From contig PBKS01000019.1 in NCBI GenBank assembly GCA_002722155.1, positions 60,687 through 124,686 on the forward strand: DNA of 64,000 nucleotides, read 5' to 3'. The notes beneath the pieces are model-generated. The model ran no database searches. It saw nothing but the letters and a program-made list of their open reading frames with translations, and had not been told where the DNA came from. Of the stretch, positions 1 to 64,000 are shown one piece after another. The stretch comes from Chloroflexota bacterium. Its GTDB lineage: Bacteria > Chloroflexota > Dehalococcoidia > Lucifugimonadales > UBA826. Every line of letters starts with the position of its first letter. Within the stretch, counting starts at the first letter, position 1. The position numbers and the translations under genes are program-made.

Positions 1-35
1 TCCGAGCAAATATCATCTATTTTGCACCATAATTT

Positions 36-1262
36 CTAATCCGGTTTGTCAGCCAAAACGATCACCACGGTTTGAAGCTCTCCATTCCTATAGAAGCGAA
101 CTTGGACCTCAGATCCTGGGGGGTTGTCCAAAAGAAACTTTGAAAGATCTCCTGCATTTTCTATAGAAACCTCATTCAACATTACGATTACATCCTCACG
201 CTGAAGCCCTGACTTTTCAGCTGGGAACCCAGTGACCACACTCGCAATAATGACACCATCCGCAACAGGTAAATTTATCTGCTCTCTTATAGAATCGGTG
301 ACATTAAATGGAGTAATGCCCAAAAATCCACGAAGAACAGTGCCTGAGGCGAGTATCTGGTCTACAACAACATGAGCATCGTCAATATTTATAGCAAACC
401 CGATACCATTACTGTCATCGATAATCGCAGTATTAATACCTATAACTTCTCCTTTGCTATTTGCCAGTGGGCCCCCACTATTACCAGGGTTAATAGAAGC
501 ATCAGTTTGTATGAGATCTACCATAGCCCTTTGTGCATCAGTTTGTATGGTGCGCTCCAAAGCACTAACTACACCTTTACTCACAGTAGGACCTCCTTTT
601 AATCCAAGAGCATGGCCAACAGCAATCACATCCTCTCCAACTTGCAGATCGGCGGATCGTCCAATTTTTGCCGGGACCAATTTGGCTGCAGATATCTTAA
701 TAACAGCTAAATCAGTGATGTTGTCACTTCCAACTAAGGTTGCAGGATAGGAACGACCATCATTTAGAGTAACAGTGATAAGGTCTGCACCTTCCACCAC
801 GTGATTATTGGTAAGTATGTTACCCGATTTATCAATTATTATGCCTGACCCGACGCCAGTTTGAGGAATAATTTGATTATACAAACTAATGGCGGCTGTA
901 TCAGCCGATATTTGAACCACCGAAGGCCCTAATGCACGAACAGCTTCTACAGTAGTCATAACATCCTCATCCTGTGAAACTGATATTAAATCTGCGATAG
1001 GTACAGATGGGATTTCAGTGGGGATGATCACAGATGGTTGGGCTACATCTTCACCCTCCCTAGTGCTTAGCGGCTCAGCCGTACCAGACAAAACCTGAGA
1101 TTTATCCTCTGTTTTTACCTCTTTGGATGACTTTTCCAATGCTTCTGGAGTTGGGTTAAGATCAACAACAACCTTCAATTGATCATTATCGCCCCCTGTA
1201 CTACAAGCGGTAAATAACAATAGTGTCATCAATAACAAGCTGGCGGCCCTGTTTATTTTCAC
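36..1262 (-). CDS. htrA: HtrA/DegP-family serine protease with C-terminal PDZ domain, probable lipoprotein
   Basis: 408-aa ORF. Trypsin-fold triad contexts TNNHVV (His), DLAVIK (Asp), GNSGGPL (Ser). PDZ-like C-terminus. N-terminal LLLFTAC lipobox. Confidence 0.9.
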   Translation of the reverse strand: MKINRAASLLLMTLLLFTACSTGGDNDQLKVVVDLNPTPEALEKSSKEVKTEDKSQVLSGTAEPLSTREGEDVAQPSVIIPTEIPSVPIADLISVSQDEDVMTTVEAVRALGPSVVQISADTAAISLYNQIIPQTGVGSGIIIDKSGNILTNNHVVEGADLITVTLNDGRSYPATLVGSDNITDLAVIKISAAKLVPAKIGRSADLQVGEDVIAVGHALGLKGGPTVSKGVVSALERTIQTDAQRAMVDLIQTDASINPGNSGGPLANSKGEVIGINTAIIDDSNGIGFAINIDDAHVVVDQILASGTVLRGFLGITPFNVTDSIREQINLPVADGVIIASVVTGFPAEKSGLQREDVIVMLNEVSIENAGDLSKFLLDNPPGSEVQVRFYRNGELQTVVIVLADKPD

Positions 1263-1264
1263 AT

Positions 1265-2122
1265 TTACCTCTCCCTAGGGTTAAAAGCTCTACTTGAGGC
1301 TTCTCTCCATCGCAGGTGCTTAGTTTTTTCCATGAACCCTTGGTGGATTGTTGAGGAGGCAGCTATCAACCCATCAGAATAAAGTTCGGCCCTATTCCCA
1401 TGTCTATCCGTTATTAATCCGCCTGCTTCTTCAATCAATATCATTCCCGCTGCTTGATCATAGGGCTGGAGCCGATGATGAACGAAAATATCCATCCTTC
1501 CAGCCGCTACGTAAGATATCGACAAAGCAGATGACCCAATCATTCTGGCGGTCTTTAGCGAAGGCCAGATTTTTCTCAACATCTGCAATGTGTCAATGGT
1601 ACCGGAAGCAGGACCATATGCGGGGTCTGTAACCATTATCACATCTTCAAACTGTGGTACATCGCTAACTTGAATCTTTTGTTCGTTGAGGAAAGCACCT
1701 TGTCCTCTAGCCGCGTGGAACATTTCCTTGTTAATTGGGTCAAAATTAACCCCCATTACAACTTCCCCATCTTTTGCAACGGCGATTACAGTAGAGAAAC
1801 AAGGAATTCCCCAGGCATAATTTTGGGTACCATCTATAGGATCAATAATCCATGTCCATCCTGTTGTTGGATCATCACCCTTTTCTTCCTCCCCAAAAAT
1901 GCCATGCTCGGGAAAATGGGCGGCTATTTCAGCCCTGATGTGGGCTTCACATTCTCGATCTACATTTGTGACTATATTGTTTTGCCCGTTATCAGATATC
2001 TCCTTGGTCTTTGGCCACCAATCAAGTAGTATTTCTCCCGCTGAAAGGGATATTTCTCTAGCTAACTGCCACGCATTTTTACCTGATTCTGTTTCAGGTA
2101 ATTGATATTTCATTTCTCTCAA
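1265..2122 (-). CDS. Inositol monophosphatase family protein (SuhB-like)
   Basis: 285-aa ORF with IMPase motifs GEEE, WIIDPIDGTQNY and YDQAAGMILIEEAGG. Ends 2 nt before the htrA start. The ATG at 2113 is an alternative start. Confidence 0.88.
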   Translation of the reverse strand: MREMKYQLPETESGKNAWQLAREISLSAGEILLDWWPKTKEISDNGQNNIVTNVDRECEAHIRAEIAAHFPEHGIFGEEEKGDDPTTGWTWIIDPIDGTQNYAWGIPCFSTVIAVAKDGEVVMGVNFDPINKEMFHAARGQGAFLNEQKIQVSDVPQFEDVIMVTDPAYGPASGTIDTLQMLRKIWPSLKTARMIGSSALSISYVAAGRMDIFVHHRLQPYDQAAGMILIEEAGGLITDRHGNRAELYSDGLIAASSTIHQGFMEKTKHLRWREASSRAFNPRER

Positions 2123-2219
2123 ATTTTGTCCTTAACTTCAACTTCCAATTCTTTTAAGAATATCGCACTATCTTAAAATTATCCTAAGATTTTGAAAATA
2201 TATTCTGACACGATCTGAG

Positions 2220-2249
2220 TTGACACTGAATATCACTATTGACTAGAAT
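2220..2249 (+). promoter_or_regulatory. Candidate sigma-70 promoter for the metal-binding protein gene
   Basis: TTGACA (2220..2225), 18-nt spacer, TAGAAT (2244..2249), about 57 nt upstream of the ATG at 2307. TGACAC occurs three times nearby (2206, 2221, 2262). Confidence 0.4.
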
Positions 2250-2306
2250 ATAAGCACTTAATGACACTATGTCGCAATAGTTGAATGTAAAATTTGGAGA
2301 GTTCCT

Positions 2307-3461
2307 ATGCTTAATGCATCAGAGTCGCAGTATAAAAGATCCTCAGCGCTTTTTCTTGCCACTGTTTTTATGTTTTTAGCGTCGGCCTACGTAAGCGTGG
2401 GTTGCAATACAGATGAAGAGGGTTCACCTTCACCAGAATCACTCGTAGATTCCAATGCAGCAGTTGCTGTAGAAGAAAGAACAGACAAGAAGATTGATTT
2501 CCCAGTCTTCGTATCAACTAGCATAGTTGGTGACTGGGTCAGAACTATAGGAGGCGACCGAGTTGTTGTTGAAAGTCTAGCTCCTATAGGTAAAGATCCA
2601 CATACATATCAACCTACCCCAAAGCAGGTAGCTGAATTAGGTAAGTCAAAATTAGTTTTTTCAATTGGGTTAACTCTAGAAGGGAGCAACATCCGATCTC
2701 TTCTTGAAAATTCATTGAATCCAGATGCCACACATATACCTTTGGGCCCCCTCGTCAATCCAATTGAATACAAAGGGCATGACGAACACGACGAACATGA
2801 CGAAGACAAAGAGCATGACGAACACGACGAACATGACGAACACGACGAGCATGACAAACACGACGAACACGACGAACATGACGAGCATGACAAACACGAC
2901 GAACACGACGAACACGACGAACATGAGGGCCACGACCACGGAACCCATGATCCGCATTTCTGGTTAGATCCAGCTCGTGTGTCTATTGCCGTCGATGAAA
3001 TAGCAGCCCAACTTTCCCGTGTTGACCCTGATTCGGCTGCCTTCTACCAGGAAAATGCTACCGCTTACAAAGTTCAACTTTCTAACCTTGATAACCAGAT
3101 GGCTTTGGAGTTTGAACAAATTCCTGAAAAAGACCGCAAATTAGTAACTTCTCACGAAGCTCTAGGCTACCTTGGAGACAAATATGGCTTTGAGCTCATA
3201 GGGGCGGTGATTCCTTCAATGAGTACTGAGTCCGGACCAAGTGCGGCCGCCATTGCGAAACTAGTCGACGACCTCAAACATGAGCAAGTTAAAGGCATTT
3301 TTATGGAGAGCGGAGTGCATGAAAAAGTAACAATACAAATAGCGAAAGATGCAAATGTTGAAGTTATAACAGGGTTACAAGTTGAGTACATTCAAGAAGG
3401 AGAATCGTATCTTCAAATGATGACACAGCTTTCAGAATTAATTAGTGAAGGATTGAAATAA
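2307..3461 (+). CDS. znuA: ZnuA/TroA-type metal ABC transporter substrate-binding lipoprotein with a very long His/Asp/Glu loop
   Basis: 384-aa ORF. Signal peptide ending VSVGC. Cluster-9 SBP motifs (DPHTYQPTP, DPHFWLDP, HEALGYL). A central (HDE)n loop is typical of Zn-specific members. No permease or ATPase gene is adjacent. Confidence 0.85.
   Translation: MLNASESQYKRSSALFLATVFMFLASAYVSVGCNTDEEGSPSPESLVDSNAAVAVEERTDKKIDFPVFVSTSIVGDWVRTIGGDRVVVESLAPIGKDPHTYQPTPKQVAELGKSKLVFSIGLTLEGSNIRSLLENSLNPDATHIPLGPLVNPIEYKGHDEHDEHDEDKEHDEHDEHDEHDEHDKHDEHDEHDEHDKHDEHDEHDEHEGHDHGTHDPHFWLDPARVSIAVDEIAAQLSRVDPDSAAFYQENATAYKVQLSNLDNQMALEFEQIPEKDRKLVTSHEALGYLGDKYGFELIGAVIPSMSTESGPSAAAIAKLVDDLKHEQVKGIFMESGVHEKVTIQIAKDANVEVITGLQVEYIQEGESYLQMMTQLSELISEGLK
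2778..2956 (+). repeat. In-frame tandem codon repeat encoding (H-D-E/K)n inside znuA
   Basis: Repeated catgacgaa/cacgacgaa triplet-codon units. A roughly 33-36 nt higher-order unit (gagcatgacaaacacgacgaacacgacgaaca...) occurs twice. It encodes about 60 residues made almost only of H, D, E and K. Confidence 0.9.
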
Positions 3462-3482
3462 AGATCAGATATAACTATTAGA

Positions 3483-3508
3483 CTCCGCTGGGCAGGCAAT
3501 TGCTTCCA
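3483..3508 (+). repeat. 26-nt box copy 1 (ctccgctgggcaggcaattgcttcca), just 3' of the znuA stop
   Basis: 23/26 identical to 3940..3965. gctgggcagg can pair with cctgtccagc at 3534..3543 or 3555..3564. The pairing includes a G-U wobble, which is only valid in a + strand transcript. Confidence 0.6.
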
Positions 3509-3522
3509 TAAGCACCACATAC

Positions 3523-3564
3523 TAACTATATAGCCTGTCCAGCTAACTATATAGCCTGTCCAGC
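3523..3564 (+). repeat. Perfect 21-bp tandem duplication (taactatatagcctgtccagc x2)
   Basis: Units 3523..3543 and 3544..3564 are identical. Each carries a 3' arm complementary to box copy 1. Confidence 0.9.
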
Positions 3565-3714
3565 ACCCGTACTAAGGGCATTATATCAGGTTCGGTTTTA
3601 GTCAGATTTAGGAAAAACCATTCAGGTTAATTAATAAGTTTTATACGAGTTTTAAGAATCAAAAGTAAATTTAATCACGGGCAACCTAAAACACATCCTT
3701 AAGGAGGAAATGAA

Positions 3715-3900
3715 ATGAAGTTAACAGCCTACAGTGTGAAATTAAGGAAAACAGTAGAAATTTCTGAACCCAAAATAGTTACCCTGAAAAATGGCAGAAA
3801 GGCTGTTCAGGGGGTTGCGGCAGAAGATCCTACTTCAAAGGTATTTAGGATACTAGGTGACAAGGAAGTTCCCGAGGTAGAAAAGCTAATTAATAGCTAA
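3715..3900 (+). CDS. Small basic protein (61 aa), resembles a Cys-less version of a small zinc-ribbon protein family
   Basis: Strong SD (AAGGAGG, 7 nt before the ATG). The AYSVKLRKTVE...TLKNGRKAVQGV...KVFRILG layout matches my recollection of the DUF5679-type CxxC...CxxC ribbon, but with all Cys positions substituted. Confidence 0.6.
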   Translation: MKLTAYSVKLRKTVEISEPKIVTLKNGRKAVQGVAAEDPTSKVFRILGDKEVPEVEKLINS

Positions 3901-3939
3901 TTAATGCGAAATTGAAATAGATGAACCAGTAAGAAATAT

Positions 3940-3965
3940 CTCCGCTGGGCAGACAATGGCTTCTA
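3940..3965 (+). repeat. 26-nt box copy 2 (ctccgctgggcagacaatggcttcta), 3' of the small ORF stop
   Basis: 23/26 identical to 3483..3508. gctgggcagac (3944..3954) is perfectly complementary to gtctgcccagc (4055..4065), enclosing about 100 nt. Confidence 0.6.
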
Positions 3966-4513
3966 ACCAACCATTTGACCTTTAAATCAGTCAGCAACAA
4001 CGCCGTCATACCTTAGCAACGACGACGCCATACCTAACTGCATTCAACTTCTCAGTCTGCCCAGCTCCCGGAGAACAACAGCTTCATTTAATTCTGAACT
4101 CCTTAGGAAATATGCCTTGAAACCAGTAAAATCTTTAGCTCAATTCAGTCTTATTCTAAGAAAAATTAGTATAGCTGATTTAATCAGACCAAATCGTTAC
4201 TAACCCATGAATTGTGTTTCATGAACGATAATTTGGGCCTTTAATGGCTGGAAACAAATTGACGTTGAAATTCACTGTCTCCCCCCTTGCACATTAGTAA
4301 ATATGGGGTGTACAACATATATCGTAAACGATGATCAATTTTGATTGATTTTCAGGAGTGACGGAGAGATCAAAAAAGTTATTGAATTATTAAGAAAATC
4401 CTCTCCAAGAAATTTTCCGGGGTGATACCTAAAGGCTTCGATAAAAATCGAATATAGACACCGCTTCAGGTATGGGTAGGCAAAGTGTTGGCGAGTCGGA
4501 AATCTCCAGGTCT

Positions 4514-4532
4514 GCCCTTTGAAAAAAGGGGC
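4514..4532 (+). other. Hairpin in the dnaA leader
   Basis: gcccttt / aaggggc stem of 7 bp (one G-U), loop gaaaa, followed by ttt. Lies 34 nt upstream of the dnaA ATG at 4566. Confidence 0.3.
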
Positions 4533-4565
4533 TTTAACACTGTAGGCGGTTTTGTGCAAAAATTT

Positions 4566-5984
4566 ATGGACGAAGATATTACTTTAAAAGCTAACAAAAT
4601 ATGGGAATCGGTTTTGGGTAGAGTTGAGCTCAGCATTCCAAAACCCAGCTACGACACGTGGCTTCGAAATACTGCTGGAATTACGATTGCCGCAGGTGAA
4701 CTAATTGTAGAAACCCAAAATGCTTTTGCTGCTCAATATTTAGAAGACCGTATGTTAGATATGCTTGAACAAGAACTAAGTTCTTTGACAGATTCTCAAA
4801 TCAAAATCAAATTCATAGTGAAGTCTAAAACCGTAAATTCTCAACTGCAAAAAGAAAACACAGCTACAACCCCAGATGATAGCCCAGACCACTTCACTAA
4901 ATACATAGCGGCGGAAGATAGCCCATACAAGGAAACGGTTTCAGAAGCTGTATCTGGCTTACATGTAGGCTCTAATAACTTCAATTCAAAATACACGTTT
5001 GATAACTTCATAGTCGGGAATTCCAACCAACTTGCTTATGCGGGTGCAAAGGCTGTATCTGAAAATCCAGGAACAATTTTCAACCCTTTGGTTATACATT
5101 CTCCCGTTGGATTAGGAAAAACACATCTGTTGCAAGCGATCGGGCATGAAACAACACGCCGTGGTTTAATCAATCTTTACGTGACCTCTGAAGAATTTAC
5201 CAACCACTATGTTAAAGCAATTCAAAATGGCAAAACGGAGGAATTCCGAAATAAATATAGAAACGTCGATGTCTTGTTAATTGACGATATCCAATTCCTC
5301 ATCGGAAAAGAACAAACGCAGGAGGGATTCTTCCATACCTTCAACTCGCTCCATGTAGAAAACAAACAAATAGTTGTAGCTAGTGATAGGTCCATTGGTG
5401 AACTAAAAACCTTAGAGTCTCGTATTACCTCGAGACTAAGCGGAGGACTAGTAACAGACATTCAGATACCCCAATTGGAAACCAGAATGGCCATACTCAA
5501 AGGAAAGGCTCTCCAGCAAGGATATAGAATTCCAGGGGACGTCATAGAGCTGTTAGGCAACAGAATCCAATCAAACATCAGGGATCTGGAAGGTCTACTT
5601 AATCGAGTCGTTGCTTTGGCTCAATTCCGAGATGAACTTATCACGCTGGAATCAGTGAAAGAAATGGTTGGCGAGGCCGAGACCACCAACCGAAAAATCA
5701 TTCCCGACACCCTCATTATTTCAGAAGTTTCAAATTATTTTGGAATCCCCTCTGAGGAAATAATTGGCCGCCGAAGAGGAAAACCCTATTTGGTGCCTAG
5801 GCAAATCGCAATGTTCCTTCTCAGGGAAGAAACCTCTTTGAGTTTATCTGCCATAGGAAAAATACTAGGCGGAAGGGATCATTCAACTGTGATGCACGGG
5901 CATGGAAAAGTCGCTTCCTTAATTGACGCAGATAATAAACTTCGAAGTGATATCTTAGCGATCAAAAACAACCTCCTAAATTAG
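4566..5984 (+). CDS. dnaA: Chromosomal replication initiator protein DnaA
   Basis: Walker A GLGKTHLL, box VLLIDDIQF, sensor motifs, and the C-terminal DNA-binding signature (RQIAMFLLRE...IGKILGGRDHSTVMHG). I prefer the ATG at 4566 (MDEDITLKANKIWE...) over the GTG at 4485 in the ORF track. Confidence 0.95.
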   Translation: MDEDITLKANKIWESVLGRVELSIPKPSYDTWLRNTAGITIAAGELIVETQNAFAAQYLEDRMLDMLEQELSSLTDSQIKIKFIVKSKTVNSQLQKENTATTPDDSPDHFTKYIAAEDSPYKETVSEAVSGLHVGSNNFNSKYTFDNFIVGNSNQLAYAGAKAVSENPGTIFNPLVIHSPVGLGKTHLLQAIGHETTRRGLINLYVTSEEFTNHYVKAIQNGKTEEFRNKYRNVDVLLIDDIQFLIGKEQTQEGFFHTFNSLHVENKQIVVASDRSIGELKTLESRITSRLSGGLVTDIQIPQLETRMAILKGKALQQGYRIPGDVIELLGNRIQSNIRDLEGLLNRVVALAQFRDELITLESVKEMVGEAETTNRKIIPDTLIISEVSNYFGIPSEEIIGRRRGKPYLVPRQIAMFLLREETSLSLSAIGKILGGRDHSTVMHGHGKVASLIDADNKLRSDILAIKNNLLN

Positions 5985-6033
5985 TCTATCCACTTGAATT
6001 CAATGGCTTTTAGCATATCTCAAGGTTATACGT

Positions 6034-6687
6034 ATGAGACTTATTTTAATTAGACACGGTGAAACAGAAGCCAATTTACTTAACAGATGGTCAGGTTCCA
6101 AAGACCTTGACATTACTAACCTCACCGCATCTGGAAAAGCTCAGGCCCAAAAATTAGGCGATTGGTTCAGAAAAGAAAATTTCACCCCAACCCATGTTTA
6201 TGTTAGTCCACAAAAAAGAGCAAAAGACACGGCACATCTTGCAGGACACCACTGGAACCTACCTTTCATTACCCTAGAAGATCTAAAGGAAACCGGCGCT
6301 GGAATATTTGAAGGGCTCACTTGGGAAGAAATCGAATCAAAATACCCAGAACAGGCAAGGAATTTTAAAGGCAGCAGAGATTGGTCGTTTGTAGAAGAAT
6401 CAGAACAAGAAAATGACCGAAGAGACCGAGGCAATCGAATATTGGAATTGGTACTAACTCACCACTCGGATGATGACGTTGTTGTTATGTTCTGCCATGC
6501 TGGAATCATTCAACACACTATAAGCTGTATATTCGAATCTCCCAAACTATGGGGGATAATGACAAAGAACACCGCCATCTTTGAATTTCAATTACTAATA
6601 ACTAAATGGTCAGATTCTACAAGAGAGCGATTCAATCCTACCTCCTGGCGTGTTCTAAGATTTAATGAGGATCCTCATCTAAATTAG
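6034..6687 (+). CDS. Histidine phosphatase family protein (phosphoglycerate-mutase-like)
   Basis: N-terminal RLILIRHGETEAN catalytic RHG motif. 217 aa. Confidence 0.8.
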   Translation: MRLILIRHGETEANLLNRWSGSKDLDITNLTASGKAQAQKLGDWFRKENFTPTHVYVSPQKRAKDTAHLAGHHWNLPFITLEDLKETGAGIFEGLTWEEIESKYPEQARNFKGSRDWSFVEESEQENDRRDRGNRILELVLTHHSDDDVVVMFCHAGIIQHTISCIFESPKLWGIMTKNTAIFEFQLLITKWSDSTRERFNPTSWRVLRFNEDPHLN

Positions 6688-6700
6688 CGCAACGAGACTT

Positions 6701-7339
6701 TTACCTTAAATGATCGTCGTCTCCAAACTTATTTATCTGAAAGTGGTGGTGCCCAGAAGTCATAGAATTGGTGGCATCCCAGTTATCGGAATCAATCTCG
6801 AAATCAAAAATAGCCGTATTTGCTATTCGGAGATTCCAAACACGATTCGTTCCCAGGATTACTGAAATTAAATAAACTAGAAATCCACTGTGGGAATAAC
6901 CAATGACGAAATCCTGTGAATTATGCCCTTTAATTAAAAAATCCACGGCTCTCTCTGCTCTACGGCGTATTTGATATCGTGTCTCTGCCTCTGGGACTAA
7001 ATCAAAATTTCTAGATCTCCGAAATTCCTTATAAATGGCGGCAAACTCAGAGGATAATTCTTCAGATGTCTTTCCTGAAAACACACCAACATCATTTTCT
7101 CTAAGATCGGGGATTTTATGAATGGTTCTTTGCGGAAAAGATATCTCAGCGGTTTTATAAGATCTGGTTAATGGACTTGAATAAACATGAGAAGGATGCA
7201 ATGCATCTTTGATAAACCTCTCGTGTAGTCTTTGGCTTTGATTTAAACCATCATTGGAAAGATCGAAATCCATAGTCCCCTGCCAGCGACCCTGGGCGTT
7301 CGCTAAAGATTGTGCATGCCTGATTAGAATTAACCTCAT
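6701..7339 (-). CDS. Histidine phosphatase family protein (paralog, convergent)
   Basis: N-terminal MRLILIRHAQSLAN. 212 aa. Its stop is 13 nt from the stop of the preceding paralog. Confidence 0.8.
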   Translation of the reverse strand: MRLILIRHAQSLANAQGRWQGTMDFDLSNDGLNQSQRLHERFIKDALHPSHVYSSPLTRSYKTAEISFPQRTIHKIPDLRENDVGVFSGKTSEELSSEFAAIYKEFRRSRNFDLVPEAETRYQIRRRAERAVDFLIKGHNSQDFVIGYSHSGFLVYLISVILGTNRVWNLRIANTAIFDFEIDSDNWDATNSMTSGHHHFQINKFGDDDHLR

Positions 7340-7351
7340 TGTTTTTCCTGT

Positions 7352-8848
7352 TTAGCCAATTTCAGACTCGGGTCTAATAGACTGATTTCCAAATCTGCCA
7401 CGAATACCACCGAGTATAACTAATAACACTGTAAAAACCATAAGTACGGTAGAAAGTTGAAATGCTCTGGCCATTGCAGACGCATAAGCGGTACGTAAAC
7501 CAAGATCCTTAAGTTTCTCAGTGTCAGACAGATCTGCCTCGTACCCCAGTCCAGCCATGACTGACACCACTATAGCAGTCGGTATGGCTATCCCTACTAT
7601 ATGGGCTCCATTTCTAGTTAAGTTTAAAAATGCCGACACAATTCCATAGTGTTGCCTGCCGGCACTTCCCATAATTGAGCTTGTGTTCGGTGCCATAAAA
7701 ATGCTCATGCCCATACCTGACAAACCAGAAGCTATTCCTACCAACAGCAACGGAGAATTCAAGCTCACGTTAGAAAACAAATACATTGCCAAGGAACATA
7801 AAAGCATTCCTACAACTGATGGGCCAGTTGTTCCAATTCGGTCAGCAAATCGACCGCTAATTGGGCCAAAAATGGCTAATGTAATTGAACCCGGTAGTAA
7901 ATATAGTGCTGCGGAAGCAGTTGTCAGCCCAAGACCTGATACCAGAAAGAATGGCAATAGGAAAAACGAACTGGAACCAGCCGTAAAGGATAAAAACCTA
8001 GATGCCGATCCTAACGAAAATGGAAATGACTTAAACAAACCGAGAGGCAACATCGGGTTCTGTGCGGTTTTTTCTCTATAGAGAAACGCTATTAAAAGCA
8101 AAACAGAGAGCCCGGTTCCAATAATAATATAAGTAGAGAAAAAAGATAGTTTGTTAATGAACGTTATTACCAGCATTAGAGAAAGAAGAAAAGAAGCTGA
8201 AAGAAAGGTCCCGTTCCAGTCAAAATCCTTGATGGAATCTCGTTTCGTGGAACCCTTCTTTGGATCCGGCTCTAAGACCAATGCGGCAATACACAACGCA
8301 AGAATACTAAACGCGGCTATAAAAACGAAGATGGCCCTCCACCCCATATAGCTCTCAATACCCCCACCAATAACGGGACCTCCAATCGCCCCCAACCCTA
8401 CGATGGTCATATGTAAACCGAGCGCTTTACCTCTCTCTTCATCTGGAAAGGATCGTGCAATCATTGCCATACCATTTGCTTGCAGAGCTGAAGCCCCAAC
8501 ACCCATGAAAACTTTACCTACTAAAACCATCCAGAATTCTTGAGAGAGCCCCGTAAGGGCCGTAGCAAATGCAAAAACCAATAAACCCCACACCCAAATT
8601 TTTTTTCTCCCTATCGAATCGGCAATAGCGCCCGCAGGCATCATCAAAGCGCTCACGCTTAACATGTACGCAATCGCCATCCACTGTGCAGTGGGAATAT
8701 CTGCACCAAAATGTTCCGCGATGCTGGGAACTACTATCGCTGTAGCAGACTGTTCCACAATGGAAATAAAAGTACCGATTGCAACGGCGCCATAAACCCA
8801 CCACCTATAAGAGGGTTTATCTTTAATTCGCCTTGAGAAAAAATCCAT
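7352..8848 (-). CDS. MFS transporter, DHA2 (EmrB/QacA-like, about 14 TMS) family
   Basis: 498 aa, highly hydrophobic. MFS motif A-like GAIADSIGRKK and the motif PDEERGKALGL. Confidence 0.85.
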   Translation of the reverse strand: MDFFSRRIKDKPSYRWWVYGAVAIGTFISIVEQSATAIVVPSIAEHFGADIPTAQWMAIAYMLSVSALMMPAGAIADSIGRKKIWVWGLLVFAFATALTGLSQEFWMVLVGKVFMGVGASALQANGMAMIARSFPDEERGKALGLHMTIVGLGAIGGPVIGGGIESYMGWRAIFVFIAAFSILALCIAALVLEPDPKKGSTKRDSIKDFDWNGTFLSASFLLSLMLVITFINKLSFFSTYIIIGTGLSVLLLIAFLYREKTAQNPMLPLGLFKSFPFSLGSASRFLSFTAGSSSFFLLPFFLVSGLGLTTASAALYLLPGSITLAIFGPISGRFADRIGTTGPSVVGMLLCSLAMYLFSNVSLNSPLLLVGIASGLSGMGMSIFMAPNTSSIMGSAGRQHYGIVSAFLNLTRNGAHIVGIAIPTAIVVSVMAGLGYEADLSDTEKLKDLGLRTAYASAMARAFQLSTVLMVFTVLLVILGGIRGRFGNQSIRPESEIG

Positions 8849-8858
8849 CTATGTGTTT

Positions 8859-9449
8859 CTAGTGAGTCATAGTAGGATTAATGTATATTTCACCCTTATC
8901 ATTGGCAACAAATAGACTTTGAAACTCATATCCTCTACGTTCAAGTTCTTCGCTGCCTCCAGCCATTCTATCCATGATGGATAGAACCTTAACAACCTCA
9001 CATCCCTCATCTTCTACTGATTCGATGGCATGAAATAAGCTCCCGCCTGTTGTACACGTATCATCAACAACCGCAACCCTTTGCCCTTTGTAAAAATATC
9101 CTTCGATGTTTCTACCTCTTCCATGAGACTTTTTTTCCTTTCTCACAATTAGAGCGGAAACAGGTTTTCCTTCAACATAGCTCAGTGTGCTAACAGCCGA
9201 GACAATCGGATCCGCTCCCAGAGTTGGTCCAGCTAAAACCTCAGCATTACACTGGTATATGATGGGCAAAAAGCACTTGGCTGTAAGATAGGCCCCTTCG
9301 GAATTTAAAGTTAAAAGGCGACCATCAAAATAATAATTTGTGGTTCCCCCAGATGAGAGTTCAAATTCACCAAATTGGAGGGCTTTCCTCTCAATGGCTA
9401 CTTCTAATAGTCTTTCAATGTCACTCATTTCTTTAATTGGATTACCCAC
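8859..9449 (-). CDS. pyrE: Orotate phosphoribosyltransferase
   Basis: 196 aa. N-terminal ALQFGEFELSSGGTTNYYFD and PRPP-binding loop VAVVDDTCTTGGS. Confidence 0.85.
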   Translation of the reverse strand: MGNPIKEMSDIERLLEVAIERKALQFGEFELSSGGTTNYYFDGRLLTLNSEGAYLTAKCFLPIIYQCNAEVLAGPTLGADPIVSAVSTLSYVEGKPVSALIVRKEKKSHGRGRNIEGYFYKGQRVAVVDDTCTTGGSLFHAIESVEDEGCEVVKVLSIMDRMAGGSEELERRGYEFQSLFVANDKGEIYINPTMTH

Positions 9450-9464
9450 GGAAAATATTTATGT

Positions 9465-10052
9465 CTACAAATGATATAGTTTTTTCTTACGAATGTATTC
9501 ATTGACTGATTTAGGGACTAATTCTCCGACATCTAAACCTCTTAGAATTAGGTCTCTAACCTCACTAGATGATATCGAAGGGGAATTTACTTCGATCGTT
9601 CTTAATGAAAATTGTTTCTGCCTAGCCATAAATGGTTGGGATTTATCCCCTTGAAACCCTGGACGAGATAAACCGACAACCTCACATTCATAGTGAAGGG
9701 AATAGGGATCATCCCATTTATCCATTTCAATTATCGAATCCACCCCGAGAAGTACTGTAATTTCATATCCCTCTTCTTTCAATTTTTTCACGGTATCTAT
9801 CGTGTACGATGGACCGGACCGTGTCATTTCAATGTCTGAGACTTCGACAAAAGGAATTTTCTTTACAGCTAAAGTCGCCATGTTATATCTGTCCTCAGAA
9901 GATGCGATTAACCTGGATCTTTTCAAATAAGGGTCTCCCGCCGGAACCAAAACAATCCCGTCTAAACTTAGAATCCTATAGGCGGCTTTTAGGGCTTGAA
10001 TATGACCATTGTGAATAGGATCAAAAGTTCCACCAAAGAGTCCAACTTGCAC
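9465..10052 (-). CDS. nadD: Nicotinate-nucleotide adenylyltransferase
   Basis: 195 aa. GGTFDPIHNGH (HxGH) and SSSEVR (ISSTxxR-like) motifs. Confidence 0.9.
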   Translation of the reverse strand: MQVGLFGGTFDPIHNGHIQALKAAYRILSLDGIVLVPAGDPYLKRSRLIASSEDRYNMATLAVKKIPFVEVSDIEMTRSGPSYTIDTVKKLKEEGYEITVLLGVDSIIEMDKWDDPYSLHYECEVVGLSRPGFQGDKSQPFMARQKQFSLRTIEVNSPSISSSEVRDLILRGLDVGELVPKSVNEYIRKKKLYHL

Positions 10053-10183
10053 TACGAGCCTCTTACAACCTAAATTTAGTTATTTGTTTTCCATGATTAT
10101 GAAAGGATACAGGATACGAATCTAGATTCCTGATAACCTAGATTTATTTAACTTCCCACTATAGTTATGAGGCTTTTTATCTA

Positions 10184-11785
10184 ATGAAATACGATTATCT
10201 CGTAATTGGCGCGGGTTCCGCAGGAGCAATAGTGGCAACTCGCCTTTCGGAAAACCCCCAAGCATCTGTCATGCTTTTAGAGGGTGGACCCGACTATCCG
10301 AAGTTCATTGATCTTCCGGATGATGTCAAGTATGGCTACGCTACCGGAACTGATCTAGTGGTAGACGATAGCCATGATTGGGGCTATACCGGCGCTGTAA
10401 ACCATCTGACCGAAACGGAAACTCGGATGATTCGTCTTCCTAGAGGAAAATTAACAGGTGGAACAAGTGCTATAAACGGGCAAATATTCCTTCGGGGCCT
10501 TAGTCATGATTTTAAACAGTGGTCTGACATGGGGCTAACTGAATGGAATTATCAAAAGGTACTGCCTTTTTTCCAAAAACTAGAAACTGATTTAGATTTT
10601 GCCGGTGACTTCCATGGAAAAGAAGGGCCTATCGTTACAAGAAGGTTCTCCAAGGATGAATGGACTGATCCGCAAGAAGGTTTCTATAGAGCATGTTTGG
10701 AAAAAGGTTATCGTGAATCACCAGATATGAACCTTCCAGACGCCACAGGTGTGGGCCCATTTCCATGTAATAATCCCAATCGAATCCGTATCAGTACTGC
10801 TCTAGGCTACCTAACTGAGTCAAGACATCGTATGAATTTCACTTTACGGCCAAATTGCACAGTATCGAAATTAATATTAGATAAGAATAAAATTTCTGGC
10901 GTAGAAGTAGAAAGCGGAGGTGAAGAGTTCACAGTAGAAGCAGAAAATGTGATCCTCTCAGCAGGAAGTTTGGCAAATCCTAAAATATTAATGCTTTCTG
11001 GCATAGGTCCATCGAATCATTTAAATTCTATTGGTATAAAGCCACTAATAAATTTGGCCGGGGTTGGAAAAAACCTTCAAGACCATCCTCAAAATTTTGT
11101 TGATGCCGAAGTGAAGGATCTAGATTCTTTAGACATCGCATCGCCAAGATTACAAGTAGCTTTGCGATACACATCTCAAAATTCCAAATTAACTGACGAT
11201 ATGTTGATGTGGATGTGTTCTTACGCTATAAACGGAGATTACCGCGATATCTCCTATTCGCATAATCTAGAAGGGGAAATGCGACCCGAAATAACCGGAA
11301 TCCGTATAGTCACATCCTTGTATCTAGGTACAAGCAAAGGACATGTCCAACTCAAATCATCGGACCCAAAAGAAAACCCGATTGTAGATTTAAACCTGTT
11401 AGAAACCGAAAGTGACGTTAAAAGAATGGCAGAAGGTGTCCGTATCGCATCTGAGATCCTCGATAGCCCTTCGTTAAACCAAATAGTGTCACGCCGCACA
11501 AGTCCAACAACCGAGGTTTTAAATAATAGAGCCGCTCTCTACCAGTGGTTGAGAGCCATGACGACAACTGGAAACCACCTAACTAGCACCTGCTCGATGG
11601 GAAACTCATCAGATAAGTTCGCAGTCGTTGATCAAAAATGCAAAGTCTTCGGCATTGATAATTTGTATATAGCGGATGCTTCAGTAATGCCAAACTGTGT
11701 CAGGGCGAATACTAATGTTACTACTATGATGATAGGTGAAAGGTTGGCAGCGTTTTTGACCAGTGACAACGAAGTAGAAAAATAA
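10184..11785 (+). CDS. GMC-family FAD oxidoreductase (choline-dehydrogenase-like)
   Basis: 533 aa. N-terminal YDYLVIGAGSAGAIVATRLSE dinucleotide fold, GGTSAINGQIF, and C-terminal GMC signature around HLTSTCSMG. Confidence 0.88.
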   Translation: MKYDYLVIGAGSAGAIVATRLSENPQASVMLLEGGPDYPKFIDLPDDVKYGYATGTDLVVDDSHDWGYTGAVNHLTETETRMIRLPRGKLTGGTSAINGQIFLRGLSHDFKQWSDMGLTEWNYQKVLPFFQKLETDLDFAGDFHGKEGPIVTRRFSKDEWTDPQEGFYRACLEKGYRESPDMNLPDATGVGPFPCNNPNRIRISTALGYLTESRHRMNFTLRPNCTVSKLILDKNKISGVEVESGGEEFTVEAENVILSAGSLANPKILMLSGIGPSNHLNSIGIKPLINLAGVGKNLQDHPQNFVDAEVKDLDSLDIASPRLQVALRYTSQNSKLTDDMLMWMCSYAINGDYRDISYSHNLEGEMRPEITGIRIVTSLYLGTSKGHVQLKSSDPKENPIVDLNLLETESDVKRMAEGVRIASEILDSPSLNQIVSRRTSPTTEVLNNRAALYQWLRAMTTTGNHLTSTCSMGNSSDKFAVVDQKCKVFGIDNLYIADASVMPNCVRANTNVTTMMIGERLAAFLTSDNEVEK

Positions 11786-11883
11786 ATACATGTGAGATCG
11801 TGCATTTCTATCAATTTCTGCTATTCTGTAGCCCACTTTTGCAGATACAGACAAAAATTTCAAACTGGTTCGGAGTATGAAAA

Positions 11884-13281
11884 ATGGTTGTAGCTAAATC
11901 CCAAGAAGAAATCAGCTTAATGGCACATTTCATGAGACGAGCAGGTTTTGGCGCATCCAGGGAAGAAATAGAGTCAAGGTGCGAGGTTGGGTACTCAGAG
12001 ACGGTTGAAGAGTTACTTGCACCCTCAAATCAGATTCCAGTGGATATATACGAATTCATCAGATACTACCCAATGTGGTGGAAACCGGGAACAATGGGCG
12101 GTCTTGGTCAAGCTGGATGGGTGTGGACAATGATAAACACACCGGCGCCTCTGCAAGAGAAATTGTGTGTGTTCTACCACAATATTTTTGCCACTGGCGT
12201 TGCTAAAGTGGACCATTATGATGAAATTCAAGACATGATCGACATGTTTAGAGAAAAAGGACTTGGCTTCTATAAGGATATCTTGCTAGAGGTAGCCAAA
12301 AGTCCTGCCATGATTTATTGGCTTGACAACAATGAAAATCACTCCGATTCCATTAATGAAAATTGGGGCCGAGAATTGTTAGAACTATTCACCATGGGGG
12401 TTGGTAACTACACAGAGGAGGATGTTCAGGAGTGCTCTAGGGCCTTCACAGGTTGGACCCTTGAACATAAATTGCCGAGGTTTCACATGGGGAGATGGGA
12501 CTGGCATTTCAAATTTATGGAAGAAGATCATGACTATGGTGAAAAGGAATTCCTTGGACAAAAAGGCAACTTTGACGGTGAAGATATCATAGATATAATT
12601 CTTTCAAAACCTGCCACTGCCTATTTTATAGCTCGACATCTCTACAGTTTTTTTGTAGAAGATGAGCCCCAAGTACCTGCATGGTCTGTTGTACCTCCGA
12701 ACAATCCAGGGGCCGTTGAATTCTTAGCGGAAGCTCTATTAGACAGCGACTACCACATGGAAACCGTACTCAGAAAACTATTTCACAGTGATTTTTTCAA
12801 AGAATCTAGGTTCACAAGAGTCAAAAACCCAACTGAAGTCGTTATCGGAACCCTTAGATTAGTTGGTAACGGCAACTTGCCTTCTCCAGATATATTGGAT
12901 TGGACCGGCCAAATAGTCTACATGGGGCAAGACCTCATGAATCCCCCAAGTGTTGAAGGGTGGCACTCTGGAATAGAGTGGATCAACAGTGGCACGTTGA
13001 TGAAACGTACCAATTTCATGTCAGAAATGATTGGAGATTATTCTCGCCCTGGTGTAAAAAAAATAATCGATAGAGTTAGCTCGGTTTCCAGCAACCCTGA
13101 AGATGTAGTGGACTCTTGTCTAGATGTAATGGGTCCACTGACAATAACTGAAAAGACAAGAGCGGAACTTATCGAGCACGTTTCTCAACAAGGTGAATTT
13201 AACTGGCAATCCGATGGAGTTACAAGAGCATTGGAATTGCTTCAACTTATCGTGGCCACCAGAGAATTCCAATTTGCATAG
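11884..13281 (+). CDS. DUF1800-family protein
   Basis: 465 aa. HFMRRAGFGAS and PAMIYWLDN...NENWGRELLELFTMGVGNYTEEDV...AFTGWT match my recollection of DUF1800. No signal peptide seen. Confidence 0.75.
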   Translation: MVVAKSQEEISLMAHFMRRAGFGASREEIESRCEVGYSETVEELLAPSNQIPVDIYEFIRYYPMWWKPGTMGGLGQAGWVWTMINTPAPLQEKLCVFYHNIFATGVAKVDHYDEIQDMIDMFREKGLGFYKDILLEVAKSPAMIYWLDNNENHSDSINENWGRELLELFTMGVGNYTEEDVQECSRAFTGWTLEHKLPRFHMGRWDWHFKFMEEDHDYGEKEFLGQKGNFDGEDIIDIILSKPATAYFIARHLYSFFVEDEPQVPAWSVVPPNNPGAVEFLAEALLDSDYHMETVLRKLFHSDFFKESRFTRVKNPTEVVIGTLRLVGNGNLPSPDILDWTGQIVYMGQDLMNPPSVEGWHSGIEWINSGTLMKRTNFMSEMIGDYSRPGVKKIIDRVSSVSSNPEDVVDSCLDVMGPLTITEKTRAELIEHVSQQGEFNWQSDGVTRALELLQLIVATREFQFA

Positions 13282-13323
13282 ATTCCCGAAAAGGTTCAAG
13301 GTTAGGAAACAGCGAGGATATAC

Positions 13324-14472
13324 ATGAATAAGAATAGATCCAAAGATCCCGTAGTTGTGGTTGTTCAATTATCGGGAGGAAATGACTACATGAATACTGT
13401 GATCCCTCATAATAATTCTCTTTATCGAGACTACAGGCCCTCGGTAAACATAAACGAACCCGATGTTATTCAGTTAACTCCAGAAATGGGTTTCCACCCC
13501 GCCATGGCTCCATTAGCGGATATGTACCGAGAAGGGAATATTGCCGTCATTCATGGGGTTGGATATGAAAATTCACCTAGGTCTCATTTCCGATCTATGG
13601 ATATTTGGCACACCTGTGAACCAGAAACTCTCGGTACTGAAGGGTGGCTTGGGAGAGCAGTAAAACAAATCGACCCCAAGAAGGAAAATGTAGTTACAGC
13701 TGTTAGCATGGGGCCATCTCTTTTTCGAGCTTTAGTTGCCCCGGATGTTCCCGTTGCCACAGTAGAAAATTTGGACAATTACGGCCTACTTACTGATATC
13801 TCTCCTGAACAGAAGAGAGATCGTGTGTTAGATAGGTACAAAAAGATGTATTCCCCTATGATTGGATCTGGTCCTGTCATGGATTTTCTCGGCCAAACAG
13901 GACTCGATGCCATGAAAGGTGCAGATATTTTAAACGTGGCTCCAAGCATGTACTCATCAACAGTTGAATATGCCGACACTTCGATAGCAAGAAAACTAAA
14001 AGGCATAGCCCAAATACATTTGGCAAATTTGGGCACAAGAATTTTCTATTGTGACCTTGGAAGTTTCGATACCCATGCCGATCAACTTTCCACTCACAAT
14101 AAACTTTGGACTTCAGCTTCGACAGCTATAAGAGATTTTTTTGACGATTTGGAGGAACACGAGGCAGCTGACAACGTAACCATGTTCCTGTTTTCTGAGT
14201 TCGGGAGAAGAGTTTACGATAATGGTGCAGGGACGGATCATGGCGCCGCAGGCGCCTGCCTTGCGATAGGCAAAGGTGTCAGAGGGGGAGAATACGGACA
14301 GTATCCATCTATGAAAGGCGGAGATTTAGATCAAGGAGACTTGGTACCAAATATGGATTTCCGAAGTGTCTATACCACCTTGGCTGAAGACTGGATGAAA
14401 TTAGACCCGATCCCTATCGTTGGGGGACAATTCGAAAAGCCGGAATTCATGTTTCCTTCAACTAAAAATTAG
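13324..14472 (+). CDS. DUF1501-family protein (sulfatase/alkaline-phosphatase-like fold)
   Basis: 382 aa. LSGGNDYMNTVIP and SEFGRRVYDNGAGTDHGAAG motifs. No Tat or Sec signal at the N-terminus. Confidence 0.75.
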   Translation: MNKNRSKDPVVVVVQLSGGNDYMNTVIPHNNSLYRDYRPSVNINEPDVIQLTPEMGFHPAMAPLADMYREGNIAVIHGVGYENSPRSHFRSMDIWHTCEPETLGTEGWLGRAVKQIDPKKENVVTAVSMGPSLFRALVAPDVPVATVENLDNYGLLTDISPEQKRDRVLDRYKKMYSPMIGSGPVMDFLGQTGLDAMKGADILNVAPSMYSSTVEYADTSIARKLKGIAQIHLANLGTRIFYCDLGSFDTHADQLSTHNKLWTSASTAIRDFFDDLEEHEAADNVTMFLFSEFGRRVYDNGAGTDHGAAGACLAIGKGVRGGEYGQYPSMKGGDLDQGDLVPNMDFRSVYTTLAEDWMKLDPIPIVGGQFEKPEFMFPSTKN

Positions 14473-14483
14473 GTGGCGTTCGA

Positions 14484-15479
14484 ATGCTAACTACATCAGC
14501 AAAGGGCCGGGCTCTCGATTACAATCGAGTTGTTGGAGGTAGACAATTTAGGGGCATTAACTACGCTACTGCAGGTTTAAATAACGATGTTTTTATCTTG
14601 ATAAGAGAAACCTACCATTCGGACATCCTAAAAGTAAATATAGGCCCAGATATAGACGATGAAGAAGTGCTGATGTCCTTCAGCGATACATCCAAAATGG
14701 ACCTAAAACGCTCCTGGCCAAGCTGTGCCACCTTCAATGGTTTGAATCTTCTGGTTACCGATGAGCTGCAAAATAGCATACTGATATTTAGCACCGACGG
14801 CGAGTTACTGGACACCATAGGCAGTCTAGGAAAAGGAGAAACGGAATTCAATCGACCGTCCGGGATAGCCGTAGATGCAGCCAATAACATGTATGTGGCT
14901 GATACATTAAATCATCGAATTCAAAAACTTTCTCCTACAGGGTCTTTTATTGAAAGCTGGGGAAAATTTGGGGATGCTGATGGTTCTCTGAATTCTCCCT
15001 GGGGCCTCTGCATAGACAAAGATGATTTTCTCTACATTGCTGACCATAAAAATCACAGAATCCAAAAGTTCAGCCCCGATGGGAACTTTGTCATTTCATT
15101 TGGGAATATTGGAACTAGGACTGAAACATTGAACCACCCTTCAGATGTATCCGTTGACGACTCCGGAGATATTTATGTAGCTGACTGGGTCAATGACAGA
15201 ATTCAAATATATGATAGTCACGGAATATATGTAACCAGCCTAACCGGTTCAGCAGTGGCCCTGTCTAAATGGCAAGAACAGTATGTCAAAGCTAGTCCTG
15301 ATGTTTTTAAAGCACGAAGAAGAGTGCCAAGCCTGGAACCTGAAACCCTCTTTGCGCTCCCCACATGTGTTAGCTTTGACGATTCAAAATCCAGGTTGCT
15401 CGCGGTCGATTCGCAGAGATGGCGAATTCAAATTTTTAATAAAGTCAGTAATTATAGCGATCCCCAGTTCAATATTTAA
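14484..15479 (+). CDS. NHL-repeat beta-propeller protein
   Basis: 331 aa. Repeated ...YVADxxNHRIQKF... blades (NHRIQKL, NHRIQKF, NDRIQIY, WRIQIF). Starts 11 nt after the DUF1501 gene. Confidence 0.8.
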   Translation: MLTTSAKGRALDYNRVVGGRQFRGINYATAGLNNDVFILIRETYHSDILKVNIGPDIDDEEVLMSFSDTSKMDLKRSWPSCATFNGLNLLVTDELQNSILIFSTDGELLDTIGSLGKGETEFNRPSGIAVDAANNMYVADTLNHRIQKLSPTGSFIESWGKFGDADGSLNSPWGLCIDKDDFLYIADHKNHRIQKFSPDGNFVISFGNIGTRTETLNHPSDVSVDDSGDIYVADWVNDRIQIYDSHGIYVTSLTGSAVALSKWQEQYVKASPDVFKARRRVPSLEPETLFALPTCVSFDDSKSRLLAVDSQRWRIQIFNKVSNYSDPQFNI

Positions 15480-15665
15480 TTATAGAGCCCTTCGTTTGTA
15501 GGATCTGTTATCATCGTAATAGATAGTTATTATCGCGGATCATGATATTTATTTGACATTTAATGAGTTAATCTCTCGGCTATGTTCATAATATAATGTT
15601 GGCTATATGAAGTTGCGGTCATTTTGAATCGTCAACTCAAATGAATGATTGTGTGGAGGTTACCC

Positions 15666-17471
15666 ATGCGCAAGAACGGTTTGACTTATTTGTTGGTTGG
15701 TGCTATCACAGCCCTGATGCTTTCTGTAGCTGTGGGTTGTAGTTCTTCTGAAGAAGAAACCACTTCGGCTCCAGCAGCAGCTTCGGCTCCAGCAGCAGCT
15801 CCAGCTCCAGCGACAAAAGCAGCTCCGGCAGCAAAAACAACCAACGTATTTGGTCGTGAAATGCCAAGTGACGCTGCTCCAATGGCAGATCAATTTCTTA
15901 AAATTAACTATGAAAAAGAAGGTGAGGCACTAGAATTCGCTGTCAGTGTTTACAACTCTGCGGCAGGAAGCATACAGAGTGGCTTTAGCCTAGCATTATT
16001 GAGTACGGACCTATCTACCGTACCAGGTGGTGCAACAGATTGGTCGTCTTCACCAGACATGAAAACTTGGACATTTAATATCGATCCGGATCTCACGTGG
16101 AGCGATGGCGTCCCTGTCACCGCTCATGACTATGTGTATACATGGCAATACTACGCTGACCCAGATCATGCTTATGACTTTACATGGTATTTTGGAATGC
16201 TCGAAGTTGAAAACTATGGGGCTATTGAAGCTGGTGAAAAACCTTTGGATTCTCTAGGTGTCACGGCTAGTGACGATAATACCCTGGTCTTCCAGTTAGA
16301 TACCCCTGCTCCCTACGTTCCTGGTTTCATGATGTATGGTTCTCCTTTGGCAAAGCACGTGGCTGAAGAGCATGGCCCCACCTATTCAAACAAGCCTGAG
16401 ACCACAGTATCAAGCACTCCTTGGATTCTTAAAGAGTGGATCCCAAATCAGCACGCAGAATTTGAACCTAACCTTAACTACACAGGTAAGTTACTTCCTT
16501 ATATTGAAAATTTTAAGGCTGTTTACGGAGAACGTAAATTCGACGCTTATCTCGCAGGAGAACTTGACACTATCAGCGGACCCTTTACTCCCGCGGATCA
16601 AGAATTCCTGGAGAACGATGAGAAGCTCATGAGCCAGAGAGGTCTTTCACCGGGTGACTTCCGAACACACTACCTTTTCTTCGATTTCCAAAGCGAACCG
16701 TTCGATGATGTTAGAGTTAGGCAAGCTTTCGCTAAGGCTATTGATAGAGAATCAATAATCAATAACGTCGTCGGATCAGAAGGAGGGGAGCCAAGGTACG
16801 GTATCCTGATTCCTGGATTCCCAGATGCTGCAGGGCCTGACAAATTAAAGCAATACCAAGGCTTTGATGCGGCGGCAGCTCAGAAACTAATGGCTGATGC
16901 CGGATACGCAGGTGGCGAAGGATTCCCCAAGCTTGAAATGGCTTTGAGACAAGAAACCGAACTATTCCAGGCAGCAGCAGCAGCCGTTGCTCAACAGTTA
17001 AAGCAAAATATTGGTGTGGACGTAACCATCAACAATATGGACCGAAAGACTTACATGGCTGGCCTAAATGAACATGACTTGCAATTCGCAATGGTTTCAT
17101 ATGGGTTTGACTATGTAGATGCTTCCAACTTCATGGGTGTATTTAAGACTGACGGTCGCCATAACTGGAACAACAAAGAATTTGAGGATCTGAGGGTTGA
17201 AGCTGGAGCAATGGAACTTTCCGATGAAAGATCAGCGAAGATGATCAAGCTGCAGGAAATTCTTTCTGAAGATGTAGGAAGCGTGTTTTTCTGGTCTGAG
17301 ATTCAGAATCAGTTACACAAGCCTTACCTCAAAGGTGACTGGCGTGAAGAAAATCAGGCTGGGTGGGCAGGCCTTCAGTTCCCTAACTGGAACCCTGGCT
17401 TTGGGGCCCAAAACATTTATGAGGTGTATATCGGGGAAAATGTCAAAGAATATACTCGTTCGGCCTACTAA
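15666..17471 (+). CDS. ABC transporter substrate-binding lipoprotein, family 5 (peptide/nickel/opine type)
   Basis: Lipobox LSVAVGC followed by an Ala/Pro-rich tether. Family-5 SBP length and motifs (e.g. WSDGVPVTAHDYVYTW). The ATG at 15666 follows GGAGG; the ORF-track start at 15645 is less likely. Confidence 0.85.
   Translation: MRKNGLTYLLVGAITALMLSVAVGCSSSEEETTSAPAAASAPAAAPAPATKAAPAAKTTNVFGREMPSDAAPMADQFLKINYEKEGEALEFAVSVYNSAAGSIQSGFSLALLSTDLSTVPGGATDWSSSPDMKTWTFNIDPDLTWSDGVPVTAHDYVYTWQYYADPDHAYDFTWYFGMLEVENYGAIEAGEKPLDSLGVTASDDNTLVFQLDTPAPYVPGFMMYGSPLAKHVAEEHGPTYSNKPETTVSSTPWILKEWIPNQHAEFEPNLNYTGKLLPYIENFKAVYGERKFDAYLAGELDTISGPFTPADQEFLENDEKLMSQRGLSPGDFRTHYLFFDFQSEPFDDVRVRQAFAKAIDRESIINNVVGSEGGEPRYGILIPGFPDAAGPDKLKQYQGFDAAAAQKLMADAGYAGGEGFPKLEMALRQETELFQAAAAAVAQQLKQNIGVDVTINNMDRKTYMAGLNEHDLQFAMVSYGFDYVDASNFMGVFKTDGRHNWNNKEFEDLRVEAGAMELSDERSAKMIKLQEILSEDVGSVFFWSEIQNQLHKPYLKGDWREENQAGWAGLQFPNWNPGFGAQNIYEVYIGENVKEYTRSAY
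15763..15798 (+). repeat. 18-bp tandem duplication in the SBP tether region
   Basis: cttcggctccagcagcag x2 encodes the SAPAAA SAPAAA linker. Confidence 0.85.
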
Positions 17472-17522
17472 ACACATATAGGGTTTCTCTTTAAACTAGA
17501 ACCCTTGTAAAAAAAATTGAGC

Positions 17523-17564
17523 GGCCTGCTCGATACAGAACTGTATCAGGTGGGCCGTTCTTTT
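17523..17564 (+). terminator. Rho-independent terminator after the SBP gene
   Basis: Long hairpin: outer ggcctgct / aggtgggcc (with wobbles) and inner gataca / tgtatc, followed by gttctttt. Confidence 0.55.
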
Positions 17565-17583
17565 AGGGAGGGGTAAAACGGAT

Positions 17584-18735
17584 ATAAAATCAATCCGCAA
17601 ACAAATACCTGCACTCGAAAGTTGCACGTACTTCAACTGCGGTACCTTCGGACCCACACCAACGGTCGTAGCGAATGAGGCTGTAAGGTTAACCCGCCTT
17701 ATAGAAACTAAAGGACCCTACGATCGAGATGTTAACGACGAGATACTAACTTTGTTTGAAACGTCTCGGGACGGATTTGCTAACTATGTGGGGGTTTCCA
17801 CTGACGAAATAGCTCTTACTAGGAACGTATCGGATGGCATCAACATCGTTGCTTCGGGATTCGATTGGAATCCTGGTGATGAGGTGATTATTACTGACGA
17901 AGAGCACCCCAGCGGCTCCCTCCCATTTTTAAATCTATCCGAAAGGTATGGCGTCCAAGTCAAATTACTTAGATTCCAAACAAATACCAATGAAATATTA
18001 AAAGATTTAGAATCGCTGATAACCGACAAAACAAAACTGGTTTTTCTCAGCCATGTTTCAACTGTTGATGGTGCCCGATTACCCGCGAAAGCGGTTGGAG
18101 AATTCCTGAAGGCTCGAAACATACCTTTTATGCTAGATGGAGCTCATGCAATCGGCCAATTCCCTGTGTCAATAAAAGATTTAAGCTGTGATTTTTATGC
18201 CGGTTGTGGCCATAAATGGCTTTTGTGTCAGCAAGGGACAGGGTTCCTTTATGTAGCAAAGAATTGGCTAACAAGATTAAAAACAAGCTGGGTAGGTTGG
18301 GGCATGACCGATCAATATGATCTCGATTCTCTATCGTATACAAGTTTGGAAACGGCCCAGCGATTTGAATTTGGAACCCGTTATTGGGCGACGCACGCTT
18401 CAGCAGTAAAAGCTTTAGAATTTCACAACGCTATAGGTGCTGAAAATATATATGAAAGAAGCCATGACTTAGCTAGCAAGTTAAAAGCCCGGCTTTTGGA
18501 CATTCCCGGTATAACTATTAAAACACCTTTGCACAAGGCTGAAAGTACAGGTATTGTCGCCTTCTCCACTGCCGGCCTCAAGCACCCTGAACCTGGCAAT
18601 TGGCTATGGAATGAACATAGAATTTTAACTGCCCATAACCCGGACACTAAATCAATGCGTATAGCTGCGGCTTTTTATCTACTCGAAACCGAAATACATA
18701 TGCTTGCAGACAAATTATCAGAACTTGCGTCGTAG
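17584..18735 (+). CDS. Class-V aminotransferase (cysteine desulfurase / isopenicillin-N-epimerase-like); start codon unresolved
   Basis: PLP fold-type I class V features (HKWL Lys context CGHKWLLCQQGTGFLY). The conserved N-terminus DIKSIRKQIPALESCTYFNCGTFGPTP lies upstream of the first canonical start (TTG 17752). 17584 is an ATA placed 10 nt after GGGAGGGG. Confidence 0.7.
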   Translation: MKSIRKQIPALESCTYFNCGTFGPTPTVVANEAVRLTRLIETKGPYDRDVNDEILTLFETSRDGFANYVGVSTDEIALTRNVSDGINIVASGFDWNPGDEVIITDEEHPSGSLPFLNLSERYGVQVKLLRFQTNTNEILKDLESLITDKTKLVFLSHVSTVDGARLPAKAVGEFLKARNIPFMLDGAHAIGQFPVSIKDLSCDFYAGCGHKWLLCQQGTGFLYVAKNWLTRLKTSWVGWGMTDQYDLDSLSYTSLETAQRFEFGTRYWATHASAVKALEFHNAIGAENIYERSHDLASKLKARLLDIPGITIKTPLHKAESTGIVAFSTAGLKHPEPGNWLWNEHRILTAHNPDTKSMRIAAAFYLLETEIHMLADKLSELAS

Positions 18736-18759
18736 CATGAATGAAGAGAAAATCTCGGC

Positions 18760-19692
18760 ATGATTAGATATTCTCTAGGACGATTGCTCGGACTTCTGGG
18801 ATCTATTTTAATTATTTCCTTGATTCTTTTTGTAGCCGTCCGATGGTTACCCGGTACCCCTTGGAACGAAGCAGAAATCCCACTGCAAGGGGCCGCCAAA
18901 GAAAATATGATGAGAAAATATGGGCTAGATCAACCCATTCATGTTCAGTACGCTAAATATGTATGGAATCTTCTTCATCTAGATTTGGGTAATTCCTTCA
19001 TATACAGGACAGATACGGTTTGGGAAACGATCGCTCGCGGGTGGCCAGCAACAGCGAAGATTGGAGCTTTCACTCTCTTAATAGCTTTTTCTATGGGCAT
19101 TCCAGTGGGTATAATCGCAGCGCTTCGTCAAAATAGTCTACTCGACTATACAGTCACCTTTTTAGCCACAACGGGAATCACAGTCCCAAACTTTGCAGTG
19201 GCAGTCTGGTTGGTCATGTTTGTCTCAGTAAAAATGGACCTTCTCCCTACTCAAGGCTGGGGAACATGGCAGCATTTAGTTCTACCTGTGATAGCTTATT
19301 CTCTAGCCCCTACCAGCCTCATAGCGCGTTTTACAAGAGTCAGTATGTTAGAGGCTATGAGATCCGATTATATTCGCACCGCACGAGCTAAAGGATTAGC
19401 TGAACCGGTAGTAATACTACGTCATGTATTTAAAAATGCCCTAATCCCCATTATCACACTGGTAGGTCCTCTAATTCCAAACCTTATGACAGGTAGTATT
19501 TTTATAGAAAATACTTTTGGTATACCAGGGATTGGTCGACATTTTGTAACCAGTATTTTTGACAGAGATTACCCCGTGATAATGGGGGTGTTCATGTTAG
19601 TAGCCGTTCTCTTTGGCTTAACCTACTTTATAAGCGACATACTCTATACATGGGCCGACCCAAGAGTCAGATTAACGGATCGTAGACAATGA
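18760..19692 (+). CDS. ABC transporter permease (DppB/OppB-like)
   Basis: 310 aa, about 6 TMS. The N-terminal IRYSLGRLL and the EAA-loop region SDYIRTARAKGL are typical of the family. Confidence 0.88.
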   Translation: MIRYSLGRLLGLLGSILIISLILFVAVRWLPGTPWNEAEIPLQGAAKENMMRKYGLDQPIHVQYAKYVWNLLHLDLGNSFIYRTDTVWETIARGWPATAKIGAFTLLIAFSMGIPVGIIAALRQNSLLDYTVTFLATTGITVPNFAVAVWLVMFVSVKMDLLPTQGWGTWQHLVLPVIAYSLAPTSLIARFTRVSMLEAMRSDYIRTARAKGLAEPVVILRHVFKNALIPIITLVGPLIPNLMTGSIFIENTFGIPGIGRHFVTSIFDRDYPVIMGVFMLVAVLFGLTYFISDILYTWADPRVRLTDRRQ

Positions 19693-20564
19693 ACAGTCTT
19701 AACCAAATCGAAGAGAAGGGACAAAAGAGGCGGAAGGCTAATTTTATATGGCGTTTCCAACGTAATAAACTCGCGGTCATTGGCTTATGTATTGTTGTAG
19801 TCTGCTTTTTCATCGCAGCCTTTGCCAACTTTTTAGCTCCAACTTCATACGACGTCGGGAATTTAGTGGAGGCAAGGCAACCCCCCAGTTGGGGGCATGT
19901 GTTTGGTACTGATGGGGTTGGCCGAGATTATCTTAGTCGAATAATTTACGCGACTAGGACTTCCATAATGGTTGCTTTAGGCGTACAGGTTATAACCCTA
20001 ACCATAGGTATAAGCCTCGGCACTCTTGGTGGATATTTGGGTGGTTGGGTAGATCAAATAGTAGTAAGAATAATAGAAATCGCGACTGGAATTCCTGCTT
20101 TACTAATAGCCATGTTTATTATGGGATTACTCGGACATTCAATGTGGAACGTAATATTTGCTCTTGGCATTTCCGGTTGGGTGGTGGAAACACGTATTAC
20201 ACGTGGGCAATTTTTAGCATTCAAGGAAAGAGAGTTCGTCGTCGCAGCCCAGGCGATCGGAGCGAGTCAATTCAGAGTCGCATTTAGACACATATTCCCG
20301 AACATCATACCCATACTAGCGGTATTGCTCGCCTTCCAGGTACCTGCTGTGATCTTTAATGAGGCAGGACTTAGCTTTTTAGGACTCGGAATTGATGAAC
20401 CTGTTCCGAGTTTAGGAAAAATGATATCTACCAGTCTTGCTTATGTTCGAACCTACTGGCATATGGGTCTATTTCCCAGCTTGATGATAGCAATTATCAC
20501 CATGGGGTTTACATTTGTTGGCGATGGTTTGCGAGATGCTCTGGATCCTACCATGAACAGATAA
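19689..20564 (+). CDS. ABC transporter permease (DppC/OppC-like)
   Basis: 291 aa. ATGA overlap with the upstream permease. EAA-loop region EFVVAAQAIGAS. Confidence 0.88.
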   Translation: MNSLNQIEEKGQKRRKANFIWRFQRNKLAVIGLCIVVVCFFIAAFANFLAPTSYDVGNLVEARQPPSWGHVFGTDGVGRDYLSRIIYATRTSIMVALGVQVITLTIGISLGTLGGYLGGWVDQIVVRIIEIATGIPALLIAMFIMGLLGHSMWNVIFALGISGWVVETRITRGQFLAFKEREFVVAAQAIGASQFRVAFRHIFPNIIPILAVLLAFQVPAVIFNEAGLSFLGLGIDEPVPSLGKMISTSLAYVRTYWHMGLFPSLMIAIITMGFTFVGDGLRDALDPTMNR

Positions 20565-20697
20565 AAATCTTTTTGCCTCGTTATTCTTTAATTAATTTCT
20601 GCTTCACTAGTTAGTCTCGAAGGGTTATCCTTATTTCAAATAGAGCAATTAAACATCTCAAACCAAAGAGATATCAATAGGCCCAAGGTTTACCGAT

Positions 20698-21966
20698 ATG
20701 GTTCAATTCAAAAAAGAGACGATAACCAGTCAATGGAAATCTTTAGACATTGAAAAAGAATTACTTTCAGAAGCGGCCCGGGGCATAGGGGCAGGAAGTG
20801 CAACAGACGCAGGTCGGTTCTGGAGACTACCTACCGAACATCCTGATCCTATTATTTTAGCTGGTGGAATTCCCGATGATACAGCCTTGCCAACAGAAGA
20901 TTTAATTGACAGCTTCTCTAAGTCCATCAAAGACAATTTTAGTGATTCTCTCATGTACGGTGGTTGGTTTGGCTATGAAGGCCTACGTCAATTGATCGCT
21001 GACCGCCAAAACAAAATTGAGGGCACTGCTCTTCTACCTGACAACATAATAATGCATAACGGTAGTTCAGGCTGTTTAGAAAACATCTGCAAGGCTTTTG
21101 TGGAGCCAGGGGATATTGCAATCGTGGAATCTCCAAGCTACTCCGGTACGGTGAGAGCTATTCGAGGTTTTAGGGCAGAGATAGTTGAAGTCCCGATGGA
21201 TAAAGAGGGGATTAACCCTGATTCGTTTAAAGAAACTGTGGAATCTTTGACTGCTCAAGGAAGAAAAATAAAGCTTTTCTATACCATCCCTGATTATCAC
21301 AACCCGATGGGAAACGTGACATCACTGCAAATCCGACAAGAAATACTTGAGATATGTGCGAAACACAAAATTCTGATTGCTGAAGATGCCGCATACACCG
21401 AACTTTACTACGATACCCCTCCACCTCCGTCCTATTACGCCTTGTCGGATGGTCACGGGGTTATAAAAATGTGTAGTTTCAGTAAAATTTTAGCCACTGG
21501 GTTAAGATCTGGCTGGATTCAAGCCAGAGATGAATTTGCGGAACCGTTAACTAAGGTCCGATTTGACATGGGCAACAGCCCACTTGTTCATTATGCCCTG
21601 GCAAACCTAATGGAATCCGGCAAGTTGGATACCCACATTGCCTCTATGAGGGCTCTATATAAAGCCAAATGCAGGACAATGATTGATTCGCTCAAGAAAA
21701 ACTGTGGTTCTTACATAGAATTGGATGAGCCAGCGGGAGGTTATTTTCTTTGGGTTAAATGTACTCAATCAAAAGCGGTTGATTTGATTCAGGCAGCAGC
21801 AGCAGAAGGTGTCGTTTTCCCTTTAGGGTCAATCTTCTATGTTGATAGTTCTCTAGATGATTCTCACTTCAGATTGGCTTTCACACGTGCTTCGTTTGAA
21901 CATCTTGAGGAAGCGAGCAAACGAATCGGGAAAGCTTTTGAAAGGGTGTTAGATAACCAAAATTAA
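20698..21966 (+). CDS. Class-I/II PLP-dependent aminotransferase (2-aminoadipate/aromatic aminotransferase-like)
   Basis: 422 aa. SFSKILATGLRSGW PLP-lysine motif and PDYHNPMG motif. Confidence 0.8.
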   Translation: MVQFKKETITSQWKSLDIEKELLSEAARGIGAGSATDAGRFWRLPTEHPDPIILAGGIPDDTALPTEDLIDSFSKSIKDNFSDSLMYGGWFGYEGLRQLIADRQNKIEGTALLPDNIIMHNGSSGCLENICKAFVEPGDIAIVESPSYSGTVRAIRGFRAEIVEVPMDKEGINPDSFKETVESLTAQGRKIKLFYTIPDYHNPMGNVTSLQIRQEILEICAKHKILIAEDAAYTELYYDTPPPPSYYALSDGHGVIKMCSFSKILATGLRSGWIQARDEFAEPLTKVRFDMGNSPLVHYALANLMESGKLDTHIASMRALYKAKCRTMIDSLKKNCGSYIELDEPAGGYFLWVKCTQSKAVDLIQAAAAEGVVFPLGSIFYVDSSLDDSHFRLAFTRASFEHLEEASKRIGKAFERVLDNQN

Positions 21967-22008
21967 ACATTTTTAGTGTAATACCATGTGATTTGTGGAG
22001 TGTTAGGA

Positions 22009-23127
22009 TTGATAATCGGGGTTCCCAAAGAAATTAAACCTGACGAAAACAGAGTCTCTCTTCCTCCTGATAAAGTTGAGGTTTTAGTATCAGACGGCCA
22101 TAAAGTGTTGGTCGAATCTGAAGCAGGACAAGGATCTCGATTCTCTAACAATAACTATTTGTACGGGGCCGGTGCAACTATAGTGTCAGATCCGGCAGAA
22201 ATATATGGTGCGGCGGAAATTATAGTAAAGGTTAAAGAACCTCAACCAGAGGAATTTAATTTAATACAATCGGGCCAGACAATATTTACATATCTTCACC
22301 TGGCAGCTGAACCAGATTTGCTTAATTGTATGTTAGAAAAAAATGTTACTGGGGTTGCTTACGAAACTGTTGAAGACGATAAAGGCAGACTAGTACTTCT
22401 TCATCCGATGAGTGAAATTGCGGGACGCCTTGTTTCACAAGTCTCGGCCCGATTACTGACCAATATCGAAAGTGGAGTTGGCAAATTGCTCAGCGGAGTG
22501 CCGGGCTCTGGTAATTGTGAAGCCTTCATCATAGGAGGTGGCACGGTAGGTCTAAATGCAGCAATAGCACTAATGGGGGCCGGGGCCGATGTAACAGTTG
22601 CTGATATTAATTTAGATAGAATCAGGGAAATTGACACCCTTACGGGCGGGCAAGTCAAAACTATATATCCAACACCAGCGGCATTGACTGAAAAAATTAG
22701 CTCATCAGAAGTGGTTGTAGGCGCTGTATTAGTACCTGGTGCGAAAGCCCCTAGAATAGTTACTCGTGATATGGTGAAAGATATGATGCCAGGAGGCGTA
22801 ATTATCGACGTAGCCATTGACCAAGGGGGTTGCGTTGACGATATAAAACCCACTACACATCAAAACCCTACTTACATACAAAATGACGTCATACACTATG
22901 CTGTAACCAACATGCCAGGAATAGTCGGCCACACAGCCAGCATATCTCTTTCAAATGCTACTCTCCCTTATATTAGATCTATTGCATCAAATGGGGTGGC
23001 AAAAACGATCTCTGCAGATCACAACCTAGCGAAAGGTGTAAATACTTTGTGCGGACAGATAACACATCCCGCTTTAGCAGAGAGTTTGAGTATGGCCTAT
23101 GAAGATCCAAAAGAAATGCTTTCGTAA
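22009..23127 (+). CDS. ald: Alanine dehydrogenase
   Basis: MIIGVPKEIKPDENRV N-terminus and NAD fold IIGGGTVGLNAA. I prefer the TTG at 22009 (GGAG 9 nt upstream) to the GTG at 21988 in the ORF track. Confidence 0.88.
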   Translation: MIIGVPKEIKPDENRVSLPPDKVEVLVSDGHKVLVESEAGQGSRFSNNNYLYGAGATIVSDPAEIYGAAEIIVKVKEPQPEEFNLIQSGQTIFTYLHLAAEPDLLNCMLEKNVTGVAYETVEDDKGRLVLLHPMSEIAGRLVSQVSARLLTNIESGVGKLLSGVPGSGNCEAFIIGGGTVGLNAAIALMGAGADVTVADINLDRIREIDTLTGGQVKTIYPTPAALTEKISSSEVVVGAVLVPGAKAPRIVTRDMVKDMMPGGVIIDVAIDQGGCVDDIKPTTHQNPTYIQNDVIHYAVTNMPGIVGHTASISLSNATLPYIRSIASNGVAKTISADHNLAKGVNTLCGQITHPALAESLSMAYEDPKEMLS

Positions 23128-23149
23128 TTCCTACACAAACTAAGAAATA

Positions 23150-23863
23150 ATGAAAGAGGACGAGACCATGGTCTCTGCTATTGTTTCCAATATTAGACAA
23201 GAGACCCCCTCTACAAAATCCTTTGATTTGACCCCCATAACCGGCAAAGTCCATTTTCTGCCCGGTCAATGGGTCGATGTACTTGTTCAGATAAACGGTC
23301 GTACAGAAATCGGGGGCTATTCCATTACCTCAAATCCATCCCAAAAGGGGTCAATTTCGCTTGCTGTAAAAGATCTCAATAACGACTTTATGACTAGATA
23401 CATCCATGATTCTATGGTAGATGGCGATATGGTTTCCTTTAACGTTGGTGGAACTTGCACTTACAGCGAAGAAAAAAACGATGCCCTCCTATTGGCAGGA
23501 GGAATAGGCATTACTCCTTTAATGAGCATTTTCAAGAATATCGGAGAGGACACAGATCACAAAGCTTTACTTTTTCACAGCGCATCTTGTTCAAATGAGT
23601 TTCTCTTTGAAGAGGAGATTAAAACTCTTTGCCTGCAACACCCTAACCGTCTTTTCTACCGACAAACACTATCAAGAAATTCTGAACAATTAAGAAATCA
23701 AACATTTGGAAGAATTACCAAAAGCAAGTTGCAGAAATTGCCCGTATTGTGTTTTGATGCTGTTTTTCTCTGCGGTCCAGATAAATTTATAAGCGATATT
23801 TACGAGTGTTTAATTGAAATCGGTTTTGATAAAAATCATATCTATTACGAAAAATGGTGGTAG
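23150..23863 (+). CDS. FNR-like FAD/NAD(P)-binding oxidoreductase
   Basis: 237 aa. GGYSITS (RxYS-like FAD motif) and LLAGGIGITPLMS (NAD(P) motif). Confidence 0.75.
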   Translation: MKEDETMVSAIVSNIRQETPSTKSFDLTPITGKVHFLPGQWVDVLVQINGRTEIGGYSITSNPSQKGSISLAVKDLNNDFMTRYIHDSMVDGDMVSFNVGGTCTYSEEKNDALLLAGGIGITPLMSIFKNIGEDTDHKALLFHSASCSNEFLFEEEIKTLCLQHPNRLFYRQTLSRNSEQLRNQTFGRITKSKLQKLPVLCFDAVFLCGPDKFISDIYECLIEIGFDKNHIYYEKWW

Positions 23864-24118
23864 ATTCTGACCGAACACCAAGGAAGAGAATCACAGCGCT
23901 TAAAAGTTCGTGCTCTTTCGTGCTCTATTGTTTGGACCTAGGACAACACGAATGTTGAATTTCTGATTCTTCCAACGTATTCTCTTCTTCATTTTCAGAC
24001 TTTTCTTTTTTTTCCTGCGACATCCTTCCAATAAATTCGAATGCATCTGTGGGTTGTGTGGAGAATTCCTTCTCTTCTTTTGACATGGCCTGGAAAAACG
24101 CCCCTAACCGTTTGGGTA

Positions 24119-24193
24119 TGGAGCCGACGGTCAGGTTCGAACTGACGACCTGCTGTTTACAAAACAGCTGCTCTACCACTGAGCTACGTCGGC
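24119..24193 (-). tRNA. tRNA-Thr (anticodon UGU), CCA encoded
   Basis: Manual cloverleaf: acceptor gccgacg/cgtcggc, D arm gctc-agtggta-gagc, anticodon arm gctgt-TTTGTAA-acagc, T arm gtcag-ttcgaac-ctgac, discriminator U plus CCA. Confidence 0.9.
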
Positions 24194-24251
24194 ATGATGG
24201 TTTGCTATTAAAAGTCTAACTCAATAGCGACTATTTTGCTAAGAGAATCCC

Positions 24252-24282
24252 AATAAATAGTATTGATTGAATACTATTTATT
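24252..24282 (-). terminator. AT-rich perfect hairpin between obg and tRNA-Thr
   Basis: aataaatagtat / atactatttatt, a 12-bp perfect inverted repeat with a 7-nt loop and T-rich flanks. Lies downstream of the obg stop. Confidence 0.45.
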
Positions 24283-24388
24283 TTCTATTTCCTTAAATAA
24301 TCTATTTCATGTGGATTACATTACTAATATATCTTAATGGGAAGTCAAACCAAGCCTCCAGGGTTAGATGCGGTCTTAAAAAGAATGA

Positions 24389-25660
24389 CTAATCCCATTC
24401 CCACTCTACATTGCCAATCCGAACGGTATCACCTTCTGATATGCCCGCTTCCTCTAAAGCCTTTACCACCCCTGTCTTTTGCATATGTTTATAGAACTGC
24501 ATCCTTGCAAGCCAGTCTTCATAATCTATTCTCTGGGCAATTCTTTCCACTCCGGGTGCTTGTACTATGAACACTCCATTTTCATGTGAAATAGAAACAC
24601 CTCTGCGCTTCGGTTCTGGCCGCAATATGGCGATATTTTCTTCTGTTGCTTCAAAAGAAAGTTTGGATGGAATGGTGTTCGGCAATTCGGATAAGACCTG
24701 CACAACTTCATCCATCATAGGCCCAATACCCTCTCCTGACACTGCCGAAACTATATGGAACCGCCAACCAGATTGACCCATAGCATCTCTTATGTCTTCA
24801 GCTAAAATCCTAACTTCATCTAAATCGACTTTATTAATAGCCAGAATTTGTGGTTTCCCAATTAGTGCTTCATTAAACATTTCCAACTCTCTATTGATCT
24901 TCCGGAAATCTCCGCTGGGATCTTCTGACGTGCCGTCCACAAGGTGTATAAGAACCTTAGTCCTTTCAATATGCCGAAGAAATTCATGTCCAAGGCCAAC
25001 TCCTTTATGGGCGCCCTCTATTAAACCAGGAATATCTACCATGACAAAATCTTTATCTCGATGTTCCACAATTCCTAAAACAGGATCAATCGTTGTAAAT
25101 GGGTAGTTAGCGATCTTAGGACGAGCCGCAGTTAGAAAAGTTATTAGACTAGATTTACCCGCGTTTGGAACACCAATTATTCCTACGTCAGCTATTAACT
25201 TCAATTCTAACCTGAGAGACTTTTTGAGGCCTTCTTCTCCGGCTTGTGCTATTACAGGATATTGACTAGTTGAAGACGAATATTTGACATTTCCATAGCC
25301 CCCTCTTCCTCCGGGTGCACCAATATATTCCTCTCCAGTGCTTAATATATCAGCTATCACACGACCATCTTCATTTAATATTTGTGTACCTACAGGAACC
25401 CTAATAACTACATCATCTCCATTTTTTCCATGCTTCTTTGCCTTGGCACCATTTTCACCATTACCGGCCGCAAAATTCTTTTCATACCTAAAGTTAATCA
25501 ACGTGTTTTCATTGTGATCTCCGACGATCACCACATTTCCACCTCTACCTCCGTCACCTCCATCAGGCCCTCCCCGCGGAACGAACTTTTCATGACGGCC
25601 GCTGATGGCCCCGTCCCCACCTGAGCCACTTGTTATTTGAATTAGTACACTATCTATCAT
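24389..25660 (-). CDS. obg: GTPase Obg/CgtA
   Basis: 423 aa. Gly-rich Obg fold (GGDGGRGGNVV), G1 GVPNAGKSS, G3 DIPGLIEGA, G4 NKVD, and a C-terminal OCT-like domain. Confidence 0.95.
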   Translation of the reverse strand: MIDSVLIQITSGSGGDGAISGRHEKFVPRGGPDGGDGGRGGNVVIVGDHNENTLINFRYEKNFAAGNGENGAKAKKHGKNGDDVVIRVPVGTQILNEDGRVIADILSTGEEYIGAPGGRGGYGNVKYSSSTSQYPVIAQAGEEGLKKSLRLELKLIADVGIIGVPNAGKSSLITFLTAARPKIANYPFTTIDPVLGIVEHRDKDFVMVDIPGLIEGAHKGVGLGHEFLRHIERTKVLIHLVDGTSEDPSGDFRKINRELEMFNEALIGKPQILAINKVDLDEVRILAEDIRDAMGQSGWRFHIVSAVSGEGIGPMMDEVVQVLSELPNTIPSKLSFEATEENIAILRPEPKRRGVSISHENGVFIVQAPGVERIAQRIDYEDWLARMQFYKHMQKTGVVKALEEAGISEGDTVRIGNVEWEWD

Positions 25661-25678
25661 TTATCGATTCCCAATAGG

Positions 25679-25839
25679 TGTAGATAACAATCATATTAAT
25701 AAAACTGTTTGATTTGTGGAAATTTCCTCACATCAGGAGGTGGATATGACTAAATTTTATCATGATAATTAGTGGGAGCCTTGTTGATAATATTGAAAAT
25801 ATTGGGATAGACATTTGTATATGGAAACAATGTGGATAA
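25679..25839 (+). promoter_or_regulatory. Cluster of five same-orientation DnaA-box-like 9-mers
   Basis: TGTAGATAA 25679 (1 mismatch), TGTGGAAAT 25715 (2), GGTGGATAT 25739 (2), TGTTGATAA 25782 (1), TGTGGATAA 25831 (0), all scored against TGTGGATAA. Lies in the AT-rich 313-bp intergenic region. Confidence 0.5.
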
Positions 25840-25906
25840 TAAGGGTCACTTGTCACCAACATCCCCTCTTGATATTAACTAAATAGCTTTATAATTACCC
25901 TGACTG

Positions 25907-25923
25907 TCCACACTATGTGTGGA
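25907..25923. promoter_or_regulatory. Perfect palindrome tccacac-tat-gtgtgga upstream of the lyase gene
   Basis: 7-bp arms with a 3-bp spacer. Each arm contains the TCCACA DnaA-box core. Lies 51 nt upstream of the ATG at 25974. Confidence 0.4.
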
Positions 25924-25973
25924 AGATTTTATAGACCGGTAGTCTTGGAAAATTGAGGAGATAAAGGGAAGAG

Positions 25974-27320
25974 ATGGCACCTTATATTAAAAACAAAACG
26001 GAAATCAGTGAAATGTTCAATGAAACGAACATTTTTCAGTCATATTTGGATGTAGAAGCAGCATTGGCCCGAGCCCAAGCGAAACAAGAAATTATCCCAA
26101 CCATGGCAGCGGAGATAATATCTGAAAAAGCAAAACTAGAACTTTTGAACACAGAAAGGATCTATGAGGGATTGGATAAAACAGGGCACCCTTTGGTCCC
26201 GTTGATTTGGGAACTGGATAGAGTTTGCGGCGAAGAAGCAGGCGGATATATACATTGGGGAGCTACAACGCAGAACATTACCCAGACCGGAAAACTCCTG
26301 TTAATTAGAAAATGCCATAACATTTTTCTAAAGGATCTAGGAAATTTACTTCACATCCTTGGAAATTTGGCAGCAGAGACCAAAGATTATGCTATGCCGG
26401 GTAGAACGCATGGTCAGCATGCAGTTCCGGCAACTTTCGGATACAAGGTTGCAGTGTGGATAGATGAATTAATGCGACATGTTGACCGTTTGAAAGATAG
26501 CGAGGACCGTGTTTTTGTAGCCATGCTGGGGGGTGGAGCAGGAACTATGGCATCTGTAGGCATGGAAGGTCTTGAAACCCAACGATTGATAGGTGAAGAA
26601 CTTGGATTTGGTTCGATGTCAATGCCTTCCAGAGTGATTGGAGATCATCTTACAGAGTACATTATGATTCTAGCTATGTTAGCAGCTACGGCGAGCAAAA
26701 TGTCTAGAGAAATTTATACCATGATGAAACAGGAATTTGGTGAAGTAGAGGAACCCATCCCTATCGGCGCGGTTGGGTCATCAACGATGCCTCAGAAAAG
26801 GAATCCTCATTTATGTCAAGATGTTGTTGCTTGGGCAGCGGAGGTGAGAACATTTGTACCTATGTCTTTGGAAGCTATGCAAACTGAGCATGAGGCAGAT
26901 AAAACCACTAGCATCATGATAAATTCTGCCATTGACAGAACATGTATTTTGGTTGCCCAGATAACCAACGGTCTAATCGAAGTATTCTCTGACTTGAAAG
27001 TATTTCCGGAAAGGATGAGACAAAATCTAGATCTTAGTGGAGGGCTGATACTTTCCGAAAGAATCATGTTGGAATTAGGGCAGAAAATGGGCCGGCAAAA
27101 AGCCCATGATGCGGTCTATGAAGCGGCCCAAAGATCCGTTAATGAAAAAAGACCATTTACTGAAACTCTGCAAGAGGAACCAGAAGTTGCTAAACATTTA
27201 ACTAAAGAAGAAATATTAGGATTATTAGACCCTGAACAATATACAGGGCTATCTGCATATTTTGCGGAAGAATTTGCGATAAAGGCAGAACAAAAAAGCA
27301 AGGAACTTCTTGGCCGCTAA
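25974..27320 (+). CDS. Fumarate-lyase superfamily enzyme (adenylosuccinate lyase / 3-carboxymuconate cycloisomerase-like)
   Basis: 448 aa. Signature GSSTMPQKRNP and the TQNITQTG and GRTHGQHA motifs. Confidence 0.85.
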   Translation: MAPYIKNKTEISEMFNETNIFQSYLDVEAALARAQAKQEIIPTMAAEIISEKAKLELLNTERIYEGLDKTGHPLVPLIWELDRVCGEEAGGYIHWGATTQNITQTGKLLLIRKCHNIFLKDLGNLLHILGNLAAETKDYAMPGRTHGQHAVPATFGYKVAVWIDELMRHVDRLKDSEDRVFVAMLGGGAGTMASVGMEGLETQRLIGEELGFGSMSMPSRVIGDHLTEYIMILAMLAATASKMSREIYTMMKQEFGEVEEPIPIGAVGSSTMPQKRNPHLCQDVVAWAAEVRTFVPMSLEAMQTEHEADKTTSIMINSAIDRTCILVAQITNGLIEVFSDLKVFPERMRQNLDLSGGLILSERIMLELGQKMGRQKAHDAVYEAAQRSVNEKRPFTETLQEEPEVAKHLTKEEILGLLDPEQYTGLSAYFAEEFAIKAEQKSKELLGR

Positions 27321-27324
27321 AAGA

Positions 27325-28521
27325 CTAAATATTTATAGGTAAGTGCTTTGGAATGACCCCTTTTTTTCTTAATTGGTCAATTTCTTCAACTTTCAATCCT
27401 AACTCTTCTAACACTGCAACAGTATCGGCACCGAAAGTAGACGGAGAAACATCTTGCAAAGGTGTCTTCGACATAATAACTGGGTTACCAGCCCATGTAG
27501 TATTTCCCCATGAGGATTTGGAATTCTGCGAATCTGAATAATCCTTTCCCTGGATGAGACCTCGAATATGATTGTATTCATCTTCGTGTATTTCCGCCGC
27601 TGTCATATTTTTTACCAAGGGAATACCAGCGGACCTCATGATGTTCACCCAATATGCAGTGGACTCCGAAAGAAAAATCGGTTCCAATTTTTTTCGTAGC
27701 ATTACATCATTCTTAGAACGTAAGGCCTCTGTGGAGAATACTTCCATAGAGGCAATTTCTGAAAATTTAGCAAGATTGGAAAAAGATAGCCACTGCTCTG
27801 TTAACGAAGCATTTAAAAACACCCAACTATCTGAAGATTCGTATAAACCATTCAATGCACTTAATCCCCTTAGTCCTGGGCCACCAACATCCTCCCTTAC
27901 ATAGGTTTCATGAGTTATGTGATACGGGCCAGAAAATGTAGCAGATGTGTGAGATAGGGCTGCTTCGACATGTTGCCCTTTTCCTGTCTTTTCTCTTTCC
28001 AAAAGAGCCATCATTACGCCGGACGCTGCCGCTATTCCAGTTCCATAATCATTTAAAGTAAAAGTAGCTGGCCGAGGTTGACCTTTTCCGCCACTATTTC
28101 TTAGTTGTACGCCTGTGGCAGCCTGAGCGTTTTGTTCGAAACCAGGCCTAAGTTCCCAAGGTCCTGATCTACCGAAGCAATTAATTGAAGCGTATACGAT
28201 GCCCGAATTTCTGGCTCTGAGTTGTTTGTAACCTATTCCTAATCTGTCTGCTACTCCTTTCCTGAATCCTTCTAAAATGACGTCAGCGGAATCGACCAAT
28301 TTTAGGAATGTGTTTAATCCATCAGTGGTCGAAATATTCAAAACAACACTTCGTTTGCCTCTGCCTACATCCAGCCATGGTGTTAATTGAGGCGGGCGAT
28401 GCTCTGGATCAATTTTTATTACTTCAGCACCATATTGTGCCAAGGTTCTTCCGCATGTTGGTCCAGCTAGGACGATGCACAAATCTAGAACTCGGATACC
28501 CGTCAAAGGTAAGTTAGTCAT
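27325..28521 (-). CDS. Family-III CoA-transferase (CaiB/BaiF family)
   Basis: 398 aa. N-terminal LTGIRVLDLCIVLAGPTCGRTLAQYGAEVIKI and catalytic Asp context LNDYGTG. Confidence 0.85.
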   Translation of the reverse strand: MTNLPLTGIRVLDLCIVLAGPTCGRTLAQYGAEVIKIDPEHRPPQLTPWLDVGRGKRSVVLNISTTDGLNTFLKLVDSADVILEGFRKGVADRLGIGYKQLRARNSGIVYASINCFGRSGPWELRPGFEQNAQAATGVQLRNSGGKGQPRPATFTLNDYGTGIAAASGVMMALLEREKTGKGQHVEAALSHTSATFSGPYHITHETYVREDVGGPGLRGLSALNGLYESSDSWVFLNASLTEQWLSFSNLAKFSEIASMEVFSTEALRSKNDVMLRKKLEPIFLSESTAYWVNIMRSAGIPLVKNMTAAEIHEDEYNHIRGLIQGKDYSDSQNSKSSWGNTTWAGNPVIMSKTPLQDVSPSTFGADTVAVLEELGLKVEEIDQLRKKGVIPKHLPINI

Positions 28522-29666
28522 CGTGTTTCATTATTGTGATTGTTGAACCGGATTATTTTCCCGGGCTGTTTCATTCTCCCGAAGACTGGGTCATCAACAA
28601 TGATTGTAGCACCGGAAATGACAGAGTGTTTGGATTCAAGCCACTCATCGATAGTTCTGCACAAGGTGCCGGGAATTCCCAATTTAGCCATAGTATCTTC
28701 CCATTCCAAAGCAGTTTTACTTAGCCAAACTTCTGAAAACCGCCTAATCCAATTACGAAGACTAGCTTGATTGGACAACAAATTTTTAGTATCAGTCAGC
28801 GGCTCGAGCCATTCAATGTGGTCAATAGTTTCAAGAAAGGGTTTTAAAAATCTTGGTAAAGAGATATTAATGTTAATCCATCGGCCGTCTTTACATTGAT
28901 AAAACCTCTTTATAACAGGATGTCTTTCTTGGTTTCCATGAGTCCTTTTTGAATGCCTAACTAGAGCTGTACCCATACCCTGGTACATAGCATCATGGAC
29001 GGGAATAATGATTTGTTGTCCTTCGCCATGTTTTTCTCTTTGGTAGAGGGCGGCAACTACAGCGGCTGAAGCAGTTATGGCCGCAAATGTGCCGGCGTAC
29101 GGCAATCCATGGAATGAAGGTCCTTCCCCGGGAATGGGAATTTCCCCCGATGGGTTAAGGGAATAAACACCGGAAGCTGCGGCAATGATTCCCTCGTCCG
29201 GCGGTAGATCTTCATGCATATGACCCTTAGGAAAACCTGGTAAAGAAACACACACTAGACCAGGATTCCGCTTTGAAAAAGATTGATACGATAGATCAAA
29301 ACCGTCGTAATAATCGGAATGTCTGTCATAGATCACGACATCTGAAATACCGATCAGCTGCAGCAGATGGTCAATGCCAGCCTTGGCCTTTGTATCTACA
29401 TTGAGAAATTTTTTCCCACGATTCCATACAGAGTTTGCAGAGTTTTCCATTCGAGGCTCGCAATCACTAGTGGAATTGATTCTTGTGACTTCGGCCCCCT
29501 GATCGGATAGCAGCATTCCCAATATTGACCCTACAGGGTATGGACTAAATTCAATAATTTTGTAGCCAGTTAAAGGACCGATTGTATTTTCTCCTTCTAA
29601 TAAATATTTGTGTCCATTGGTATGGGTAATTGGAAAAGGGTGGCAAATATTGAGGTAATGAACCAA
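28518..29666 (-). CDS. Family-III CoA-transferase (CaiB/BaiF family), divergent paralog
   Basis: 382 aa. LTGYKIIEFSPYPVGSILGMLLSDQGAEVTRI. 4-nt overlap with the downstream paralog. Confidence 0.8.
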   Translation of the reverse strand: MVHYLNICHPFPITHTNGHKYLLEGENTIGPLTGYKIIEFSPYPVGSILGMLLSDQGAEVTRINSTSDCEPRMENSANSVWNRGKKFLNVDTKAKAGIDHLLQLIGISDVVIYDRHSDYYDGFDLSYQSFSKRNPGLVCVSLPGFPKGHMHEDLPPDEGIIAAASGVYSLNPSGEIPIPGEGPSFHGLPYAGTFAAITASAAVVAALYQREKHGEGQQIIIPVHDAMYQGMGTALVRHSKRTHGNQERHPVIKRFYQCKDGRWININISLPRFLKPFLETIDHIEWLEPLTDTKNLLSNQASLRNWIRRFSEVWLSKTALEWEDTMAKLGIPGTLCRTIDEWLESKHSVISGATIIVDDPVFGRMKQPGKIIRFNNHNNETR

Positions 29667-29769
29667 TAATTCGGAATTGGGGAATTATACAGGAGGCTAA
29701 AAGTTCCCAAATAACCTTCTTAGTCAACGTACTATATATAGCAAAAGTCCAATTGAATATAATTTGTTT

Positions 29770-30405
29770 ATGAAAAATAGGTCAAGGTCTCAAATAGATG
29801 TAGTAATCGCAACCCGAAACACAGGGAAAATGAATGAAATGAGAAAGATGCTATTCAATACTTCTTTCAGCGCCTTTTCCCTTGATGAAGTGTCTGTGCT
29901 TGAAGAAGTTGAGGAAACAGGAACCTCATTTGAGGAAAATGCTATGTTAAAGGCCGAGACTTATGGGAAATTGAGCGGTAAATTAACCATAGCTGACGAT
30001 TCTGGGATAGAAGTTGATGCATTAGGCGGGGCACCTGGAATTTATTCTGCCCGCTACGGAGGTGATGGAAAAGATGACCAGGATCGCAATAAACTGCTTC
30101 TGGAGAATGTAGAAGGAATACCTGAGCATCATTTGACAGCTAGATTTCGGTGTGTTGTTGCTTTATGGAATCCCATTGATAATACGATAGTGACATTTGA
30201 CGGTAAAATTGAGGGGAAGATTACTAGAAATGTTAGGGGAGAGAACGGATTTGGTTATGATCCGCTGTTCTTTTTTCCTGAAAAAAATAAAACTCTGGCA
30301 GAATTGACTCTAATAGAAAAAGAAAAGGTTAGCCATAGGGGAGAAGCCATGAGGAAGGCTTTAGCATACATGGAAACGAATGTGTTGAGTCTTCAAGGAG
30401 ACTAA
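29770..30405 (+). CDS. rdgB: dITP/XTP pyrophosphatase (RdgB/HAM1)
   Basis: IATRNTGKMNEM, EETGTSFEENA, DDSGIEVDALGGAPGIYSARY and FGYDPLFF motifs. ATG at 29770 (TTG 29764 is an alternative). Confidence 0.9.
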   Translation: MKNRSRSQIDVVIATRNTGKMNEMRKMLFNTSFSAFSLDEVSVLEEVEETGTSFEENAMLKAETYGKLSGKLTIADDSGIEVDALGGAPGIYSARYGGDGKDDQDRNKLLLENVEGIPEHHLTARFRCVVALWNPIDNTIVTFDGKIEGKITRNVRGENGFGYDPLFFFPEKNKTLAELTLIEKEKVSHRGEAMRKALAYMETNVLSLQGD

Positions 30406-30407
30406 AT

Positions 30408-31424
30408 TTGAAGAGCACATCAATATATGACACATTTAATCGGCCCCTACGAGATCTCAGAATCTCTGTAACAGATCGTTGTAATTTCCGGTGCCCATAC
30501 TGTATGCCTGCTGAGATTTTTGGTGACCGATATGAATTTCTTCCTAGAGCAGATTTACTGACTTTTGAAGAGATAAGCCGCATAGTAAAGATTGCCGTTC
30601 AATTAGGAGTAACGAAAGTTAGAATCACCGGCGGTGAACCGTTGGTGCGTCAAAATATAGAAGAACTGGTGCAAATGATTGCTGAAGTAGAAGGGATTGA
30701 AGATTTAGCTATGACCACCAATGCCTACCTGTTATCGGGGTATGCGCAGAAATTAAAAAAAGCAGGGTTGCACCGAATAACGGTAAGTTTAGATTCCTTA
30801 GACGATACTGTTTTCCAGAAAATGAATGGAAGAGGATTCAGTACTGCTCGAGTTTTGGATGGAATAAAAGAAGCGAAAGAAGCAGGGTTACAGCCAATTA
30901 AAATCAATGCTGTTGTGCAGAAAGGGGTTAATGATCATACTGTCATCGAATTAGCAGAGTGGTGTAAGAATAATGGACATATACCCCGGTTTATCGAATA
31001 TATGGACGTTGGCACGTTAAATGATTGGAAGCTCCAAGAAGTTGTTCCTGCGAATGAAATTGTTGACTTAATTGGACAGCGTTTCCCAGCTGACCCCATA
31101 GTACCTACTTATCAAGGGGAAGTCGCTCAAAGATATCGTTATAGGGACGGGCAAGGTGAATTTGGTGTTATCTCTTCTGTATCTCAACCATTCTGCGGAG
31201 ATTGCTCACGGATGAGACTTTCTCCTGAAGGAAAGGCTGTCACTTGTCTTTTTGCGGAGTCGGGTACTGATTTGAGGGAATGGCTAAGAAATGGGGCAAC
31301 AGATGATCAAATTAAACAAACCATTGTTGGTATATGGGGAACCAGAGAGGATCGATATTCTGAAGAACGATCTGAAGAGACGGTAAAAAGAAAGAAAGTT
31401 GAGATGTACCATATTGGCGGCTAA
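30408..31424 (+). CDS. moaA: GTP 3',8-cyclase MoaA (radical SAM)
   Basis: 338 aa. LRISVTDRCNFRCPYCMP radical-SAM cluster and a C-terminal CGDCSRMRLSPEG second cluster. Confidence 0.92.
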   Translation: MKSTSIYDTFNRPLRDLRISVTDRCNFRCPYCMPAEIFGDRYEFLPRADLLTFEEISRIVKIAVQLGVTKVRITGGEPLVRQNIEELVQMIAEVEGIEDLAMTTNAYLLSGYAQKLKKAGLHRITVSLDSLDDTVFQKMNGRGFSTARVLDGIKEAKEAGLQPIKINAVVQKGVNDHTVIELAEWCKNNGHIPRFIEYMDVGTLNDWKLQEVVPANEIVDLIGQRFPADPIVPTYQGEVAQRYRYRDGQGEFGVISSVSQPFCGDCSRMRLSPEGKAVTCLFAESGTDLREWLRNGATDDQIKQTIVGIWGTREDRYSEERSEETVKRKKVEMYHIGG

Positions 31425-31839
31425 TAAATACTCAGAGAAAGCTCCTATCGTCATATATACGGATGGTGCGTGTCTCGGGAATCCAGGCCCTGGCGGTTGG
31501 GGAGCAGTCGTTTTTGTAAACGAAAAAAAAACCATGCTCCATGGTTCACAAGAGAATACCACCAATAACAGAATGGAAATTATGGCTGTAATAGAGGCGT
31601 TAAGATTTATTCCCACAGATGCTGATGTGAAAATCTTTTCTGATTCCACGTACGTTATTAACACCATGACGAAGAATTGGAAAAGAAAAAAGAATCAAGA
31701 CTTGTGGATCATGTTGGATAATGAGGTTGCCGGTAGGAATATTGAATGGCAATGGGTAAAAGGTCATTCTGGAGATCTTTTTAATGAAGAAGCTGACAAA
31801 TTAGCATATGAAGAAGCTCAGAAGGTGTCTAAAAAATGA
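31399..31839 (+). CDS. rnhA: Ribonuclease HI
   Basis: IYTDGACLGNPGPGGWG, TNNRMEIMAVIEAL, SDSTYVIN and WVKGHSG..NEEADKLA motifs. The start is TTG 31399 or TTG 31414; both overlap the moaA 3' end. Confidence 0.9.
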   Translation: MRCTILAANKYSEKAPIVIYTDGACLGNPGPGGWGAVVFVNEKKTMLHGSQENTTNNRMEIMAVIEALRFIPTDADVKIFSDSTYVINTMTKNWKRKKNQDLWIMLDNEVAGRNIEWQWVKGHSGDLFNEEADKLAYEEAQKVSKK

Positions 31840-31871
31840 CAGCAAACTATTTCACAAAAAAGGAATAAAAA

Positions 31872-32378
31872 GTGTCTAAAGCCAAAAAATTAACCCATGT
31901 TAATGAAACCGGCACTGCTAATATGGTGGATGTAGGATCAAAACAAATCACTAAAAGAATTGCGGAAGCTAGAGCCGAAGTGTTCATGCAGGAAGAGACC
32001 ATGGCTTTAATTCGAGATAATTCTTTTGAGAAAGGAGACGTAATTGCTACGGCTCGTATTGCGGGTATCATGGCGGTTAAAGAGACGTCCAGCTTGATAC
32101 CATTGTGCCATCCTCTACCAATTAGCCAGGTAAAATTAGATTTTCAGTTAGATGAGAATAATAGGAATGTTAAGATTGCAGCCACAGTCAAAACCAATGC
32201 TAAAACTGGGGTTGAGATGGAAGCATTAACGGGAGTATCGATAGCAGCTCTCACAATCTACGATATGTGCAAAGCTGTTGATAGAAGTATGCATTTCCAC
32301 GTATGGCTTGCCTCCAAATCCGGTGGTCAGTCAGGCGATTTTGTCTTTGATCCACCTTCCGCACGTCAAGGCAGTTAA
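31872..32378 (+). CDS. moaC: Cyclic pyranopterin monophosphate synthase MoaC
   Basis: 168 aa, GTG start. LTHVNETGTANMVDV, IPLCHPL and TGVEMEALT motifs. Confidence 0.92.
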   Translation: MSKAKKLTHVNETGTANMVDVGSKQITKRIAEARAEVFMQEETMALIRDNSFEKGDVIATARIAGIMAVKETSSLIPLCHPLPISQVKLDFQLDENNRNVKIAATVKTNAKTGVEMEALTGVSIAALTIYDMCKAVDRSMHFHVWLASKSGGQSGDFVFDPPSARQGS

Positions 32379-32393
32379 TTTTTAAGGTTAAAC

Positions 32394-33656
32394 ATGGCTA
32401 GCGCTGCGGCACGGTATCACGGTTTAGACGCCCTGAGGGGAATAGCCATGGTTTTGGGAATAGTGTTGCATGCATCTCTTCCGTACATACCAGGTATTCC
32501 CCCCTCCATTTGGCCTACCGACAATAGCTCTTCCTACCCGGTAAAAATCGTTTTTGAATTTATCCACATGTGGCGGATGCCACTATTTTTCATGTTGGCG
32601 GGGTTTTTTGGTCATTTGGTAATTGCTCGTAGATCTTGGAGGTATTGGTGGAAGAACAGATTTTTAAGAATTGCCTTGCCCATTGTGGTGTTTTTTCCTG
32701 TTATGGGTATGACTCTGCCCTGGATTTGGAAATATGGACATACTGGGGATTTTCATTTTTTTTACTCCAATATGGGACAACCTTTTCACCTGTGGTTCTT
32801 ATGGCAGTTACTGATATTTATGCTACTTTCGATTGCACTTTCTCTCCCTTATAAAGGTTTCAGGTTCCTAATGCTGCAACTGAATGGTCGAGAGCCGGGA
32901 ATTCTGTCTTCAATGTTCCGGAAACTTGCGAATCTTGGACCCATAATTATTTTCAGAGCTAGAATACCAATTGGATTCATTGTGGTTTGCGGGGTTGCCA
33001 ATTTCTGGTCTGGGGGAGAATTAATGATAAATCCTTTGGGAAGTGGGATGTATTTTCTTTTTGGATTCAGCTTGTACAAGAATCCACCCCTTTTTTCTTT
33101 TTTGAAAAAGAGATGGGCATACTATCTTCTGGTTGCTTTTTTGGTTTTTTCTGTCTACGTCATTCTAGACATGAATGGGGTAGAGGATATAACTCAGGTT
33201 ATTTATCAAACTGAAATGGAAAGAAATGCAACAAAACATCTTGGTCTTCTCACTCTAACTATGTATGGTTTGGACATTATCGGGGCGGTGTTGTTTTCAA
33301 TGGGGTTTATAGGCTTGGCAGAAGCCAAATTTGGTTCATACAATGTTTTTTCCCGGTTTCTTTCTGATGGGTCTTATTGGATGTATCTTATCCATTTACC
33401 CATCGTTGCCTTGACCACCTTCTTTCTTTTCGGCTTGCCATTATTGCCAGAAATCAAATTCATCTTGGCTATAGGAGTCACGGGTGGATTCTGTCTATTA
33501 ACCTACTATTATTTTGTGCGCGCTACTTTTATAGGGGTATTTTTGAATGGCCGCCGGCACAGAGGTTTAAATCTTAAAAATGTGTGTTCGATGTGTGGCG
33601 AAATCTTTGAAAATCCTGGGGCGTTTTGTACAGAATGTGGTGGCGAATTAAATTAA
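32394..33656 (+). CDS. Acyltransferase-3 family membrane protein with C-terminal zinc-ribbon
   Basis: 420 aa. YHGLDALRGIAMVLGIVLH start motif, about 10 TMS. The C-terminus is CSMCGEIFENPGAFCTECGGEL (CxxC-x11-CxxC). Confidence 0.8.
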   Translation: MASAAARYHGLDALRGIAMVLGIVLHASLPYIPGIPPSIWPTDNSSSYPVKIVFEFIHMWRMPLFFMLAGFFGHLVIARRSWRYWWKNRFLRIALPIVVFFPVMGMTLPWIWKYGHTGDFHFFYSNMGQPFHLWFLWQLLIFMLLSIALSLPYKGFRFLMLQLNGREPGILSSMFRKLANLGPIIIFRARIPIGFIVVCGVANFWSGGELMINPLGSGMYFLFGFSLYKNPPLFSFLKKRWAYYLLVAFLVFSVYVILDMNGVEDITQVIYQTEMERNATKHLGLLTLTMYGLDIIGAVLFSMGFIGLAEAKFGSYNVFSRFLSDGSYWMYLIHLPIVALTTFFLFGLPLLPEIKFILAIGVTGGFCLLTYYYFVRATFIGVFLNGRRHRGLNLKNVCSMCGEIFENPGAFCTECGGELN

Positions 33657-33745
33657 TTAAATTTGCGTTATAAAATCTGCATATACGGTATTTCTATAGA
33701 AATTCATGAATAAAGTTGCTGAATTTAATGTTGGGAGTCGATTTA

Positions 33746-34957
33746 ATGAAAATAACTAATATAGAAACTCTAATAGTCGATGCAGGGTGGCGACCATGGA
33801 TGTTTGTAAAGGTTGAGACCGATGAAGGAATTACAGGATGGGGAGAATGCAGTGACGGAAAATCTCCCCACGGAATAGAAGGGGTTATTAGGGATCTGAA
33901 GCCAATTTTGATAGGTAAAGACCCGTGTGCGTTTGAGATGAGATTTCAGGAAATGTACATTGGAACCAGAGCTAGCAAGGGTGGTATAGCAGCGAAAGCG
34001 TTAGCAGGACTTGACTGCGCATTTATTGATATCAAAGCTAAATCTTTAAATGTATCTGTAGCTGAATTGTTTGGTGGGCCTACTAGAGAAAAAGTAAGGG
34101 TTTATTGGTCACATTGCGGTTCCAGTAGAATCCGGCATTCTGATATTTTAGGAACGCCACCCATTGAGAGTTGGGATGACGTTGATAGTTTAGGTAAGGA
34201 GGTCAAAAATAGAGGTTTTACAGCCCTTAAAACAAACGTGCTGCTTCCCGGTCAGAATGCTACTTTTGGAGGAGGTTCCTTTGGTGGTGCAGGCACTACG
34301 GATCAAATTGCCCCGAAATGGCTTATTCCCCATATTGAAACTCTCATTGGAACGTTCAGAGATGCTGTTGGGGAGAATATAGATATTAATCTAGATTTGA
34401 ATTTTCACTTCAAAACTGAGGCTTGTTTGAGAATAGCAAAAATTCTTGAGCAATTTGACATGCTATGGCTAGAAATTGATATGTATGACCCTTTAAGCTT
34501 GAGGCAAATCAAAGATTCGACAGATACACGGATCTGCACCGGGGAAAATTTGTTCTACATGAGTGATTATTTACCTTACTTTGAGAATCATTCTGCAGAT
34601 ATGTTTATGATCGATGTGCCCTGGAATGGTTTTAGCCAATCGAAAAAGGTTGGAGACCTCGCCGAAGTTTTCCAACACAACATAGCCCCTCACAATTATT
34701 ACAGTCATTTGTCTACCTTCGTAAGCGCCTCATTGTGTGCCTCCCTGCCAAATGTTCGGATAATGGAGATCGATATTGATGATATTCCTTGGAAAGATGA
34801 ATTAACTACGGCTGTCCCTGAATTAATCGACGGGTATATGACCGTTCCCAACAAACCTGGTTGGGGAGCCGACATCAATGAAGAGGTGGCCAAGGCTCAC
34901 CCTTGGGACGAGAGCAAAATAATGTCTGTTCAATCTACAGGTTACAAAGTGCTATAG
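33746..34957 (+). CDS. Enolase-superfamily enzyme (mandelate racemase / galactonate-dehydratase-like)
   Basis: MKITNIETLIV...VKVETDEGITGWGE capping domain and metal-ligand contexts (LDLNFHF, WLEID). ATG at 33746 follows GGGAG. Confidence 0.85.
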   Translation: MKITNIETLIVDAGWRPWMFVKVETDEGITGWGECSDGKSPHGIEGVIRDLKPILIGKDPCAFEMRFQEMYIGTRASKGGIAAKALAGLDCAFIDIKAKSLNVSVAELFGGPTREKVRVYWSHCGSSRIRHSDILGTPPIESWDDVDSLGKEVKNRGFTALKTNVLLPGQNATFGGGSFGGAGTTDQIAPKWLIPHIETLIGTFRDAVGENIDINLDLNFHFKTEACLRIAKILEQFDMLWLEIDMYDPLSLRQIKDSTDTRICTGENLFYMSDYLPYFENHSADMFMIDVPWNGFSQSKKVGDLAEVFQHNIAPHNYYSHLSTFVSASLCASLPNVRIMEIDIDDIPWKDELTTAVPELIDGYMTVPNKPGWGADINEEVAKAHPWDESKIMSVQSTGYKVL

Positions 34958-35120
34958 ACCATAACTAACGATATAGAATTTGTACAAAAAGATATTCTTA
35001 TTTAGGATCCCATAGATATATACTAGGTAGGGATTTGCCCATTGTGGTAGAATTTCATACTTATTATTAGAAGGAAGGGCAATTTGCTCATCCATTAGTT
35101 TAGGAGCAGGAAGAGAAGAA

Positions 35121-35372
35121 GTGAACATTTACGTTGGAAACATCTCGTATGGTACAAGCGAAGATGATTTAAGAGATTTATTCGCTAGGTACGGCGAGGT
35201 GAGCGCAGTCCGTGTCATTACTGATAGGGACACAGGAAGATCCAAGGGGTTTGGGTTTGTTGAAATGGCTGATGACGAACAGGCTAAAGAAGCCATCGGA
35301 GCTTTAGATAGTAACGATTTCATGGGCCGTGATCTTAGAGTTAATGAGGCTCGACCTAGAGAACCAAGATAA
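35121..35372 (+). CDS. RRM-type RNA-binding protein
   Basis: 83 aa, GTG start. RNP-2 IYVGNI and RNP-1 KGFGFVEM. Confidence 0.9.
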   Translation: MNIYVGNISYGTSEDDLRDLFARYGEVSAVRVITDRDTGRSKGFGFVEMADDEQAKEAIGALDSNDFMGRDLRVNEARPREPR

Positions 35373-35380
35373 GTCTTCAT

Positions 35381-35416
35381 AAGAGGGGGAGAGCAGATAC
35401 CTGCTTCCCTTCTCTT
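35381..35416 (+). terminator. Imperfect long hairpin after the RRM gene
   Basis: aagagggggagagcag / ctgcttcccttctctt, 16 positions with one mismatch and several G-U pairs, loop atac. Followed by the AT-rich atatatt. Confidence 0.45.
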
Positions 35417-35515
35417 ATATATTCCCCCGGACAATTAAAACCTTCAATAAAAACGAAGGCCGCTACAGGCTTCGTTTCTGTTGAGGTGACCAATAATTAG
35501 GAGAGGTATACGGAA

Positions 35516-36568
35516 ATGACAGATGCTAATGAGTCTGGCCTGAAAACAATAGGGACTGATCCATATGTCGGTGAAACCCCACAAGAAGCCCTTGGAAATT
35601 GGGTGACTCCGAATTCCCTCTTTTACGTGCGGTCTCAGTTTGATTATCCTGAAATTGATGAGAAGTCTTGGAAATTACAAGCTTCTGGATCAGGCGGAAA
35701 TGAAATAGCTATTAGTCTGGATGAGTTAAAACAACTGCCAAGACACACCCTAACAGTTACGTTGGAATGTGCCGGTAACAACAGAGGCGATTTAAATCCT
35801 CCAGCTCCAGGAAACCAATTTAGTAATGGTGCCGTCAGCAATGCGGTTTGGTCAGGAACCTCCCTAAGTTCAGTATTATCGAAAATGGAATTGAATAAAG
35901 ATGTCGTAGAGATTCTTTTTGAAGGTGCTGATGTTGGATCACCTTCTGCTGATAAGGAGCCAGAACCTTATTTGCGGAGTTTACCCATTGAATTGGCTAA
36001 GCACCCAGACACACTTTTGGCTTATGAAATGAATGGTGAAGCATTGCCATTGGAGCATGGTTATCCCGTAAGGCTCATTATCCCGGGTTGGTATGGCATG
36101 GCGCATGTGAAATGGGTTAATAAAATAACAGCCTTGACAGAGCCTTATTATGGCACCTTTCAGGGAGAAAAATATGTACTACGGTATCAAGATGGATCTG
36201 AAAAGCCGGTTCAGGAAATACAAGTAAAATCTGCGATAACCGCCCCAAGTGAGGATGAATCCTTAACTTGTTGCGAAGATTACAATATCGAAGGACATGC
36301 GTGGGCTGGGCGAAACGGTATTGCGAAGGTTGAAATTTCCGTAGACGGTGGAAAGGTATGGACACCTGCTGAACTTGTAGGGCCTTCCGAGCAATATGCT
36401 TGGCGTCAGTGGAATTTGCAGTGGAAACCTGAATCAAGTGGTGAGTACACTCTTTTATCCAGGGCGACAGACCAGAAAGGTAATGAACAACCGACAGAAA
36501 CGTTGTGGAACGAGTTAGGCTATGCTGTTAACGGCCAAAAAGGTGTGCACATAACGGTATCTTCTTAA
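35516..36568 (+). CDS. Sulfite-oxidase-family molybdopterin oxidoreductase
   Basis: 350 aa. FYVRSQF, the Mo-ligand Cys context TLECAGNNR, YPVRLIIPGWYG, and a C-terminal Ig-like dimerisation domain. Confidence 0.85.
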   Translation: MTDANESGLKTIGTDPYVGETPQEALGNWVTPNSLFYVRSQFDYPEIDEKSWKLQASGSGGNEIAISLDELKQLPRHTLTVTLECAGNNRGDLNPPAPGNQFSNGAVSNAVWSGTSLSSVLSKMELNKDVVEILFEGADVGSPSADKEPEPYLRSLPIELAKHPDTLLAYEMNGEALPLEHGYPVRLIIPGWYGMAHVKWVNKITALTEPYYGTFQGEKYVLRYQDGSEKPVQEIQVKSAITAPSEDESLTCCEDYNIEGHAWAGRNGIAKVEISVDGGKVWTPAELVGPSEQYAWRQWNLQWKPESSGEYTLLSRATDQKGNEQPTETLWNELGYAVNGQKGVHITVSS

Positions 36569-36602
36569 AAACAATATAGGTTTCAAATTAGGGAAGGGTT
36601 TA

Positions 36603-37154
36603 TTGGCTTGGATAGAAGAAGATTCTAGATACTCAGACGTTGCCAACGTTATTAAATGTATGTCACTTAATGAAGAGGCCATGCATGCTGTTTGGGATAT
36701 GGGGAATAAAATTACCTTTGGTTCTTCTTCATTGACTAGAGCTCAAGAAGAAATAATAGCGACAGTTGTATCCTCCATAAATCATTGCAAGTATTGAACT
36801 GTTTCTCATGGAGAGTATCTTCGTCAAGCTACAGAAGATCCTGAAATGGCGTCGATTATCATGCAGGATTATGGTAATGCAACTCTTGATCCCGAAACCT
36901 TGGCTATCGTTGAGTACGTTGAAAAATTGACTGTACGGCCATCTGAAATAACTGAAGAGGACATTCAAACACTTAGAAAGGTAGGATTGTCAGACCATCA
37001 GGTTCTATCTGTCGTAATGATTACAGCTATGTTCGCCTTCATGAACAGACTCGCTGACGGACTAGGGGTCCAAATAGAAGATTCCAAGGGTGACTTTGTC
37101 AATTCTTGGTTTCAAACAAACGGGCCGATAGGATCTTGGTTGAACGTATCCTAG
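36603..37154 (+). CDS. AhpD-like / carboxymuconolactone-decarboxylase-family peroxidase-related protein with in-frame TGA (candidate selenocysteine) at 36795..36797
   Basis: ORFs 36603..36797 and 36846..37154 share one frame. Read through, the 183-codon product has the family layout (MAWIE..., ...FMNRLADGLGV). The TGA replaces the second Cys of the C-x-Y-C-x3-H motif (INHCKY-TGA-TVSH). TTG start after AGGGAAGGG. Confidence 0.75.
36817..36839 (+). promoter_or_regulatory. Candidate bacterial SECIS hairpin
   Basis: aucuuc / gaagau 6-bp stem (plus a possible inner gu/ac pair) starting 19 nt after the UGA. Confidence 0.4.
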
Positions 37155-37184
37155 CAAAAGAAATAGCCGTTGAAGGTAGTGGTT

Positions 37185-37382
37185 TTATAATTCTATAGAA
37201 GCTGGGTCTATTTTTTTGGAACGGATCCACTCATCAATATCTGCTTTAAAAAATCTCCATTGATGTCCTACTCTATTTGCCGGAATATCTCCTGATTTTA
37301 GTAGTTTGTAAATTGTCATGCGATCCAACTGCAAATATTGTGCCAGCTCTTTGGTAGTCATAAGCCCACTGTCATTTGTCAC
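37185..37382 (-). CDS. Excisionase-family (MerR-superfamily) helix-turn-helix DNA-binding protein
   Basis: 65 aa. LMTTKELAQYLQLDRMTIYKLLKSGDIPANRVGHQWRF matches the 'DNA binding domain, excisionase family' pattern. Confidence 0.75.
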   Translation of the reverse strand: MTNDSGLMTTKELAQYLQLDRMTIYKLLKSGDIPANRVGHQWRFFKADIDEWIRSKKIDPASIEL

Positions 37383-37516
37383 CTATACACCCCCTCAATT
37401 CGACTTTTTAAATTGTCCAAAAATATGAATTATTTATCTATTATTCCTGTAGCTATTCATCATATTCATGGTAAAAATTGGAAGATACATATGTCAATCC
37501 ATATTGGAATTTCAAA

Positions 37517-39001
37517 TCAATATCCGACAATATTCGGTCTTCTTGTGGTTAGGTGCGCAAGAGATGATAGAAATTGAAGCCCAGCCATTAAAACAAACAC
37601 TGTCTGCATGCCAGATATAAAAGTCAGTAGTACCGGACTTCCTGTAGAGCTAGTCATAACTTCTTCTACATTAGAAGAGAATCCGCTGGAAAGCATTGTT
37701 CCGCTAACGATGGCTGTTGCTATAGCTATGCCTGTTACATTACCCGAGTTTCGAGAAAGATTAACCAGGGCCGAAGTAACGCCATATTTATTACCTTTTG
37801 CGGAAGAGAAGATTGCAGCACTATTGGGAGAAATGAACAGTGATGAACCAGAGCTCATGACTAATATGGAGAATATCACGTACCAAATTGGAGTTTTGTC
37901 AGTCATAAAAGACATCAGTAATAAACCACAACCTGCTAGGAACAAACCAATGGTTGTAAAGAGTTTAGTACCAAATTTATCTGAAAAATTACCACTTAAG
38001 GGACCTAAAATGATTCGGCTTATAGCATTGGGAATTAGCACCAATGAGATTTGGGCCGGAGTCAACCGTAGTGCAGCTTGAAGGTAGAAGGTAATTAAGA
38101 ATCGAAAGGAATGGACACCTAAAAATGAAAGAAAATTGGACCCTACCCCTATGGAAAACCCCCGACTGCTAAATAGTGACAAATCAAGCATAGGTGAGGA
38201 TGATTTTGATTCCCACCATATGAAAGAAAATATTGAACCTATAAAAACAAGGAATCCCACTATTATTGGTGGGGAAGACCAACCAAAGTTGCCTCCATTG
38301 GACAAAGTAAGGAGAAATATTAATAGAGCGGAAGATGACAAAGTTGCCCCGATCCAGTCATACTTCTTGTCTCTTTGGTCCGATCGAGCGAACCGCGATG
38401 AATCCAAAAGAAATAGTATGCCCAAAAATGTCATGGTGCATAGCGGCAGGTTGATCCAGAAAATCCAATGCCAGCTTAGATACGTTACTAAAACACCCCC
38501 TAAAATCGGGCCAATTATACCGCCGGCTCCAATTATGCTGCCGTGAGCTCCGAGGCTTTTTCCTCTTTCTTTTGCTGAGAATGTGGAGGTCACCATCGCC
38601 ATTCCGTTTGCCTGCGTTAAGGCTGCTCCAACTCCCTGTAAAATTCGAAACGGAATCATCAAGAGGATAGGGTAAGAAAATCCATATTTGTGTGCAATCC
38701 ATGGAGAACTACCGGATAATAAAGCCATCAGCCCAAAGAGAGTAATTCCAGAAAGATACATTGGTTTTCTACCAATAATGTCTGATAATCGACCCATTGG
38801 GAGTAACATCGCACTTAATGTTAGGGATTCAGCCAATACAACCCATTGAATTGTTGTCAAGGACACATTAAATTCTCTGGCTATTGTAGGTAGTGCAATA
38901 CTAATACTGCCGACGTGAATAACGTGTGTGATGGACCCCAAACCGATTGCCGCAAAAACAAACCATCTATAGTTTTTAGACGAATAAATTGTTTGCAGCA
39001 T
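37517..39001 (-). CDS. MFS transporter, DHA2 family
   Basis: About 14 TMS. GRLSDIIGRKP motif A and KERGKSLG. I prefer the ATG at 39001 (MLQTIYSSKNYRWFVF...) over the ORF-track start at 39070. Confidence 0.85.
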   Translation of the reverse strand: MLQTIYSSKNYRWFVFAAIGLGSITHVIHVGSISIALPTIAREFNVSLTTIQWVVLAESLTLSAMLLPMGRLSDIIGRKPMYLSGITLFGLMALLSGSSPWIAHKYGFSYPILLMIPFRILQGVGAALTQANGMAMVTSTFSAKERGKSLGAHGSIIGAGGIIGPILGGVLVTYLSWHWIFWINLPLCTMTFLGILFLLDSSRFARSDQRDKKYDWIGATLSSSALLIFLLTLSNGGNFGWSSPPIIVGFLVFIGSIFSFIWWESKSSSPMLDLSLFSSRGFSIGVGSNFLSFLGVHSFRFLITFYLQAALRLTPAQISLVLIPNAISRIILGPLSGNFSDKFGTKLFTTIGLFLAGCGLLLMSFMTDKTPIWYVIFSILVMSSGSSLFISPNSAAIFSSAKGNKYGVTSALVNLSRNSGNVTGIAIATAIVSGTMLSSGFSSNVEEVMTSSTGSPVLLTFISGMQTVFVLMAGLQFLSSLAHLTTRRPNIVGY

Positions 39002-39211
39002 AAGCGATATTTTACTCTTGGTCTCTTTAGTATGTACTTTTGAGTATATACTGCAGCGTGCATGAAACAATAAAGAATAATTATTTCAATTATCTTCATG
39101 CTGGAAACCGGTCGGACTTCGTCGGAATGCCAATTGATCAGTTTGTAACTTTTAACGTCAATCATGTATGTATACCTGTGTAAACGGATATGCAATTGGG
39201 GTGACTTGAGT

Positions 39212-39751
39212 ATGGTGGATTTCACGGTTGAACAATTCATTTCCTGTATAGAAAAAGGTGAAGACATAACAGGACTTAATTTGTCAGACTTGGACTTGTC
39301 GAATTTATCCTTAAGAAAATTGAATTTAAGAGGGGCTAATCTAACTCGGTGCAGGCTTTCGAACACTGATCTCAGTGGGACAGATTTAACCAGGGCCAAT
39401 TTGACTGAAGCTACTCTGAGTAAAGCAAAACTCTGCGGAACTATTTTAGTTAGAGCAAATTTATCGAGAGCTAATGCAAGGAAAGCAGATTTAAGATCCG
39501 CTAATTTTGAAAGTGCGAATTTAAGCGGGGCAGCCTCCAATTCTGGCCAAAGCACCGCTAGAGTAATAGGTGCTGACCTTCATATGGTGAACGCTCAAAA
39601 CACGAATTTCCACAATGCGAATCTTGTTAGAGTTAACTTCAATTCCTCCAATCTGATTGGCGCCAATTTTAGAGGCGCCAACATAACGAGAATGTCTTTG
39701 CAGGGTGCAAAGTATGATGTTGATGCGTTTGATCACTCAATTAGCGTATAA
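39212..39751 (+). CDS. Pentapeptide-repeat protein
   Basis: Long run of A(D/N)LxX repeats (ANLTRCRLSNTDLSGTDLTRANLTEATL...). ATG at 39212 preferred. Confidence 0.85.
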   Translation: MVDFTVEQFISCIEKGEDITGLNLSDLDLSNLSLRKLNLRGANLTRCRLSNTDLSGTDLTRANLTEATLSKAKLCGTILVRANLSRANARKADLRSANFESANLSGAASNSGQSTARVIGADLHMVNAQNTNFHNANLVRVNFNSSNLIGANFRGANITRMSLQGAKYDVDAFDHSISV

Positions 39752-39820
39752 AGCGTTCTTAAGCAGCTGTTAATATTGCAATGTTTAGAAATATGTTCTA
39801 TAGGTGCAGAGGAATTGAAA

Positions 39821-40396
39821 ATGGACCTGACTGATCCTCGATTGGTTATTTTAGGAATAGGTAACCCTGGACCAAAATACCAAGAAACTCGCCACAACGT
39901 TGGATTTTGGGTGATAGATCTTTTAATTGATAATTTGAACCTTGAGTTAAAAAGAAGCCATAAATCTACATTGGCGGTAGAGGGTTTTCTGGCGGACTTT
40001 GGCATAGTTGTTGCTAAACCCAGGACCTATGTTAATTTGAGTGGTGAATCTGCAGCTTATCTAATTTCTCGGTATTCCATTTCATCGGAGAAATTGCTAG
40101 TTGTGTATGATGACATTCACATCAAAGTAGGTAACATTAAATTAAGGGCCAGTGGTAGTGCAGGGGGTCACAATGGTGTGCGGTCTATAATTAATTGTCT
40201 CGGCACACAAGAATTTCCAAGGTTAAGGATTGGTGTTGGGATTCCAGAGGACAGGGAAGATCAGATCGGCCATGTATTAGGGGTACCTCCTAGGGAAGAA
40301 AAAGAAGCTATCTTGCGAAGTGTTGACGATGCAGTTGAATGTATAGAGACTTTGTTACTTGAAAATATCGCTGTTGCTATGAATCGCTTCAATTAA
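39821..40396 (+). CDS. pth: Peptidyl-tRNA hydrolase
   Basis: LVILGIGNPGPKYQETRHNVGF, GGHNGVRSI and RLRIGVG motifs. ATG at 39821 follows GAGGA. Confidence 0.92.
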   Translation: MDLTDPRLVILGIGNPGPKYQETRHNVGFWVIDLLIDNLNLELKRSHKSTLAVEGFLADFGIVVAKPRTYVNLSGESAAYLISRYSISSEKLLVVYDDIHIKVGNIKLRASGSAGGHNGVRSIINCLGTQEFPRLRIGVGIPEDREDQIGHVLGVPPREEKEAILRSVDDAVECIETLLLENIAVAMNRFN

Positions 40397-40420
40397 TAGC
40401 GTTCGTTTAGGTTAAGCTAC

Positions 40421-42280
40421 TTGTCCATGCAAAGTGCAAAAATCTCGTTAGGCTTATTCTTGTTGGTTTTTTTGGCTTTGCCCTGCTTTTCCTGCGATGT
40501 GAATAAATCTGCCTCTTCGTCAGAGGAGGAAACCAGAAATGTAGTGTCAATGACTTCTCCTATTGGAAAATGGATAGATTTTACTGAAAATCCACCAGAT
40601 AGAGATCTAAAAAATCTCGCTATCCAATATGGACTCACTCCAAATAGAAAATCTTCGTTAAATCGATTTAGTGAACAAGGTCACAGTGTGGGAAGGCTAG
40701 ATATGTTTACGGTTATCAATTTGCGAGTTCCAGAATTGTATGAAGTAGAAGCTGAGTTAGTTTATGTAACAGATAGTGCTTATTGGTATGTTGACATCGA
40801 TAAGGGCTTTGATCGAAATTCCTATGAAATGGCTGCCATAAAATGGGAGCAAATAGTTTTGGATCATTTCGCGGAACACCCTGCCATTAAGCTAACCATT
40901 CTAAATACTAGCTTACAAGGCGTTTCAGGGTATTTTAGTGATGTTGATTCATATCCTCATTGGGTTCATATTAATAGTAACGACCGCCCGATGATATACC
41001 TAGATCCCTCGAGAAATAAACCAGGATCGGACGCCTATATGTCTGTTTTGATTCATGAGTTTCATCACTTGATTCACAATATGTTAGATGAAGGAGAAGA
41101 AGCATGGGTTAACGAAGGGTTGGCTGAACTTGATGTAAGAAACTTGGGTTATGAGACACATGTGGAAAAATATTTTTTGAATGAGCCAAACACTCAGTTG
41201 AATTTTTGGCCTAGCGAACCCAAGAAAAGCCTACCGCACTATGGTGCAGCCTCCTTATTTTTTGAATTTGTCAGCGGTAGAATTTCCGACCCTCAATCTT
41301 TGAATGCCTTGATGGAAGAGTCACAAGATGGGCTTTCTGGGGTTGACAGTTGGTTGAGGAACAATGGTACTGATTTTCATGATGAGTTTGGGAAATGGAC
41401 AGTTGCTAATTATTTGGGATTGGAGAGAGGAGAATATTCATACCCATCGAGAGCGATCAAATTGAAATCAGGTATAGACCGTTTAGAGATCGGGGAAAAT
41501 AATTATCTAGTCTCCCAATATGGAACTCGGTACTTCAAGATGAAAGAAATAGAAAAAGATATTGGAATAAAGATTAAGGGAAATAGTCGGGTTGGTCGTT
41601 TCAACACTAAATGTCATACGAAATGTTGGTGGTCTAACAAGGGTGATTCTATAGATTCTTCTCTTACTTTGGACATTGATTTAACAACTCGGGAGAATCC
41701 GGAATTACGATTTGAACTCTGGCATGATATTGAGGAGGGATGGGATTATGGTTACCTATCTGTATCCACCGATCAAGGGGAAACATGGGAGACTCTTGCA
41801 GCTAAGGGAACTACTTCAAAAAACCCAGTAGGTTCCAACTATGGGTATGGTTACACTGGAGAGTCAGACTGGGTTACTAATCATGTCGGTTTAAGTGATT
41901 TTATTGGTAAAGAAATATTGGTTAAATTCCAATATGTTACGGATGCTGCAGTTCATCTTGATGGTATGCTCATTAAAGGGATTAGATTAATCGATATGAA
42001 TGTTGAAATTGCTGACGAATATTTGAAATATAATTCCTCAGGATTTGTCTTGGTCGATGATTTTGTTAAACAAAATTTTTTATTTCAGGTACTGAAAAAA
42101 TTGCCGTCAGGTAAGTATGTAGTTGATAATATTTCCTTGGATGAGTTTAATGAGGCCTTGTACCTTGTAGACAAAGAAGAAAACTTGAAAGAGGTTGCCG
42201 TTGTAGTATCCGGTATGACTGGACTTACTCAGCAGCCTGCGAAATTCACCCTATCGGTTTCAGAAGGTCTTGATAATTAA
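40421..42280 (+). CDS. Secreted gluzincin-type metallopeptidase (HExxH ... NEGxAE) with C-terminal beta-sandwich domain
   Basis: 619 aa. Signal peptide. LIHEFHHLIH followed 15 residues later by WVNEGLAE (M1-like third-ligand motif). C-terminal GYLSVSTDQGETWETL-type domain. Confidence 0.7.
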   Translation: MSMQSAKISLGLFLLVFLALPCFSCDVNKSASSSEEETRNVVSMTSPIGKWIDFTENPPDRDLKNLAIQYGLTPNRKSSLNRFSEQGHSVGRLDMFTVINLRVPELYEVEAELVYVTDSAYWYVDIDKGFDRNSYEMAAIKWEQIVLDHFAEHPAIKLTILNTSLQGVSGYFSDVDSYPHWVHINSNDRPMIYLDPSRNKPGSDAYMSVLIHEFHHLIHNMLDEGEEAWVNEGLAELDVRNLGYETHVEKYFLNEPNTQLNFWPSEPKKSLPHYGAASLFFEFVSGRISDPQSLNALMEESQDGLSGVDSWLRNNGTDFHDEFGKWTVANYLGLERGEYSYPSRAIKLKSGIDRLEIGENNYLVSQYGTRYFKMKEIEKDIGIKIKGNSRVGRFNTKCHTKCWWSNKGDSIDSSLTLDIDLTTRENPELRFELWHDIEEGWDYGYLSVSTDQGETWETLAAKGTTSKNPVGSNYGYGYTGESDWVTNHVGLSDFIGKEILVKFQYVTDAAVHLDGMLIKGIRLIDMNVEIADEYLKYNSSGFVLVDDFVKQNFLFQVLKKLPSGKYVVDNISLDEFNEALYLVDKEENLKEVAVVVSGMTGLTQQPAKFTLSVSEGLDN

Positions 42281-42293
42281 AAGTGATGTCTGA

Positions 42294-43775
42294 TTGATTT
42301 CAGAAAATAACAAATTTACCTTTACTACTCATTATAAGTGGTTCGTGTACCTATCGGTTGCATGCGGGGCATTTCTTACTGTCTCTGATCAGCAAGCAAC
42401 GAATATTGCATTGCCTAAAATCGCCGAAGACCTATCAGCTGATATCCCCACGGTGCAGTGGGTGTATCTCATTTATACCTTGTCTATCAGTGCCTTATTA
42501 TTACCTATGGGACGGTTGTCGGATTTAGTGGGAAGAAAAATTGTTTATTGTGTGGGGCTGTCGATTTTTTCAGTGGGTGCCTTCCTAGGATATATATCGG
42601 GGATATTGCCTGTTTTGTTGGTTGCAAAGGCTGTACAAGGTCTAGGTGGGGCTATGATACAGGCAAATGGTATGGCTTTGATGGTTGACGCATTTCCTAA
42701 TCAGGAAAGGGGTAAAGCACTAGGGTTGTACATGACAATTATAGGTTTAGGAGCTGCCAGTGGACCGATTCTAGGTGGTTTCATAATAGGTGCTTTTGGA
42801 TGGCGATCAATATTTGTGGCTACTATTATCTTAGGAATGATATCGGTGGTACTTTCTCTTAAAATACTGAGAAAGGAAGATCGTTCATCGGATATTAAAA
42901 GGTTATCTTTTGATTGGGTAGGGGCAACGTTATCTGCAGCAGCTTTGGCATTCTTTTTGCTGAGTTTGACCTATTCTTATAGATTGGGCTGGTCTAATCT
43001 GATTGTAATCACTGCATTTTCGTTATCCGCATCATCTTTGGTTGCTTTTATTTGGTGGGAGAGACGATACAAGAACCCACTGGTTGATTTGTCTTTATTT
43101 GCGATACCTGTATTTTCTTTGGGAATGCTAGCAAGATATCTGGCTTTTATGTCAGGATCGTCGGCTGTGTTTCTAATGCCTTTCTATTTGATTCAAATTA
43201 TTGGTTTGAAAGAATCAGATGCTGGATTGGTTATGGCAGCAAGTTCGATTATGATGGCTTTGACGAGTCCGATCAGCGGTAAGATTTCCGATAGAATTGG
43301 TACTAAATGGCCAGCCGTAACTGGATTGGTGTGCTGGGCTTCTGCAATAGCTATTTACACGACACTGTCTGTAGATTCTTCTCCTTGGGTTGTTTTCATA
43401 GGGATGTTTTTACAGGGTTCAGGTAATGGAATATTTGGTTCTCCAAACACTAGTGCTGTAATGAATGTTGTTGAAGCCAATAGATACGGTGTTGTTTCTG
43501 CCCTCCTGAACATGGTGAGGACATCGGGAAATCTAACTGGAGTCGCTATGGGAACAACCTTGGTTGTAATTACTATGTCGTCGATGAGCTACGTTCCGGA
43601 CCTTTCGACGATTGATTCTGTAGGAAACAGTGTCTCCGAGATAGGGATCAAGACAGCTTTCACTGAGGGGATGACCAAAGCATTCCTACTTGGCACTTGC
43701 ATCGTGGGACTTGCCATCTTAATTACAGTGTTTAGGTCTGAAAAAACTCCAGTGAAAAGAAAATTAACAAGATGA
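42294..43775 (+). CDS. MFS transporter, DHA2 family
   Basis: 493 aa, about 14 TMS. GRLSDLVGRK and NQERGKALGL motifs. Third paralog in the window. Confidence 0.85.
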   Translation: MISENNKFTFTTHYKWFVYLSVACGAFLTVSDQQATNIALPKIAEDLSADIPTVQWVYLIYTLSISALLLPMGRLSDLVGRKIVYCVGLSIFSVGAFLGYISGILPVLLVAKAVQGLGGAMIQANGMALMVDAFPNQERGKALGLYMTIIGLGAASGPILGGFIIGAFGWRSIFVATIILGMISVVLSLKILRKEDRSSDIKRLSFDWVGATLSAAALAFFLLSLTYSYRLGWSNLIVITAFSLSASSLVAFIWWERRYKNPLVDLSLFAIPVFSLGMLARYLAFMSGSSAVFLMPFYLIQIIGLKESDAGLVMAASSIMMALTSPISGKISDRIGTKWPAVTGLVCWASAIAIYTTLSVDSSPWVVFIGMFLQGSGNGIFGSPNTSAVMNVVEANRYGVVSALLNMVRTSGNLTGVAMGTTLVVITMSSMSYVPDLSTIDSVGNSVSEIGIKTAFTEGMTKAFLLGTCIVGLAILITVFRSEKTPVKRKLTR

Positions 43776-43856
43776 TTTCAATGCCTGTTATACTTTGGTA
43801 TCGAGATTAAAATTTTGGATTCAATGTAATAAGAAGATTGGAAGTGGGATAGAAAT

Positions 43857-44675
43857 ATGAGTGGAGCAGATTACTCGTTTACGACGTTTTCAAAAAACGA
43901 ATTCTATGCACAATTAAATGCAAGACTGGTGGATATGGCGGAGGTAGGGATGGATAGTAGGGTCGTGGACTTAGCTTGTGGCACAGGTGGTGTGACCAGG
44001 CTCATCCTAGAAAGAATTAATCGCACACGGGATACGGTGGTAATAGCACTTGATCATTCTCAGTCGGCATTGAAGGCCGCAATGGAAGAGCTCCTAGATA
44101 TTTCAGATAATGCGGTTAAATTTGTCCAAAGTGGCGTGGAAAATGTGTCAGAAGCTGTTAAAGACTCTGTCGATACCATAGTTTTTTGTAATGCCATTCA
44201 TTACCTACCTGACAAAGATAAGGTAGTTCGTGACATCGGCGAAGCTTTACGCACGGGTGGAAAATTTGCATTCAACACTTCATTTTATGAAGGTGGTCAG
44301 CACGAAGATTCATCCGCTTTTTACAGTAAATGGATGTTCAAGGCTTTTCGTATTCTTCGAAAAGAATATGGCTTAAAACCTGATAGGGCGGTAAAGGTGG
44401 AATCGAGGAGACAATTAACTCCGGGCGAGTATAGTGATTTACTGGAACGAAATGGTCTAACCATACTCAAGCAAAAGGTAGATACAGTACAAGTTCCTAT
44501 AGAAGGGTGGTTGGACATAAGTACGTTTTCGGATTTTATTGAAGGCACCATGCCTGGTGTTCCAATGAACGAGGCTAGTGAAGCCCTGCAGGAAGGGATC
44601 AGGCAAACTTACTCAGAGCTAAATGTCACCCATGTTCCAAGGAATTGGCTCGACATTATAGCTGTAAAGCGATAA
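43857..44675 (+). CDS. Class-I SAM-dependent methyltransferase
   Basis: 272 aa. Motif I VVDLACGTGG, with post-I and motif II contexts. Confidence 0.8.
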   Translation: MSGADYSFTTFSKNEFYAQLNARLVDMAEVGMDSRVVDLACGTGGVTRLILERINRTRDTVVIALDHSQSALKAAMEELLDISDNAVKFVQSGVENVSEAVKDSVDTIVFCNAIHYLPDKDKVVRDIGEALRTGGKFAFNTSFYEGGQHEDSSAFYSKWMFKAFRILRKEYGLKPDRAVKVESRRQLTPGEYSDLLERNGLTILKQKVDTVQVPIEGWLDISTFSDFIEGTMPGVPMNEASEALQEGIRQTYSELNVTHVPRNWLDIIAVKR

Positions 44676-44816
44676 TTTTAATAATTAATCCGTGGCGCTA
44701 TACTGAATGATCTTTTAGAAATATACCTCTCTGTGTGCCTACTTACTTATCTATTCACTTAATCTATAATTAATCGTTGTATTATTTTAGGTTTACTCAA
44801 AATAGCGAGAGCATTT

Positions 44817-46019
44817 ATGACTTTATCAAGTGATCTCCCAGACCAATCAGGTAGATTTGGACGGTTTGGCGGCAGATATGTTCCGGAAACATTAATGCCG
44901 GCCATAAATGAGCTTGAAGAATCTTATGCGAAAGTTCAATTGGATGATGAATTTCAGGTGGAACTCTCAGAACTACTAAGAAATTTTGTGGGAAGGCCAA
45001 CAGAACTGTATTTTGCCCCTAACCTGACAAAACGTTTTGGCGGGGCACAAGTTTTTCTTAAACGTGAAGATTTAGCTCACACCGGAGCACATAAAATCAA
45101 CAATGCGTTAGGCCAAGGTCTCCTAGCCAAGAAAATGAAAAAAACTCGAATAATAGCTGAAACAGGGGCTGGGCAACATGGGGTAGCTACCGCTACTGTC
45201 TGTGCCAAACTCGGATTAGATTGTGTCGTTTACATGGGAGAAGAAGACATAAGAAGGCAAGCGTTAAATGTATTCCGAATGAAGTTATTGGGGGCCGAAG
45301 TTATTTCAGTGAATTCAGGAAGTAAAACTCTTAAAGATGCTATTAATGAGGCAATGAGAGATTGGGTGACTAATGTAGATGATTCTTACTATTTGATCGG
45401 AAGTGTAGTAGGTCCTCATCCTTACCCCATGATAGTGCGTGATTTTCAAAGAATAATAGGACAGGAAAGCAGAAAACAAATTTTAGAACAAGTTGGGAGC
45501 TTGCCGGATTATGTAATAGCTTGTGTTGGAGGTGGTAGTAATGCAATGGGGTTGTTCTACGATTTTATTGGTGATGAGAGCGTTAATTTGATAGGAGTGG
45601 AGGCAGGGGGAGATGGTATAGAGTCTGGCAGACATTCTTCCACAATTTCCGCTGGATCAGTAGGTGTTTTGCATGGAAGTATGTCTTATCTCATTCAAAA
45701 TGAAGATGGTCAGATTATCGAGACTCATAGCATTTCGGCGGGATTAGATTACCCCGGAGTTGGCCCAGAGCATAGTTGGTTGAATGATGGTAATAGGGCC
45801 ACATACGTAAGTGTGGATGATGCCCAGGCCCTTGAAGGCTTCAAATTATTATGTGAGACAGAAGGAATAATTCCAGCACTTGAACCTGCACATGCGGTCT
45901 ATCACGTTTCTCAATTAGCGCCCACATTAAGTAAAGATAAGGTTATATTGATGGGTTTGTCTGGTCGTGGTGATAAGGATATGGAAACCGTGGCAACAGA
46001 GATGGACGTTCGGGTTTAG
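44817..46019 (+). CDS. trpB: Tryptophan synthase beta chain (TrpB1 type)
   Basis: 400 aa. [16 protein letters not shown]-lysine context HTGAHKINN, and GGGSNAMG. Confidence 0.95.
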
Positions 46020-46026
46020 TTTTGAA

Positions 46027-46425
46027 ATGTCACTAATTGCTTCTGGGGTGGCGCATGGGGTTCTATGGAGAATACCACCGCTAGTTTTGCTAATCTCCTT
46101 TTTATTTCCCTCAATGGGCGTCATGTTGGATCATCATTTTCCAGAGAGAGATCCATACCACTCTCATTTGACCCATGTATCAAAACACACGCATTTAGGT
46201 TTAGTGGAGCATACTCACCCGGAGTCAGATATTCCCTTACCCTCCACCGCGATTTTTGTGACAAAAGATGCAGGAATAGGGTCGACTGGAATCTATATTG
46301 ATTTGTTAAAAACAGAACACCGAGTCCTCAGGGCTCCCCTTGTATTGAGTAAATTGTCGATTTTAAAAATAGTCTTTTATAAAGACATAACTCAGACTGT
46401 TGAGATTCCTCCGCCAATCCTATAG
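46027..46425 (+). CDS. Hypothetical single-pass membrane protein with His-rich segment
   Basis: One predicted TM (PPLVLLISFLFPSMGVML), then DHHFPERDPYHSHLTHVSKHTHLGLVEHTHPESD (10 His in 34 aa). The ATG lies 7 nt after the trpB stop. The start is uncertain (ORF-track 45967 overlaps trpB; GTG 46048 is also possible). Confidence 0.5.
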   Translation: MSLIASGVAHGVLWRIPPLVLLISFLFPSMGVMLDHHFPERDPYHSHLTHVSKHTHLGLVEHTHPESDIPLPSTAIFVTKDAGIGSTGIYIDLLKTEHRVLRAPLVLSKLSILKIVFYKDITQTVEIPPPIL

Positions 46426-46478
46426 TGAGTACTTCTATAAATGTACCTTGCCCTTAATTAGGAAAGTGGAGAAAATAA

Positions 46479-47030
46479 ATGCTCTGGCTCCGTGCCATTA
46501 TTTTGGTATTGTCCTTACTTTTAGGACTATATATTCAATCGGTAACCTTGGTTGAAGCTAATGGTTCAATACGCTCATATGAAAAAGAAATAATTGATAA
46601 GTACATCATAGGTTTAGGTACAGCACCTCCTTCTCCAACGATCGGTGTGACTCATTTTGCTGCCTTTGTGGAAGATAAAGAAACGGGTGTGAAATATATG
46701 GACGCTCGCATAGAGTTCCTCGCTACTTTCTCAGGTCCCATTCAGCAGGAAATAGGTCCCTATCAAATGACTAATAGTCTTATGGACCCAATGTATTACG
46801 AGGTAGACACGGCCCTTGAAAGAGAAGGAATTTGGTTAGTAACATTGTCCATAGCATTAGGGGAAGAAACTCTACCCTCTGCGGTGTTTGAGATTGAAGT
46901 TAAAAAACAAAACCCGATAGTACCTATTTTGACTGTGGGAACTTTGTTATTTTTTCTAGTGATTTTGAGTTTGTCACTGCGTGCTTGGGTGAAAGAATAT
47001 ACACAGAAACGAAAAATCGGGAATGTTTAA
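46479..47030 (+). CDS. Hypothetical exported protein with N-terminal signal/anchor and C-terminal TM helix (FixH/YtkA-like beta-sandwich suspected)
   Basis: 183 aa. GGAG SD. Hydrophobic N-terminus, soluble middle ending GIWLVTLSIALGEETLPSAVFEIEV, and C-terminal TM PILTVGTLLFFLVILSLSL. Confidence 0.65.
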   Translation: MLWLRAIILVLSLLLGLYIQSVTLVEANGSIRSYEKEIIDKYIIGLGTAPPSPTIGVTHFAAFVEDKETGVKYMDARIEFLATFSGPIQQEIGPYQMTNSLMDPMYYEVDTALEREGIWLVTLSIALGEETLPSAVFEIEVKKQNPIVPILTVGTLLFFLVILSLSLRAWVKEYTQKRKIGNV

Positions 47031-47794
47031 TGAAAAATAAATTTATACTATATGTTGCTGTTTTGACTTTATTCTTTGTTTTGTCAACAGCTTGTGGCTC
47101 TTCAGAAAATGATCCATCTCCAGCCAGTACAGAATTTAATATTGTAATCAGTGGCGGGAATTTGGTGGGTGATGTTGACTCCTTAAGGATAAAGAAAAAT
47201 GAGGATGTCACTCTAAATTTTGATTCTGATTCTGAAATCACGGTTCATTTGCATGGATATGATATTGAGAAGACGATTTCAGCTGAACACACTGCTGTCA
47301 TGGAATTTAAGGCAAATGCCACCGGAAGATTTGTGGTGACCACTCATGAAGTAGAATCAGAACATCATGGAGACCGTGCATCGCATTCGGATCATGGGCA
47401 TATGGCTGTTGACAATGAGGCTCACGCAGCTTTATTTGAATCTGAGACCTTAAGTTCAGGAGATACCTATAAATATGAAATACCTACTGATTTTAGGGAG
47501 ATTATCATTCCATATCACGACCACATGAGTCATGATTCTGTCGGTCAGATAGAAGTATCAATTCATCATGGTGGTGATGGAGAAGTATCTGTCTATGTGA
47601 GAGATGGGGAACGCCAGTTCCATCCTGAACATGTGATGGTAAAACCAGGAGCTAGTGTTAAATGGATAATCGAATCAGAAGAGAAGGTCCGATTGACTAG
47701 TGGTTTACCTCCATCAAGTCACGGTGATCATTCAAATCACTCGAGTGAGGGGTCTAGTGAGAAAACCCTAATCACCTTAGAAGTATATCCGTAA
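47030..47794 (+). CDS. Hypothetical His-rich lipoprotein with cupredoxin-like segments
   Basis: TAATG coupling to the upstream gene. Signal ending LSTAC. His clusters: VHLHGYD, HEVESEHHGDRASHSDHGH, PYHDHMSHD, SIHHGG, SSHGDHSNHS. FHPEHVMVKPGASVKWI resembles a cupredoxin strand pattern. Confidence 0.65.
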   Translation: MKNKFILYVAVLTLFFVLSTACGSSENDPSPASTEFNIVISGGNLVGDVDSLRIKKNEDVTLNFDSDSEITVHLHGYDIEKTISAEHTAVMEFKANATGRFVVTTHEVESEHHGDRASHSDHGHMAVDNEAHAALFESETLSSGDTYKYEIPTDFREIIIPYHDHMSHDSVGQIEVSIHHGGDGEVSVYVRDGERQFHPEHVMVKPGASVKWIIESEEKVRLTSGLPPSSHGDHSNHSSEGSSEKTLITLEVYP

Positions 47795-47810
47795 CTCATT
47801 TCGTGAATTT

Positions 47811-49346
47811 GTGAATATTAAAATGAAAACATATATGGCACTAACCTTTTTGGGCCTTTCTACACTTTTGTTTGTTCCGGAGGTTGGTGCCCACGGCTTT
47901 GGAGAAAGATATGATTTACCCATTCCTTTAAGCTATTTTCTCCTAGGCTCAGCTCTTGCAGTGGCCTTATCTTTTGCCGTTATTGGTTGGTTTATACGCT
48001 CGAGTGCCAATAACTCTGAGTATCCAAGGTTTAATATTTTTCGATTCTTTGTGATCGAATTGGTTTGCAAAATCACTTCCAAAATATTCGGGTTGATTTC
48101 GGTTTTGATCCTCTTTTTATCGATTCACACCGGTCTTATCGGTACTTCAAATGCGATAGAAAATTTTGCGCCAGTTTTTGTCTGGATCATATGGTGGGTT
48201 GGGGTTGGGTATGTTGTGTGTCTGGTGGGGAATATATGGTTAATTATGAACCCTTGGTTAGTTATATTTAACTACTTGGAACAATTATTTGGTAAACGGA
48301 CAGGGTTTGTAGATTGGCCCAAAAAGCTAGATGCGTGGCCAGCTCTTGGATTTTTCCTTCTATTCGCTTGGATTGAAAATGTACATCCTGCCAGTTCCGA
48401 GCCGTTCAGTTTGGGGATTTTATTAATAATTTATTCTCTTTTGACATGGGGAGGGATGATTTTATTTGGGAAACATGTGTGGTTAACACACGGAGATCCT
48501 TTTTTTGTTTTATTTAATTTGTTTGCTCGCTTTTCTGCTACGGAATTAAGGGTGCATGGCAACAAAAATTGGTGTGCCTCCTGCTCTTCTGGATGTCAGG
48601 AAAACCTTCAGCTAACTGACTGTGTTGATTGTTATGAATGTTGGGAAAATGCACCTTCACAAAATAGGGAATTTTCATTAAGGCCCTGGTCAGCCGGCCT
48701 GTCTCGAGGAGATCGAGTTACCCCTGCAATAATGTTCTTCCATGTGACTGCCCTGGCTACGGTTTCCTTTGATGGGTTTTCTGAAACCCCTGCATGGGTT
48801 GAGATCCAAACTATTTTGTGGCCGCTAATTGACCCACTTCCGGGTTCTGCAGCTGCCATGGTGAAAACATTGGGAATAATTCTGGTGCCTATAATTTTTG
48901 CAGGGGTATATTTGTACGTATGTGGTTTTATATCTCGAATGTCCCATGGGCAAATGACGCCCACAGATATTAGGATGAGTTTTGTATTTTCTTTAGTCCC
49001 AATAGCCCTAGCCTATAACCTTTCCCACTATCTATCCTTTCTATTAATTACTGGACAGGAAATAATTCCTCTTGTGTCAGATCCTTATGGCTTTGGATGG
49101 AATTTGTTTGGTACGACAGACTTTAAGGTAAATATAGCCATTATTGATGCTAGGGTTGCTTGGATATTTTCAGTGATTGCTTTGGTGACAGGTCACATAA
49201 TATCTGTATTTACTGCCCACGTAATAGCTTTGAGGAAAACTAAAACGCATGCAATTGCTGTCAGAAGCCAATACCCGATGCTGTTTTTAATGGTGTTTTA
49301 TACTGCCGTGAGCTTGTGGATAATTGCTCAACCAATTGTGGAATAG
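47811..49346 (+). CDS. Hypothetical polytopic membrane protein (about 11-12 TMS) with predicted mature N-terminal His and a six-Cys loop
   Basis: 511 aa. Signal-like N-terminus with a V-G-A|H-G-F-G cleavage context (His codon 47892..47894). Loop WCASCSSGCQENLQLTDCVDCYECW (48573..48641). Start alternatives are 47823 and 47835. Confidence 0.7.
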   Translation: MNIKMKTYMALTFLGLSTLLFVPEVGAHGFGERYDLPIPLSYFLLGSALAVALSFAVIGWFIRSSANNSEYPRFNIFRFFVIELVCKITSKIFGLISVLILFLSIHTGLIGTSNAIENFAPVFVWIIWWVGVGYVVCLVGNIWLIMNPWLVIFNYLEQLFGKRTGFVDWPKKLDAWPALGFFLLFAWIENVHPASSEPFSLGILLIIYSLLTWGGMILFGKHVWLTHGDPFFVLFNLFARFSATELRVHGNKNWCASCSSGCQENLQLTDCVDCYECWENAPSQNREFSLRPWSAGLSRGDRVTPAIMFFHVTALATVSFDGFSETPAWVEIQTILWPLIDPLPGSAAAMVKTLGIILVPIIFAGVYLYVCGFISRMSHGQMTPTDIRMSFVFSLVPIALAYNLSHYLSFLLITGQEIIPLVSDPYGFGWNLFGTTDFKVNIAIIDARVAWIFSVIALVTGHIISVFTAHVIALRKTKTHAIAVRSQYPMLFLMVFYTAVSLWIIAQPIVE

Positions 49347-49410
49347 CTTTGATCTTGCTAAATTATGACGATTGCAAAATTTATATCAGCCACTAAAAAG
49401 TGAGAACAGT

Positions 49411-49635
49411 ATGTCTAGTGAACCGGAAAGTGTTAAATCTTTTACCTGCCCCAAATGCTCAAACACCTCATTCGAGACGGGAGAGATTCGAACAACTGGA
49501 TCGGGACTTTCGAGATTTCTAGATCTTCAGAATCAAAAATTTGCCCACATAACATGTGACAGCTGTGGATACACTGAGTTTTTTAAAAGGCGTGGGGGTC
49601 GGGCAGGAAACATACTTGATCTGTTTACCGGGTAG
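49411..49635 (+). CDS. Small zinc-ribbon protein
   Basis: CPKC...(33 aa)...CDSC pair of CxxC knuckles. About 74 aa from the ATG at 49411. Confidence 0.6.
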   Translation: MSSEPESVKSFTCPKCSNTSFETGEIRTTGSGLSRFLDLQNQKFAHITCDSCGYTEFFKRRGGRAGNILDLFTG

Positions 49636-49847
49636 GATTTCCTATCACTATAAGCGTCATGGGATCGATAATGTAACCTAGGAAGGTCACAATATTAGGT
49701 GCCAATATGGTATTGGCTGTCTCGTAATGCATTTCTCTTTCACTGATTTGAAGGATAATCTTCGAACCGGTATCTAGTAGCGGAGAGGACTATAAAATTT
49801 AATTCTTGGCTAAATTTTAGAAATGACTCTGTTTGGTGCCGTTCAGT

Positions 49848-49877
49848 TTGACCCTCAATTATACTGGGCAGTATAAT
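49848..49877 (+). promoter_or_regulatory. Candidate sigma-70 promoter of the pur operon
   Basis: TTGACC (49848..49853), 18-nt spacer, TATAAT (49872..49877). Implies a leader of about 148 nt before the purF ATG. Confidence 0.45.
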
Positions 49878-50031
49878 CGGGAGGCAGTAGTAGTTTGGAT
49901 TGAGATGAGCTTTGGTTAGACACCGTAATTCCTGTGGAGTAAAGGCGATCAAACAGGACGGCCGGTCCAGCTTCCATACCGAGGTTAACCCCTTAAATTC
50001 GAAGGAATTCCCTTCGGTGGGTGACGACACC

Positions 50032-51417
50032 ATGAAAGAAGCGTGTGGAGTAGTGGGTGTGTATGCGAGGGAGGAGGATGTGGCTCGATCGGTATTTTTT
50101 GGTTTGTATGCCTTGCAGCATAGAGGCCAAGAGAGCGCAGGGATAGCTGCCAGTGATGGGCGTAGAACTAGGCTACATACTGAAATGGGTCTGGTCTCAC
50201 AAGCTTTTCAGGAAAACGATCTATCTCATTTGTCTGGCCATATTGGAATTGGACACACAAGATATTCAACCACTGGTTCCAGCAATATCAATAATGCGCA
50301 ACCTATACTTTGCACCGGAAGCAGTGTTGAAATTTCCCTTGCCCACAATGGGAATGTCATTAATGCTGTGGATCTTAGAGAGGAATTACTGGATTGGGGT
50401 ATCCAATTCCAATCTTCAGGAGACTCAGAAATTATAGCCCATTTAATTGCCAATGCACCTGCGGAGAATTGGACCGAACGCATTGCATACACGATGAGAA
50501 GGCTGCAAGGGGCTTACTCTTTGGTTGTTATGACAAACCGAGAACTGTTAGGGGTTAGGGATCCTTTGGGGGTTAGGCCTCTCTGCATCGGTAAATTAAA
50601 TTCAGGCTGGGTCTTAGCATCAGAATCATGTGCACTTGATCATATAGGTGCTGAATTTGTGAGAGAGGTGAAACCCGGAGAGGCGGTCTTGATTGATGAT
50701 AATGGCATTACATCAATTTATCAGAAGCCAAAGGACGGTGTCTTTGGAAGGTGCATATTTGAACAAATTTATTTTTCTAGACCAGATTCATTATTGGATG
50801 GACAATTGGTTTATAGCTCTAGAATGGCCATGGGAGCTCAGTTGGCAAAGGAATATCCAGTCGAGGCAGACTTGGTAATAGGTGTCCCTGATTCCGCGAC
50901 GGCCTCAGCAGTTGGTTATTCACAGGAGTCAGGAATCCCGTTCACAGAAGGATTGGTAAAGAATCGCTATGTTGGAAGAACCTTTATTTTGCCGGATCAA
51001 CGGCTAAGAGAGCTTGGGGTTCGAAGAAAATTGAATCTGCTTCCCCAAATCCTTGAAGGAAAAAAAGTGGTTGTAGTTGATGACAGTATAGTTAGAGGAA
51101 CTACCACTCCCCATGTAGTAAATCTTTTGAGGAAAGGTGGAGCTAAAGAAATCCATCTTCGTATTTGTGCACCCCCGATTGTTTCCCCTTGCCATTTCGG
51201 AGTAGATATGGCTACCAAGTCGGAATTATTGGCAAGTACAAATTCGGTCGATGAAATACGAGACTTAATTGGTGCTGATTCTCTAGGTTTTTTAAGCCAG
51301 GAAGGCCTACTAGAATCAGTTTCTGGTAATCGAAGCGAATACTGTATGGGATGTTTCACTGGTACATATCCGATACCAGTTCAACTTGAAATGGATAAAT
51401 TAGTTTTAGAAACTTAA
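50032..51417 (+). CDS. purF: Amidophosphoribosyltransferase
   Basis: MKEACGVVGVY (Ntn Cys after a short propeptide), PRPP loop VVVVDDSIVRGTT, and C-terminal Cys ligands (CHFG, CMGCFTG) for a 4Fe-4S cluster. The ORF-track start 49912 extends into the leader. Confidence 0.93.
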   Translation: MKEACGVVGVYAREEDVARSVFFGLYALQHRGQESAGIAASDGRRTRLHTEMGLVSQAFQENDLSHLSGHIGIGHTRYSTTGSSNINNAQPILCTGSSVEISLAHNGNVINAVDLREELLDWGIQFQSSGDSEIIAHLIANAPAENWTERIAYTMRRLQGAYSLVVMTNRELLGVRDPLGVRPLCIGKLNSGWVLASESCALDHIGAEFVREVKPGEAVLIDDNGITSIYQKPKDGVFGRCIFEQIYFSRPDSLLDGQLVYSSRMAMGAQLAKEYPVEADLVIGVPDSATASAVGYSQESGIPFTEGLVKNRYVGRTFILPDQRLRELGVRRKLNLLPQILEGKKVVVVDDSIVRGTTTPHVVNLLRKGGAKEIHLRICAPPIVSPCHFGVDMATKSELLASTNSVDEIRDLIGADSLGFLSQEGLLESVSGNRSEYCMGCFTGTYPIPVQLEMDKLVLET

Positions 51418-51433
51418 TAATAGGTGCCGATCA

Positions 51434-52072
51434 TTGAGCGATTTGGGTGCTGAAAGCATCTCACTGGGAATTTTAGCCTCTCATGGCGGAACCAATTTAC
51501 AGGCCATTATTGACGCGTGTGAAAATGGCTTTTTGGATGCTAATGTATCTGTTGTCGTCAGCAATAATTCGAAATCTTATTCTTTACAGCGGGCTAGGAA
51601 CTCAGGTATTCCGGCGTTCCATTTGAGTCCTCGAACGCATCCCAAAGAGAAAGATTTAGATTTAGCCATTGAAGGTGTTTTTAAAAAATATAAAGTGGAT
51701 TTAATAATATTGGCTGGATATATGAAACATATAGGGCCATCAGTGTTAAAAACTTTCCATAATAGAGTGATCAATAGCCATCCAGCTTTACTTCCGAAAT
51801 ATGGGGGAAAGGGCATGTATGGAGATCACGTGCATGAAGCAGTTGTGAAAGATAAATCAAATGAAAGCGGGATCACGATACACTTGGTAGATGAAAATTA
51901 TGACAATGGGGCGATAGTAAGCCAGAAAATTGTTGCTATTGATCATTTAGGGGGAGTCGATTCTGTGAGAGATGAGATTCAGCGTCATGAACATAACTTC
52001 TGGATAGAAACTCTAAATAAGATTCAAAAGGGGGAAATTGATTTGGACAAGGTTGGTGTTCAAACCAGGTAG
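51434..52072 (+). CDS. purN: Phosphoribosylglycinamide formyltransferase
   Basis: ILASHGGTNLQAII, LAGYMKHI and NSHPALLPKYGG motifs. TTG start. Confidence 0.9.
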   Translation: MSDLGAESISLGILASHGGTNLQAIIDACENGFLDANVSVVVSNNSKSYSLQRARNSGIPAFHLSPRTHPKEKDLDLAIEGVFKKYKVDLIILAGYMKHIGPSVLKTFHNRVINSHPALLPKYGGKGMYGDHVHEAVVKDKSNESGITIHLVDENYDNGAIVSQKIVAIDHLGGVDSVRDEIQRHEHNFWIETLNKIQKGEIDLDKVGVQTR

Positions 52073-52097
52073 ATTACCAATTAAGTCAAACTAAGCT

Positions 52098-53132
52098 ATG
52101 GACAACAAAAAAATTACCTATGAATCGGCCGGTGTTAATTTACAATCATCGGAAAAGATCAAAAACAAGATAAAAGATTTAGCCAGGGAGACCTACAATC
52201 CTAAAGTAATTGGTGGTGTTGGTGGATTTGGTGCGATGTATAAAATTTCTGGTTATCGAGAACCTATATTGGTAAGTAGTACCGATCCAGTAGGCACAAA
52301 ATTAATGTTAGCTGGAATGATGGGAAACTATTCCCACATAGGCGAAGATTTAGTCAATGCTTGTATAAACGATCTGATTGTAGTGGGTGCTGAACCGCTG
52401 TTTTTTCTTGATTACATAGCTACATCTGAAATGATTCCAAGTGTGGTGGAAACAATCGTGAGGGGTATTTCCGAAGCATGCAAAAATGTAGGTTGTGCTC
52501 TTATTGGGGGAGAAACTTCAGAGATGCCTGGAGTTTTCAATGGATCTAATTTTGATATATCTGGGTTTGTTGTTGGTGCAGTAGAGGCCGACAAAATGCT
52601 TGATCCAATTAATACTAGCAGGCCAGGTGATCTTCTCATAGGATTACCATCAAATGGTCTCCATACAAATGGATATTCTCTAGTGCGGCATGTTTTCAAT
52701 CTACCGAATAACTTGGACACCCTAGGGAATAGAATAGATAAATCAGATGAAACGCTTGGTGAAGCACTTTTGAAACCGCATCCCTCCTATTACGAAGATT
52801 TGAAACAAGTTTTTCCTTTTTGTAAAGGCATCGCCCATATTACTGGTGGTGGATTGTTCGAAAATATGCCTCGGATTTTATCTAATGATATCCACGCTGA
52901 ATTTGACGCTTCCCTATGGGATATACCTCCCATATTCCAAGTTATTAAGGAAACTGGGAACATTGATTCTGATGAGATGTATAGAGTTTTCAATATGGGT
53001 TTGGGAATGGTTATTATCTCTTCACCAGAAAATACTCCTAAGGTTTTAGAAAATATTCCTCACTCAAACATAGTGGGTAAATTACAGCCTAAAGTTTCTG
53101 ACAACAGAGTAAGTATAAAAAACAAAAAATAA
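52098..53132 (+). CDS. purM: Phosphoribosylformylglycinamidine cyclo-ligase (AIR synthetase)
   Basis: YESAGVN, GGFGAMY, STDPVGTKL, DYIA and GLHTNGYSL motifs. Confidence 0.93.
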   Translation: MDNKKITYESAGVNLQSSEKIKNKIKDLARETYNPKVIGGVGGFGAMYKISGYREPILVSSTDPVGTKLMLAGMMGNYSHIGEDLVNACINDLIVVGAEPLFFLDYIATSEMIPSVVETIVRGISEACKNVGCALIGGETSEMPGVFNGSNFDISGFVVGAVEADKMLDPINTSRPGDLLIGLPSNGLHTNGYSLVRHVFNLPNNLDTLGNRIDKSDETLGEALLKPHPSYYEDLKQVFPFCKGIAHITGGGLFENMPRILSNDIHAEFDASLWDIPPIFQVIKETGNIDSDEMYRVFNMGLGMVIISSPENTPKVLENIPHSNIVGKLQPKVSDNRVSIKNKK

Positions 53133-53154
53133 TTACCAACATTGGAACAACCCT

Positions 53155-54675
53155 ATGAAAGCCTTATTGAGCGTCTATAACAAAGATAATATAGAACATA
53201 TCGGAACTTCTCTTAGTGAGGCAGGGTATGAAATTATAAGTACCGGAGGGACCTATAATTCTTTAAAAAAAGCTGGTATTTCAGTAAGACAAGTTTCGGA
53301 ATTAACAGGGTTTCCTGAAATACTAGATGGTCGTGTTAAAACGTTGCACCCAAAAGTTCATGGAGGAATCCTTGGGCGGCGTGATATTCCTGAACATAAA
53401 AAGGAAATGGAATCTAATGACATATCTGCAATAGATGTGGTGGTAGTTAATTTATATCCGTTTGTCGATACGGTTCAAAAAGATAAGGTTTCTCTAGCTG
53501 AGGTGTTGGAAAATATAGATATTGGTGGCCCTACAATGATCCGGTCTGCTGCGAAAAATTTTTCGCACGTTTTGGTTGTTGTGGATCCTCTAGATTATGA
53601 ATGGATTGCTCAAAAAATTGCCTCTGGAGAAACGGTGAGCGAAGTTGAAAGAAAAAAATTAGCTCAAAAAGCTTTCCAGCATGTCGCAGTTTATGATACT
53701 GCAATATCAACCTGGTTGAATGAGGCTCCCCTAAAGTCGGATGAATTATCTATTGGGCTTGATAAAGTTGATACTCTTCGTTATGGGGAAAACCCCCATC
53801 AGGAGGCAGTAGTTTATAAAAACACTCTGGGTAAGGGTGGAATAGTAGAAGCTGACCAATTACATGGTTTGCCTATGTCCTACACAAATTATCTCGATGC
53901 GGATGCTGCATGGACGACGGTAACTAGTTTTGATCAGAATGCTTGTGTGGTGGTGAAACATACTAACCCTTGTGGTATTGCTTTGAATAATGAACAATCG
54001 GTGGCTTATGAGGCAGCATTGCAAGGTGATTCAATTTCTGCATATGGTGGCATTGTTGGGTTCAATAATATTGTGACCACAAAGACAGCTGAAACAATGC
54101 GAGGGGTCTTGTTTGACATAATTGTAGCGCCAGGCTATGAACCGGAAGCCCTAGAAATTTTAAAAAAACGTAAAAGGACAAGACTTCTTAAGGTAAACTC
54201 TGCATTTGGATCATGGTCGAATTTAAAGGCGTTGACAATATCAGGAGGTATGTTAGTTCAAACAGTAGATGATATTAAAGAGGATCCGAATGATTGGAAA
54301 GTGGTTACTGAGAGGTTACCCACAGCGCAAGAATATGCAGACCTTGAGTTTGCATGGAACTGTTTACGACATATTAAGTCCAATACAATTGTTTTAGCAA
54401 AAGACAACACTTTGGTAGGAATGGGAGCCGGACAACCCAATAGGCTTGTAAGCGTACATTTGGCATTGCGAATTGCAGGTGATAAATCAATTGGCTCTTC
54501 TCTTGCTTCCGACGCCTTCATGCCGTTTGCTGATAATGTGGAGTTAGCAGTGGGAGGAGGGGTCACAGCTATTATTCAGCCTGGTGGATCCATTAGAGAT
54601 AAAGAAGTCATTGAGGCTGCAAATGAGCATTCCATCACGATGATGTTTACAGGTACAAGGCATTTCAACCACTGA
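53155..54675 (+). CDS. purH: Bifunctional AICAR transformylase / IMP cyclohydrolase
   Basis: ALLSVYNK, GRVKTLHPKVHGGIL, VVNLYPF, and the C-terminal QPGGSIRD...TGTRHFNH. Confidence 0.95.
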   Translation: MKALLSVYNKDNIEHIGTSLSEAGYEIISTGGTYNSLKKAGISVRQVSELTGFPEILDGRVKTLHPKVHGGILGRRDIPEHKKEMESNDISAIDVVVVNLYPFVDTVQKDKVSLAEVLENIDIGGPTMIRSAAKNFSHVLVVVDPLDYEWIAQKIASGETVSEVERKKLAQKAFQHVAVYDTAISTWLNEAPLKSDELSIGLDKVDTLRYGENPHQEAVVYKNTLGKGGIVEADQLHGLPMSYTNYLDADAAWTTVTSFDQNACVVVKHTNPCGIALNNEQSVAYEAALQGDSISAYGGIVGFNNIVTTKTAETMRGVLFDIIVAPGYEPEALEILKKRKRTRLLKVNSAFGSWSNLKALTISGGMLVQTVDDIKEDPNDWKVVTERLPTAQEYADLEFAWNCLRHIKSNTIVLAKDNTLVGMGAGQPNRLVSVHLALRIAGDKSIGSSLASDAFMPFADNVELAVGGGVTAIIQPGGSIRDKEVIEAANEHSITMMFTGTRHFNH

Positions 54676-54684
54676 CAATTTATC

Positions 54685-55452
54685 TTGGGGAATATTTTGA
54701 TTGATTCGTCAAATTCTTTGGACATAGTTCTTCCTGTCCTTAATGAAGAAAAAGTATTAGAGAGTAGTGTTGAAACTTTAATATCTTTTTGTAATGAAAA
54801 CATTAGAGCCTATGATTGGCTTATTACAGTGGCCGATAATGGGTCAACAGATAGAACTCTTCGGATTGCTCAGGCGTTATCCGAAAAATATTCGAAAGTT
54901 CGATATATTCGTCTTCAAGAGAGAGGTAGAGGTCGGGCATTAAAGAAGGCCTGGTCGCAAAGTGGATCAAAAATACTAGCTTATATGGACGTGGATCTCT
55001 CCACGGACCTCAGAGCTCTACCTGATTGCTTAAAAGCGGTGAACGAATCAAAAATTCAAATTGCGGTGGGATCTAGGTTAATAGCGGGTTCTAATGTGAT
55101 TGGTAGATCGTTTAATCGGGAATTCATTTCCCGTAGTTACAGTCTACTGTTTAGAATGATGTTCATGGTTTCCTTCAGAGACGCCCAATGTGGATTTAAG
55201 GTTGTGTCTAGAAAAGTAGTTGAAGAGGTTGTTCCATTGGTAAAAAACGACAATTGGTTTTTTGACACTGAACTTTTAATGCTGGCTGAAAAAAACGGGT
55301 ATCCTATTGCGGAAATCCCTATAACATGGGTGGATGATCCGTCATCTAAGGTCAATATAATGAGAACTGCATTTGAAGATATTAAAGGGCTTTTGAGACT
55401 CAGATTTCGAGATGTAGCCAGATCTCGAAAGCTACTGAAATATTGTGAGTAG
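54685..55452 (+). CDS. Family-2 glycosyltransferase (polyprenyl-phosphate glycosyltransferase-like)
   Basis: VLPVLNEE, DNGSTDRT, YMDVDLS (DxD) and QCGFK motifs. The start is ambiguous (TTG 54685 or 54697). Confidence 0.8.
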   Translation: MGNILIDSSNSLDIVLPVLNEEKVLESSVETLISFCNENIRAYDWLITVADNGSTDRTLRIAQALSEKYSKVRYIRLQERGRGRALKKAWSQSGSKILAYMDVDLSTDLRALPDCLKAVNESKIQIAVGSRLIAGSNVIGRSFNREFISRSYSLLFRMMFMVSFRDAQCGFKVVSRKVVEEVVPLVKNDNWFFDTELLMLAEKNGYPIAEIPITWVDDPSSKVNIMRTAFEDIKGLLRLRFRDVARSRKLLKYCE

Positions 55453-55564
55453 TTGGCTTCATTGCCATGCTAGCTTTACGATAGTACAATTAGGAGCCCA
55501 CTAATTCCGTAACTAATGAATACAGGTAAATTATAGGATCTAGACAGAAGAAAACTTTCTTACT

Positions 55565-56614
55565 GTGCCATGGGCCTGCTTAATGACAACTCCTCAATTT
55601 GATATAAGACCGTCCTTAATAAAAGGTGATCCTGCTGATGCATACCTGCATTGGACTAAGGAAGTAATGCGGTTAGAGTCACTTAACCCTAAAGTGTTAA
55701 TGGATTTTTCAGCTTCTAGGGCTGGTGTCCTATGTGGAGTAGAAGAGGCGAAGGCCCTTTTACTAAATGTTCTTCCCAAAGTGGAGCATGACAGTCAGGC
55801 AAACAATGGTAGCGATTTCGTTCAAGTATGGGCAATGGAAGAAGGCGAAAAATTCGAAGCTGGAGAACCTGTATTGCGTGTGATATCAAAATACGCTTCT
55901 TTTGGGCTCTATGAAACCAGCATATTGGGCATGCTTTCTTCGTCAACAGGATGGGCTACAGCCGCTAGTGAATGTGTCGAGTCTGCCGGCGAAACGACTG
56001 TTATAGCTTATGGGGCTAGGCACATACATCCGAATGTGGCGCACATACTTGATTATGCTTCTGTAATTGGAGGATGTTCATCAGTATCTACGATTTTAGG
56101 TTCTAAGCATGCTGGGAGGAATCCGCTGGGTAATATGCCTCATAGTTTGCCGTTGTTATTTGGTGATACTGTCGCCGCGGCTCAGGCTTTCGATAAGCAT
56201 ATTGGTATGGAAACTCAGAGAATAGTAGTGGTCGATACTTTTAAAGATGAGGCTGAAGAATCCTTAAATGTGGCGGAGGTTCTAAGAGATCGACTTAGAG
56301 GAATAAGATTGGATACCCCTGCCGAAAGAGGAGGTGTTACTCCTATGTTGGTAAGGGAAATTCGGAACCGACTTGACCATATGAATTTCAAACACGTGGA
56401 AATATATGTCAGTGGTGGATTCAGTCCTGAGAAAATCAGAGAGTTTAGAGAATATGAAGCGCCGGTAAATGGATACTTAGTTGGTAGCTATATTTCATCT
56501 GCCGTTCCAAATGAGTTTAGAGCTGATATTCTGGAAATAGAAGATAAACCAGTTGCGAAAAGAGGACGTGTGCCTGGCCGTCTTGACGGTAATCGGTTGG
56601 ATAGAATTCTCTGA
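55565..56614 (+). CDS. Nicotinate phosphoribosyltransferase family protein
   Basis: About 343-349 aa. VVDTFKDE and GIRLDTP motifs, with the type-II PRTase barrel layout. The ATG at 55583 is an alternative start. Confidence 0.7.
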   Translation: MPWACLMTTPQFDIRPSLIKGDPADAYLHWTKEVMRLESLNPKVLMDFSASRAGVLCGVEEAKALLLNVLPKVEHDSQANNGSDFVQVWAMEEGEKFEAGEPVLRVISKYASFGLYETSILGMLSSSTGWATAASECVESAGETTVIAYGARHIHPNVAHILDYASVIGGCSSVSTILGSKHAGRNPLGNMPHSLPLLFGDTVAAAQAFDKHIGMETQRIVVVDTFKDEAEESLNVAEVLRDRLRGIRLDTPAERGGVTPMLVREIRNRLDHMNFKHVEIYVSGGFSPEKIREFREYEAPVNGYLVGSYISSAVPNEFRADILEIEDKPVAKRGRVPGRLDGNRLDRIL

Positions 56615-56616
56615 TA

Positions 56617-58071
56617 TTAGGGGGTTCTAGGGTTGAAAACGATTCGCAGTACACGGTTATGTTTTGGAGGTGTTGCCCACTCCGCTATTCTCAGCCCTAC
56701 CACAGCTGCAATACCCTTATTAGAAACTATTAGAGGAACTAAATCACGATCTCGACGTGGTATTTTAGAATCTACCATAAAATCCTGTAGTTTCTTAGAG
56801 TTGGTCATTCCTGAAGGTTGAAAGATATCCCCAGGATTTCGATAACGTACCCATAAAGGCTCATTGCTTAGATTCATGTTGAGCGATGCCATTAAGCTAT
56901 CTGTTCCAACGTCTTTTATATGAGAACAATCATTTTCAGTCTGTAAGAATGCTGATATTTTCCAGCGTTCGGTAAAAGTGGATCCTGGAATTTTAATTAA
57001 GGTTGTGTTGTTTAAATTTGTGATCTTTGAGGGAGCATCAGTTGGCATAAAAATCAAAAGTTCTTCGTACACTTTTGTGACAATAAAACCTCCAGGAAGG
57101 TCAATAGATCTTCCTGTTGTTCCTTCGGTTATATCCAGCATCGATTCGATATGTTTATAAAAAACGTCTTGTTGCTCTCCGGTAGCCGTTTTGGCGGCTT
57201 TTTGCAATATTCTCCATTTCAATGATGGATGTAGTTTGCTCAAGGGATTTAATTTAATTCTGATTTCATCGTCCATTATAGTTGCTATAGAAGGCCAAAT
57301 CTCTTCTACTTTTGCACTTATATAGTTGTAATCCCGCTTTGCGGAATGTCCTAATTTATCTATAGATTTATATATTCCAGAATTGTACTTTTTCAGAAAT
57401 GGTAACAACTCTAATCGAACTGAATTTCGGGTGTATTCTGTGGAGGTGTTAGTTTGGTCTGATCGCCAAGGAATGTTATTAACACTGCAGTATTCGAGGA
57501 TTGAGTCTTTACTTAAAGTAAGCATTGGCCTAAAAATATTTATACCCAGATTGCCAATAGTTTGATGTGACATTTCGGCCATTCCTTGAAGTCCATTCAA
57601 ACCAGAGCCTCTAATGATATGCATTAATATTGTTTCGACTTGATCTTCGAAGTTATGACCTAGTATGAGGATAGATTTGTTATTTTTTTCATGAATGTGG
57701 GATGCGAAAAATTCGTATCGTGCTGATCTAGCTGCGTCTTCTAATGAGATTTTGTGTTTTTTAGATAGCTCGACTACGTTTTTCTCTGAGGCATATGTTG
57801 CTATACCTAAAGAATCAAAATAAGTTTGAACAAAAACTGAATCAGACTTGGCAGCCTCTCCCCTGATCTGATGGTTAAAGTGTAGGACTTCAACATTTGA
57901 ACTTATTTCGTTTTTAATCTTAATCAATGCATGTGCCATGGCCATAGAATCAGGCCCACCAGAGACGGCTAGTGAAAGATTTTGACCTTTAACGCCATGG
58001 GTGTTAGCTATATTTAGAATGGTTTTTTCGATGGAGAGAGCTTTCATATGAATATTTAAGGCTTTAATCAA
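56617..58071 (-). CDS. tilS: tRNA(Ile)-lysidine synthase
   Basis: PP-loop LAVSGGPDSMAM, LGHNFEDQVETILM, and a C-terminal TilS substrate-binding domain. TTG at 58071 or ATG at 58047. Confidence 0.9.
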   Translation of the reverse strand: MIKALNIHMKALSIEKTILNIANTHGVKGQNLSLAVSGGPDSMAMAHALIKIKNEISSNVEVLHFNHQIRGEAAKSDSVFVQTYFDSLGIATYASEKNVVELSKKHKISLEDAARSARYEFFASHIHEKNNKSILILGHNFEDQVETILMHIIRGSGLNGLQGMAEMSHQTIGNLGINIFRPMLTLSKDSILEYCSVNNIPWRSDQTNTSTEYTRNSVRLELLPFLKKYNSGIYKSIDKLGHSAKRDYNYISAKVEEIWPSIATIMDDEIRIKLNPLSKLHPSLKWRILQKAAKTATGEQQDVFYKHIESMLDITEGTTGRSIDLPGGFIVTKVYEELLIFMPTDAPSKITNLNNTTLIKIPGSTFTERWKISAFLQTENDCSHIKDVGTDSLMASLNMNLSNEPLWVRYRNPGDIFQPSGMTNSKKLQDFMVDSKIPRRDRDLVPLIVSNKGIAAVVGLRIAEWATPPKHNRVLRIVFNPRTP

Positions 58072-58673
58072 TACGAGGGTGTTTCATTCATAGTTAGAAG
58101 ACGGTATGAGTCTTTTTGTATTTCAATAGATGAGATTGAACCTAAATTTATATCAAGTTTATCGAAATGATTTGAATGTATACCTAACACGTTGCAAAGG
58201 ATGCCCTGGATTGGAAAAAGGTGAGCTACCACAGCTACCAAGTCTTCATCATAGTCATTGAAAATTTTCAAAATGGCTTTCCAAGCTCTTTCATGTACTT
58301 CACCGAGGGTTTCTCCTCCTGGTGGTCTAGCTGTGGAATGATCTCGTCTCCATCTTGCCATATATTCTGGATATTTATTATTCATTTCAGAGGCTTTAAT
58401 CCCTTCCATTTCACCTGAATCCATTTCCTTCAGTCCATCCAAATAAATTGGATCGAGATCAGTGAGTTTTGAAATATATCCGGCAGTCTCCTTAGCCCTA
58501 AAATAAGGGCTAGAGAACAAAAGAGTAGGATGATATTTCATAGAAGATATTTTTTGCGCTGCACCATCAGCTTGGCGTCTTCCTAAATCAGTTAATGCTA
58601 CATCACTGGTACCCAGAACCAACTGGTTCTTGTTAGCTATTGTTTCACCATGTCTAATTAGTAAAATTTTCAT
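58068..58673 (-). CDS. Histidine phosphatase family protein (third paralog)
   Basis: MKILLIRHGETIAN. 201 aa. The TGA stop overlaps the tilS TTG. Confidence 0.8.
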   Translation of the reverse strand: MKILLIRHGETIANKNQLVLGTSDVALTDLGRRQADGAAQKISSMKYHPTLLFSSPYFRAKETAGYISKLTDLDPIYLDGLKEMDSGEMEGIKASEMNNKYPEYMARWRRDHSTARPPGGETLGEVHERAWKAILKIFNDYDEDLVAVVAHLFPIQGILCNVLGIHSNHFDKLDINLGSISSIEIQKDSYRLLTMNETPSY

Positions 58674-59979
58674 CGTTAATGTTGTTTGATTCCGAATGTG
58701 CAGAAGTGTTTTCTGTGTTTGAATCTCGTGTGATTAGTAGGGACTCAATCTTAAATCGGTCCATTTCTAACACACGGAATGTCAAATCCTTGTATTCAAA
58801 TTCATCATTTAAATTTGGAATTTCTCCTATTTGATCTAAAACGAAACCTGCTATTGTTTCATATTCACCTTCCGGAAGGTCTAAATCCATTTCATTGTTA
58901 GCTTCCACTATGTCCATGCTTCCTTCAATCTGGAAAACGTTAGGCATGATGTTTTCATACTCAGATTCCGGTGATTCGCCCTCTTCCCCGACTCTGCCTA
59001 CTATTAGCTCTGTTAGTCTTTTAAGGGTCACTAACCCTGCTAATCCGCCGTATTCATCTAAACAAATCGCCATTTGATTACCAGCATGTCGGAGCTCTTC
59101 AAAAAGCTCAGAGGCCCATTTCGTTTCAGGTACAAAATGGGCATCCCGAATGACATCTGTAACGGAATCATTTTCATTTATTCCTTTCGTCGATAACATT
59201 CTCAGTACATCTTTAGCGGAGATTATTCCCACAATATTTTCATTAGTGTCCTTGTAGATGGGAAATCGTGTGTGAGAATGTTCTGAATATATAGAAAGGA
59301 AGTTACCAAAGGTTGTGCCACGCTCCATCACAATAATTTCGGTTCTAGGAGTCATTATTTCCCTAACTTGAGTATCTCCAAAACGGAATACGTTTTCTAG
59401 CATTTCTGCTTCGCTTGGTTCGACGGTACCCTCTGCTTCACCGAGATCTATCATCGACAAAATTTCACCTTCGGTTACTCCATCTTCCGATTCTTGTTCC
59501 TGCCCAAAGATAGATTGAGACGTCCTTGATAGCCATTGCAAAAATAAGATTAAAGGGTATAAGGATAGTTCAACTATTTTGAGTGGTCGGGCGTATAAAA
59601 ATGAAACTTTTTCTGATTTTTTGACGGCTAAACTCTTAGGTATTATTTCCCCAAAAATTAATAATAGTCCTGTTCCTACGATGGTGGCGGCGGCTACTGC
59701 GAGGGGACCTTCTTTCAACCATTTGACGGCCAAAGCAGTTACAACCGCGGTGAAGGCTACATTCACCAAGTTGTTACCCAACAAGATTGTTGAAAGCAAT
59801 CTTTCGGTGTTCGCGACCATGTTATGAACACGCTGGGCACCTGGTATGTGGTTGTTCACCAGATAATTTAGCCGTGTTCTTTGGAGGGAAAGGAATGCTG
59901 CTTCTGAACTTGAAAAAAAGGCCGACAGAAGAAGAAATATCCCTATTAGTACTATGCTAACAGTAGTGTCGTTTGACAA
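58654..59979 (-). CDS. CNNM/CorC-family membrane protein (DUF21 + CBS pair + CorC_HlyC)
   Basis: 441 aa. N-terminal 4-TM DUF21, the CBS pair region REIMTPRTEI..., and the C-terminal transporter-associated domain. Confidence 0.85.
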   Translation of the reverse strand: MSNDTTVSIVLIGIFLLLSAFFSSSEAAFLSLQRTRLNYLVNNHIPGAQRVHNMVANTERLLSTILLGNNLVNVAFTAVVTALAVKWLKEGPLAVAAATIVGTGLLLIFGEIIPKSLAVKKSEKVSFLYARPLKIVELSLYPLILFLQWLSRTSQSIFGQEQESEDGVTEGEILSMIDLGEAEGTVEPSEAEMLENVFRFGDTQVREIMTPRTEIIVMERGTTFGNFLSIYSEHSHTRFPIYKDTNENIVGIISAKDVLRMLSTKGINENDSVTDVIRDAHFVPETKWASELFEELRHAGNQMAICLDEYGGLAGLVTLKRLTELIVGRVGEEGESPESEYENIMPNVFQIEGSMDIVEANNEMDLDLPEGEYETIAGFVLDQIGEIPNLNDEFEYKDLTFRVLEMDRFKIESLLITRDSNTENTSAHSESNNINDENFTN

Positions 59980-60026
59980 TTACCACACCTCCCATACCTA
60001 GAAAACTTGGCAAATATTGGAGGTAA

Positions 60027-60599
60027 TTATAGATTGATTGTGTCGATTGTGTTATTAAATTCTGACTGATTTAATTCCCATCCTTGTCGGATGGCTGTTT
60101 TAGATACTGAGAAACTGAATCCTCTTCTTTGTAAATGTCCTTCTAATTTTTTATAAAATTGTTCTTTTTCTAAACCTGTCATAGATCTGATTTTTTTCTT
60201 GACGCATACAAATGCATTTTCAAGGTCATAAATATCTGAAACCGCTTGTTCTGCAGTGTGTTCAGAAATTCCCTTTGAAAGTAATTCTTGTTTGATAGCT
60301 CTTTTACTTTTTGGTCGGGATTGCTGTCTACTATCTACCCACATCTCAGCAAAACGAGAATCATCCAGTAACCCTTCTCTATACATCTGAGCAATCGATT
60401 TAGAAGTGATTTCAGACGAGAATGTTTTTAGTAATCTTTTTCGTAATTCTGATTCACTTCTAGGTCTGTAGGCTATGAATCGCCGGGCGACCGTATTTGC
60501 TTTTTCTGTTTCTTCATCGCTATCAAAAGCTTCGGCCAACTTTTTGTTTGGTTTGTAACCTGAATTAGTCGAAGCTTTTGGGATTTTTATGATTTTCAA
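60027..60599 (-). CDS. recX: Recombination regulator RecX
   Basis: 190 aa, basic helical-repeat protein immediately downstream of recA. GLLDDSRFAEMWVDSR is typical of the family. Confidence 0.75.
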   Translation of the reverse strand: MKIIKIPKASTNSGYKPNKKLAEAFDSDEETEKANTVARRFIAYRPRSESELRKRLLKTFSSEITSKSIAQMYREGLLDDSRFAEMWVDSRQQSRPKSKRAIKQELLSKGISEHTAEQAVSDIYDLENAFVCVKKKIRSMTGLEKEQFYKKLEGHLQRRGFSFSVSKTAIRQGWELNQSEFNNTIDTINL

Positions 60600-60613
60600 G
60601 AAGGTGAACCTGT

Positions 60614-61675
60614 TTAAATTGCTTTGTTCGCTTCTTCATCTGTTTCTATATTGTCGTCTAGAGGTACAATCAGATCATCCATTGGCTCAGGATTTAAGGC
60701 AACCTTCACCATTTCGTTTATTTCGTCAGTCAAAACAGGATTTTCTTTAAGGAATGTTTTAGCACTTTCCCTGCCTCGTCCGATTTGGATTTCTCCAAAA
60801 GAATAAAAGGCCCCGCTCTTTTTTACGATCGAATGCTCGACGGCTAAATCTAGTAGGTCGCCTTCCATGCTAATGCCTTCGTTAAACATAATGTCAAATT
60901 CGGCTGTTTTGAATGGAGCCGCTAATTTATTTTTTACGACTCTGGCTCTTACACGGTTTCCTATAATGTCGGTTCCTTGTTTTAAAGATTCAATTTTTCG
61001 AAGGTCGATTCTTACGGAGCTATAGAATTTGAGTGCTCTTCCACCAGGTGTTGTTTCAGGACTTCCCCAGAATACTCCGACTTTTTCTCTGATTTGGTTT
61101 ATAAATACCACGGCGGTATTGGATTTGCTGATGGAAGAAGTTAGTTTACGAAGACCTTGAGACATCAAGCGAGCTTGTAATCCAATGTGAGAATCGCCCA
61201 TATCTCCTTCCAGTTCGGCTTTAGGAACCATCGCTGCTACGCTGTCGACAACGACAACATCGACCGCACTGCTTCGTACAAGGTATTCACATATCTCGAG
61301 AGCTTGCTCGGCGGTATCAGGTTGAGAGACTAAGAGATTTTCAGTATCGACACCGCAGCGAGCAGCATAGCTAGGGTCTAATGCATGTTCTGCATCGATG
61401 TAAGCTGCGGTTCCTCCATCTCTTTGACTTGACGCCATTACATGATATGTGAGGGTTGATTTGCCAGAGGACTCAGCGCCGAAAATCTCAGTAACTCTTC
61501 CCTTGGGTATTCCACCCATGCCAAGGCCGGCGTCCAGCGAAGGCGATCCGGTTGAAATGGAATCCACCTTAACGTCCTGAGCGTCCCCTAATTTCATGAC
61601 GGCGCCCTTACCAAAATGTTTATCTATTTGCCCAAGTGCGAGCTCAAGGGCTTTTGTTTTCTCGTTTTTGTCCAT
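60614..61675 (-). CDS. recA: Recombinase RecA
   Basis: [18 protein letters not shown], Walker [10 protein letters not shown], and the L1/L2 loop contexts. 353 aa. Confidence 0.97.
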
Positions 61676-61713
61676 GGGAAATCTCCTGAAGGTCTTTTCC
61701 GAATAAAGAATTA

Positions 61714-61740
61714 TGTGCTAATTACACGAAGATTAGCACA
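61714..61740. promoter_or_regulatory. Perfect 9-bp inverted repeat upstream of recA
   Basis: tgtgctaat-N9-attagcaca, 39-65 nt upstream of the recA start. A second inverted repeat, atgttct-N18-agaacat, lies at 61764..61795. It is an operator or the sucD terminator. Confidence 0.35.
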
Positions 61741-61809
61741 CGAATTGGGCAAAGTAAAGACAAATGTTCTAAAAAAATAGCGAGGATTAGAACATGGGTG
61801 TTGATTGGA

Positions 61810-62685
61810 TTAAGAGATTAGCTCCCGCAGTGTTTCACCGATTGAACCAGGTCCAGGAATAACAGAGACGCCGGCGCTGGAAAGAGTTTTTATCTTTTCT
61901 TCGGCCTTTCCTGCGGAACCGGTGATAATGGCACCGGCATGGCCCATGCGTTTTCCTGGAGGTGCACTTTGACCGACGATTAAAGCCGCAATGGGCTTGG
62001 TAAAGTCGCTTTTTATATACTCGGCGGCTTCCTGCTCTTTTGTTCCACCAATTTCTCCGATCATGACAACGTTGTCGGTATAGGGATCGTTTTCGAATTT
62101 TTCTAGGATGTCTACGAAGGTAACCCCAGAAACAGGATCCCCCCCGATCCCTACGCAGGTTGACTGGCCAATATTAAGGTCAGTTAACTGGCCAACTGCT
62201 TCGTAGGTTAATGTGCCACTTCTAGAGACTACTCCTGTTCTGCCGGGCAAATGTATGTGACCAGGCATTATTCCCATTTTGAAATTCTCTCCTGGAGAAA
62301 TGATACCTGGGCAGTTTGGACCGATTAGAGTGACATCTTTATCCTTGAGGTACCTGACTACCTTTATAGTGTCTTGCACAGGTATTCCTTCAGTTATACA
62401 AGCTATTACATTGATTCCAGCATCTATGGATTCTACTATTGCGTCTGCAGCAAAGGCCGGGGGAACAAATATTAAGGATGCATTTGCAGATGTTTCGTCC
62501 ACAGCTTGTTGAACCGTATCGTAGATAGGAATTGTGCCGTCAAAAGATTGACCTCCCTTGCCAGGAGTGACTCCTGCTACTAAGTTTGCACCGTACTCCG
62601 CTGATCGTTGAGCGTGATAACTACCTTCTTTGCCGGTAATACCCTGTACTAATAGCTTTGTCGATTTGTCTACAAGAATACTCAT
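61810..62685 (-). CDS. sucD: Succinyl-CoA synthetase alpha subunit
   Basis: [19 protein letters not shown], and the phosphohistidine loop MGHAGAII. Confidence 0.95.
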
Positions 62686-62735
62686 CTATTTAATCCCATC
62701 AATTGTTTTAAGTATTTATGTTGTGAGCCGTTAAT

Positions 62736-63893
62736 TTAAGCTAGTTTTTTGATCTCGTTTGCGGCTTCCCCAAGGGTGTCAACTAGAATGATATCTAGAT
62801 TAGATTGGGCAAGAATCTCCCTCCCCTCATCAGAATTTGTTCCCAGCATTCTTACAACCATAGGCCTGATTCTGTCCGGTTGTTGCTCTGCAGCTAGCAA
62901 GAAGCCTCTTGCAGCTATATCACATCATAATATTCCTCCAAATAGATTTACTAAAACTGCCTTTACGCTGTCATCGGATAGGACTATATTGAGAGCTTTT
63001 GCCACCTTTTCTTCATTAGCTCCTCCACCGATATCCAAGAAGTTAGAAGGTGAAGCCCCAGCAGAACTTGTTACATCCATCGTAGCCATAGCTAGACCGG
63101 CACCATTTACTATACATCCGATAGTTCCATCTAATTTCACGTAGTTTATATCTGCAGATCGAGCTTCCACTTCAAGAGGATCCTCTTGAGAAAGATCTGT
63201 CATTTCTTGTATGTCCGGTTGCCTAAAAACGGCATCGTCGTCAATATCTAATTTCGCGTCAGCAGCTAAAACTTTCCCGTCCTTAGTAATTACTAAGGGG
63301 TTTATTTCCACTAATGAAGCATCTGTTTCGATGAATGCTCTATACAAGTTTTGGATCAGACTTGTGACGGCACGGATATATTCCTGTCCAAGATTGAGAC
63401 CGTAGGCTATTTTTCTACCTTGGAAAGGTTGTAGGCCCAATACTGGGTCGATTGGAATTTGGATTATCTTTTCTGGTGTCATTTCCGCCACTTCTTCTAT
63501 ATTCATCCCACCTGCCTCACTCGCGATTATGACTACTCCTTTGGAAGCCCCGTCTATAGCCATACCTAGATACAGTTCTTTCTCTATATCGATACCTTCT
63601 TCGATAAGCACAGAGTTAACAGGAACTCCTCCTGGACCAGTCTGAAAAGTGACAAGATTTGTTCCGATTAGAGATTCCGCGGCTTTTTGGGCAGATCCCG
63701 GAGATTCCACAATTTTAACCCCACCTCCTTTTCCTCTGCCTCCAGCATGTACTTGTGCCTTAACTACGACAGTGCCACCCATATCAAATGCCGCCGCCGC
63801 CGCCTGGCTTCCAGTTTTGGCTAATTGACCCTTTGGGATGGGAATCCCGTATTTTCCAAGTATTCCTTTTGCTTGGTATTCATGCAGTTTCAT
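62736..63893 (-). CDS. sucC: Succinyl-CoA synthetase beta subunit, interrupted by an in-frame TGA at 62925..62927 (recoding, mutation or sequence error)
   Basis: MKLHEYQAKGILGKYGIP ATP-grasp N-terminus, 322 aa up to ...VNLFGGIL. After the TGA the same frame continues for 62 codons: CDIAARGF...PMVVRMLGTNSDEGREIL...KKLA, then TAA at 62736..62738. This gives the canonical 385-codon length. Confidence 0.9.
62892..62916 (-). promoter_or_regulatory. Bulged hairpin 9-33 nt downstream of the sucC UGA (SECIS-like)
   Basis: mRNA AGCU-GCAAGA-[GGCU]-UCUUGC-U-AGCU. The stem is 6 bp upper plus 4 bp lower, with a single bulged U and a GG-initiated tetraloop. Confidence 0.35.
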
Positions 63894-63937
63894 TCTTATC
63901 TTTCCTAATTAACACTCATTAAATAAAGATATAAAAG

Positions 63938-64000
63938 TGGCGGAGGGTGTGGGATTCGAACCCACGATACCCGTTAGGATATGCCAGTTTTCAAGACTGG
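63938..64000 (-). tRNA. tRNA-Ser (anticodon UGA), 5' part cut by the window edge
   Basis: 3' end ...gtgggttcgaatcccacaccctccgcca (T arm, acceptor and CCA), long variable arm, anticodon loop CUUGAAA. Confidence 0.85.

Follow-up and report, generated by a model that had tools for sequence, protein, structure and literature searches.

Where does chromosome replication begin in SAR202, an abundant dark-ocean clade that is largely uncultured and represented mostly by fragmented MAGs? The question is raised by a 64-kb stretch of one SAR202 genome (the window), in which DnaA boxes cluster in the spacer between obg and a gene of the fumarate-lyase superfamily, 21 kb from dnaA. An initial annotation of the window offered several roles for the cluster, including an oriC displaced from dnaA, part of a bipartite origin, a titration or regulatory site, and DnaA control of the flanking genes. 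As computed from the box cluster and its conservation, trio periodicity, low duplex stability and a switch in strand composition, the spacer (25661-25973) is very probably the DnaA-dependent chromosomal oriC of this uncultured marine SAR202-cluster bacterium (Chloroflexota).

The sequence examined comprises the 64 kb of the source genome and 10-21 kb from each relative, and the skew minimum described below is therefore local rather than whole-replicon. The comparison set consists of ten other SAR202 lineages, with Obg 63-87% identical and GC contents of 33-47%. Two spacer alignments were used, a close one of 8 species (A1) and a deep one of 9 sequences (A2). Literature searches turned up no relevant paper on a SAR202 replication origin or on an oriC next to obg.

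The obg-lyase spacer and its DnaA boxes

The spacer is 313 bp long and 66% AT. Together with the Pfam assignments of its neighbours, this bears out its initial description as an AT-rich region between divergent obg and a fumarate-lyase-family gene. It matches no known RNA family (including Rfam), even at E ≤ 1. The essential gene obg encodes a GTPase that acts in ribosome assembly and in the stringent response. The relevant genes are:

4485-5984, + strand: dnaA, coding sequence taken as 4566-5984 (Pfam Bac_DnaA, Bac_DnaA_C, DnaA_N), transcribed toward the spacer
24389-25660, - strand: obg, GTPase (Pfam GTP1_OBG, MMR_HSR1, DUF1967), transcribed away from the spacer
25974-27320, + strand: fumarate-lyase-superfamily gene (Pfam Lyase_1 and ADSL_C), transcribed away from the spacer

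The five + strand 9-mers and the palindrome reported initially are all found at their reported coordinates. Comparison with relatives gives the following set of boxes and box positions, with mismatches counted against TGTGGATAA:

25706..25714, + strand: trio-proximal box position, TGTTTGATT, degenerate here with 6 mismatches
25715..25723, + strand: DnaA box A, TGTGGAAAT, 2 mismatches, with the last trio 12 bp away
25739..25747, + strand: DnaA box B, GGTGGATAT, 2 mismatches
25771..25779, + strand: box C position, AGTGGGAGC, degenerate here; TGTGGAAGA in L009-L011
25782..25790, + strand: DnaA box D, TGTTGATAA, 1 mismatch
25802..25810, + strand: box E position, TTGGGATAG, 3 mismatches; TGTGGATA or TGTGAATAT in relatives
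25831..25839, + strand: DnaA box F, perfect TGTGGATAA, the best conserved of all boxes
25904..25912, - strand: DnaA box G, CTGTCCACA on the + strand, 2 mismatches, left palindrome arm
25907-25923: palindrome TCCACAC-TAT-GTGTGGA, whose arms are boxes G and H
25918..25926, + strand: DnaA box H, TGTGGAAGA, 2 mismatches, right palindrome arm

The first of the five 9-mers, TGTAGATAA at 25679, is correctly placed but does not hold up as a box: it is poorly conserved, its last three bases are the first NAN triplet of the array described below, and it reads as mostly part of that array.

The box cluster is real, but its initial significance (0.07 matches expected per 313 bp) was overstated. Matches with ≤1 mismatch number 20 across the window against 20.8 expected, showing no global enrichment; about 0.1 are expected per 313 bp, and the spacer has three. 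A three-match cluster of this kind arises somewhere in 64 kb in 16 of 300 Markov simulations (p ~0.05), seven matches with ≤2 mismatches in 34 of 300 (p ~0.11), and five GTGGA cores in 28 of 200 (p ~0.14). The spacer is the densest site of the window by all three measures, each only marginally significant alone, and no second box cluster was found elsewhere in the 64 kb. The perfect box at 32560-32568, cited initially as a lone control, is present in the reverse orientation, but a second perfect box at 49315-49323 had been missed. Since the window-only statistic is marginal, we draw significance from conservation and strand composition.

The dnaA gene has no dnaN downstream. The best structural match of its product is B. 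subtilis DnaA (8BTG, E 8e-106), and the domain IV motif GGRDHSTVMH aligns to GGRDHTTVIH of 8BTG, indicating a cognate DnaA with a canonical box-reading domain. The region upstream of dnaA (3462-4565) contains no box with ≤1 mismatch, as first reported, and one with ≤2 mismatches against ~4 expected. An origin upstream of dnaA is rejected on this single box in 1.1 kb and on a skew that is negative on both sides.

Conservation across SAR202 lineages

The divergent lyase-obg pair is kept in all ten other lineages, and their spacers contain 4-12 boxes with ≤2 mismatches where ~1 is expected. Each close species has 6-7 (again ~1 expected), and in L009-L011 all boxes with ≤1 mismatch in the 20-kb locus fall inside the spacer. 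Observed and expected numbers in the deeper lineages are 12 vs 0.85 (L018), 9 vs 0.99 (L022) and 4 vs 0.99 (L020). A cluster of boxes, as befits an oriC, is thus seen both as the window maximum and in every lineage compared. Conservation of the boxes in related genomes had been named initially as a test of their meaning; they are retained even where Obg is only 63% identical.

Individual positions are conserved to different depths. In A1, the GTGGA core of box A is kept in 7 of 8 species, 6 of 9 columns of box B are invariant, and box D retains TGTTGA in 5 of 8 species. The TGT at 25706-25708 within the trio-proximal position is invariant in all eight. In L018 and L022 box D is TGTGGATAA, and the orthologous trio-proximal 9-mer, aligned in A2, is CGTGGATAT (2 mismatches). 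Box F has 7/9 invariant columns in A1 and 6/9 in A2. Box G has 5/9 in A2, where its T.CACA is invariant in 9/9 sequences, whereas box H falls from 5/9 in the close clade to only 1/9 in the deep alignment. Invariant columns in A2 otherwise lie in the trios (8/18), in a TTTATCAyG block (7/12) and in boxes A, B and D; elsewhere only 3 of 148 columns are invariant.

The suggestion of a bipartite origin finds no evidence. Two boxes with 1 mismatch that lie downstream of obg, at 24057 and 24310, are not matched in relatives; nor does the neighbouring intergenic region 23864-24388 have conserved boxes in them. A bipartite origin flanking obg is rejected, as these sites and the tRNA-Thr region lack conserved boxes and the gene content there varies.

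Strand-composition switch at the spacer

Raw GC skew has an apparent minimum near 10 kb. It is confounded by gene strand, and per-gene GC3 skew was used instead. On the + strand, GC3 skew is ≤0 in all 21 genes to the left of the spacer (36-25660) and >0 in 30 of 34 genes to the right (25974-63893). Pooled values to the left are -0.141 for + genes and -0.118 for - genes; to the right they are +0.169 and +0.130. The sign is the same for both gene strands, which indicates that the effect is linked to replication and not to transcription. The maximum-likelihood change point is the obg-lyase boundary; its log-likelihood exceeds that of no change by 71.3 units and that of the next boundary by 7.3. 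To the right of the spacer the + strand becomes G- and T-rich, and the turn from negative to positive skew has the polarity of an origin. The switch that marks an oriC is thus present on the local sequence, and the proposed comparison of the two sites, made on the 64 kb and the relatives, places it at the spacer and not at dnaA.

The same flip is found at the orthologous spacer in seven related SAR202 MAG species. It also occurs in the deeper L018, with 9/9 genes negative on one side and 7/7 positive on the other, and L022. In AT-rich L020 it is noisier, lies at or next to the spacer, and obg itself is slightly negative. With L020 as the exception, obg is on the left replichore and the lyase gene on the opposite one in the window and 9 of 10 other lineages.

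Gene direction gives a less uniform picture. Of the 21 left-arm genes, 14 are head-on, which counts against the oriC reading; in L020, 16 of 21 genes are directed away from the spacer. The head-on block 10184-20564 is missing in L020 and looks like an insertion.

The head-on genes, and the local extent of the sequence behind the skew, would fit a switch that marks a replication terminus or a rearrangement breakpoint, with the boxes incidental. We consider this extremely unlikely, as the polarity is that of an origin and the flanking genes diverge from the spacer, with L020 genes also pointing away from it and the head-on block resembling an insertion. Moreover, a dnaA gene and a DnaA-box/trio module are present, and the switch is conserved, with two-sided synteny, across lineages with 63% Obg identity, which argues against a recent breakpoint.

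DnaA-trio-like array and putative unwinding zone

On the obg side of the boxes lies a run of NAN triplets adjoining an AT-rich flank:

25685..25702, + strand: DnaA-trio-like array, six in-frame NAN triplets TAA CAA TCA TAT TAA TAA
25640..25684, no strand assigned: AT-rich flank that includes the start codon of obg (CAT, 25658-25660) and its ribosome-binding region

In the source species the third of these triplets departs from the NAN pattern. Across A1, the middle adenine is invariant at five of six triplets, as expected of trios, and all six NAN triplets are present in 6 of 8 species; the middle adenines A46, A49, A58 and A61 are still invariant in A2. The layout in the window is six NAN triplets, 3 nt, the proximal box position and box A. 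L018 keeps the register, with six or seven NAN triplets depending on frame: TAA-type trios, TCC, CGTGGATAT and TGTTGATTA.

The search rule for a basal unwinding system (BUS) demands a DnaA box with ≤2 mismatches, flanked on the correct side at 0-16 bp by at least three NAN trios; a second tandem box with ≤4 mismatches may lie between the better box and the trios, and a single box is also accepted (PMC8287927). The box-and-trio pattern is found here, as four contiguous NAN triplets end 9 bp upstream of box A (TGTGGAAAT), or 12 bp if the count stops at 25702 with the conserved TAA-type trios. The tandem box is not found in the source species, where TGTTTGATT has 6 mismatches against the limit of 4. 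The bare pattern of NAN trios beside a box has a base rate of 22%, so that only the conservation of the trios carries weight.

Box polarity, as in E. coli DUE-R1, places the zone into which unwinding would spread from the trios at 25640..25684. The least stable 45-mer of the region is 25681-25725. In each locus the spacer contains the least stable 30- and 45-mers (≥99.5th percentile), whose exact position varies by lineage; the least stable 45-mer is at the trio/obg-proximal end in 6 of 10 lineages. The search for an AT-rich unwinding element thus yields a conserved trio array and low stability within the spacer, but a least stable point that shifts between lineages. Past the trios the AT-rich DNA extends only a short way and reaches the obg start codon, an unusual arrangement that counts against the oriC reading. 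The block 25866-25897, which holds the least stable 30-mer of the window, was considered as the unwinding element and rejected: the box polarity calls for an element at the other end, and 0 of the block's 32 columns are invariant in A2.

Promoter-like elements and the palindrome

Two promoter-like elements are interleaved with the boxes:

25754..25762, - strand: extended -10-like element toward obg, conserved TGATAAAAT, putative promoter
25869..25895, + strand: lyase promoter-like block, TTGATA, 15 nt, TATAAT, putative promoter

The ATTTTATCAyG block at the extended -10 has 9/12 invariant columns in A1, and its equivalent in L018 is TGCTAATAT. It would place the obg transcription start near 25747, inside box B. 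The block 25866-25897 has 19/32 invariant columns in the close clade; its lack of deep conservation puts it outside the conserved origin core, and it is probably a clade-specific lyase promoter, with a transcription start predicted near 25902. A simple sigma-70 scan lists 3 promoters against 2.2 expected from shuffled sequence and does not list the obg extended -10. The promoter assignments are accordingly based on conservation.

The positions of these elements bear on whether the cluster is an origin at all. It could be a divergent operator for obg and/or lyase, or a titration or reactivation site, with the true origin one or two genes away or elsewhere. The boxes lie at or after both putative transcription starts: box B overlaps the obg start (~25747), and boxes G and H are just downstream of the lyase TATAAT. 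In B. subtilis, stable DnaA complexes assemble at eight intergenic sites; the majority of these sites lie outside the origin, and some of them control neighbouring genes (PMC2533591). Such a role in place of an origin is nevertheless unlikely here. Clusters of that type are expected away from the skew switch, whereas the spacer is at the switch itself, in the window and 9 of 10 other lineages; in the window its likelihood ratio against adjacent boundaries is ~e^7. The 64 kb offers no other box cluster as an alternative origin, and 23864-24388 lacks conserved boxes. A pure operator would have no use for an unwinding module, and the trios and the direction of the boxes fit one. An operator role would not exclude an origin, since the two can coexist, as at E. 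coli mioC. DnaA control of the flanking promoters, one of the roles first proposed, is probably a side effect of the origin and not its rival.

Alternatively, the palindrome at 25907-25923 could fold in the lyase leader RNA as an attenuator or terminator hairpin, with the other motifs due to chance. A terminator scan lists a 7-bp stem and 3-nt loop followed by AGATTTTATA, and the T-run is kept in the close clade. Despite this match the stem is not retained across relatives: L018 and L022 keep only the reverse box, without a partner arm, and L020 has the two boxes in swapped arrangement. Sequence variation is found in the loop and not in the arms, which leaves no covariation; Rfam gives no match, and chance cannot account for at least seven conserved box positions or the skew flip. 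This explanation is very improbable.

Proposed initiation at the probable SAR202 origin

An oriC displaced from dnaA is well supported by the skew switch, the conserved boxes and the trio array, and the following sequence of events can be proposed for it. DnaA would first occupy the better boxes: F (TGTGGATAA, 25831), A (25715), B (25739), D (25782) and the inverted G (25904). It would next fill the weaker boxes of the same orientation, giving a head-to-tail oligomer directed at obg. From the tandem position 25706-25723 the oligomer would spread onto the TAA-like trios (25685-25702) as single-stranded DNA. The AT-rich stretch around the obg start would then melt and the helicase be loaded there, and forks would depart bidirectionally, obg being co-directional with the leftward and lyase with the rightward fork. 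DnaA binding, as well as the site and direction of unwinding, is predicted from the arrangement of these elements. The flanking promoters may be repressed by DnaA or may help to open the origin.

A further, speculative possibility is that obg expression is physically interleaved with the origin and that initiation is mechanically coupled to it. If so, obg mRNA would begin inside the DnaA-box array, from the conserved extended -10, its transcription passing box A, then the trios and finally the zone of unwinding; obg transcription would aid origin opening, or DnaA loading would silence obg. The linkage of origin and obg would then have persisted as SAR202 radiated, with dnaA drifting off.

Comparison with known origins

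The predicted mechanism is not new, and the spacer has the features of an ordinary DnaA-type origin. Its closest parallel in layout is incC of B. subtilis oriC (DnaA-box#6/#7, trios and AT-rich element; PMC6669920, PMC8287927). Both have a tandem box position near a NAN run, a conserved middle adenine, a box-trio spacer of 3-4 nt, a proximal-box orientation fixed relative to the trios, and further boxes distal to these. The TAA-like trios of SAR202 (3'-AAT-5') fit the degenerate 3'-GAT-5' motif of B. subtilis. Unlike incC, the SAR202 predicted origin does not adjoin dnaA/dnaN, is monopartite and only 313 bp long, has a degenerate proximal box in the source species and an AT-rich region that overlaps the obg start, and is known from sequence alone.

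E. coli oriC, between mnmG/gidA and mioC, is likewise separate from dnaA (~42 kb). It shares with the SAR202 spacer an unwinding side 5' of an R1-type box in the TGTGGATAA orientation, an inverted R4-type box at the far end, and DnaA boxes at flanking promoters, able to couple transcription to initiation. In contrast to E. coli, the SAR202 spacer has no GATC/SeqA sites or 13-mer repeats, and IHF/Fis sites were not identified in it; most of its boxes point in one direction, and both flanking genes are transcribed outward.

E. coli datA and DARS1/2 and the B. subtilis DBCs (PMC2533591) are also dense intergenic box clusters distant from dnaA that may control the genes beside them. They lack the skew switch and the adjacent trio module, both of which the SAR202 spacer has.

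An obg-lyase-anchored oriC would serve as a landmark for orienting and closing SAR202 genomes, support coverage-based (peak-to-trough) estimates of growth rate in metagenomes, and permit replichore-aware analyses of gene order. It would add a Chloroflexota example of a conserved DnaA-box/DnaA-trio layout, as the ancestral-module proposal predicts.

Predicted origins (Ori-Finder/DoriC-type) of other Chloroflexota, e.g. Dehalococcoides, adjoin dnaA. They share with the SAR202 spacer the canonical box consensus and a clear GC skew. To our knowledge, obg is not a usual origin indicator gene. Unlike the other Chloroflexota origins, the predicted origin of SAR202 keeps its place between obg and lyase at differing distances from dnaA (21 kb here, ~7-8 kb in L020, where the side and orientation of dnaA are unchanged, and >10 kb in L018), making dnaA adjacency a poor origin indicator in SAR202.

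Strand composition around the obg-lyase spacer

The spacer between obg and a divergent fumarate-lyase-superfamily gene in the SAR202 cluster is very probably a canonical DnaA-type oriC, all of the evidence being computational. The surrounding features are:

24119-24193, minus strand: tRNA-Thr(UGU), just 3' of obg; the sole RNA gene detected in the window
24389-25660, minus strand: obg (GTP1_OBG/MMR_HSR1/DUF1967)
25661-25973: spacer between obg and the lyase gene
25974-27320, plus strand: fumarate-lyase-superfamily gene (Lyase_1/ADSL_C)

Because gene orientation distorts raw GC skew, skew was calculated per gene at third codon positions and expressed on the plus strand (GC3 skew). All 21 genes between 36 and 25660 have zero or negative values; between 25974 and 63893, 30 of the 34 are positive. 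The pooled sign is alike for plus- and minus-strand genes within each arm (left, -0.141 and -0.118; right, +0.169 and +0.130), indicating that the signal tracks the replichore and not transcription. A binomial scan over gene boundaries places the change point between obg and the lyase gene, which beats a model of no change by 71.3 log-likelihood units and the runner-up boundary by 7.3. Leading strands are G-rich, and a plus-strand switch from negative to positive skew therefore has the polarity of an origin.

TARA Oceans and JGI marine contigs also carry the window's Obg protein. Among species-representative genomes, a scan yielded eight related MAG species (Obg 79-87% identical) labelled SAR202 cluster, Dehalococcoidia or Chloroflexota, and a protein search revealed a more distant group of SAR202-like Obg, 62-67% identical, from which three contigs were taken, L018 and L022 (GC 47%) and L020 (GC 33%). 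The divergent lyase-obg pair is kept, and the skew sign flips at the orthologous spacer, in 7/7 related species with both flanks. A flip at the spacer is also present in L018 (9/9 genes negative, 7/7 positive), in L022 and, more noisily, in L020, where obg itself is at -0.07. The skew switch, proposed in the initial annotation as a check, maps to this spacer in the window and its relatives. The skew polarity, the divergence of genes from the spacer, and conservation of the switch with synteny on both sides all contradict the idea that the spacer instead marks a replication terminus or a rearrangement breakpoint.

Seven relatives (L006-L010, L012, L013) carry two small minus-strand genes (186-188 aa and 172 aa) directly after obg that are absent from the window species; the 3' flank of obg is therefore variable, and its 5' spacer conserved. 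RNase H and MoaC (PF00075 + PF01967) are called as a single fused product in L018 (1687-2631) and L020 (2306-3175), and are separate adjacent genes in the window lineage (31399-32378).

DnaA boxes and their conservation

On window evidence alone, the box cluster is only marginally above chance. Boxes with at most one mismatch number 20 in 64 kb, compared with 20.8 expected. The three within the 313-bp spacer are the window maximum, and an equal density arose somewhere in 16/300 simulated sequences; the spacer's seven boxes at up to two mismatches were equalled in 34/300 simulations, and its five GTGGA cores in 28/200. The earlier estimate of 0.07 boxes expected per 313 bp agrees with the empirical value (0.1) but ignored the number of sites searched. 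The control box cited at 32560 is present, although a second perfect box was overlooked. This TGTGGATAA (49315-49323), the third perfect match in the window after box F and the control, is isolated in the 3' end of ORF 47811-49346, consistent with chance. The ORF (511 aa), like 36846-37154 (102 aa) and 46479-47030 (183 aa), has no Pfam match at E <= 0.001.

The boxes are kept in both close and deeper SAR202 lineages, the conservation that the initial annotation had asked about. Seven close species have 6-7 boxes each (up to two mismatches) in the orthologous spacer, compared with ~1 expected from each species' own flanks, and in L009-L011 all boxes with at most one mismatch across the 20-kb locus fall inside the spacer. 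At up to two mismatches, the spacers of L018, L022 and L020 contain 12, 9 and 4 boxes (0.85, 0.99 and 0.99 expected). Spacer conservation is island-like in alignments of eight species (mean identity 76%) and of nine sequences at greater depth.

Invariant columns in the deep nine-sequence alignment
Triplet array: 8/18
ATTTTATCAyG block: 7/12
Box F, TGTGGATAA, 25831: 6/9
Inverted box G, 25904: 5/9
Boxes A, B and D: 3/9 each
Remaining spacer positions: 3/148

Every spacer motif first described was recovered in place; the TGTAGATAA box at 25679 is not conserved as a box. An RNA hairpin or terminator is disfavoured for the palindrome, the arms of which are invariant, without covariation; the partner arm is absent in L018 and L022, and no Rfam family matched.

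Regulatory or titrating clusters of DnaA boxes are a known kind (PMC2533591), and boxes lie at both inferred transcription starts (obg and lyase). Such a cluster, however, need not coincide with a composition switch or carry a DnaA-trio module, and no other box cluster is present within 64 kb. The skew switch, box conservation and conserved trio layout support a displaced oriC, one of the readings originally proposed. Any control that DnaA exerts on the flanking promoters is likely a side effect of an origin, and obg transcription is possibly coupled to initiation.

Position of dnaA relative to the probable origin

4485/4566-5984, plus strand: dnaA, canonical full-length DnaA (domain IV motif GGRDHSTVMH)
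10184-20564, plus strand: GMC oxidoreductase, DUF1800, DUF1501, NHL protein, SBP_bac_5 + OppB/C-like peptide ABC transporter, aminotransferase class V

The best solved relative of this DnaA is that of B. subtilis (8BTG, E 8e-106). As had been claimed, the 1.1 kb upstream of dnaA contains no box with at most one mismatch; at up to two there is one, compared with ~4 expected. The gene is an orphan, followed by a His_Phos_1 phosphatase gene and not by dnaN (region 4485-6687), and is head-on to the fork arriving from the inferred origin.

The distance between dnaA and the spacer is ~7-8 kb in L020, where dnaA is likewise on the obg side and oriented as in the window, and the intervening genes (aminotransferase, cytidylyltransferase, phosphoribosyltransferase, MFS transporter and two His_Phos_1) are common to both. 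The window lineage has ~11 kb of extra plus-strand genes (10184-20564), head-on to replication. L020 has the flanking genes on both sides but lacks this block, which is probably an insertion specific to the window lineage that moved dnaA away from the origin. No dnaA occurs within 10 kb of the spacer in L018 or L022. This varying distance suggests that the origin stayed with obg-lyase while dnaA drifted off.

Upstream of dnaA, two copies of a ~68-nt segment (3439-3506 and 3898-3963) occur at a distance of 457-459 bp. Both follow a stop codon, in one case that of znuA and in the other that of a 61-aa ORF (3715-3900; strong RBS, no Pfam match). By eye, an inverted counterpart to the second copy's CTCCGCTGGGCAG motif can be made out near 4056-4075; it is absent from the output of the repeat tool. 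A perfect tandem 21-mer (3522-3563) and a 19-nt inverted repeat (3723-3741/4533-4551; 89% complementary, arms 791 nt apart, one within the 61-aa ORF, the second immediately 5' of the dnaA ATG) are also present. Of three His_Phos_1 paralogues (6034-6687, 6701-7339, 58068-58673), two lie tail to tail beside dnaA, likewise in L020.

Anatomy of the probable origin and comparison with known systems

On the plus strand, starting from obg, the order of features is:

AT-rich flank, including the obg start
25685-25702, plus strand: six in-frame NAN triplets, TAA CAA TCA TAT TAA TAA (middle A invariant in 5/6 across eight species)
3-nt gap between the triplet array and the proximal box position
25706-25714, plus strand: proximal box position, degenerate in the window species, CGTGGATAT in L018
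25715, plus strand: box A
25739, plus strand: box B
25754-25762, minus strand: conserved TGATAAAAT
25771, 25782, 25802: box positions C, D and E (D a one-mismatch box in the window species)
25831: box F
25869-25895: promoter-like block, clade-specific
25904 and 25918: inverted box G and box H

L018 has a cleaner version in the same register, (TAA TAA TAA GAA TAA TAA)-TCC-CGTGGATAT-TGTTGATTA. The bare box and NAN-triplet pattern has a 22% base rate beside boxes in the window, and the evidence is therefore the 3-nt-periodic conservation of the triplets, not their mere presence. In every locus the 30- and 45-mers of lowest stability fall in the spacer (at least the 99.5th percentile), the least stable 45-nt segment being the trio/obg-proximal end in 6/10 lineages. 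A SAR202 oriC would be of practical value, giving SAR202 genomics a reference point and serving growth-rate estimation.

The basal unwinding rule searched across bacteria comprises a box with up to two mismatches, a spacer of 0-16 bp and at least three NAN triplets (PMC8287927). The order of DnaA-box, short spacer and DnaA-trio in the B. subtilis basal unwinding system is common to the SAR202 spacer (PMC8287927, PMC6669920). The SAR202 layout matches the polarity of E. coli oriC as annotated, where the strand that reads TGTGGATAA at R1 has the 13-mers and TAT-TAG-GAT on its 5' side; the unwinding side is 5' of R1, and R4, the box at the far end, has the opposite orientation. Origins distant from dnaA are already familiar from E. 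coli, and the unwinding module proposed for the spacer is the widespread one.

Follow-up and report, generated by a model that had tools for sequence, protein, structure and literature searches.

A UGA-interrupted AhpD-like gene of marine SAR202 bacteria very probably encodes a selenoprotein of the TIGR01926/COG2128 family

Recognition of the AhpD-like CxxU proteins as a selenoprotein family dates from the analysis of the Sargasso Sea in 2005 (PMC1088965). As "AhpD-like 1 (COG2128), CxxU" they ranked fourth by abundance among GOS families, 299 of their forms having Sec and 902 having Cys (PMC2398784); they account for 9.5% of the selenoprotein genes of Tara Oceans (PMC9402790), and a 2026 review lists them under TIGR01926 with the motif CxxU (PMC13188914). 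The lipoamide-dependent AhpC reductant of M. tuberculosis, AhpD (TIGR00777), has the CMD fold and the signature E-x11-C-x-x-C-x3-H. In that enzyme the second Cys is likely the nucleophile and the first the resolving residue. DR1765 of Deinococcus radiodurans (PDB 6k40) belongs to the same subfamily as the protein described here; its knockout is sensitive to H2O2, and mutants of its CxxC Cys residues complement poorly (PMC8945050). Three further solved structures, 2oyo, 3c1l and 2pfx, are of uncharacterised peroxidase-related proteins. The family NF041238 (AhpD_rel_CFYUT), of alkylhydroperoxidase-related (seleno)proteins, is a two-part model of 357 positions and has Sec at the corresponding position of a local C-x-Y-U-T motif. 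For the RNA element that directs Sec insertion in bacteria, the consensus used by bSECISearch, with E. coli fdhF as its archetype, provides published ranges of loop, stem, spacing and folding energy.

The gene considered here lies in a 64-kb stretch of DNA with a base composition of ~41% G+C, which we call the window. A preliminary description had proposed that two neighbouring open reading frames are parts of one AhpD-like gene interrupted by TGA, and direct reading of the sequence bears this out: the ORFs 36603..36797 (64 aa) and 36846..37154 (102 aa) share one frame, the TGA at 36795..36797 and 16 sense codons are all that stands between them, and reading through (...VVSSINHCKY-[TGA]-TVSHGEYLRQ...) gives a product of 183 aa that terminates at TAG 37152..37154 (Table 1). 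The frame and length given for a product beginning MAWIEEDS were correct, but its start codon is TTG and not ATG, the initial "M" being conventional only; relatives have TTG, GTG or ATG at this position. The purine-rich stretch AGGGAAGGG at 36590..36598 may be a ribosome-binding site, judging by its letters and position. We consider it very probable that 36603..37154 is a single gene for an AhpD-like "peroxidase-related" thiol/selenol oxidoreductase (TIGR01926/COG2128) of marine SAR202 in which UGA65 is read as Sec. Compared with the described AhpD-like family, the window gene is alike in its HMM, in the placement of Sec on the second Cys of CxxC and in its marine habitat, and its hairpin is alike in lying within the coding sequence shortly after the UGA and in having G in its apical loop. 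It differs in no kind from these systems; the attribution to SAR202, the existence of Gly-containing relatives and the annotation as fragments are what is specific here.

Table 1. Positions of the gene, its predicted recoding elements and its neighbours in the window
Feature	Position	Strand	Details
Sulfite-oxidase-type molybdopterin oxidoreductase	35516..36568	+	Pfam Oxidored_molyb + Mo-co_dimer; ends 35 nt upstream
Putative ribosome-binding site, purine-rich AGGGAAGGG	36590..36598	+	4 nt 5′ of TTG start
Predicted AhpD-like selenoprotein CDS, read-through	36603..37154	+	TTG start, Sec codon 65, TAG stop, 183 aa
Glu50 codon	36750..36752	+	11 residues before Cys62; E-x11-C of AhpD-type signature
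Redox motif C62-K-Y-U65-T-V-S-H69	36786..36809	+	Alignment A1, PDB homologues
In-frame UGA, predicted Sec codon 65	36795..36797	+	TGA in 47/47 covering loci
Full hairpin with lower stem	36799..36834	+	36799..36802/36831..36834 and 36805..36806/36827..36828; MFE fold
Conserved upper stem-loop, predicted bacterial SECIS	36808..36824	+	7 bp, GUA loop 36815..36817, 17 nt after UGA
Hairpin of the preliminary description	36817..36839	+	6 bp, 11-nt loop; real in window, not the conserved element
Convergent HTH_17 gene, 65 aa	37185..37382	-	Pfam HTH_17; most constant neighbour

With Cys standing in for the TGA-encoded residue, profile scoring gives the protein 143.6 bits with TIGR01926 "peroxidase-related enzyme" (cutoff 81.8; profile positions 25-176 of 178), 39.5 bits with Pfam CMD (PF02627; cutoff 23) and 37 bits with TIGR00778 ahpD_dom (cutoff 27.8). 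Because the curated threshold is exceeded and the CxxU motif is the same, the protein belongs to the AhpD-like (TIGR01926/COG2128) family, as had been proposed from its length and architecture. Canonical AhpD is a different matter: the score against TIGR00777 is only 21.3 bits (cutoff 191.95), even though the window protein shares with M. tuberculosis AhpD both the CMD fold and the spacing of the signature residues, and neither ahpC nor a gene for a lipoamide-enzyme partner adjoins the window gene. Membership in NF041238 is likewise not supported (74 bits, cutoff 175), the match being confined to model positions 175-341 of 357. Among solved homologues, PDB 2oyo, 6k40 and 3c1l were matched at E values of 4e-31 to 4e-28, and DR1765 at E 2e-29 over residues 3-156. 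DR1765, 2oyo, 3c1l and 2pfx share E-x11-C-x-Y-C-x-x-S-H-G with the window protein but have Cys in place of the UGA, as well as an N-terminal extension of ~30 residues that the window protein lacks. Aligned with 2oyo, 6k40 and 3c1l, the gene has its TGA at the second Cys of C-x-Y-C-x-x-S/A-H-G, exactly where the preliminary description had put it in the motif C-x-Y-C-x3-H. The window protein thus has the full signature E50-x11-C62-x-Y-U65-x3-H69, conforming to E-x11-C-x-x-(C/U)-x3-H, with the UGA of its CxxU motif on the second Cys. Residues C62, Y64, V67, S68 and H69 are, together with the TGA itself, invariant over the six lineages of our alignment A1. Glu50 is also invariant in this alignment and aligns with a Glu of 2oyo, 6k40 and 3c1l; we take its role to be catalytic from established AhpD biochemistry.

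The TGA occupies the identical codon in 47 of the 47 related loci that cover it, which comprise 25 distinct local sequences and span 47-100% protein identity, and the conservation of its position is therefore far beyond chance. Locus DNA was obtained by exact-protein look-up (13), from species-representative genomes (9) and from metagenomes (23), with four extra assemblies. Eight GTDB species-representative MAGs named SAR202 cluster, Dehalococcoidia or Chloroflexota are among the TGA-bearing loci, and the most divergent TGA lineage (L042-L044, 47-48% identity) reads TCRY-TGA-TMSHGGFLRQ. Examples of MAGs that carry the gene are RQOP01 (OSU_BB09), VFFY01 (OSU_TB12), DLRJ01 (UBA7891), JAPYSB01, PBWI01 (RS820) and the bins CAYPXS, CAYMZR and CAZZBP. 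Outside this set of sequences the position is filled differently. The expectation that homologues would carry Cys there holds for more distant ones, namely the PDB homologues, P0080-P0083 and L022, but the nearest full-length homologues retrieved (38-45% identity) carry Gly in 15 of 15 cases (C-R-Y-G), so that the usual Sec/Cys pairing is seen with distant relatives only. A Gly-type homologue checked in DNA (P0075) has a genuine GGG codon; loci L046-L048 represent this Gly-type lineage. Within the Sec clade, down to 47% identity, no Cys orthologue was found. Synteny was considered as a means of establishing orthology of the Gly-type locus and was rejected, the neighbouring TPP-enzyme being just 23% identical.

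A hairpin of SECIS type follows the UGA, as had been suggested, but the conserved element is not the one originally singled out at 36817..36839; it is the overlapping stem-loop at 36808..36824. Although the former is present in the window, 15 of the 25 distinct sequences fail to form one of its internal pairs, covariation and compensatory changes are absent, and its 11-nt loop is larger than the 3-9 nt allowed by the bSECIS model (PMC13188914). That model further specifies an upper stem of 4-16 bp, a G at loop position 1 or 2, a distance of 16-37 nt from the UGA and an MFE of at most -7.5 kcal/mol (PMC13188914). The window stem-loop, with its GUA loop, 7 bp, 17-nt spacing and -8.4 kcal/mol, is within each of these ranges, as are 23 of the 25 distinct sequences for all four constraints; the two others are L015, for its UUA loop, and L016, for an MFE of -6.5. 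Six core pairs of 36808..36824 are paired in 25/25 distinct sequences, with the changes among them being GC/GU and AU/GU together with one compensatory AU-to-GC change in L042, which also alters the amino acids from EY to GF. Since the stem overlies invariant amino acids, part of its conservation is explained by coding constraint. Among invariant-residue codons with a four-fold block, third-position transversions occur in 0 of 3 stem codons versus 35 of 39 elsewhere (P=0.003), and this deficit of synonymous transversions points to a constraint at the RNA level on top of the coding one. The lower stem of the full hairpin is less conserved, columns 18/51 changing from UA to AU in 4 sequences and being unpaired in 9. 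Thermodynamically the window hairpin is unexceptional (-11.9 kcal/mol for the 60-nt fold; z-score -0.13 against shuffles), and the case for a SECIS is one of geometry and conservation. The interval 36700..36950 had no match to Rfam SECIS families at the gathering threshold or at E<=10, and this predicted SECIS has no sequence similarity to those curated families. Curated bacterial SECIS models are, as far as is known, lineage-specific, and the missing Rfam match hence says little.

The alternative that deserves most discussion is that the UGA is read through independently of Sec machinery, with a near-cognate or suppressor tRNA inserting Trp, Cys, Arg or Gly. A UGA=Gly genetic code exists in other bacteria, and Gly is the residue at this position in the closest full-length homologues; the one of them checked in DNA, however, uses a real GGG codon. 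TGA, moreover, is the terminator of 9 of the 55 long ORFs in the window, ATGA overlaps of adjacent genes included, and so has not been generally reassigned. The stops at 19690, 31837 and 56612, which had been cited as evidence that TGA is a genuine terminator elsewhere and that recoding is local, each end a long ORF, and the argument stands. The non-observation of Sec machinery in the DNA covered might be taken to favor such read-through: selA, selB, selD and tRNA-Sec (selC) were not seen within the 64-kb window and ~10 kb on each side in same-genotype contigs, and no tRNA-Sec was present in the 15 related loci scanned for tRNAs. Sec decoding in the class Dehalococcoidia is supported indirectly, two Dehalococcoidia MAGs being in the top ten of BSepDB bacteria for richness in selenoproteins (PMC13326102). 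The unremarkable stability of the window hairpin would also suit non-Sec read-through, but a hairpin of bSECIS geometry has been kept through pair-preserving changes, and in the family whose catalytic Cys position this codon occupies, Sec forms have been documented in the hundreds (PMC2398784). On balance we regard insertion of a standard amino acid at this codon as improbable, and selenocysteine as very likely the residue encoded by UGA65.

A scan of the window for other in-frame TGAs provided a negative control. In sucC a TGA at 62925..62927 on the minus strand falls at a conserved Arg and is followed by a tidy hairpin. Relatives of sucC are all full length with Arg at the TGA position, the protein search returned no record anywhere of a product truncated there, and three assemblies that match 1157 of 1158 bases differ only by having CGA. 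We rejected sucC as a second selenoprotein gene, its TGA being conserved nowhere and representing a private C-to-T variant or an error; the pattern is unlike that of the AhpD-like TGA. The remaining in-frame TGA candidates were also rejected, as they lie in non-coding frames or strands or at ordinary gene junctions such as that of purH, which has a normal end.

A pseudogene created by a nonsense mutation would account for the in-frame stop and for the splitting of the gene by gene callers everywhere, and one related locus, L037, does have an additional in-frame TAG. This reading is nevertheless very improbable and effectively refuted by the behavior of the sequence beyond the TGA. Identity falls to 47% among the 25 distinct sequences that retain the codon, and apart from L037 no locus has another stop or a frameshift. 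Purifying selection is equally strong on both sides, with pairwise dN/dS values of ~0.05 upstream and ~0.056 downstream of the TGA from 12 usable pairs, dS being near saturation in many pairs, and no overlapping gene was seen that could explain the downstream conservation. It is just as improbable that the locus makes two small proteins, an N-terminal peptide of 64 aa that stops at the TGA and a protein of 102 aa begun anew at ATG 36846, although ORF and gene callers do report the locus in this way. Such a split is untenable because the invariant V-S-H-G-E-Y-L-R block, with the catalytic His, lies in the 16 codons from the TGA to the next ATG, and because ATG 36846 is not conserved, L013 having Ile there and L009 having Phe; both parts, too, are covered by the CMD fold and the TIGR01926 profile. 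Finally, a sequencing or assembly error for TGC or TGT, a possibility raised by the preliminary description and lent some color by the private C-to-T change of sucC in the same window, has a negligible chance of being correct and is excluded because four independent assemblies from different samples are 100% identical over the gene, TGA included, and all other related loci have the TGA as well.

We can outline how the selenoprotein might be made and, by homology to AhpD and DR1765, how it might work. When the ribosome reaches UGA65, the mRNA stem-loop at 36808..36824 would bring in SelB-GTP-Sec-tRNA(Sec), Sec would be inserted at codon 65, and translation would proceed to TAG 37152. Sec65, which takes the place of the second Cys of CxxC, would attack and Cys62 would resolve, with His69 and Glu50 assisting the two; for all four residues we assume the roles known from M. 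tuberculosis AhpD. The enzyme would then pass through a selenenylsulfide in each cycle, with a peroxide or an oxidised protein partner being reduced.

The genomic surroundings vary across the Sec-type loci. Directly downstream, in nearly all of them that are long enough to reveal it, is the convergent HTH_17 gene, which is 74-86% identical in divergent lineages and absent from L042-L044. The order conserved in the main clade is an RRM protein, the sulfite-oxidase-type Mo enzyme, the AhpD-like (Sec) gene, the convergent HTH_17 gene and an MFS transporter. A universal link to the upstream Mo oxidoreductase was rejected, as that gene is absent or displaced in a clade ~70% identical to the window. 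We speculate, while considering it unlikely that all parts hold together, that Sec is obligatory in the SAR202 clade, that Gly has replaced it in a related lineage and that the Sec enzyme, the HTH_17 protein and the Mo enzyme form a module that has not been described. The suggestion that Sec is obligatory derives from the lack of a Cys orthologue down to 47% identity. If the direction from Sec to Gly is true, a one-Cys or non-redox function would have taken the place of the two-residue selenenylsulfide mechanism upon loss of Sec decoding. The module, which would include the Mo enzyme in the main clade, could serve redox reactions or organosulfur detoxification in dark-ocean SAR202.

The window gene is genuine but ordinary, a further, mis-annotated member of a well-known selenoprotein family that is abundant in the ocean. 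That the family is known from marine metagenomes had been anticipated in the preliminary description and agrees with the literature (PMC1088965, PMC2398784, PMC13188914); the family, the position of Sec and the mechanism are textbook knowledge for marine selenoproteomes and would not surprise a specialist. The main value of the finding lies in annotation. In a collection of 5.8 billion proteins, the gene has ~60 close relatives (66-99% identity), all represented there only by C-terminal pieces of 102-123 aa, apart from a single N-terminal piece that ends in ...HCKY, and the prediction that the gene would be mis-annotated is thus confirmed in every close relative there. One of the catalogued fragments carries the label COG2128. 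Public records cut the gene into fragments of 64 aa and ~107 aa or label it "hypothetical protein". Because the gene is split in every public record found, gene catalogues of SAR202 miss a conserved redox enzyme. Our literature search found no paper joining "SAR202" and "selenoprotein", and the searchable literature did not yield the statement that the present sequence evidence supports, namely that an abundant lineage of the dark ocean is predicted to decode Sec. A SAR202 lineage that decodes Sec would, by the same token, need selenium.

Among the full-length homologues of the selenoprotein that we retrieved, the closest ones all carry Gly, rather than Cys, at the Sec position, within the motif C-R-Y-G-x-[ML]-T-H. 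These Gly-type homologues (proteins P0049-P0054, P0056, P0060-P0062 and P0072-P0075; loci L046-L048, gene 6001..6564) are SAR202-type proteins of 187 aa with 38-45% identity to the selenoprotein, and in the one homologue examined at the codon level, P0075, the Gly codon is a genuine GGG. A Sec-containing lineage represented by loci L042-L044 reads TCRY-TGA-TMSHGGF and looks intermediate.

Two relatives deviate from the conserved pattern. The gene at 1501..2043 of L037 (contig Ga0114993_10000001, 532 kb) has, besides the conserved TGA, an extra in-frame TAG at codon 42 (..FGS*ALTR..), which may reflect either genuine pseudogenization or an error in the sequence. At codon 71 of L015 (MAG RS820, PBWI01000073.1), GAG is replaced by GAT, which changes Glu to Asp and puts a U in place of the G in the apical loop of the predicted SECIS (loop UUA); in no other sequence is this conserved G missing.

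The window contains another in-frame TGA, at codon 323 of sucC, where relatives encode Arg (GGIL-R-CD), and a SECIS-like hairpin lies downstream of it. Recoding at this codon was rejected because the gene differs over its 1158 nt from three independent, otherwise identical assemblies solely by a C-to-T change (CGA to TGA), and the truncated product is recorded nowhere else; the sucC TGA is either a variant private to this sequence or the result of a sequencing error. A tRNA gene, located in L055, spans the right edge of the window, and a tRNA-Sec identity was likewise rejected for this tRNA, which is a normal tRNA-Ser.

Features in and beside the window (window coordinates unless stated)
Feature	Position	Strand	Remark
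dnaA	4485..5984		
Region upstream of dnaA (~1 kb)	3462..4484		no ORF of at least 120 aa
moaA	30408..31424		molybdenum-cofactor biosynthesis
moaC	31872..32378		molybdenum-cofactor biosynthesis
Mo-oxidoreductase	35516..36568	plus	molybdopterin oxidoreductase of sulfite-oxidase type; precedes selenoprotein gene
HTH_17 gene	37185..37382	minus	65 aa; excisionase/MerR-like helix-turn-helix; convergent with selenoprotein gene
sucC	63893..62736	minus	succinyl-CoA synthetase beta
In-frame TGA of sucC	62925..62927	minus	codon 323
tRNA-Ser (anticodon UGA)	L055 8659..8748		90 nt; just past window position 64000, immediately upstream of sucC

At the other end of the window, which carries dnaA, GC skew turns from negative to positive at ~12 kb, and a replication origin probably lies nearby. 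An RNase H gene separates moaA from moaC, the Mo-oxidoreductase gene follows them after a few kb, and the order moaA, RNase H gene, moaC, Mo-oxidoreductase and selenoprotein gene is identical in the related loci L001 and L002. Across the clades with TGA at the Sec codon, the selenoprotein gene's most constant neighbour is the HTH_17 gene, which exceeds the Mo-oxidoreductase in this respect and retains 74-86% identity in divergent lineages. A regulatory link between the HTH_17 gene and the selenoprotein gene is possible.

What the first reader, a model, noticed from the sequence alone, without database searches (positions are those of the whole stretch)
46027..49346. Uncharacterised four-gene His/Cys-rich envelope module (candidate metal-handling system) directly after trpB
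Four same-strand ORFs are packed with minimal spacing: 7 nt after the trpB stop, then a 53-nt gap, a TAATG overlap, and a gap of 16-28 nt. (1) A single-pass membrane protein with 10 His in 34 residues (DHHFPERDPYHSHLTHVSKHTHLGLVEHTHPESD). (2) An exported protein anchored by a C-terminal TM helix, with a beta-sandwich-like middle (FixH/YtkA-like by feel only). (3) A lipoprotein with five His clusters (VHLHGYD, SEHHGDRASHSDHGH, PYHDHMSHD, SIHHGG, SSHGDHSNHS) and cupredoxin-like strand patterns, but no type-1 copper Cys. (4) A 511-aa protein with about 11-12 TMS. I cannot assign any of the four to a characterised family from memory. The composition (extracytoplasmic His clusters, cupredoxin-like folds, a large permease-like partner) suggests uptake, chaperoning or detoxification of a transition metal, with Cu or Zn most plausible. 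This is the best candidate in the window for an undescribed system. Its function is inferred from composition only.
Basis: inference. Interest (0 to 1): 0.65.

Follow-up and report, generated by a model that had tools for sequence, protein, structure and literature searches.

The report
Uncharacterised copper-handling four-gene membrane module
Four adjacent genes in a marine Dehalococcoidia (SAR202-type) genome encode three membrane-tethered, outward-facing metal-binding proteins and a large membrane protein from a very widespread family that no database names; comparison with relatives points to copper capture and trafficking, a poorly understood step in bacterial metal nutrition.

Summary
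The four ORFs are real, lie at the stated coordinates and are co-conserved. Among 80 species-level genomes, 30 keep the full 1-2-3-4 order.

- **ORF2** is a YtkA/CrdA-like beta-sandwich with a C-terminal anchor. This is a copper-chaperone fold.
- **ORF3** is a lipoprotein with a cupredoxin domain related to multicopper oxidases and nitrite reductase. It has invariant HxHGYD…H and no type-1 Cys.
- **ORF1** is a Chloroflexota-specific, His-rich, single-pass protein.
- **ORF4** has about 12 TM segments. Its family has at least 6,170 clusters at 50% identity. It has no Pfam or NCBIfam model, no PDB sequence match and no Foldseek match. His28 is conserved just after the signal peptide, and His/Met residues are conserved in the membrane helices.

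The conserved core is ORF3+ORF4, found in Chloroflexota, Methylomirabilota, Deinococcota, Proteobacteria and Actinomycetota.

Links to copper come from independent sources:
- A CopC-CopD-cytochrome c fusion replaces ORF3 directly upstream of ORF4 in 23 of 80 loci.
- Fusion proteins exist: ORF4–Cu/Zn-SOD, ORF4–YtkA and SCO1–ORF3-core.
- Neighbours elsewhere include PCuAC and SigC plus a copper membrane monooxygenase.

The best reading is a copper acquisition and trafficking module analogous to, but not homologous with, Bacillus YcnJ/YcnI. Metal specificity and transport direction are inferred, not shown.

The parts
46027..46425 (+). ORF1: 132-aa single-pass membrane protein (N-terminal TM around residues 15-33) with an extracytoplasmic His-rich tail
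   Evidence: Homologues occur in 43 of 80 species loci, all Chloroflexota. Conserved motif: DHH..ER.P.H.H…H.H…H.H…PP. No Pfam or NCBIfam hit.
46129..46230 (+). ORF1 His-rich segment DHHFPERDPYHSHLTHVSKHTHLGLVEHTHPESD (9 His in 34 residues)
   Evidence: The DHH, H.H and H.H positions are at least 90% conserved among 49 aligned homologues.
46479..47030 (+). ORF2: signal peptide (1-27), YtkA/CrdA-like beta-sandwich (about 28-145) and C-terminal TM anchor (about 147-170) with a basic tail
   Evidence: AlphaFold2 pLDDT 79.7, eight strands plus a C-terminal helix. Foldseek top hit is H. pylori CrdA 9ll2/9ll4 (E 4e-5, TM 0.75-0.79 on the target), followed by PmoD and FetP/P19/FtrA. Family profile against PDB gives CrdA at E 6.8e-6. 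31 of 59 homologues hit Pfam YtkA. Present in 67 of 80 loci.
47030..47794 (+). ORF3: lipoprotein (lipobox LSTAC, Cys22) with a cupredoxin-like core interrupted by a His-rich insertion
   Evidence: Pfam Cupredoxin_1 scores 26.4 bits against a cut-off of 27. 33 of 43 homologues hit Cupredoxin_1, 28 hit Cu-oxidase_2 and 11 hit Cu-oxidase_3. Profile against PDB: Cu nitrite reductase 4.9e-6, nitrosocyanin 6.8e-5, CuA domains. Present in 48 of 80 loci and beside ORF4 homologues in Variovorax, Pseudonocardia, Mycolicibacterium and Rhodococcus.
47246..47263 (+). ORF3 motif H73-L-H75-G-Y-D78, candidate metal ligands together with H106
   Evidence: H73 and H75 are invariant; G76, Y77, D78 and H106 are at least 90% conserved in 43 sequences from five phyla. 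The motif aligns with the HxHG copper-ligand motif of a NirK/MCO-type protein (alignment).
47351..47749 (+). ORF3 lineage-specific insertion (residues about 108-240). It holds the His clusters SEHHGDRASHSDHGH, PYHDHMSHD, SIHHGG and SSHGDHSNHS, and a second beta-rich region
   Evidence: Single-domain homologues (116-160 aa) run directly from ...TGRF.I..H to the last strand ...LEV.P. The insertion is present only in the longer Dehalococcoidia forms.
47811..49346 (+). ORF4: 511-aa polytopic membrane protein (signal peptide plus 10-12 TM helices) of an unnamed family
   Evidence: The family has 6,170 50%-identity clusters at E<=1e-3 and 1,398 at E<=1e-30. No Pfam or NCBIfam hit for the query or for 97 diverse members. 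No PDB sequence hit. Foldseek against PDB: best E 0.24, TM<=0.16.
47892..47930 (+). ORF4 N-terminal extracytoplasmic motif H28-GFGERYDLPIPL, directly after the predicted signal-peptidase site VGA|H
   Evidence: Among 139 family representatives, position 27 is Ala in 89% and position 28 is His in 95%; L36, P37 and P39 are at least 91% conserved. The motif is also seen in Variovorax, haloarchaea and actinobacteria.
48573..48641 (+). ORF4 Cys-rich loop C255-x2-C-x3-C…C271-x2-C-x2-C277, modelled as a small beta/knuckle domain
   Evidence: The loop is accessory: 88 of 139 family representatives have no Cys here and 46 have at least four. Which side of the membrane it faces is ambiguous.
49026..49292 (+). 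ORF4 conserved membrane-embedded His/Met residues: H406 (49026-28), H462 (49194-96), H470 (49218-20), M490 (49278-80), M494 (49290-92)
   Evidence: H406 is 97%, H462 96%, H470 96% and M494 91% conserved family-wide. They lie on the last three predicted TM helices. A role as a translocation pathway is inference.

Best explanation
The module is an extracytoplasmic copper capture and trafficking system.

Core. The core is a cupredoxin-like lipoprotein (ORF3) paired with a novel ~12-TM protein (ORF4). ORF3 probably binds Cu through His73, His75 and His106. ORF4 would receive the metal at its outward-facing N-terminal His motif and move it along a ladder of conserved His/Met residues in its last three helices.

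Accessories. ORF2 is a membrane-anchored YtkA/CrdA-type chaperone. ORF1 is a membrane-anchored His-rich tail. Both are accessory binders that concentrate or store the metal at the outer face of the single membrane of this monoderm organism.

Physiological role. The most likely role is acquisition of scarce copper and its supply to membrane or external cuproenzymes. This is functionally analogous to Bacillus YcnJ (CopC-CopD-YtkA) with YcnI, but uses a non-homologous membrane component.

Shown: the gene order, its conservation, the folds of ORF2 and ORF3, the fusions and the neighbourhoods. Inferred: copper as the substrate, the ligand residues, the hand-off order and the inward direction.
For: 1. 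Co-conservation. The full 1-2-3-4 order occurs in 30 of 80 species loci. ORF2 is present in 67, ORF3 in 48 and ORF1 in 43.
2. Spread of the core. The ORF3+ORF4 pair alone recurs in Methylomirabilota/Rokubacteria, Trueperaceae, a gammaproteobacterial MAG, Variovorax, Pseudonocardia, Mycolicibacterium and Rhodococcus.
3. Replacement by a known copper importer type. In 23 of 80 loci a CopC-CopD-cytochrome c fusion (Pfam CopC 8e-23, CopD 8e-21) sits directly upstream of ORF4. It co-occurs with ORF3 in only one locus, which suggests equivalent roles.
4. Fusions. ORF4 joined to Cu/Zn superoxide dismutase (Sod_Cu 6.6e-34) and ORF4 joined to YtkA. SCO1/SenC joined to the ORF3 core, 45% identical over HLHGYD…ATGRF…H.
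5. ORF2 is YtkA/CrdA-like. YtkA domains (CtaK, the YcnJ C-terminus) act in CuA assembly (PMC13344008).
6. ORF3 is a cupredoxin whose HxHG aligns with an MCO/NirK-type copper-ligand motif.
7. Neighbours elsewhere:
   - PCuAC in Sulfitobacter.
   - sigC plus the copper membrane monooxygenase hmoCAB on two mycobacterial plasmids.
   - A multicopper oxidase and a plastocyanin in Halobaculum.
   - A galactose-oxidase-like gene in Pseudonocardia.
8. ORF4 topology has both termini outside. This fits a periplasmic SOD fusion, as in CopD-YtkA of YcnJ.
Against: - No experiment bears on any member of the ORF4 family.
- The window has no copper regulator, CopA, SCO1 or oxidase gene beside the module.
- His-rich stretches also bind Zn, Ni and Co.
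- Cu/Zn-SOD needs zinc as well as copper.
- In haloarchaea the ORF4 homologue lies near P19-type 'iron transporter' and DyP-like genes in at least four loci.
- In Haloferax volcanii the neighbour is an ATPase with Zn/Cd-type motifs.
- CopCD next to ORF4 could mean the two do different jobs rather than the same one.
- The 80 loci are the best of 580 and are dominated by Dehalococcoidia, so part of the co-occurrence is shared ancestry.
- ORF2 in the window has Asn, not His, as its first mature residue.
- Actinobacterial ORF4 homologues show no cleavable signal peptide before the conserved His. A histidine brace using a free N-terminus therefore cannot be universal.
Confidence: 0.55

Rival explanations
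1. Same metal, opposite purpose. The module is a copper resistance or sequestration system. The outer-face His-rich proteins buffer excess copper, and ORF4 exports it or keeps it out of the cytoplasm.
For: The best structural and sequence match of ORF2 is the H. pylori copper resistance determinant CrdA. In cultured organisms many homologues are on plasmids or chromids beside heavy-metal P-type ATPases, a CDF transporter or a multicopper oxidase. CopC/CopD were first named as resistance genes.
Against: In Dehalococcoidia the module sits among housekeeping genes (trpB, purF, purM, purN) with no CopA, CsoR or CueR beside it. The source is an open-ocean lineage, where copper is scarce (background knowledge). 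CopCD/YcnJ, SCO1, YtkA/CtaK and PCuAC act in acquisition and cuproenzyme assembly (PMC12362106, PMC13344008). The mycobacterial pair follows sigC and flanks a copper-requiring monooxygenase.
Confidence: 0.15
2. An iron uptake system of the EfeUOB / FetMP / FtrABCD type. ORF3 acts as a cupredoxin ferroxidase, ORF2 as a P19-like iron binder, and ORF4 replaces the FTR1-type permease.
For: Haloarchaeal ORF4 homologues lie next to, or within a few kb of, P19 (Pfam Iron_transport) and DyP-like genes. The ORF2 model also matches FetP, P19 and FtrA (E 5e-3 to 1e-2). FtrB of FtrABCD is a non-classical cupredoxin (PMC11966278).
Against: ORF4 has no REXXE motif and no FTR1 Pfam hit. ORF3 has no sequence match to FtrB (PDB 8VUK) or any other PDB chain by phmmer, and its ligand motif (HxH…H) differs from the D118/H121 of FtrB (PMC11966278). 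The CopCD, SCO1, YtkA, PCuAC, Cu/Zn-SOD and CuMMO links are to copper, not iron. P19 proteins themselves bind copper (PDB titles).
Confidence: 0.1
3. A zinc (or nickel or cobalt) acquisition and buffering module. The His-rich tails serve as Zn/Ni binding sites and ORF4 as the importer.
For: His-rich, Cys-free extracytoplasmic segments are typical of Zn/Ni binders (background knowledge). Haloferax volcanii has a P1B ATPase with CPC…K…DxG (Zn/Cd-type) motifs directly downstream of its homologue. Haloarcula has a CDF transporter nearby. The SOD fused to ORF4 needs Zn as well as Cu.
Against: The Haloferax/Haloarcula subfamily lacks the conserved N-terminal His motif and is the most divergent group. 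Most of the His clusters are not conserved. The conserved partners (YtkA-like, cupredoxin, CopCD, SCO1, PCuAC) are copper proteins. No Zur-type regulator or ZnuABC gene was seen in any neighbourhood examined.
Confidence: 0.1
4. ORF4 is not a transporter but a transmembrane redox protein, for example a cupric or ferric reductase or an electron conduit to ORF3. It would use the Cys-rich loop (rubredoxin- or ferredoxin-like) and the membrane His residues for cofactors.
For: The CxxCxxxC…CxxCxxC loop is modelled as a small knuckle domain. One source labels a relative 'polyferredoxin'. The adjacent CopCD fusions carry a cytochrome c domain, which suggests redox chemistry in the pathway. FtrABCD includes a polyferredoxin membrane partner (background knowledge).
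Against: The Cys loop is missing in 88 of 139 family representatives. Only three membrane His residues are conserved, two of them 8 residues apart on one helix, which does not fit a di-haem site. There is no match to any haem, flavin or Fe-S family.
Confidence: 0.07

Closest known systems
Bacillus subtilis YcnJ (CopC-CopD-YtkA fusion) with YcnI, the ycnKJI copper-acquisition operon
   Same: The parts list matches: an outward-facing beta-sandwich Cu binder, a polytopic membrane protein, a YtkA-type domain and an extra membrane-anchored Cu-binding protein with a C-terminal TM helix. All sit on the outer face of a monoderm membrane (PMC12362106, PMC13344008). ORF4–YtkA fusions mirror CopD–YtkA. 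CopC-CopD fusions replace ORF3 next to ORF4 in 23 of 80 loci.
   Different: ORF4 shows no homology to CopD (no Pfam hit; hhalign probability 0.1%). ORF3 is an MCO/NirK-type cupredoxin with HxH…H, not a CopC with an N-terminal histidine brace. ORF2 is YtkA-like, not DUF1775 (YcnI). There is no YcnK-type regulator. The parts are separate genes.
YtkA-domain proteins: CtaK (Bacillus) and CrdA (Helicobacter pylori, PDB 9ll2/9ll4)
   Same: ORF2 shares the fold and weak but consistent sequence similarity. Like CtaK it is membrane-tethered on the outer face.
   Different: ORF2 is anchored by a C-terminal TM helix rather than a lipid (CtaK) or being soluble (CrdA). The window protein itself does not reach any Pfam threshold. 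Its copper ligands are not identified.
FtrABCD / EfeUOB / FetMP, the cupredoxin- and P19-assisted ferrous iron uptake systems
   Same: All combine a periplasmic non-classical cupredoxin, an Ig-like Cu-binding protein and a polytopic permease. Haloarchaeal ORF4 homologues neighbour P19- and DyP-like genes.
   Different: ORF4 has no FTR1 domain and no REXXE motif. ORF3 has no sequence relation to FtrB. The window has no P19, M75 or DyP gene.
PmoD / CopCD accessory genes of copper membrane monooxygenase operons
   Same: Both have a signal peptide, a cupredoxin-like beta-sandwich and a C-terminal TM helix (ORF2 against the PmoD soluble domain 6cpd, E 3e-3). The ORF3+ORF4 pair flanks hmoCAB on two mycobacterial plasmids.
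   Different: The structural similarity is weak. No CuA-like Cys/Met ligands are present. The window has no monooxygenase genes.
Multicopper oxidase / copper nitrite reductase cupredoxin domains
   Same: The ORF3 core aligns with these domains, including the HxHG motif.
   Different: ORF3 is a single domain of about 100 residues, without a type-1 Cys and without the other three HxH motifs needed for a trinuclear cluster. It is always paired with a membrane protein.

Membership tests
CopD / YcnJ-type copper importer (ORF4) | Pfam CopD domain (PF05425) or detectable profile homology to CopD | tested here: not met
   No Pfam hit at E<=1. hhalign of the ORF4 alignment against five CopC-CopD fusions gives probability 0.1%.
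CopD / YcnJ-type copper importer (ORF4) | Copper import activity, or growth support under copper limitation | not testable with these tools
   Needs genetics and metal measurements.
FTR1/EfeU/FetM iron permease (ORF4) | FTR1 domain with two REXXE motifs in TM helices | tested here: not met
   No FTR1 Pfam hit. No RExxE anywhere in ORF4.
Any described membrane-protein family or solved fold (ORF4) | A match to a Pfam-A or NCBIfam model, a PDB sequence or a PDB fold | tested here: not met
YtkA-like / CrdA (ORF2) | Sequence membership of Pfam PF13115 | tested here: inconclusive
   The window ORF2 has no hit at E<=1. 31 of 59 homologues hit YtkA, best E 8.6e-5. The family profile hits CrdA 9ll2 at E 6.8e-6.
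YtkA-like / CrdA (ORF2) | Ig-like beta-sandwich fold superposable on a solved member | tested here: met
   Foldseek against CrdA 9ll2/9ll4: E 4e-5 to 7e-5, probability 1.00, TM 0.75-0.79 normalised to the target, rmsd 3.2-3.5 Å over 112 columns. The model has pLDDT 79.7.
YtkA-like / CrdA (ORF2) | Copper binding | not testable with these tools
   The conserved H59 (VGxxH) and Met97/105 are candidate ligands only.
Cupredoxin superfamily (ORF3) | A match to cupredoxin profiles | tested here: met
   The window ORF3 scores 26.4 bits on Cupredoxin_1, just under the 27-bit cut-off. 33 of 43 homologues match, best 2.7e-12. PDB profile hits: Cu nitrite reductase 4.9e-6, nitrosocyanin 6.8e-5, CuA domains 2.6e-4.
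Type-1 (blue) copper protein (ORF3) | His-Cys-His-Met ligand set | tested here: not met
   The only Cys is the lipobox Cys22. The conserved candidate ligands are H73, H75 and H106.
Multicopper oxidase (ORF3) | Four HxH-type motifs forming a trinuclear cluster across two or more cupredoxin domains | tested here: not met
   Only one conserved HxH motif, in a single conserved domain. Oligomeric assembly was not tested.
FtrB-type cupredoxin of FtrABCD (ORF3) | Sequence relation to FtrB (PDB 8VUK) and its D118/H121 and EXE motifs | tested here: not met
   phmmer of ORF3 against all PDB chains finds nothing at E<=10. FtrB is not among the profile hits. Motifs are taken from PMC11966278.
Histidine-brace copper site (ORF4 N-terminus) | His as the first residue of the mature protein, after signal-peptide cleavage | tested here: inconclusive
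   Ala|His is found at positions 27/28 in 89% and 95% of 139 representatives. Actinobacterial members have the His 5-9 residues from the annotated start with no signal peptide. Cleavage and coordination cannot be tested here.

The most novel reading that the evidence does not exclude
The ORF3+ORF4 pair defines a previously unrecognised, phylogenetically broad two-component copper transporter. ORF3 is a small HxH…H cupredoxin. ORF4 is a ~12-TM protein with an outward N-terminal His motif and a membrane His/Met ladder. The family is found in at least five bacterial phyla, with ORF4 relatives in haloarchaea, and has more than 6,000 50%-identity clusters. It is unrelated to CopCD/YcnJ, CcoA, Ctr or P-type ATPases. 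It would supply copper to respiratory oxidases, Cu/Zn-SOD and copper monooxygenases, and would be a major unnoticed route of copper entry in marine SAR202 and many soil bacteria.
Probability: 0.4. Interest if true: 0.8.

Novelty: new variant of a known kind. Interest (0 to 1): 0.68.

Why it matters
How bacteria recognise and take up copper is an acknowledged gap. A recent study of YcnJ/YcnI states that little is known for any species (PMC12362106).

This module pairs recognisable copper-chaperone folds with a very large membrane-protein family that no database names. That family is linked, across phyla, to CopCD, SCO1, PCuAC, Cu/Zn-SOD and copper monooxygenase genes.

Homologues exist in culturable, genetically tractable organisms: Variovorax paradoxus, Mycolicibacterium, Rhodococcus and haloarchaea. 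The hypothesis can therefore be tested directly.

If it holds, three things follow. A missing transporter class is added to copper homeostasis. Thousands of 'hypothetical proteins' gain an annotation. It becomes clearer how abundant deep-ocean SAR202 bacteria obtain a scarce trace metal.

Tried and rejected
- **ORF4 as a CopD relative.** Rejected by hhalign (probability 0.1%) and by Pfam.
- **ORF4 as an FTR1-like permease.** No domain and no REXXE motif.
- **A hidden Pfam family for ORF4.** 97 diverse members scanned, none matched.
- **ORF3 as a blue copper protein, an FtrB or a full multicopper oxidase.** Ligand sets are not met.
- **ORF2 as YcnI/DUF1775 or CopC.** No such hits. YtkA/CrdA came up instead.
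- **A regulatory RNA or a defined promoter or terminator for the module.** Rfam finds only a distant tRNA. Promoter- and terminator-like sites are no more frequent than in shuffled sequence.
- **A second paralogue or a CopCD gene elsewhere in the window.** None found.
- **A functional link to trpB.** The trpB…purF flanks recur only within Dehalococcoidia and are read as lineage synteny.
- **Literature.** Searches with six homologue accessions and with keyword sets found no description of the family.
- **The Cys loop as the key functional element.** Rejected because it is absent in 63% of representatives.

Full report
**1. Observation**

The region holds four same-strand ORFs with exactly the spacing reported.

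| Gene | Coordinates | Length | Gap to the previous gene |
|---|---|---|---|
| trpB | ends 46019 | – | – |
| ORF1 | 46027-46425 | 132 aa | 7 nt |
| ORF2 | 46479-47030 | 183 aa | 53 nt |
| ORF3 | 47030-47794 | 254 aa | TAATG overlap |
| ORF4 | 47811-49346 | 511 aa | 16 nt from GTG, 28 nt from the ATG at 47823 |

- All quoted His clusters are present.
- The only numerical slip is that the 34-residue ORF1 string has 9 His, not 10.
- His makes up 8.3% of ORF1 and 7.9% of ORF3, against 2.35% in the window's long ORFs.
- Best hits to ORF4 come from marine Chloroflexota, Dehalococcoidia and SAR202 metagenome-assembled genomes.
- Pattern scans for sigma-70 promoters and intrinsic terminators give no more sites than shuffled sequence. 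Rfam finds only a tRNA 22 kb away. Transcriptional organisation therefore cannot be stated beyond the tight spacing.

**2. Is the set conserved?**

A pattern scan of one genome per GTDB species found at least 580 species with an ORF4 relative. The best 80 loci were fetched. Profile HMMs for ORF1-3, built iteratively on the ORFs of these loci, gave the following architectures.

| Architecture | Loci |
|---|---|
| 1-2-3-4 (including three with a duplicated or split gene) | 30 |
| 2-3-4 | 11 |
| 2-4 | 7 |
| 3-4 (all non-Chloroflexota: Rokubacteria/Methylomirabilota, Trueperaceae, a gammaproteobacterial MAG) | 5 |
| Containing a ~756-aa gene upstream of ORF4 | 23 |

- The ~756-aa gene is a CopC-CopD-cytochrome c fusion by Pfam (CopC 7.8e-23, CopD 7.8e-21, cytochrome c 2.4e-9).
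- ORF3 (48 loci) and the CopCD fusion (23 loci) share a locus only once (L065).
- The flanking trpB, purF, purM and purN genes recur only inside Dehalococcoidia. I read them as inherited synteny.
- These 80 loci are the closest relatives and are mostly one class, so part of the co-occurrence reflects ancestry.
- The cross-phylum pairs described in sections 5 and 6 are the stronger evidence.

**3. ORF4**

*No described family or fold:*
- No Pfam-A or NCBIfam model matches it.
- None matches 97 diverse relatives.
- A family profile finds no PDB sequence.
- A confident AlphaFold2 model (pLDDT 80.4, pTM 0.80) finds no PDB fold with Foldseek (best E 0.24, TM<=0.16).

*Family size:*
- There are 6,170 50%-identity clusters at E<=1e-3 and 1,398 at E<=1e-30.
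- Every source name seen is 'hypothetical protein', apart from two domain-driven labels.

*Conserved positions across 139 representatives, 31-46% identical to the query:*
- Ala27|His28, a signal-peptidase-like site followed by His (89% and 95%).
- L36, P37 and P39 of the HGFGxRYDLPxP motif.
- N118, W125, E189, Y208, D321, H406, Q416, D424, H462, H470 and M494.
- The Cys-rich loop is present (at least four Cys) in only 46 of the 139.

*Topology and other tests:*
- Hydropathy, the positive-inside rule and the model give N-out and C-out with 10-12 helices.
- The side of the membrane that the Cys loop faces is unresolved.
- H406, H462, H470, M490 and M494 lie on the last three helices, between mid-membrane and the cytoplasmic side. 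I infer that they line a metal pathway. I could not inspect the coordinates.
- hhalign against CopC-CopD fusions gives probability 0.1%.
- There is no REXXE motif.

**4. ORF2**

- Architecture: signal peptide, eight-stranded sandwich, C-terminal TM helix and a basic tail (AlphaFold2 pLDDT 79.7).
- Foldseek's top hits are H. pylori CrdA (E 4e-5, TM 0.75-0.79 on the target). DUF4426, PmoD and the FetP/P19/FtrA group follow.
- Independently, a profile of 59 homologues hits CrdA in PDB at E 6.8e-6.
- 31 of the 59 homologues hit Pfam YtkA.
- YtkA domains (CtaK, and the C-terminus of YcnJ) act in CuA-centre assembly in Bacillus (PMC13344008).
- In homologues the first mature residue is Asn or His. 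The His forms lack the internal VGxxH histidine. This looks like a relocated ligand, but that is inference.

**5. ORF3**

- The conserved unit is a single cupredoxin-like domain of about 100 residues.
- H73 and H75 are invariant. G76, Y77, D78, H106 and the terminal LEVxP are nearly invariant, in 43 sequences from five phyla.
- In the window's protein a His-rich insertion of about 130 aa lies between H106 and the last strand. It holds the other four His clusters, and these are not conserved.
- Of 43 homologues, 33 match Cupredoxin_1 (best 2.7e-12), 28 match Cu-oxidase_2 and 11 match Cu-oxidase_3.
- The profile hits Cu nitrite reductase (4.9e-6), nitrosocyanin (6.8e-5), CuA domains and two-domain laccases. 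Its HLHG aligns with an HxHG copper-ligand motif.
- There is no type-1 Cys.
- The same small protein precedes ORF4 homologues in Variovorax (E 1.9e-32), Pseudonocardia, two Mycolicibacterium species and Rhodococcus.

**6. ORF1**

- N-terminal TM helix, then DHH..ER.P.H.H…H.H…H.H and a terminal PP.
- Found in 43 of 80 loci, all Chloroflexota.
- It matches no family.

**7. Which metal?**

*Evidence for copper:*
- CopC-CopD-cytochrome c lies next to ORF4 in 23 loci.
- A CopD-cytochrome c-AhpC/TSA fusion lies upstream in Methylomirabilis.
- Fusion proteins exist: ORF4–Cu/Zn-SOD (6.6e-34) and ORF4–YtkA, and SCO1/SenC–ORF3 core.
- A PCuAC gene is divergent from the Sulfitobacter homologue.
- On two mycobacterial plasmids the pair follows sigC and lies within about 5 kb of the copper membrane monooxygenase hmoCAB (gene names from PMC8784404).
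- A multicopper oxidase and a plastocyanin are in the Halobaculum locus.
- A galactose-oxidase-like gene is in the Pseudonocardia locus.

*Evidence for other metals:*
- Haloarchaeal homologues sit near P19 'Fe2+ transport' and DyP-like genes. P19 proteins do themselves carry copper.
- Haloferax volcanii has a downstream ATPase with Zn/Cd-type motifs. That subfamily lacks the N-terminal His motif.

**8. Mechanism proposed**

Chloroflexota are monoderm (background knowledge), so outward-facing metal handlers must be tethered. All three here are: ORF3 by lipid, ORF2 by a C-terminal helix and ORF1 by an N-terminal helix.

My proposal is as follows.
- These proteins capture and hold copper at the membrane surface.
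- The ORF3 His73/His75/His106 site hands copper to the outward N-terminal His motif of ORF4.
- ORF4 moves it along its His/Met residues, most likely inward, for later loading of cuproenzymes.

This parallels YcnJ/YcnI, where Cu(II) is exchanged between tethered extracellular domains before import (PMC12362106). The folds, conservation, fusions and neighbourhoods are shown. The ligands, the order of hand-off, the direction and copper itself are inferred.

**9. Rivals**

- Copper resistance or sequestration.
- P19/FTR1-style iron uptake.
- Zn or Ni handling.
- A redox role for ORF4 through its Cys loop.

All four are weaker but not excluded.

**10. Novelty**

- The kind of system is known: tethered copper chaperones plus a membrane transporter.
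- The membrane component and its obligate cupredoxin partner are not described in Pfam, NCBIfam, PDB or the papers I could search.
- I rate it a new variant of a known kind.
- There is a real chance (about 0.4) that ORF3+ORF4 is a new, widespread copper transporter class.

Noticed in passing
L043:2870-3560, L041:2899-3620, L038:2951-3640, L028:~2800-3500 (not in the window): An AhpC/TSA (thioredoxin-fold) lipoprotein gene sits in the CopCD-type Dehalococcoidia clusters. It has a conserved in-frame TGA exactly at the redox motif (…VLVFYRG[LY]F-TGA-GIC-R…). That would read as a U-x-x-C selenocysteine active site. No SECIS search was done.
   Followed up: partly
L043:2117-2854, L028:1648-2754, L023:1978-3252 and 13 further loci: Another uncharacterised exported protein ('X') lies between the ORF2 homologue and the CopC-CopD-cytochrome c fusion. 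It has a signal peptide, then A|H[EDG]xxE.G.Y.LVVGF..EPA.EG, a His/Met-rich middle and a C-terminal TM helix. The four members scanned have no Pfam hit. His as the first mature residue suggests another copper binder.
   Followed up: partly
L065:5878-8667 (Candidatus Methylomirabilis MAG): The ORF4 homologue is 929 aa, with a C-terminal extension of about 400 aa that has no Pfam match. It is preceded by a 439-aa protein that also has no Pfam match, and by a CopD-cytochrome c-AhpC/TSA fusion.
   Followed up: partly
L086:7001-7076 (Variovorax paradoxus CP063167.1, INQ48_39915): The annotated start codon lies downstream of the conserved ARA|HGFGQRFDLPLP motif, so the deposited protein probably lacks its signal peptide and N-terminal His motif.
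   Followed up: partly
L087, L089, L096 (Sulfitobacter, Neorhizobium, Sagittula plasmids): These ORF4 relatives have a different N-terminal motif (A|H…G[FM][VI][LM]L[LM]PT). Two of the three sit among nicotinate-catabolism and LIV-type ABC transporter genes, without an ORF3-like partner. They may be a functionally distinct branch.
   Followed up: no
window 49372-49635 (+): An 87-aa Zn-ribbon ORF (two CxxC pairs) follows ORF4 directly. A Zn_ribbon_13 gene also lies downstream in L001-L003, there after an inserted MFS transporter gene. Any relation to the module is unknown.
   Followed up: no
window 49848-49877 (+): The best sigma-70-like site in the region (11 of 12 matches) lies just upstream of purF. 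This suggests the module and purF are separate transcription units, though the scan overall is no better than chance.
   Followed up: no
window 24122-24193 (-): A tRNA gene is the only Rfam match in the whole 64-kb window.
   Followed up: no
window 45967-46425 (+): An alternative GTG start for ORF1 at 45967 would overlap the end of trpB by 53 nt. Homologues of 132 aa support the ATG at 46027.
   Followed up: partly
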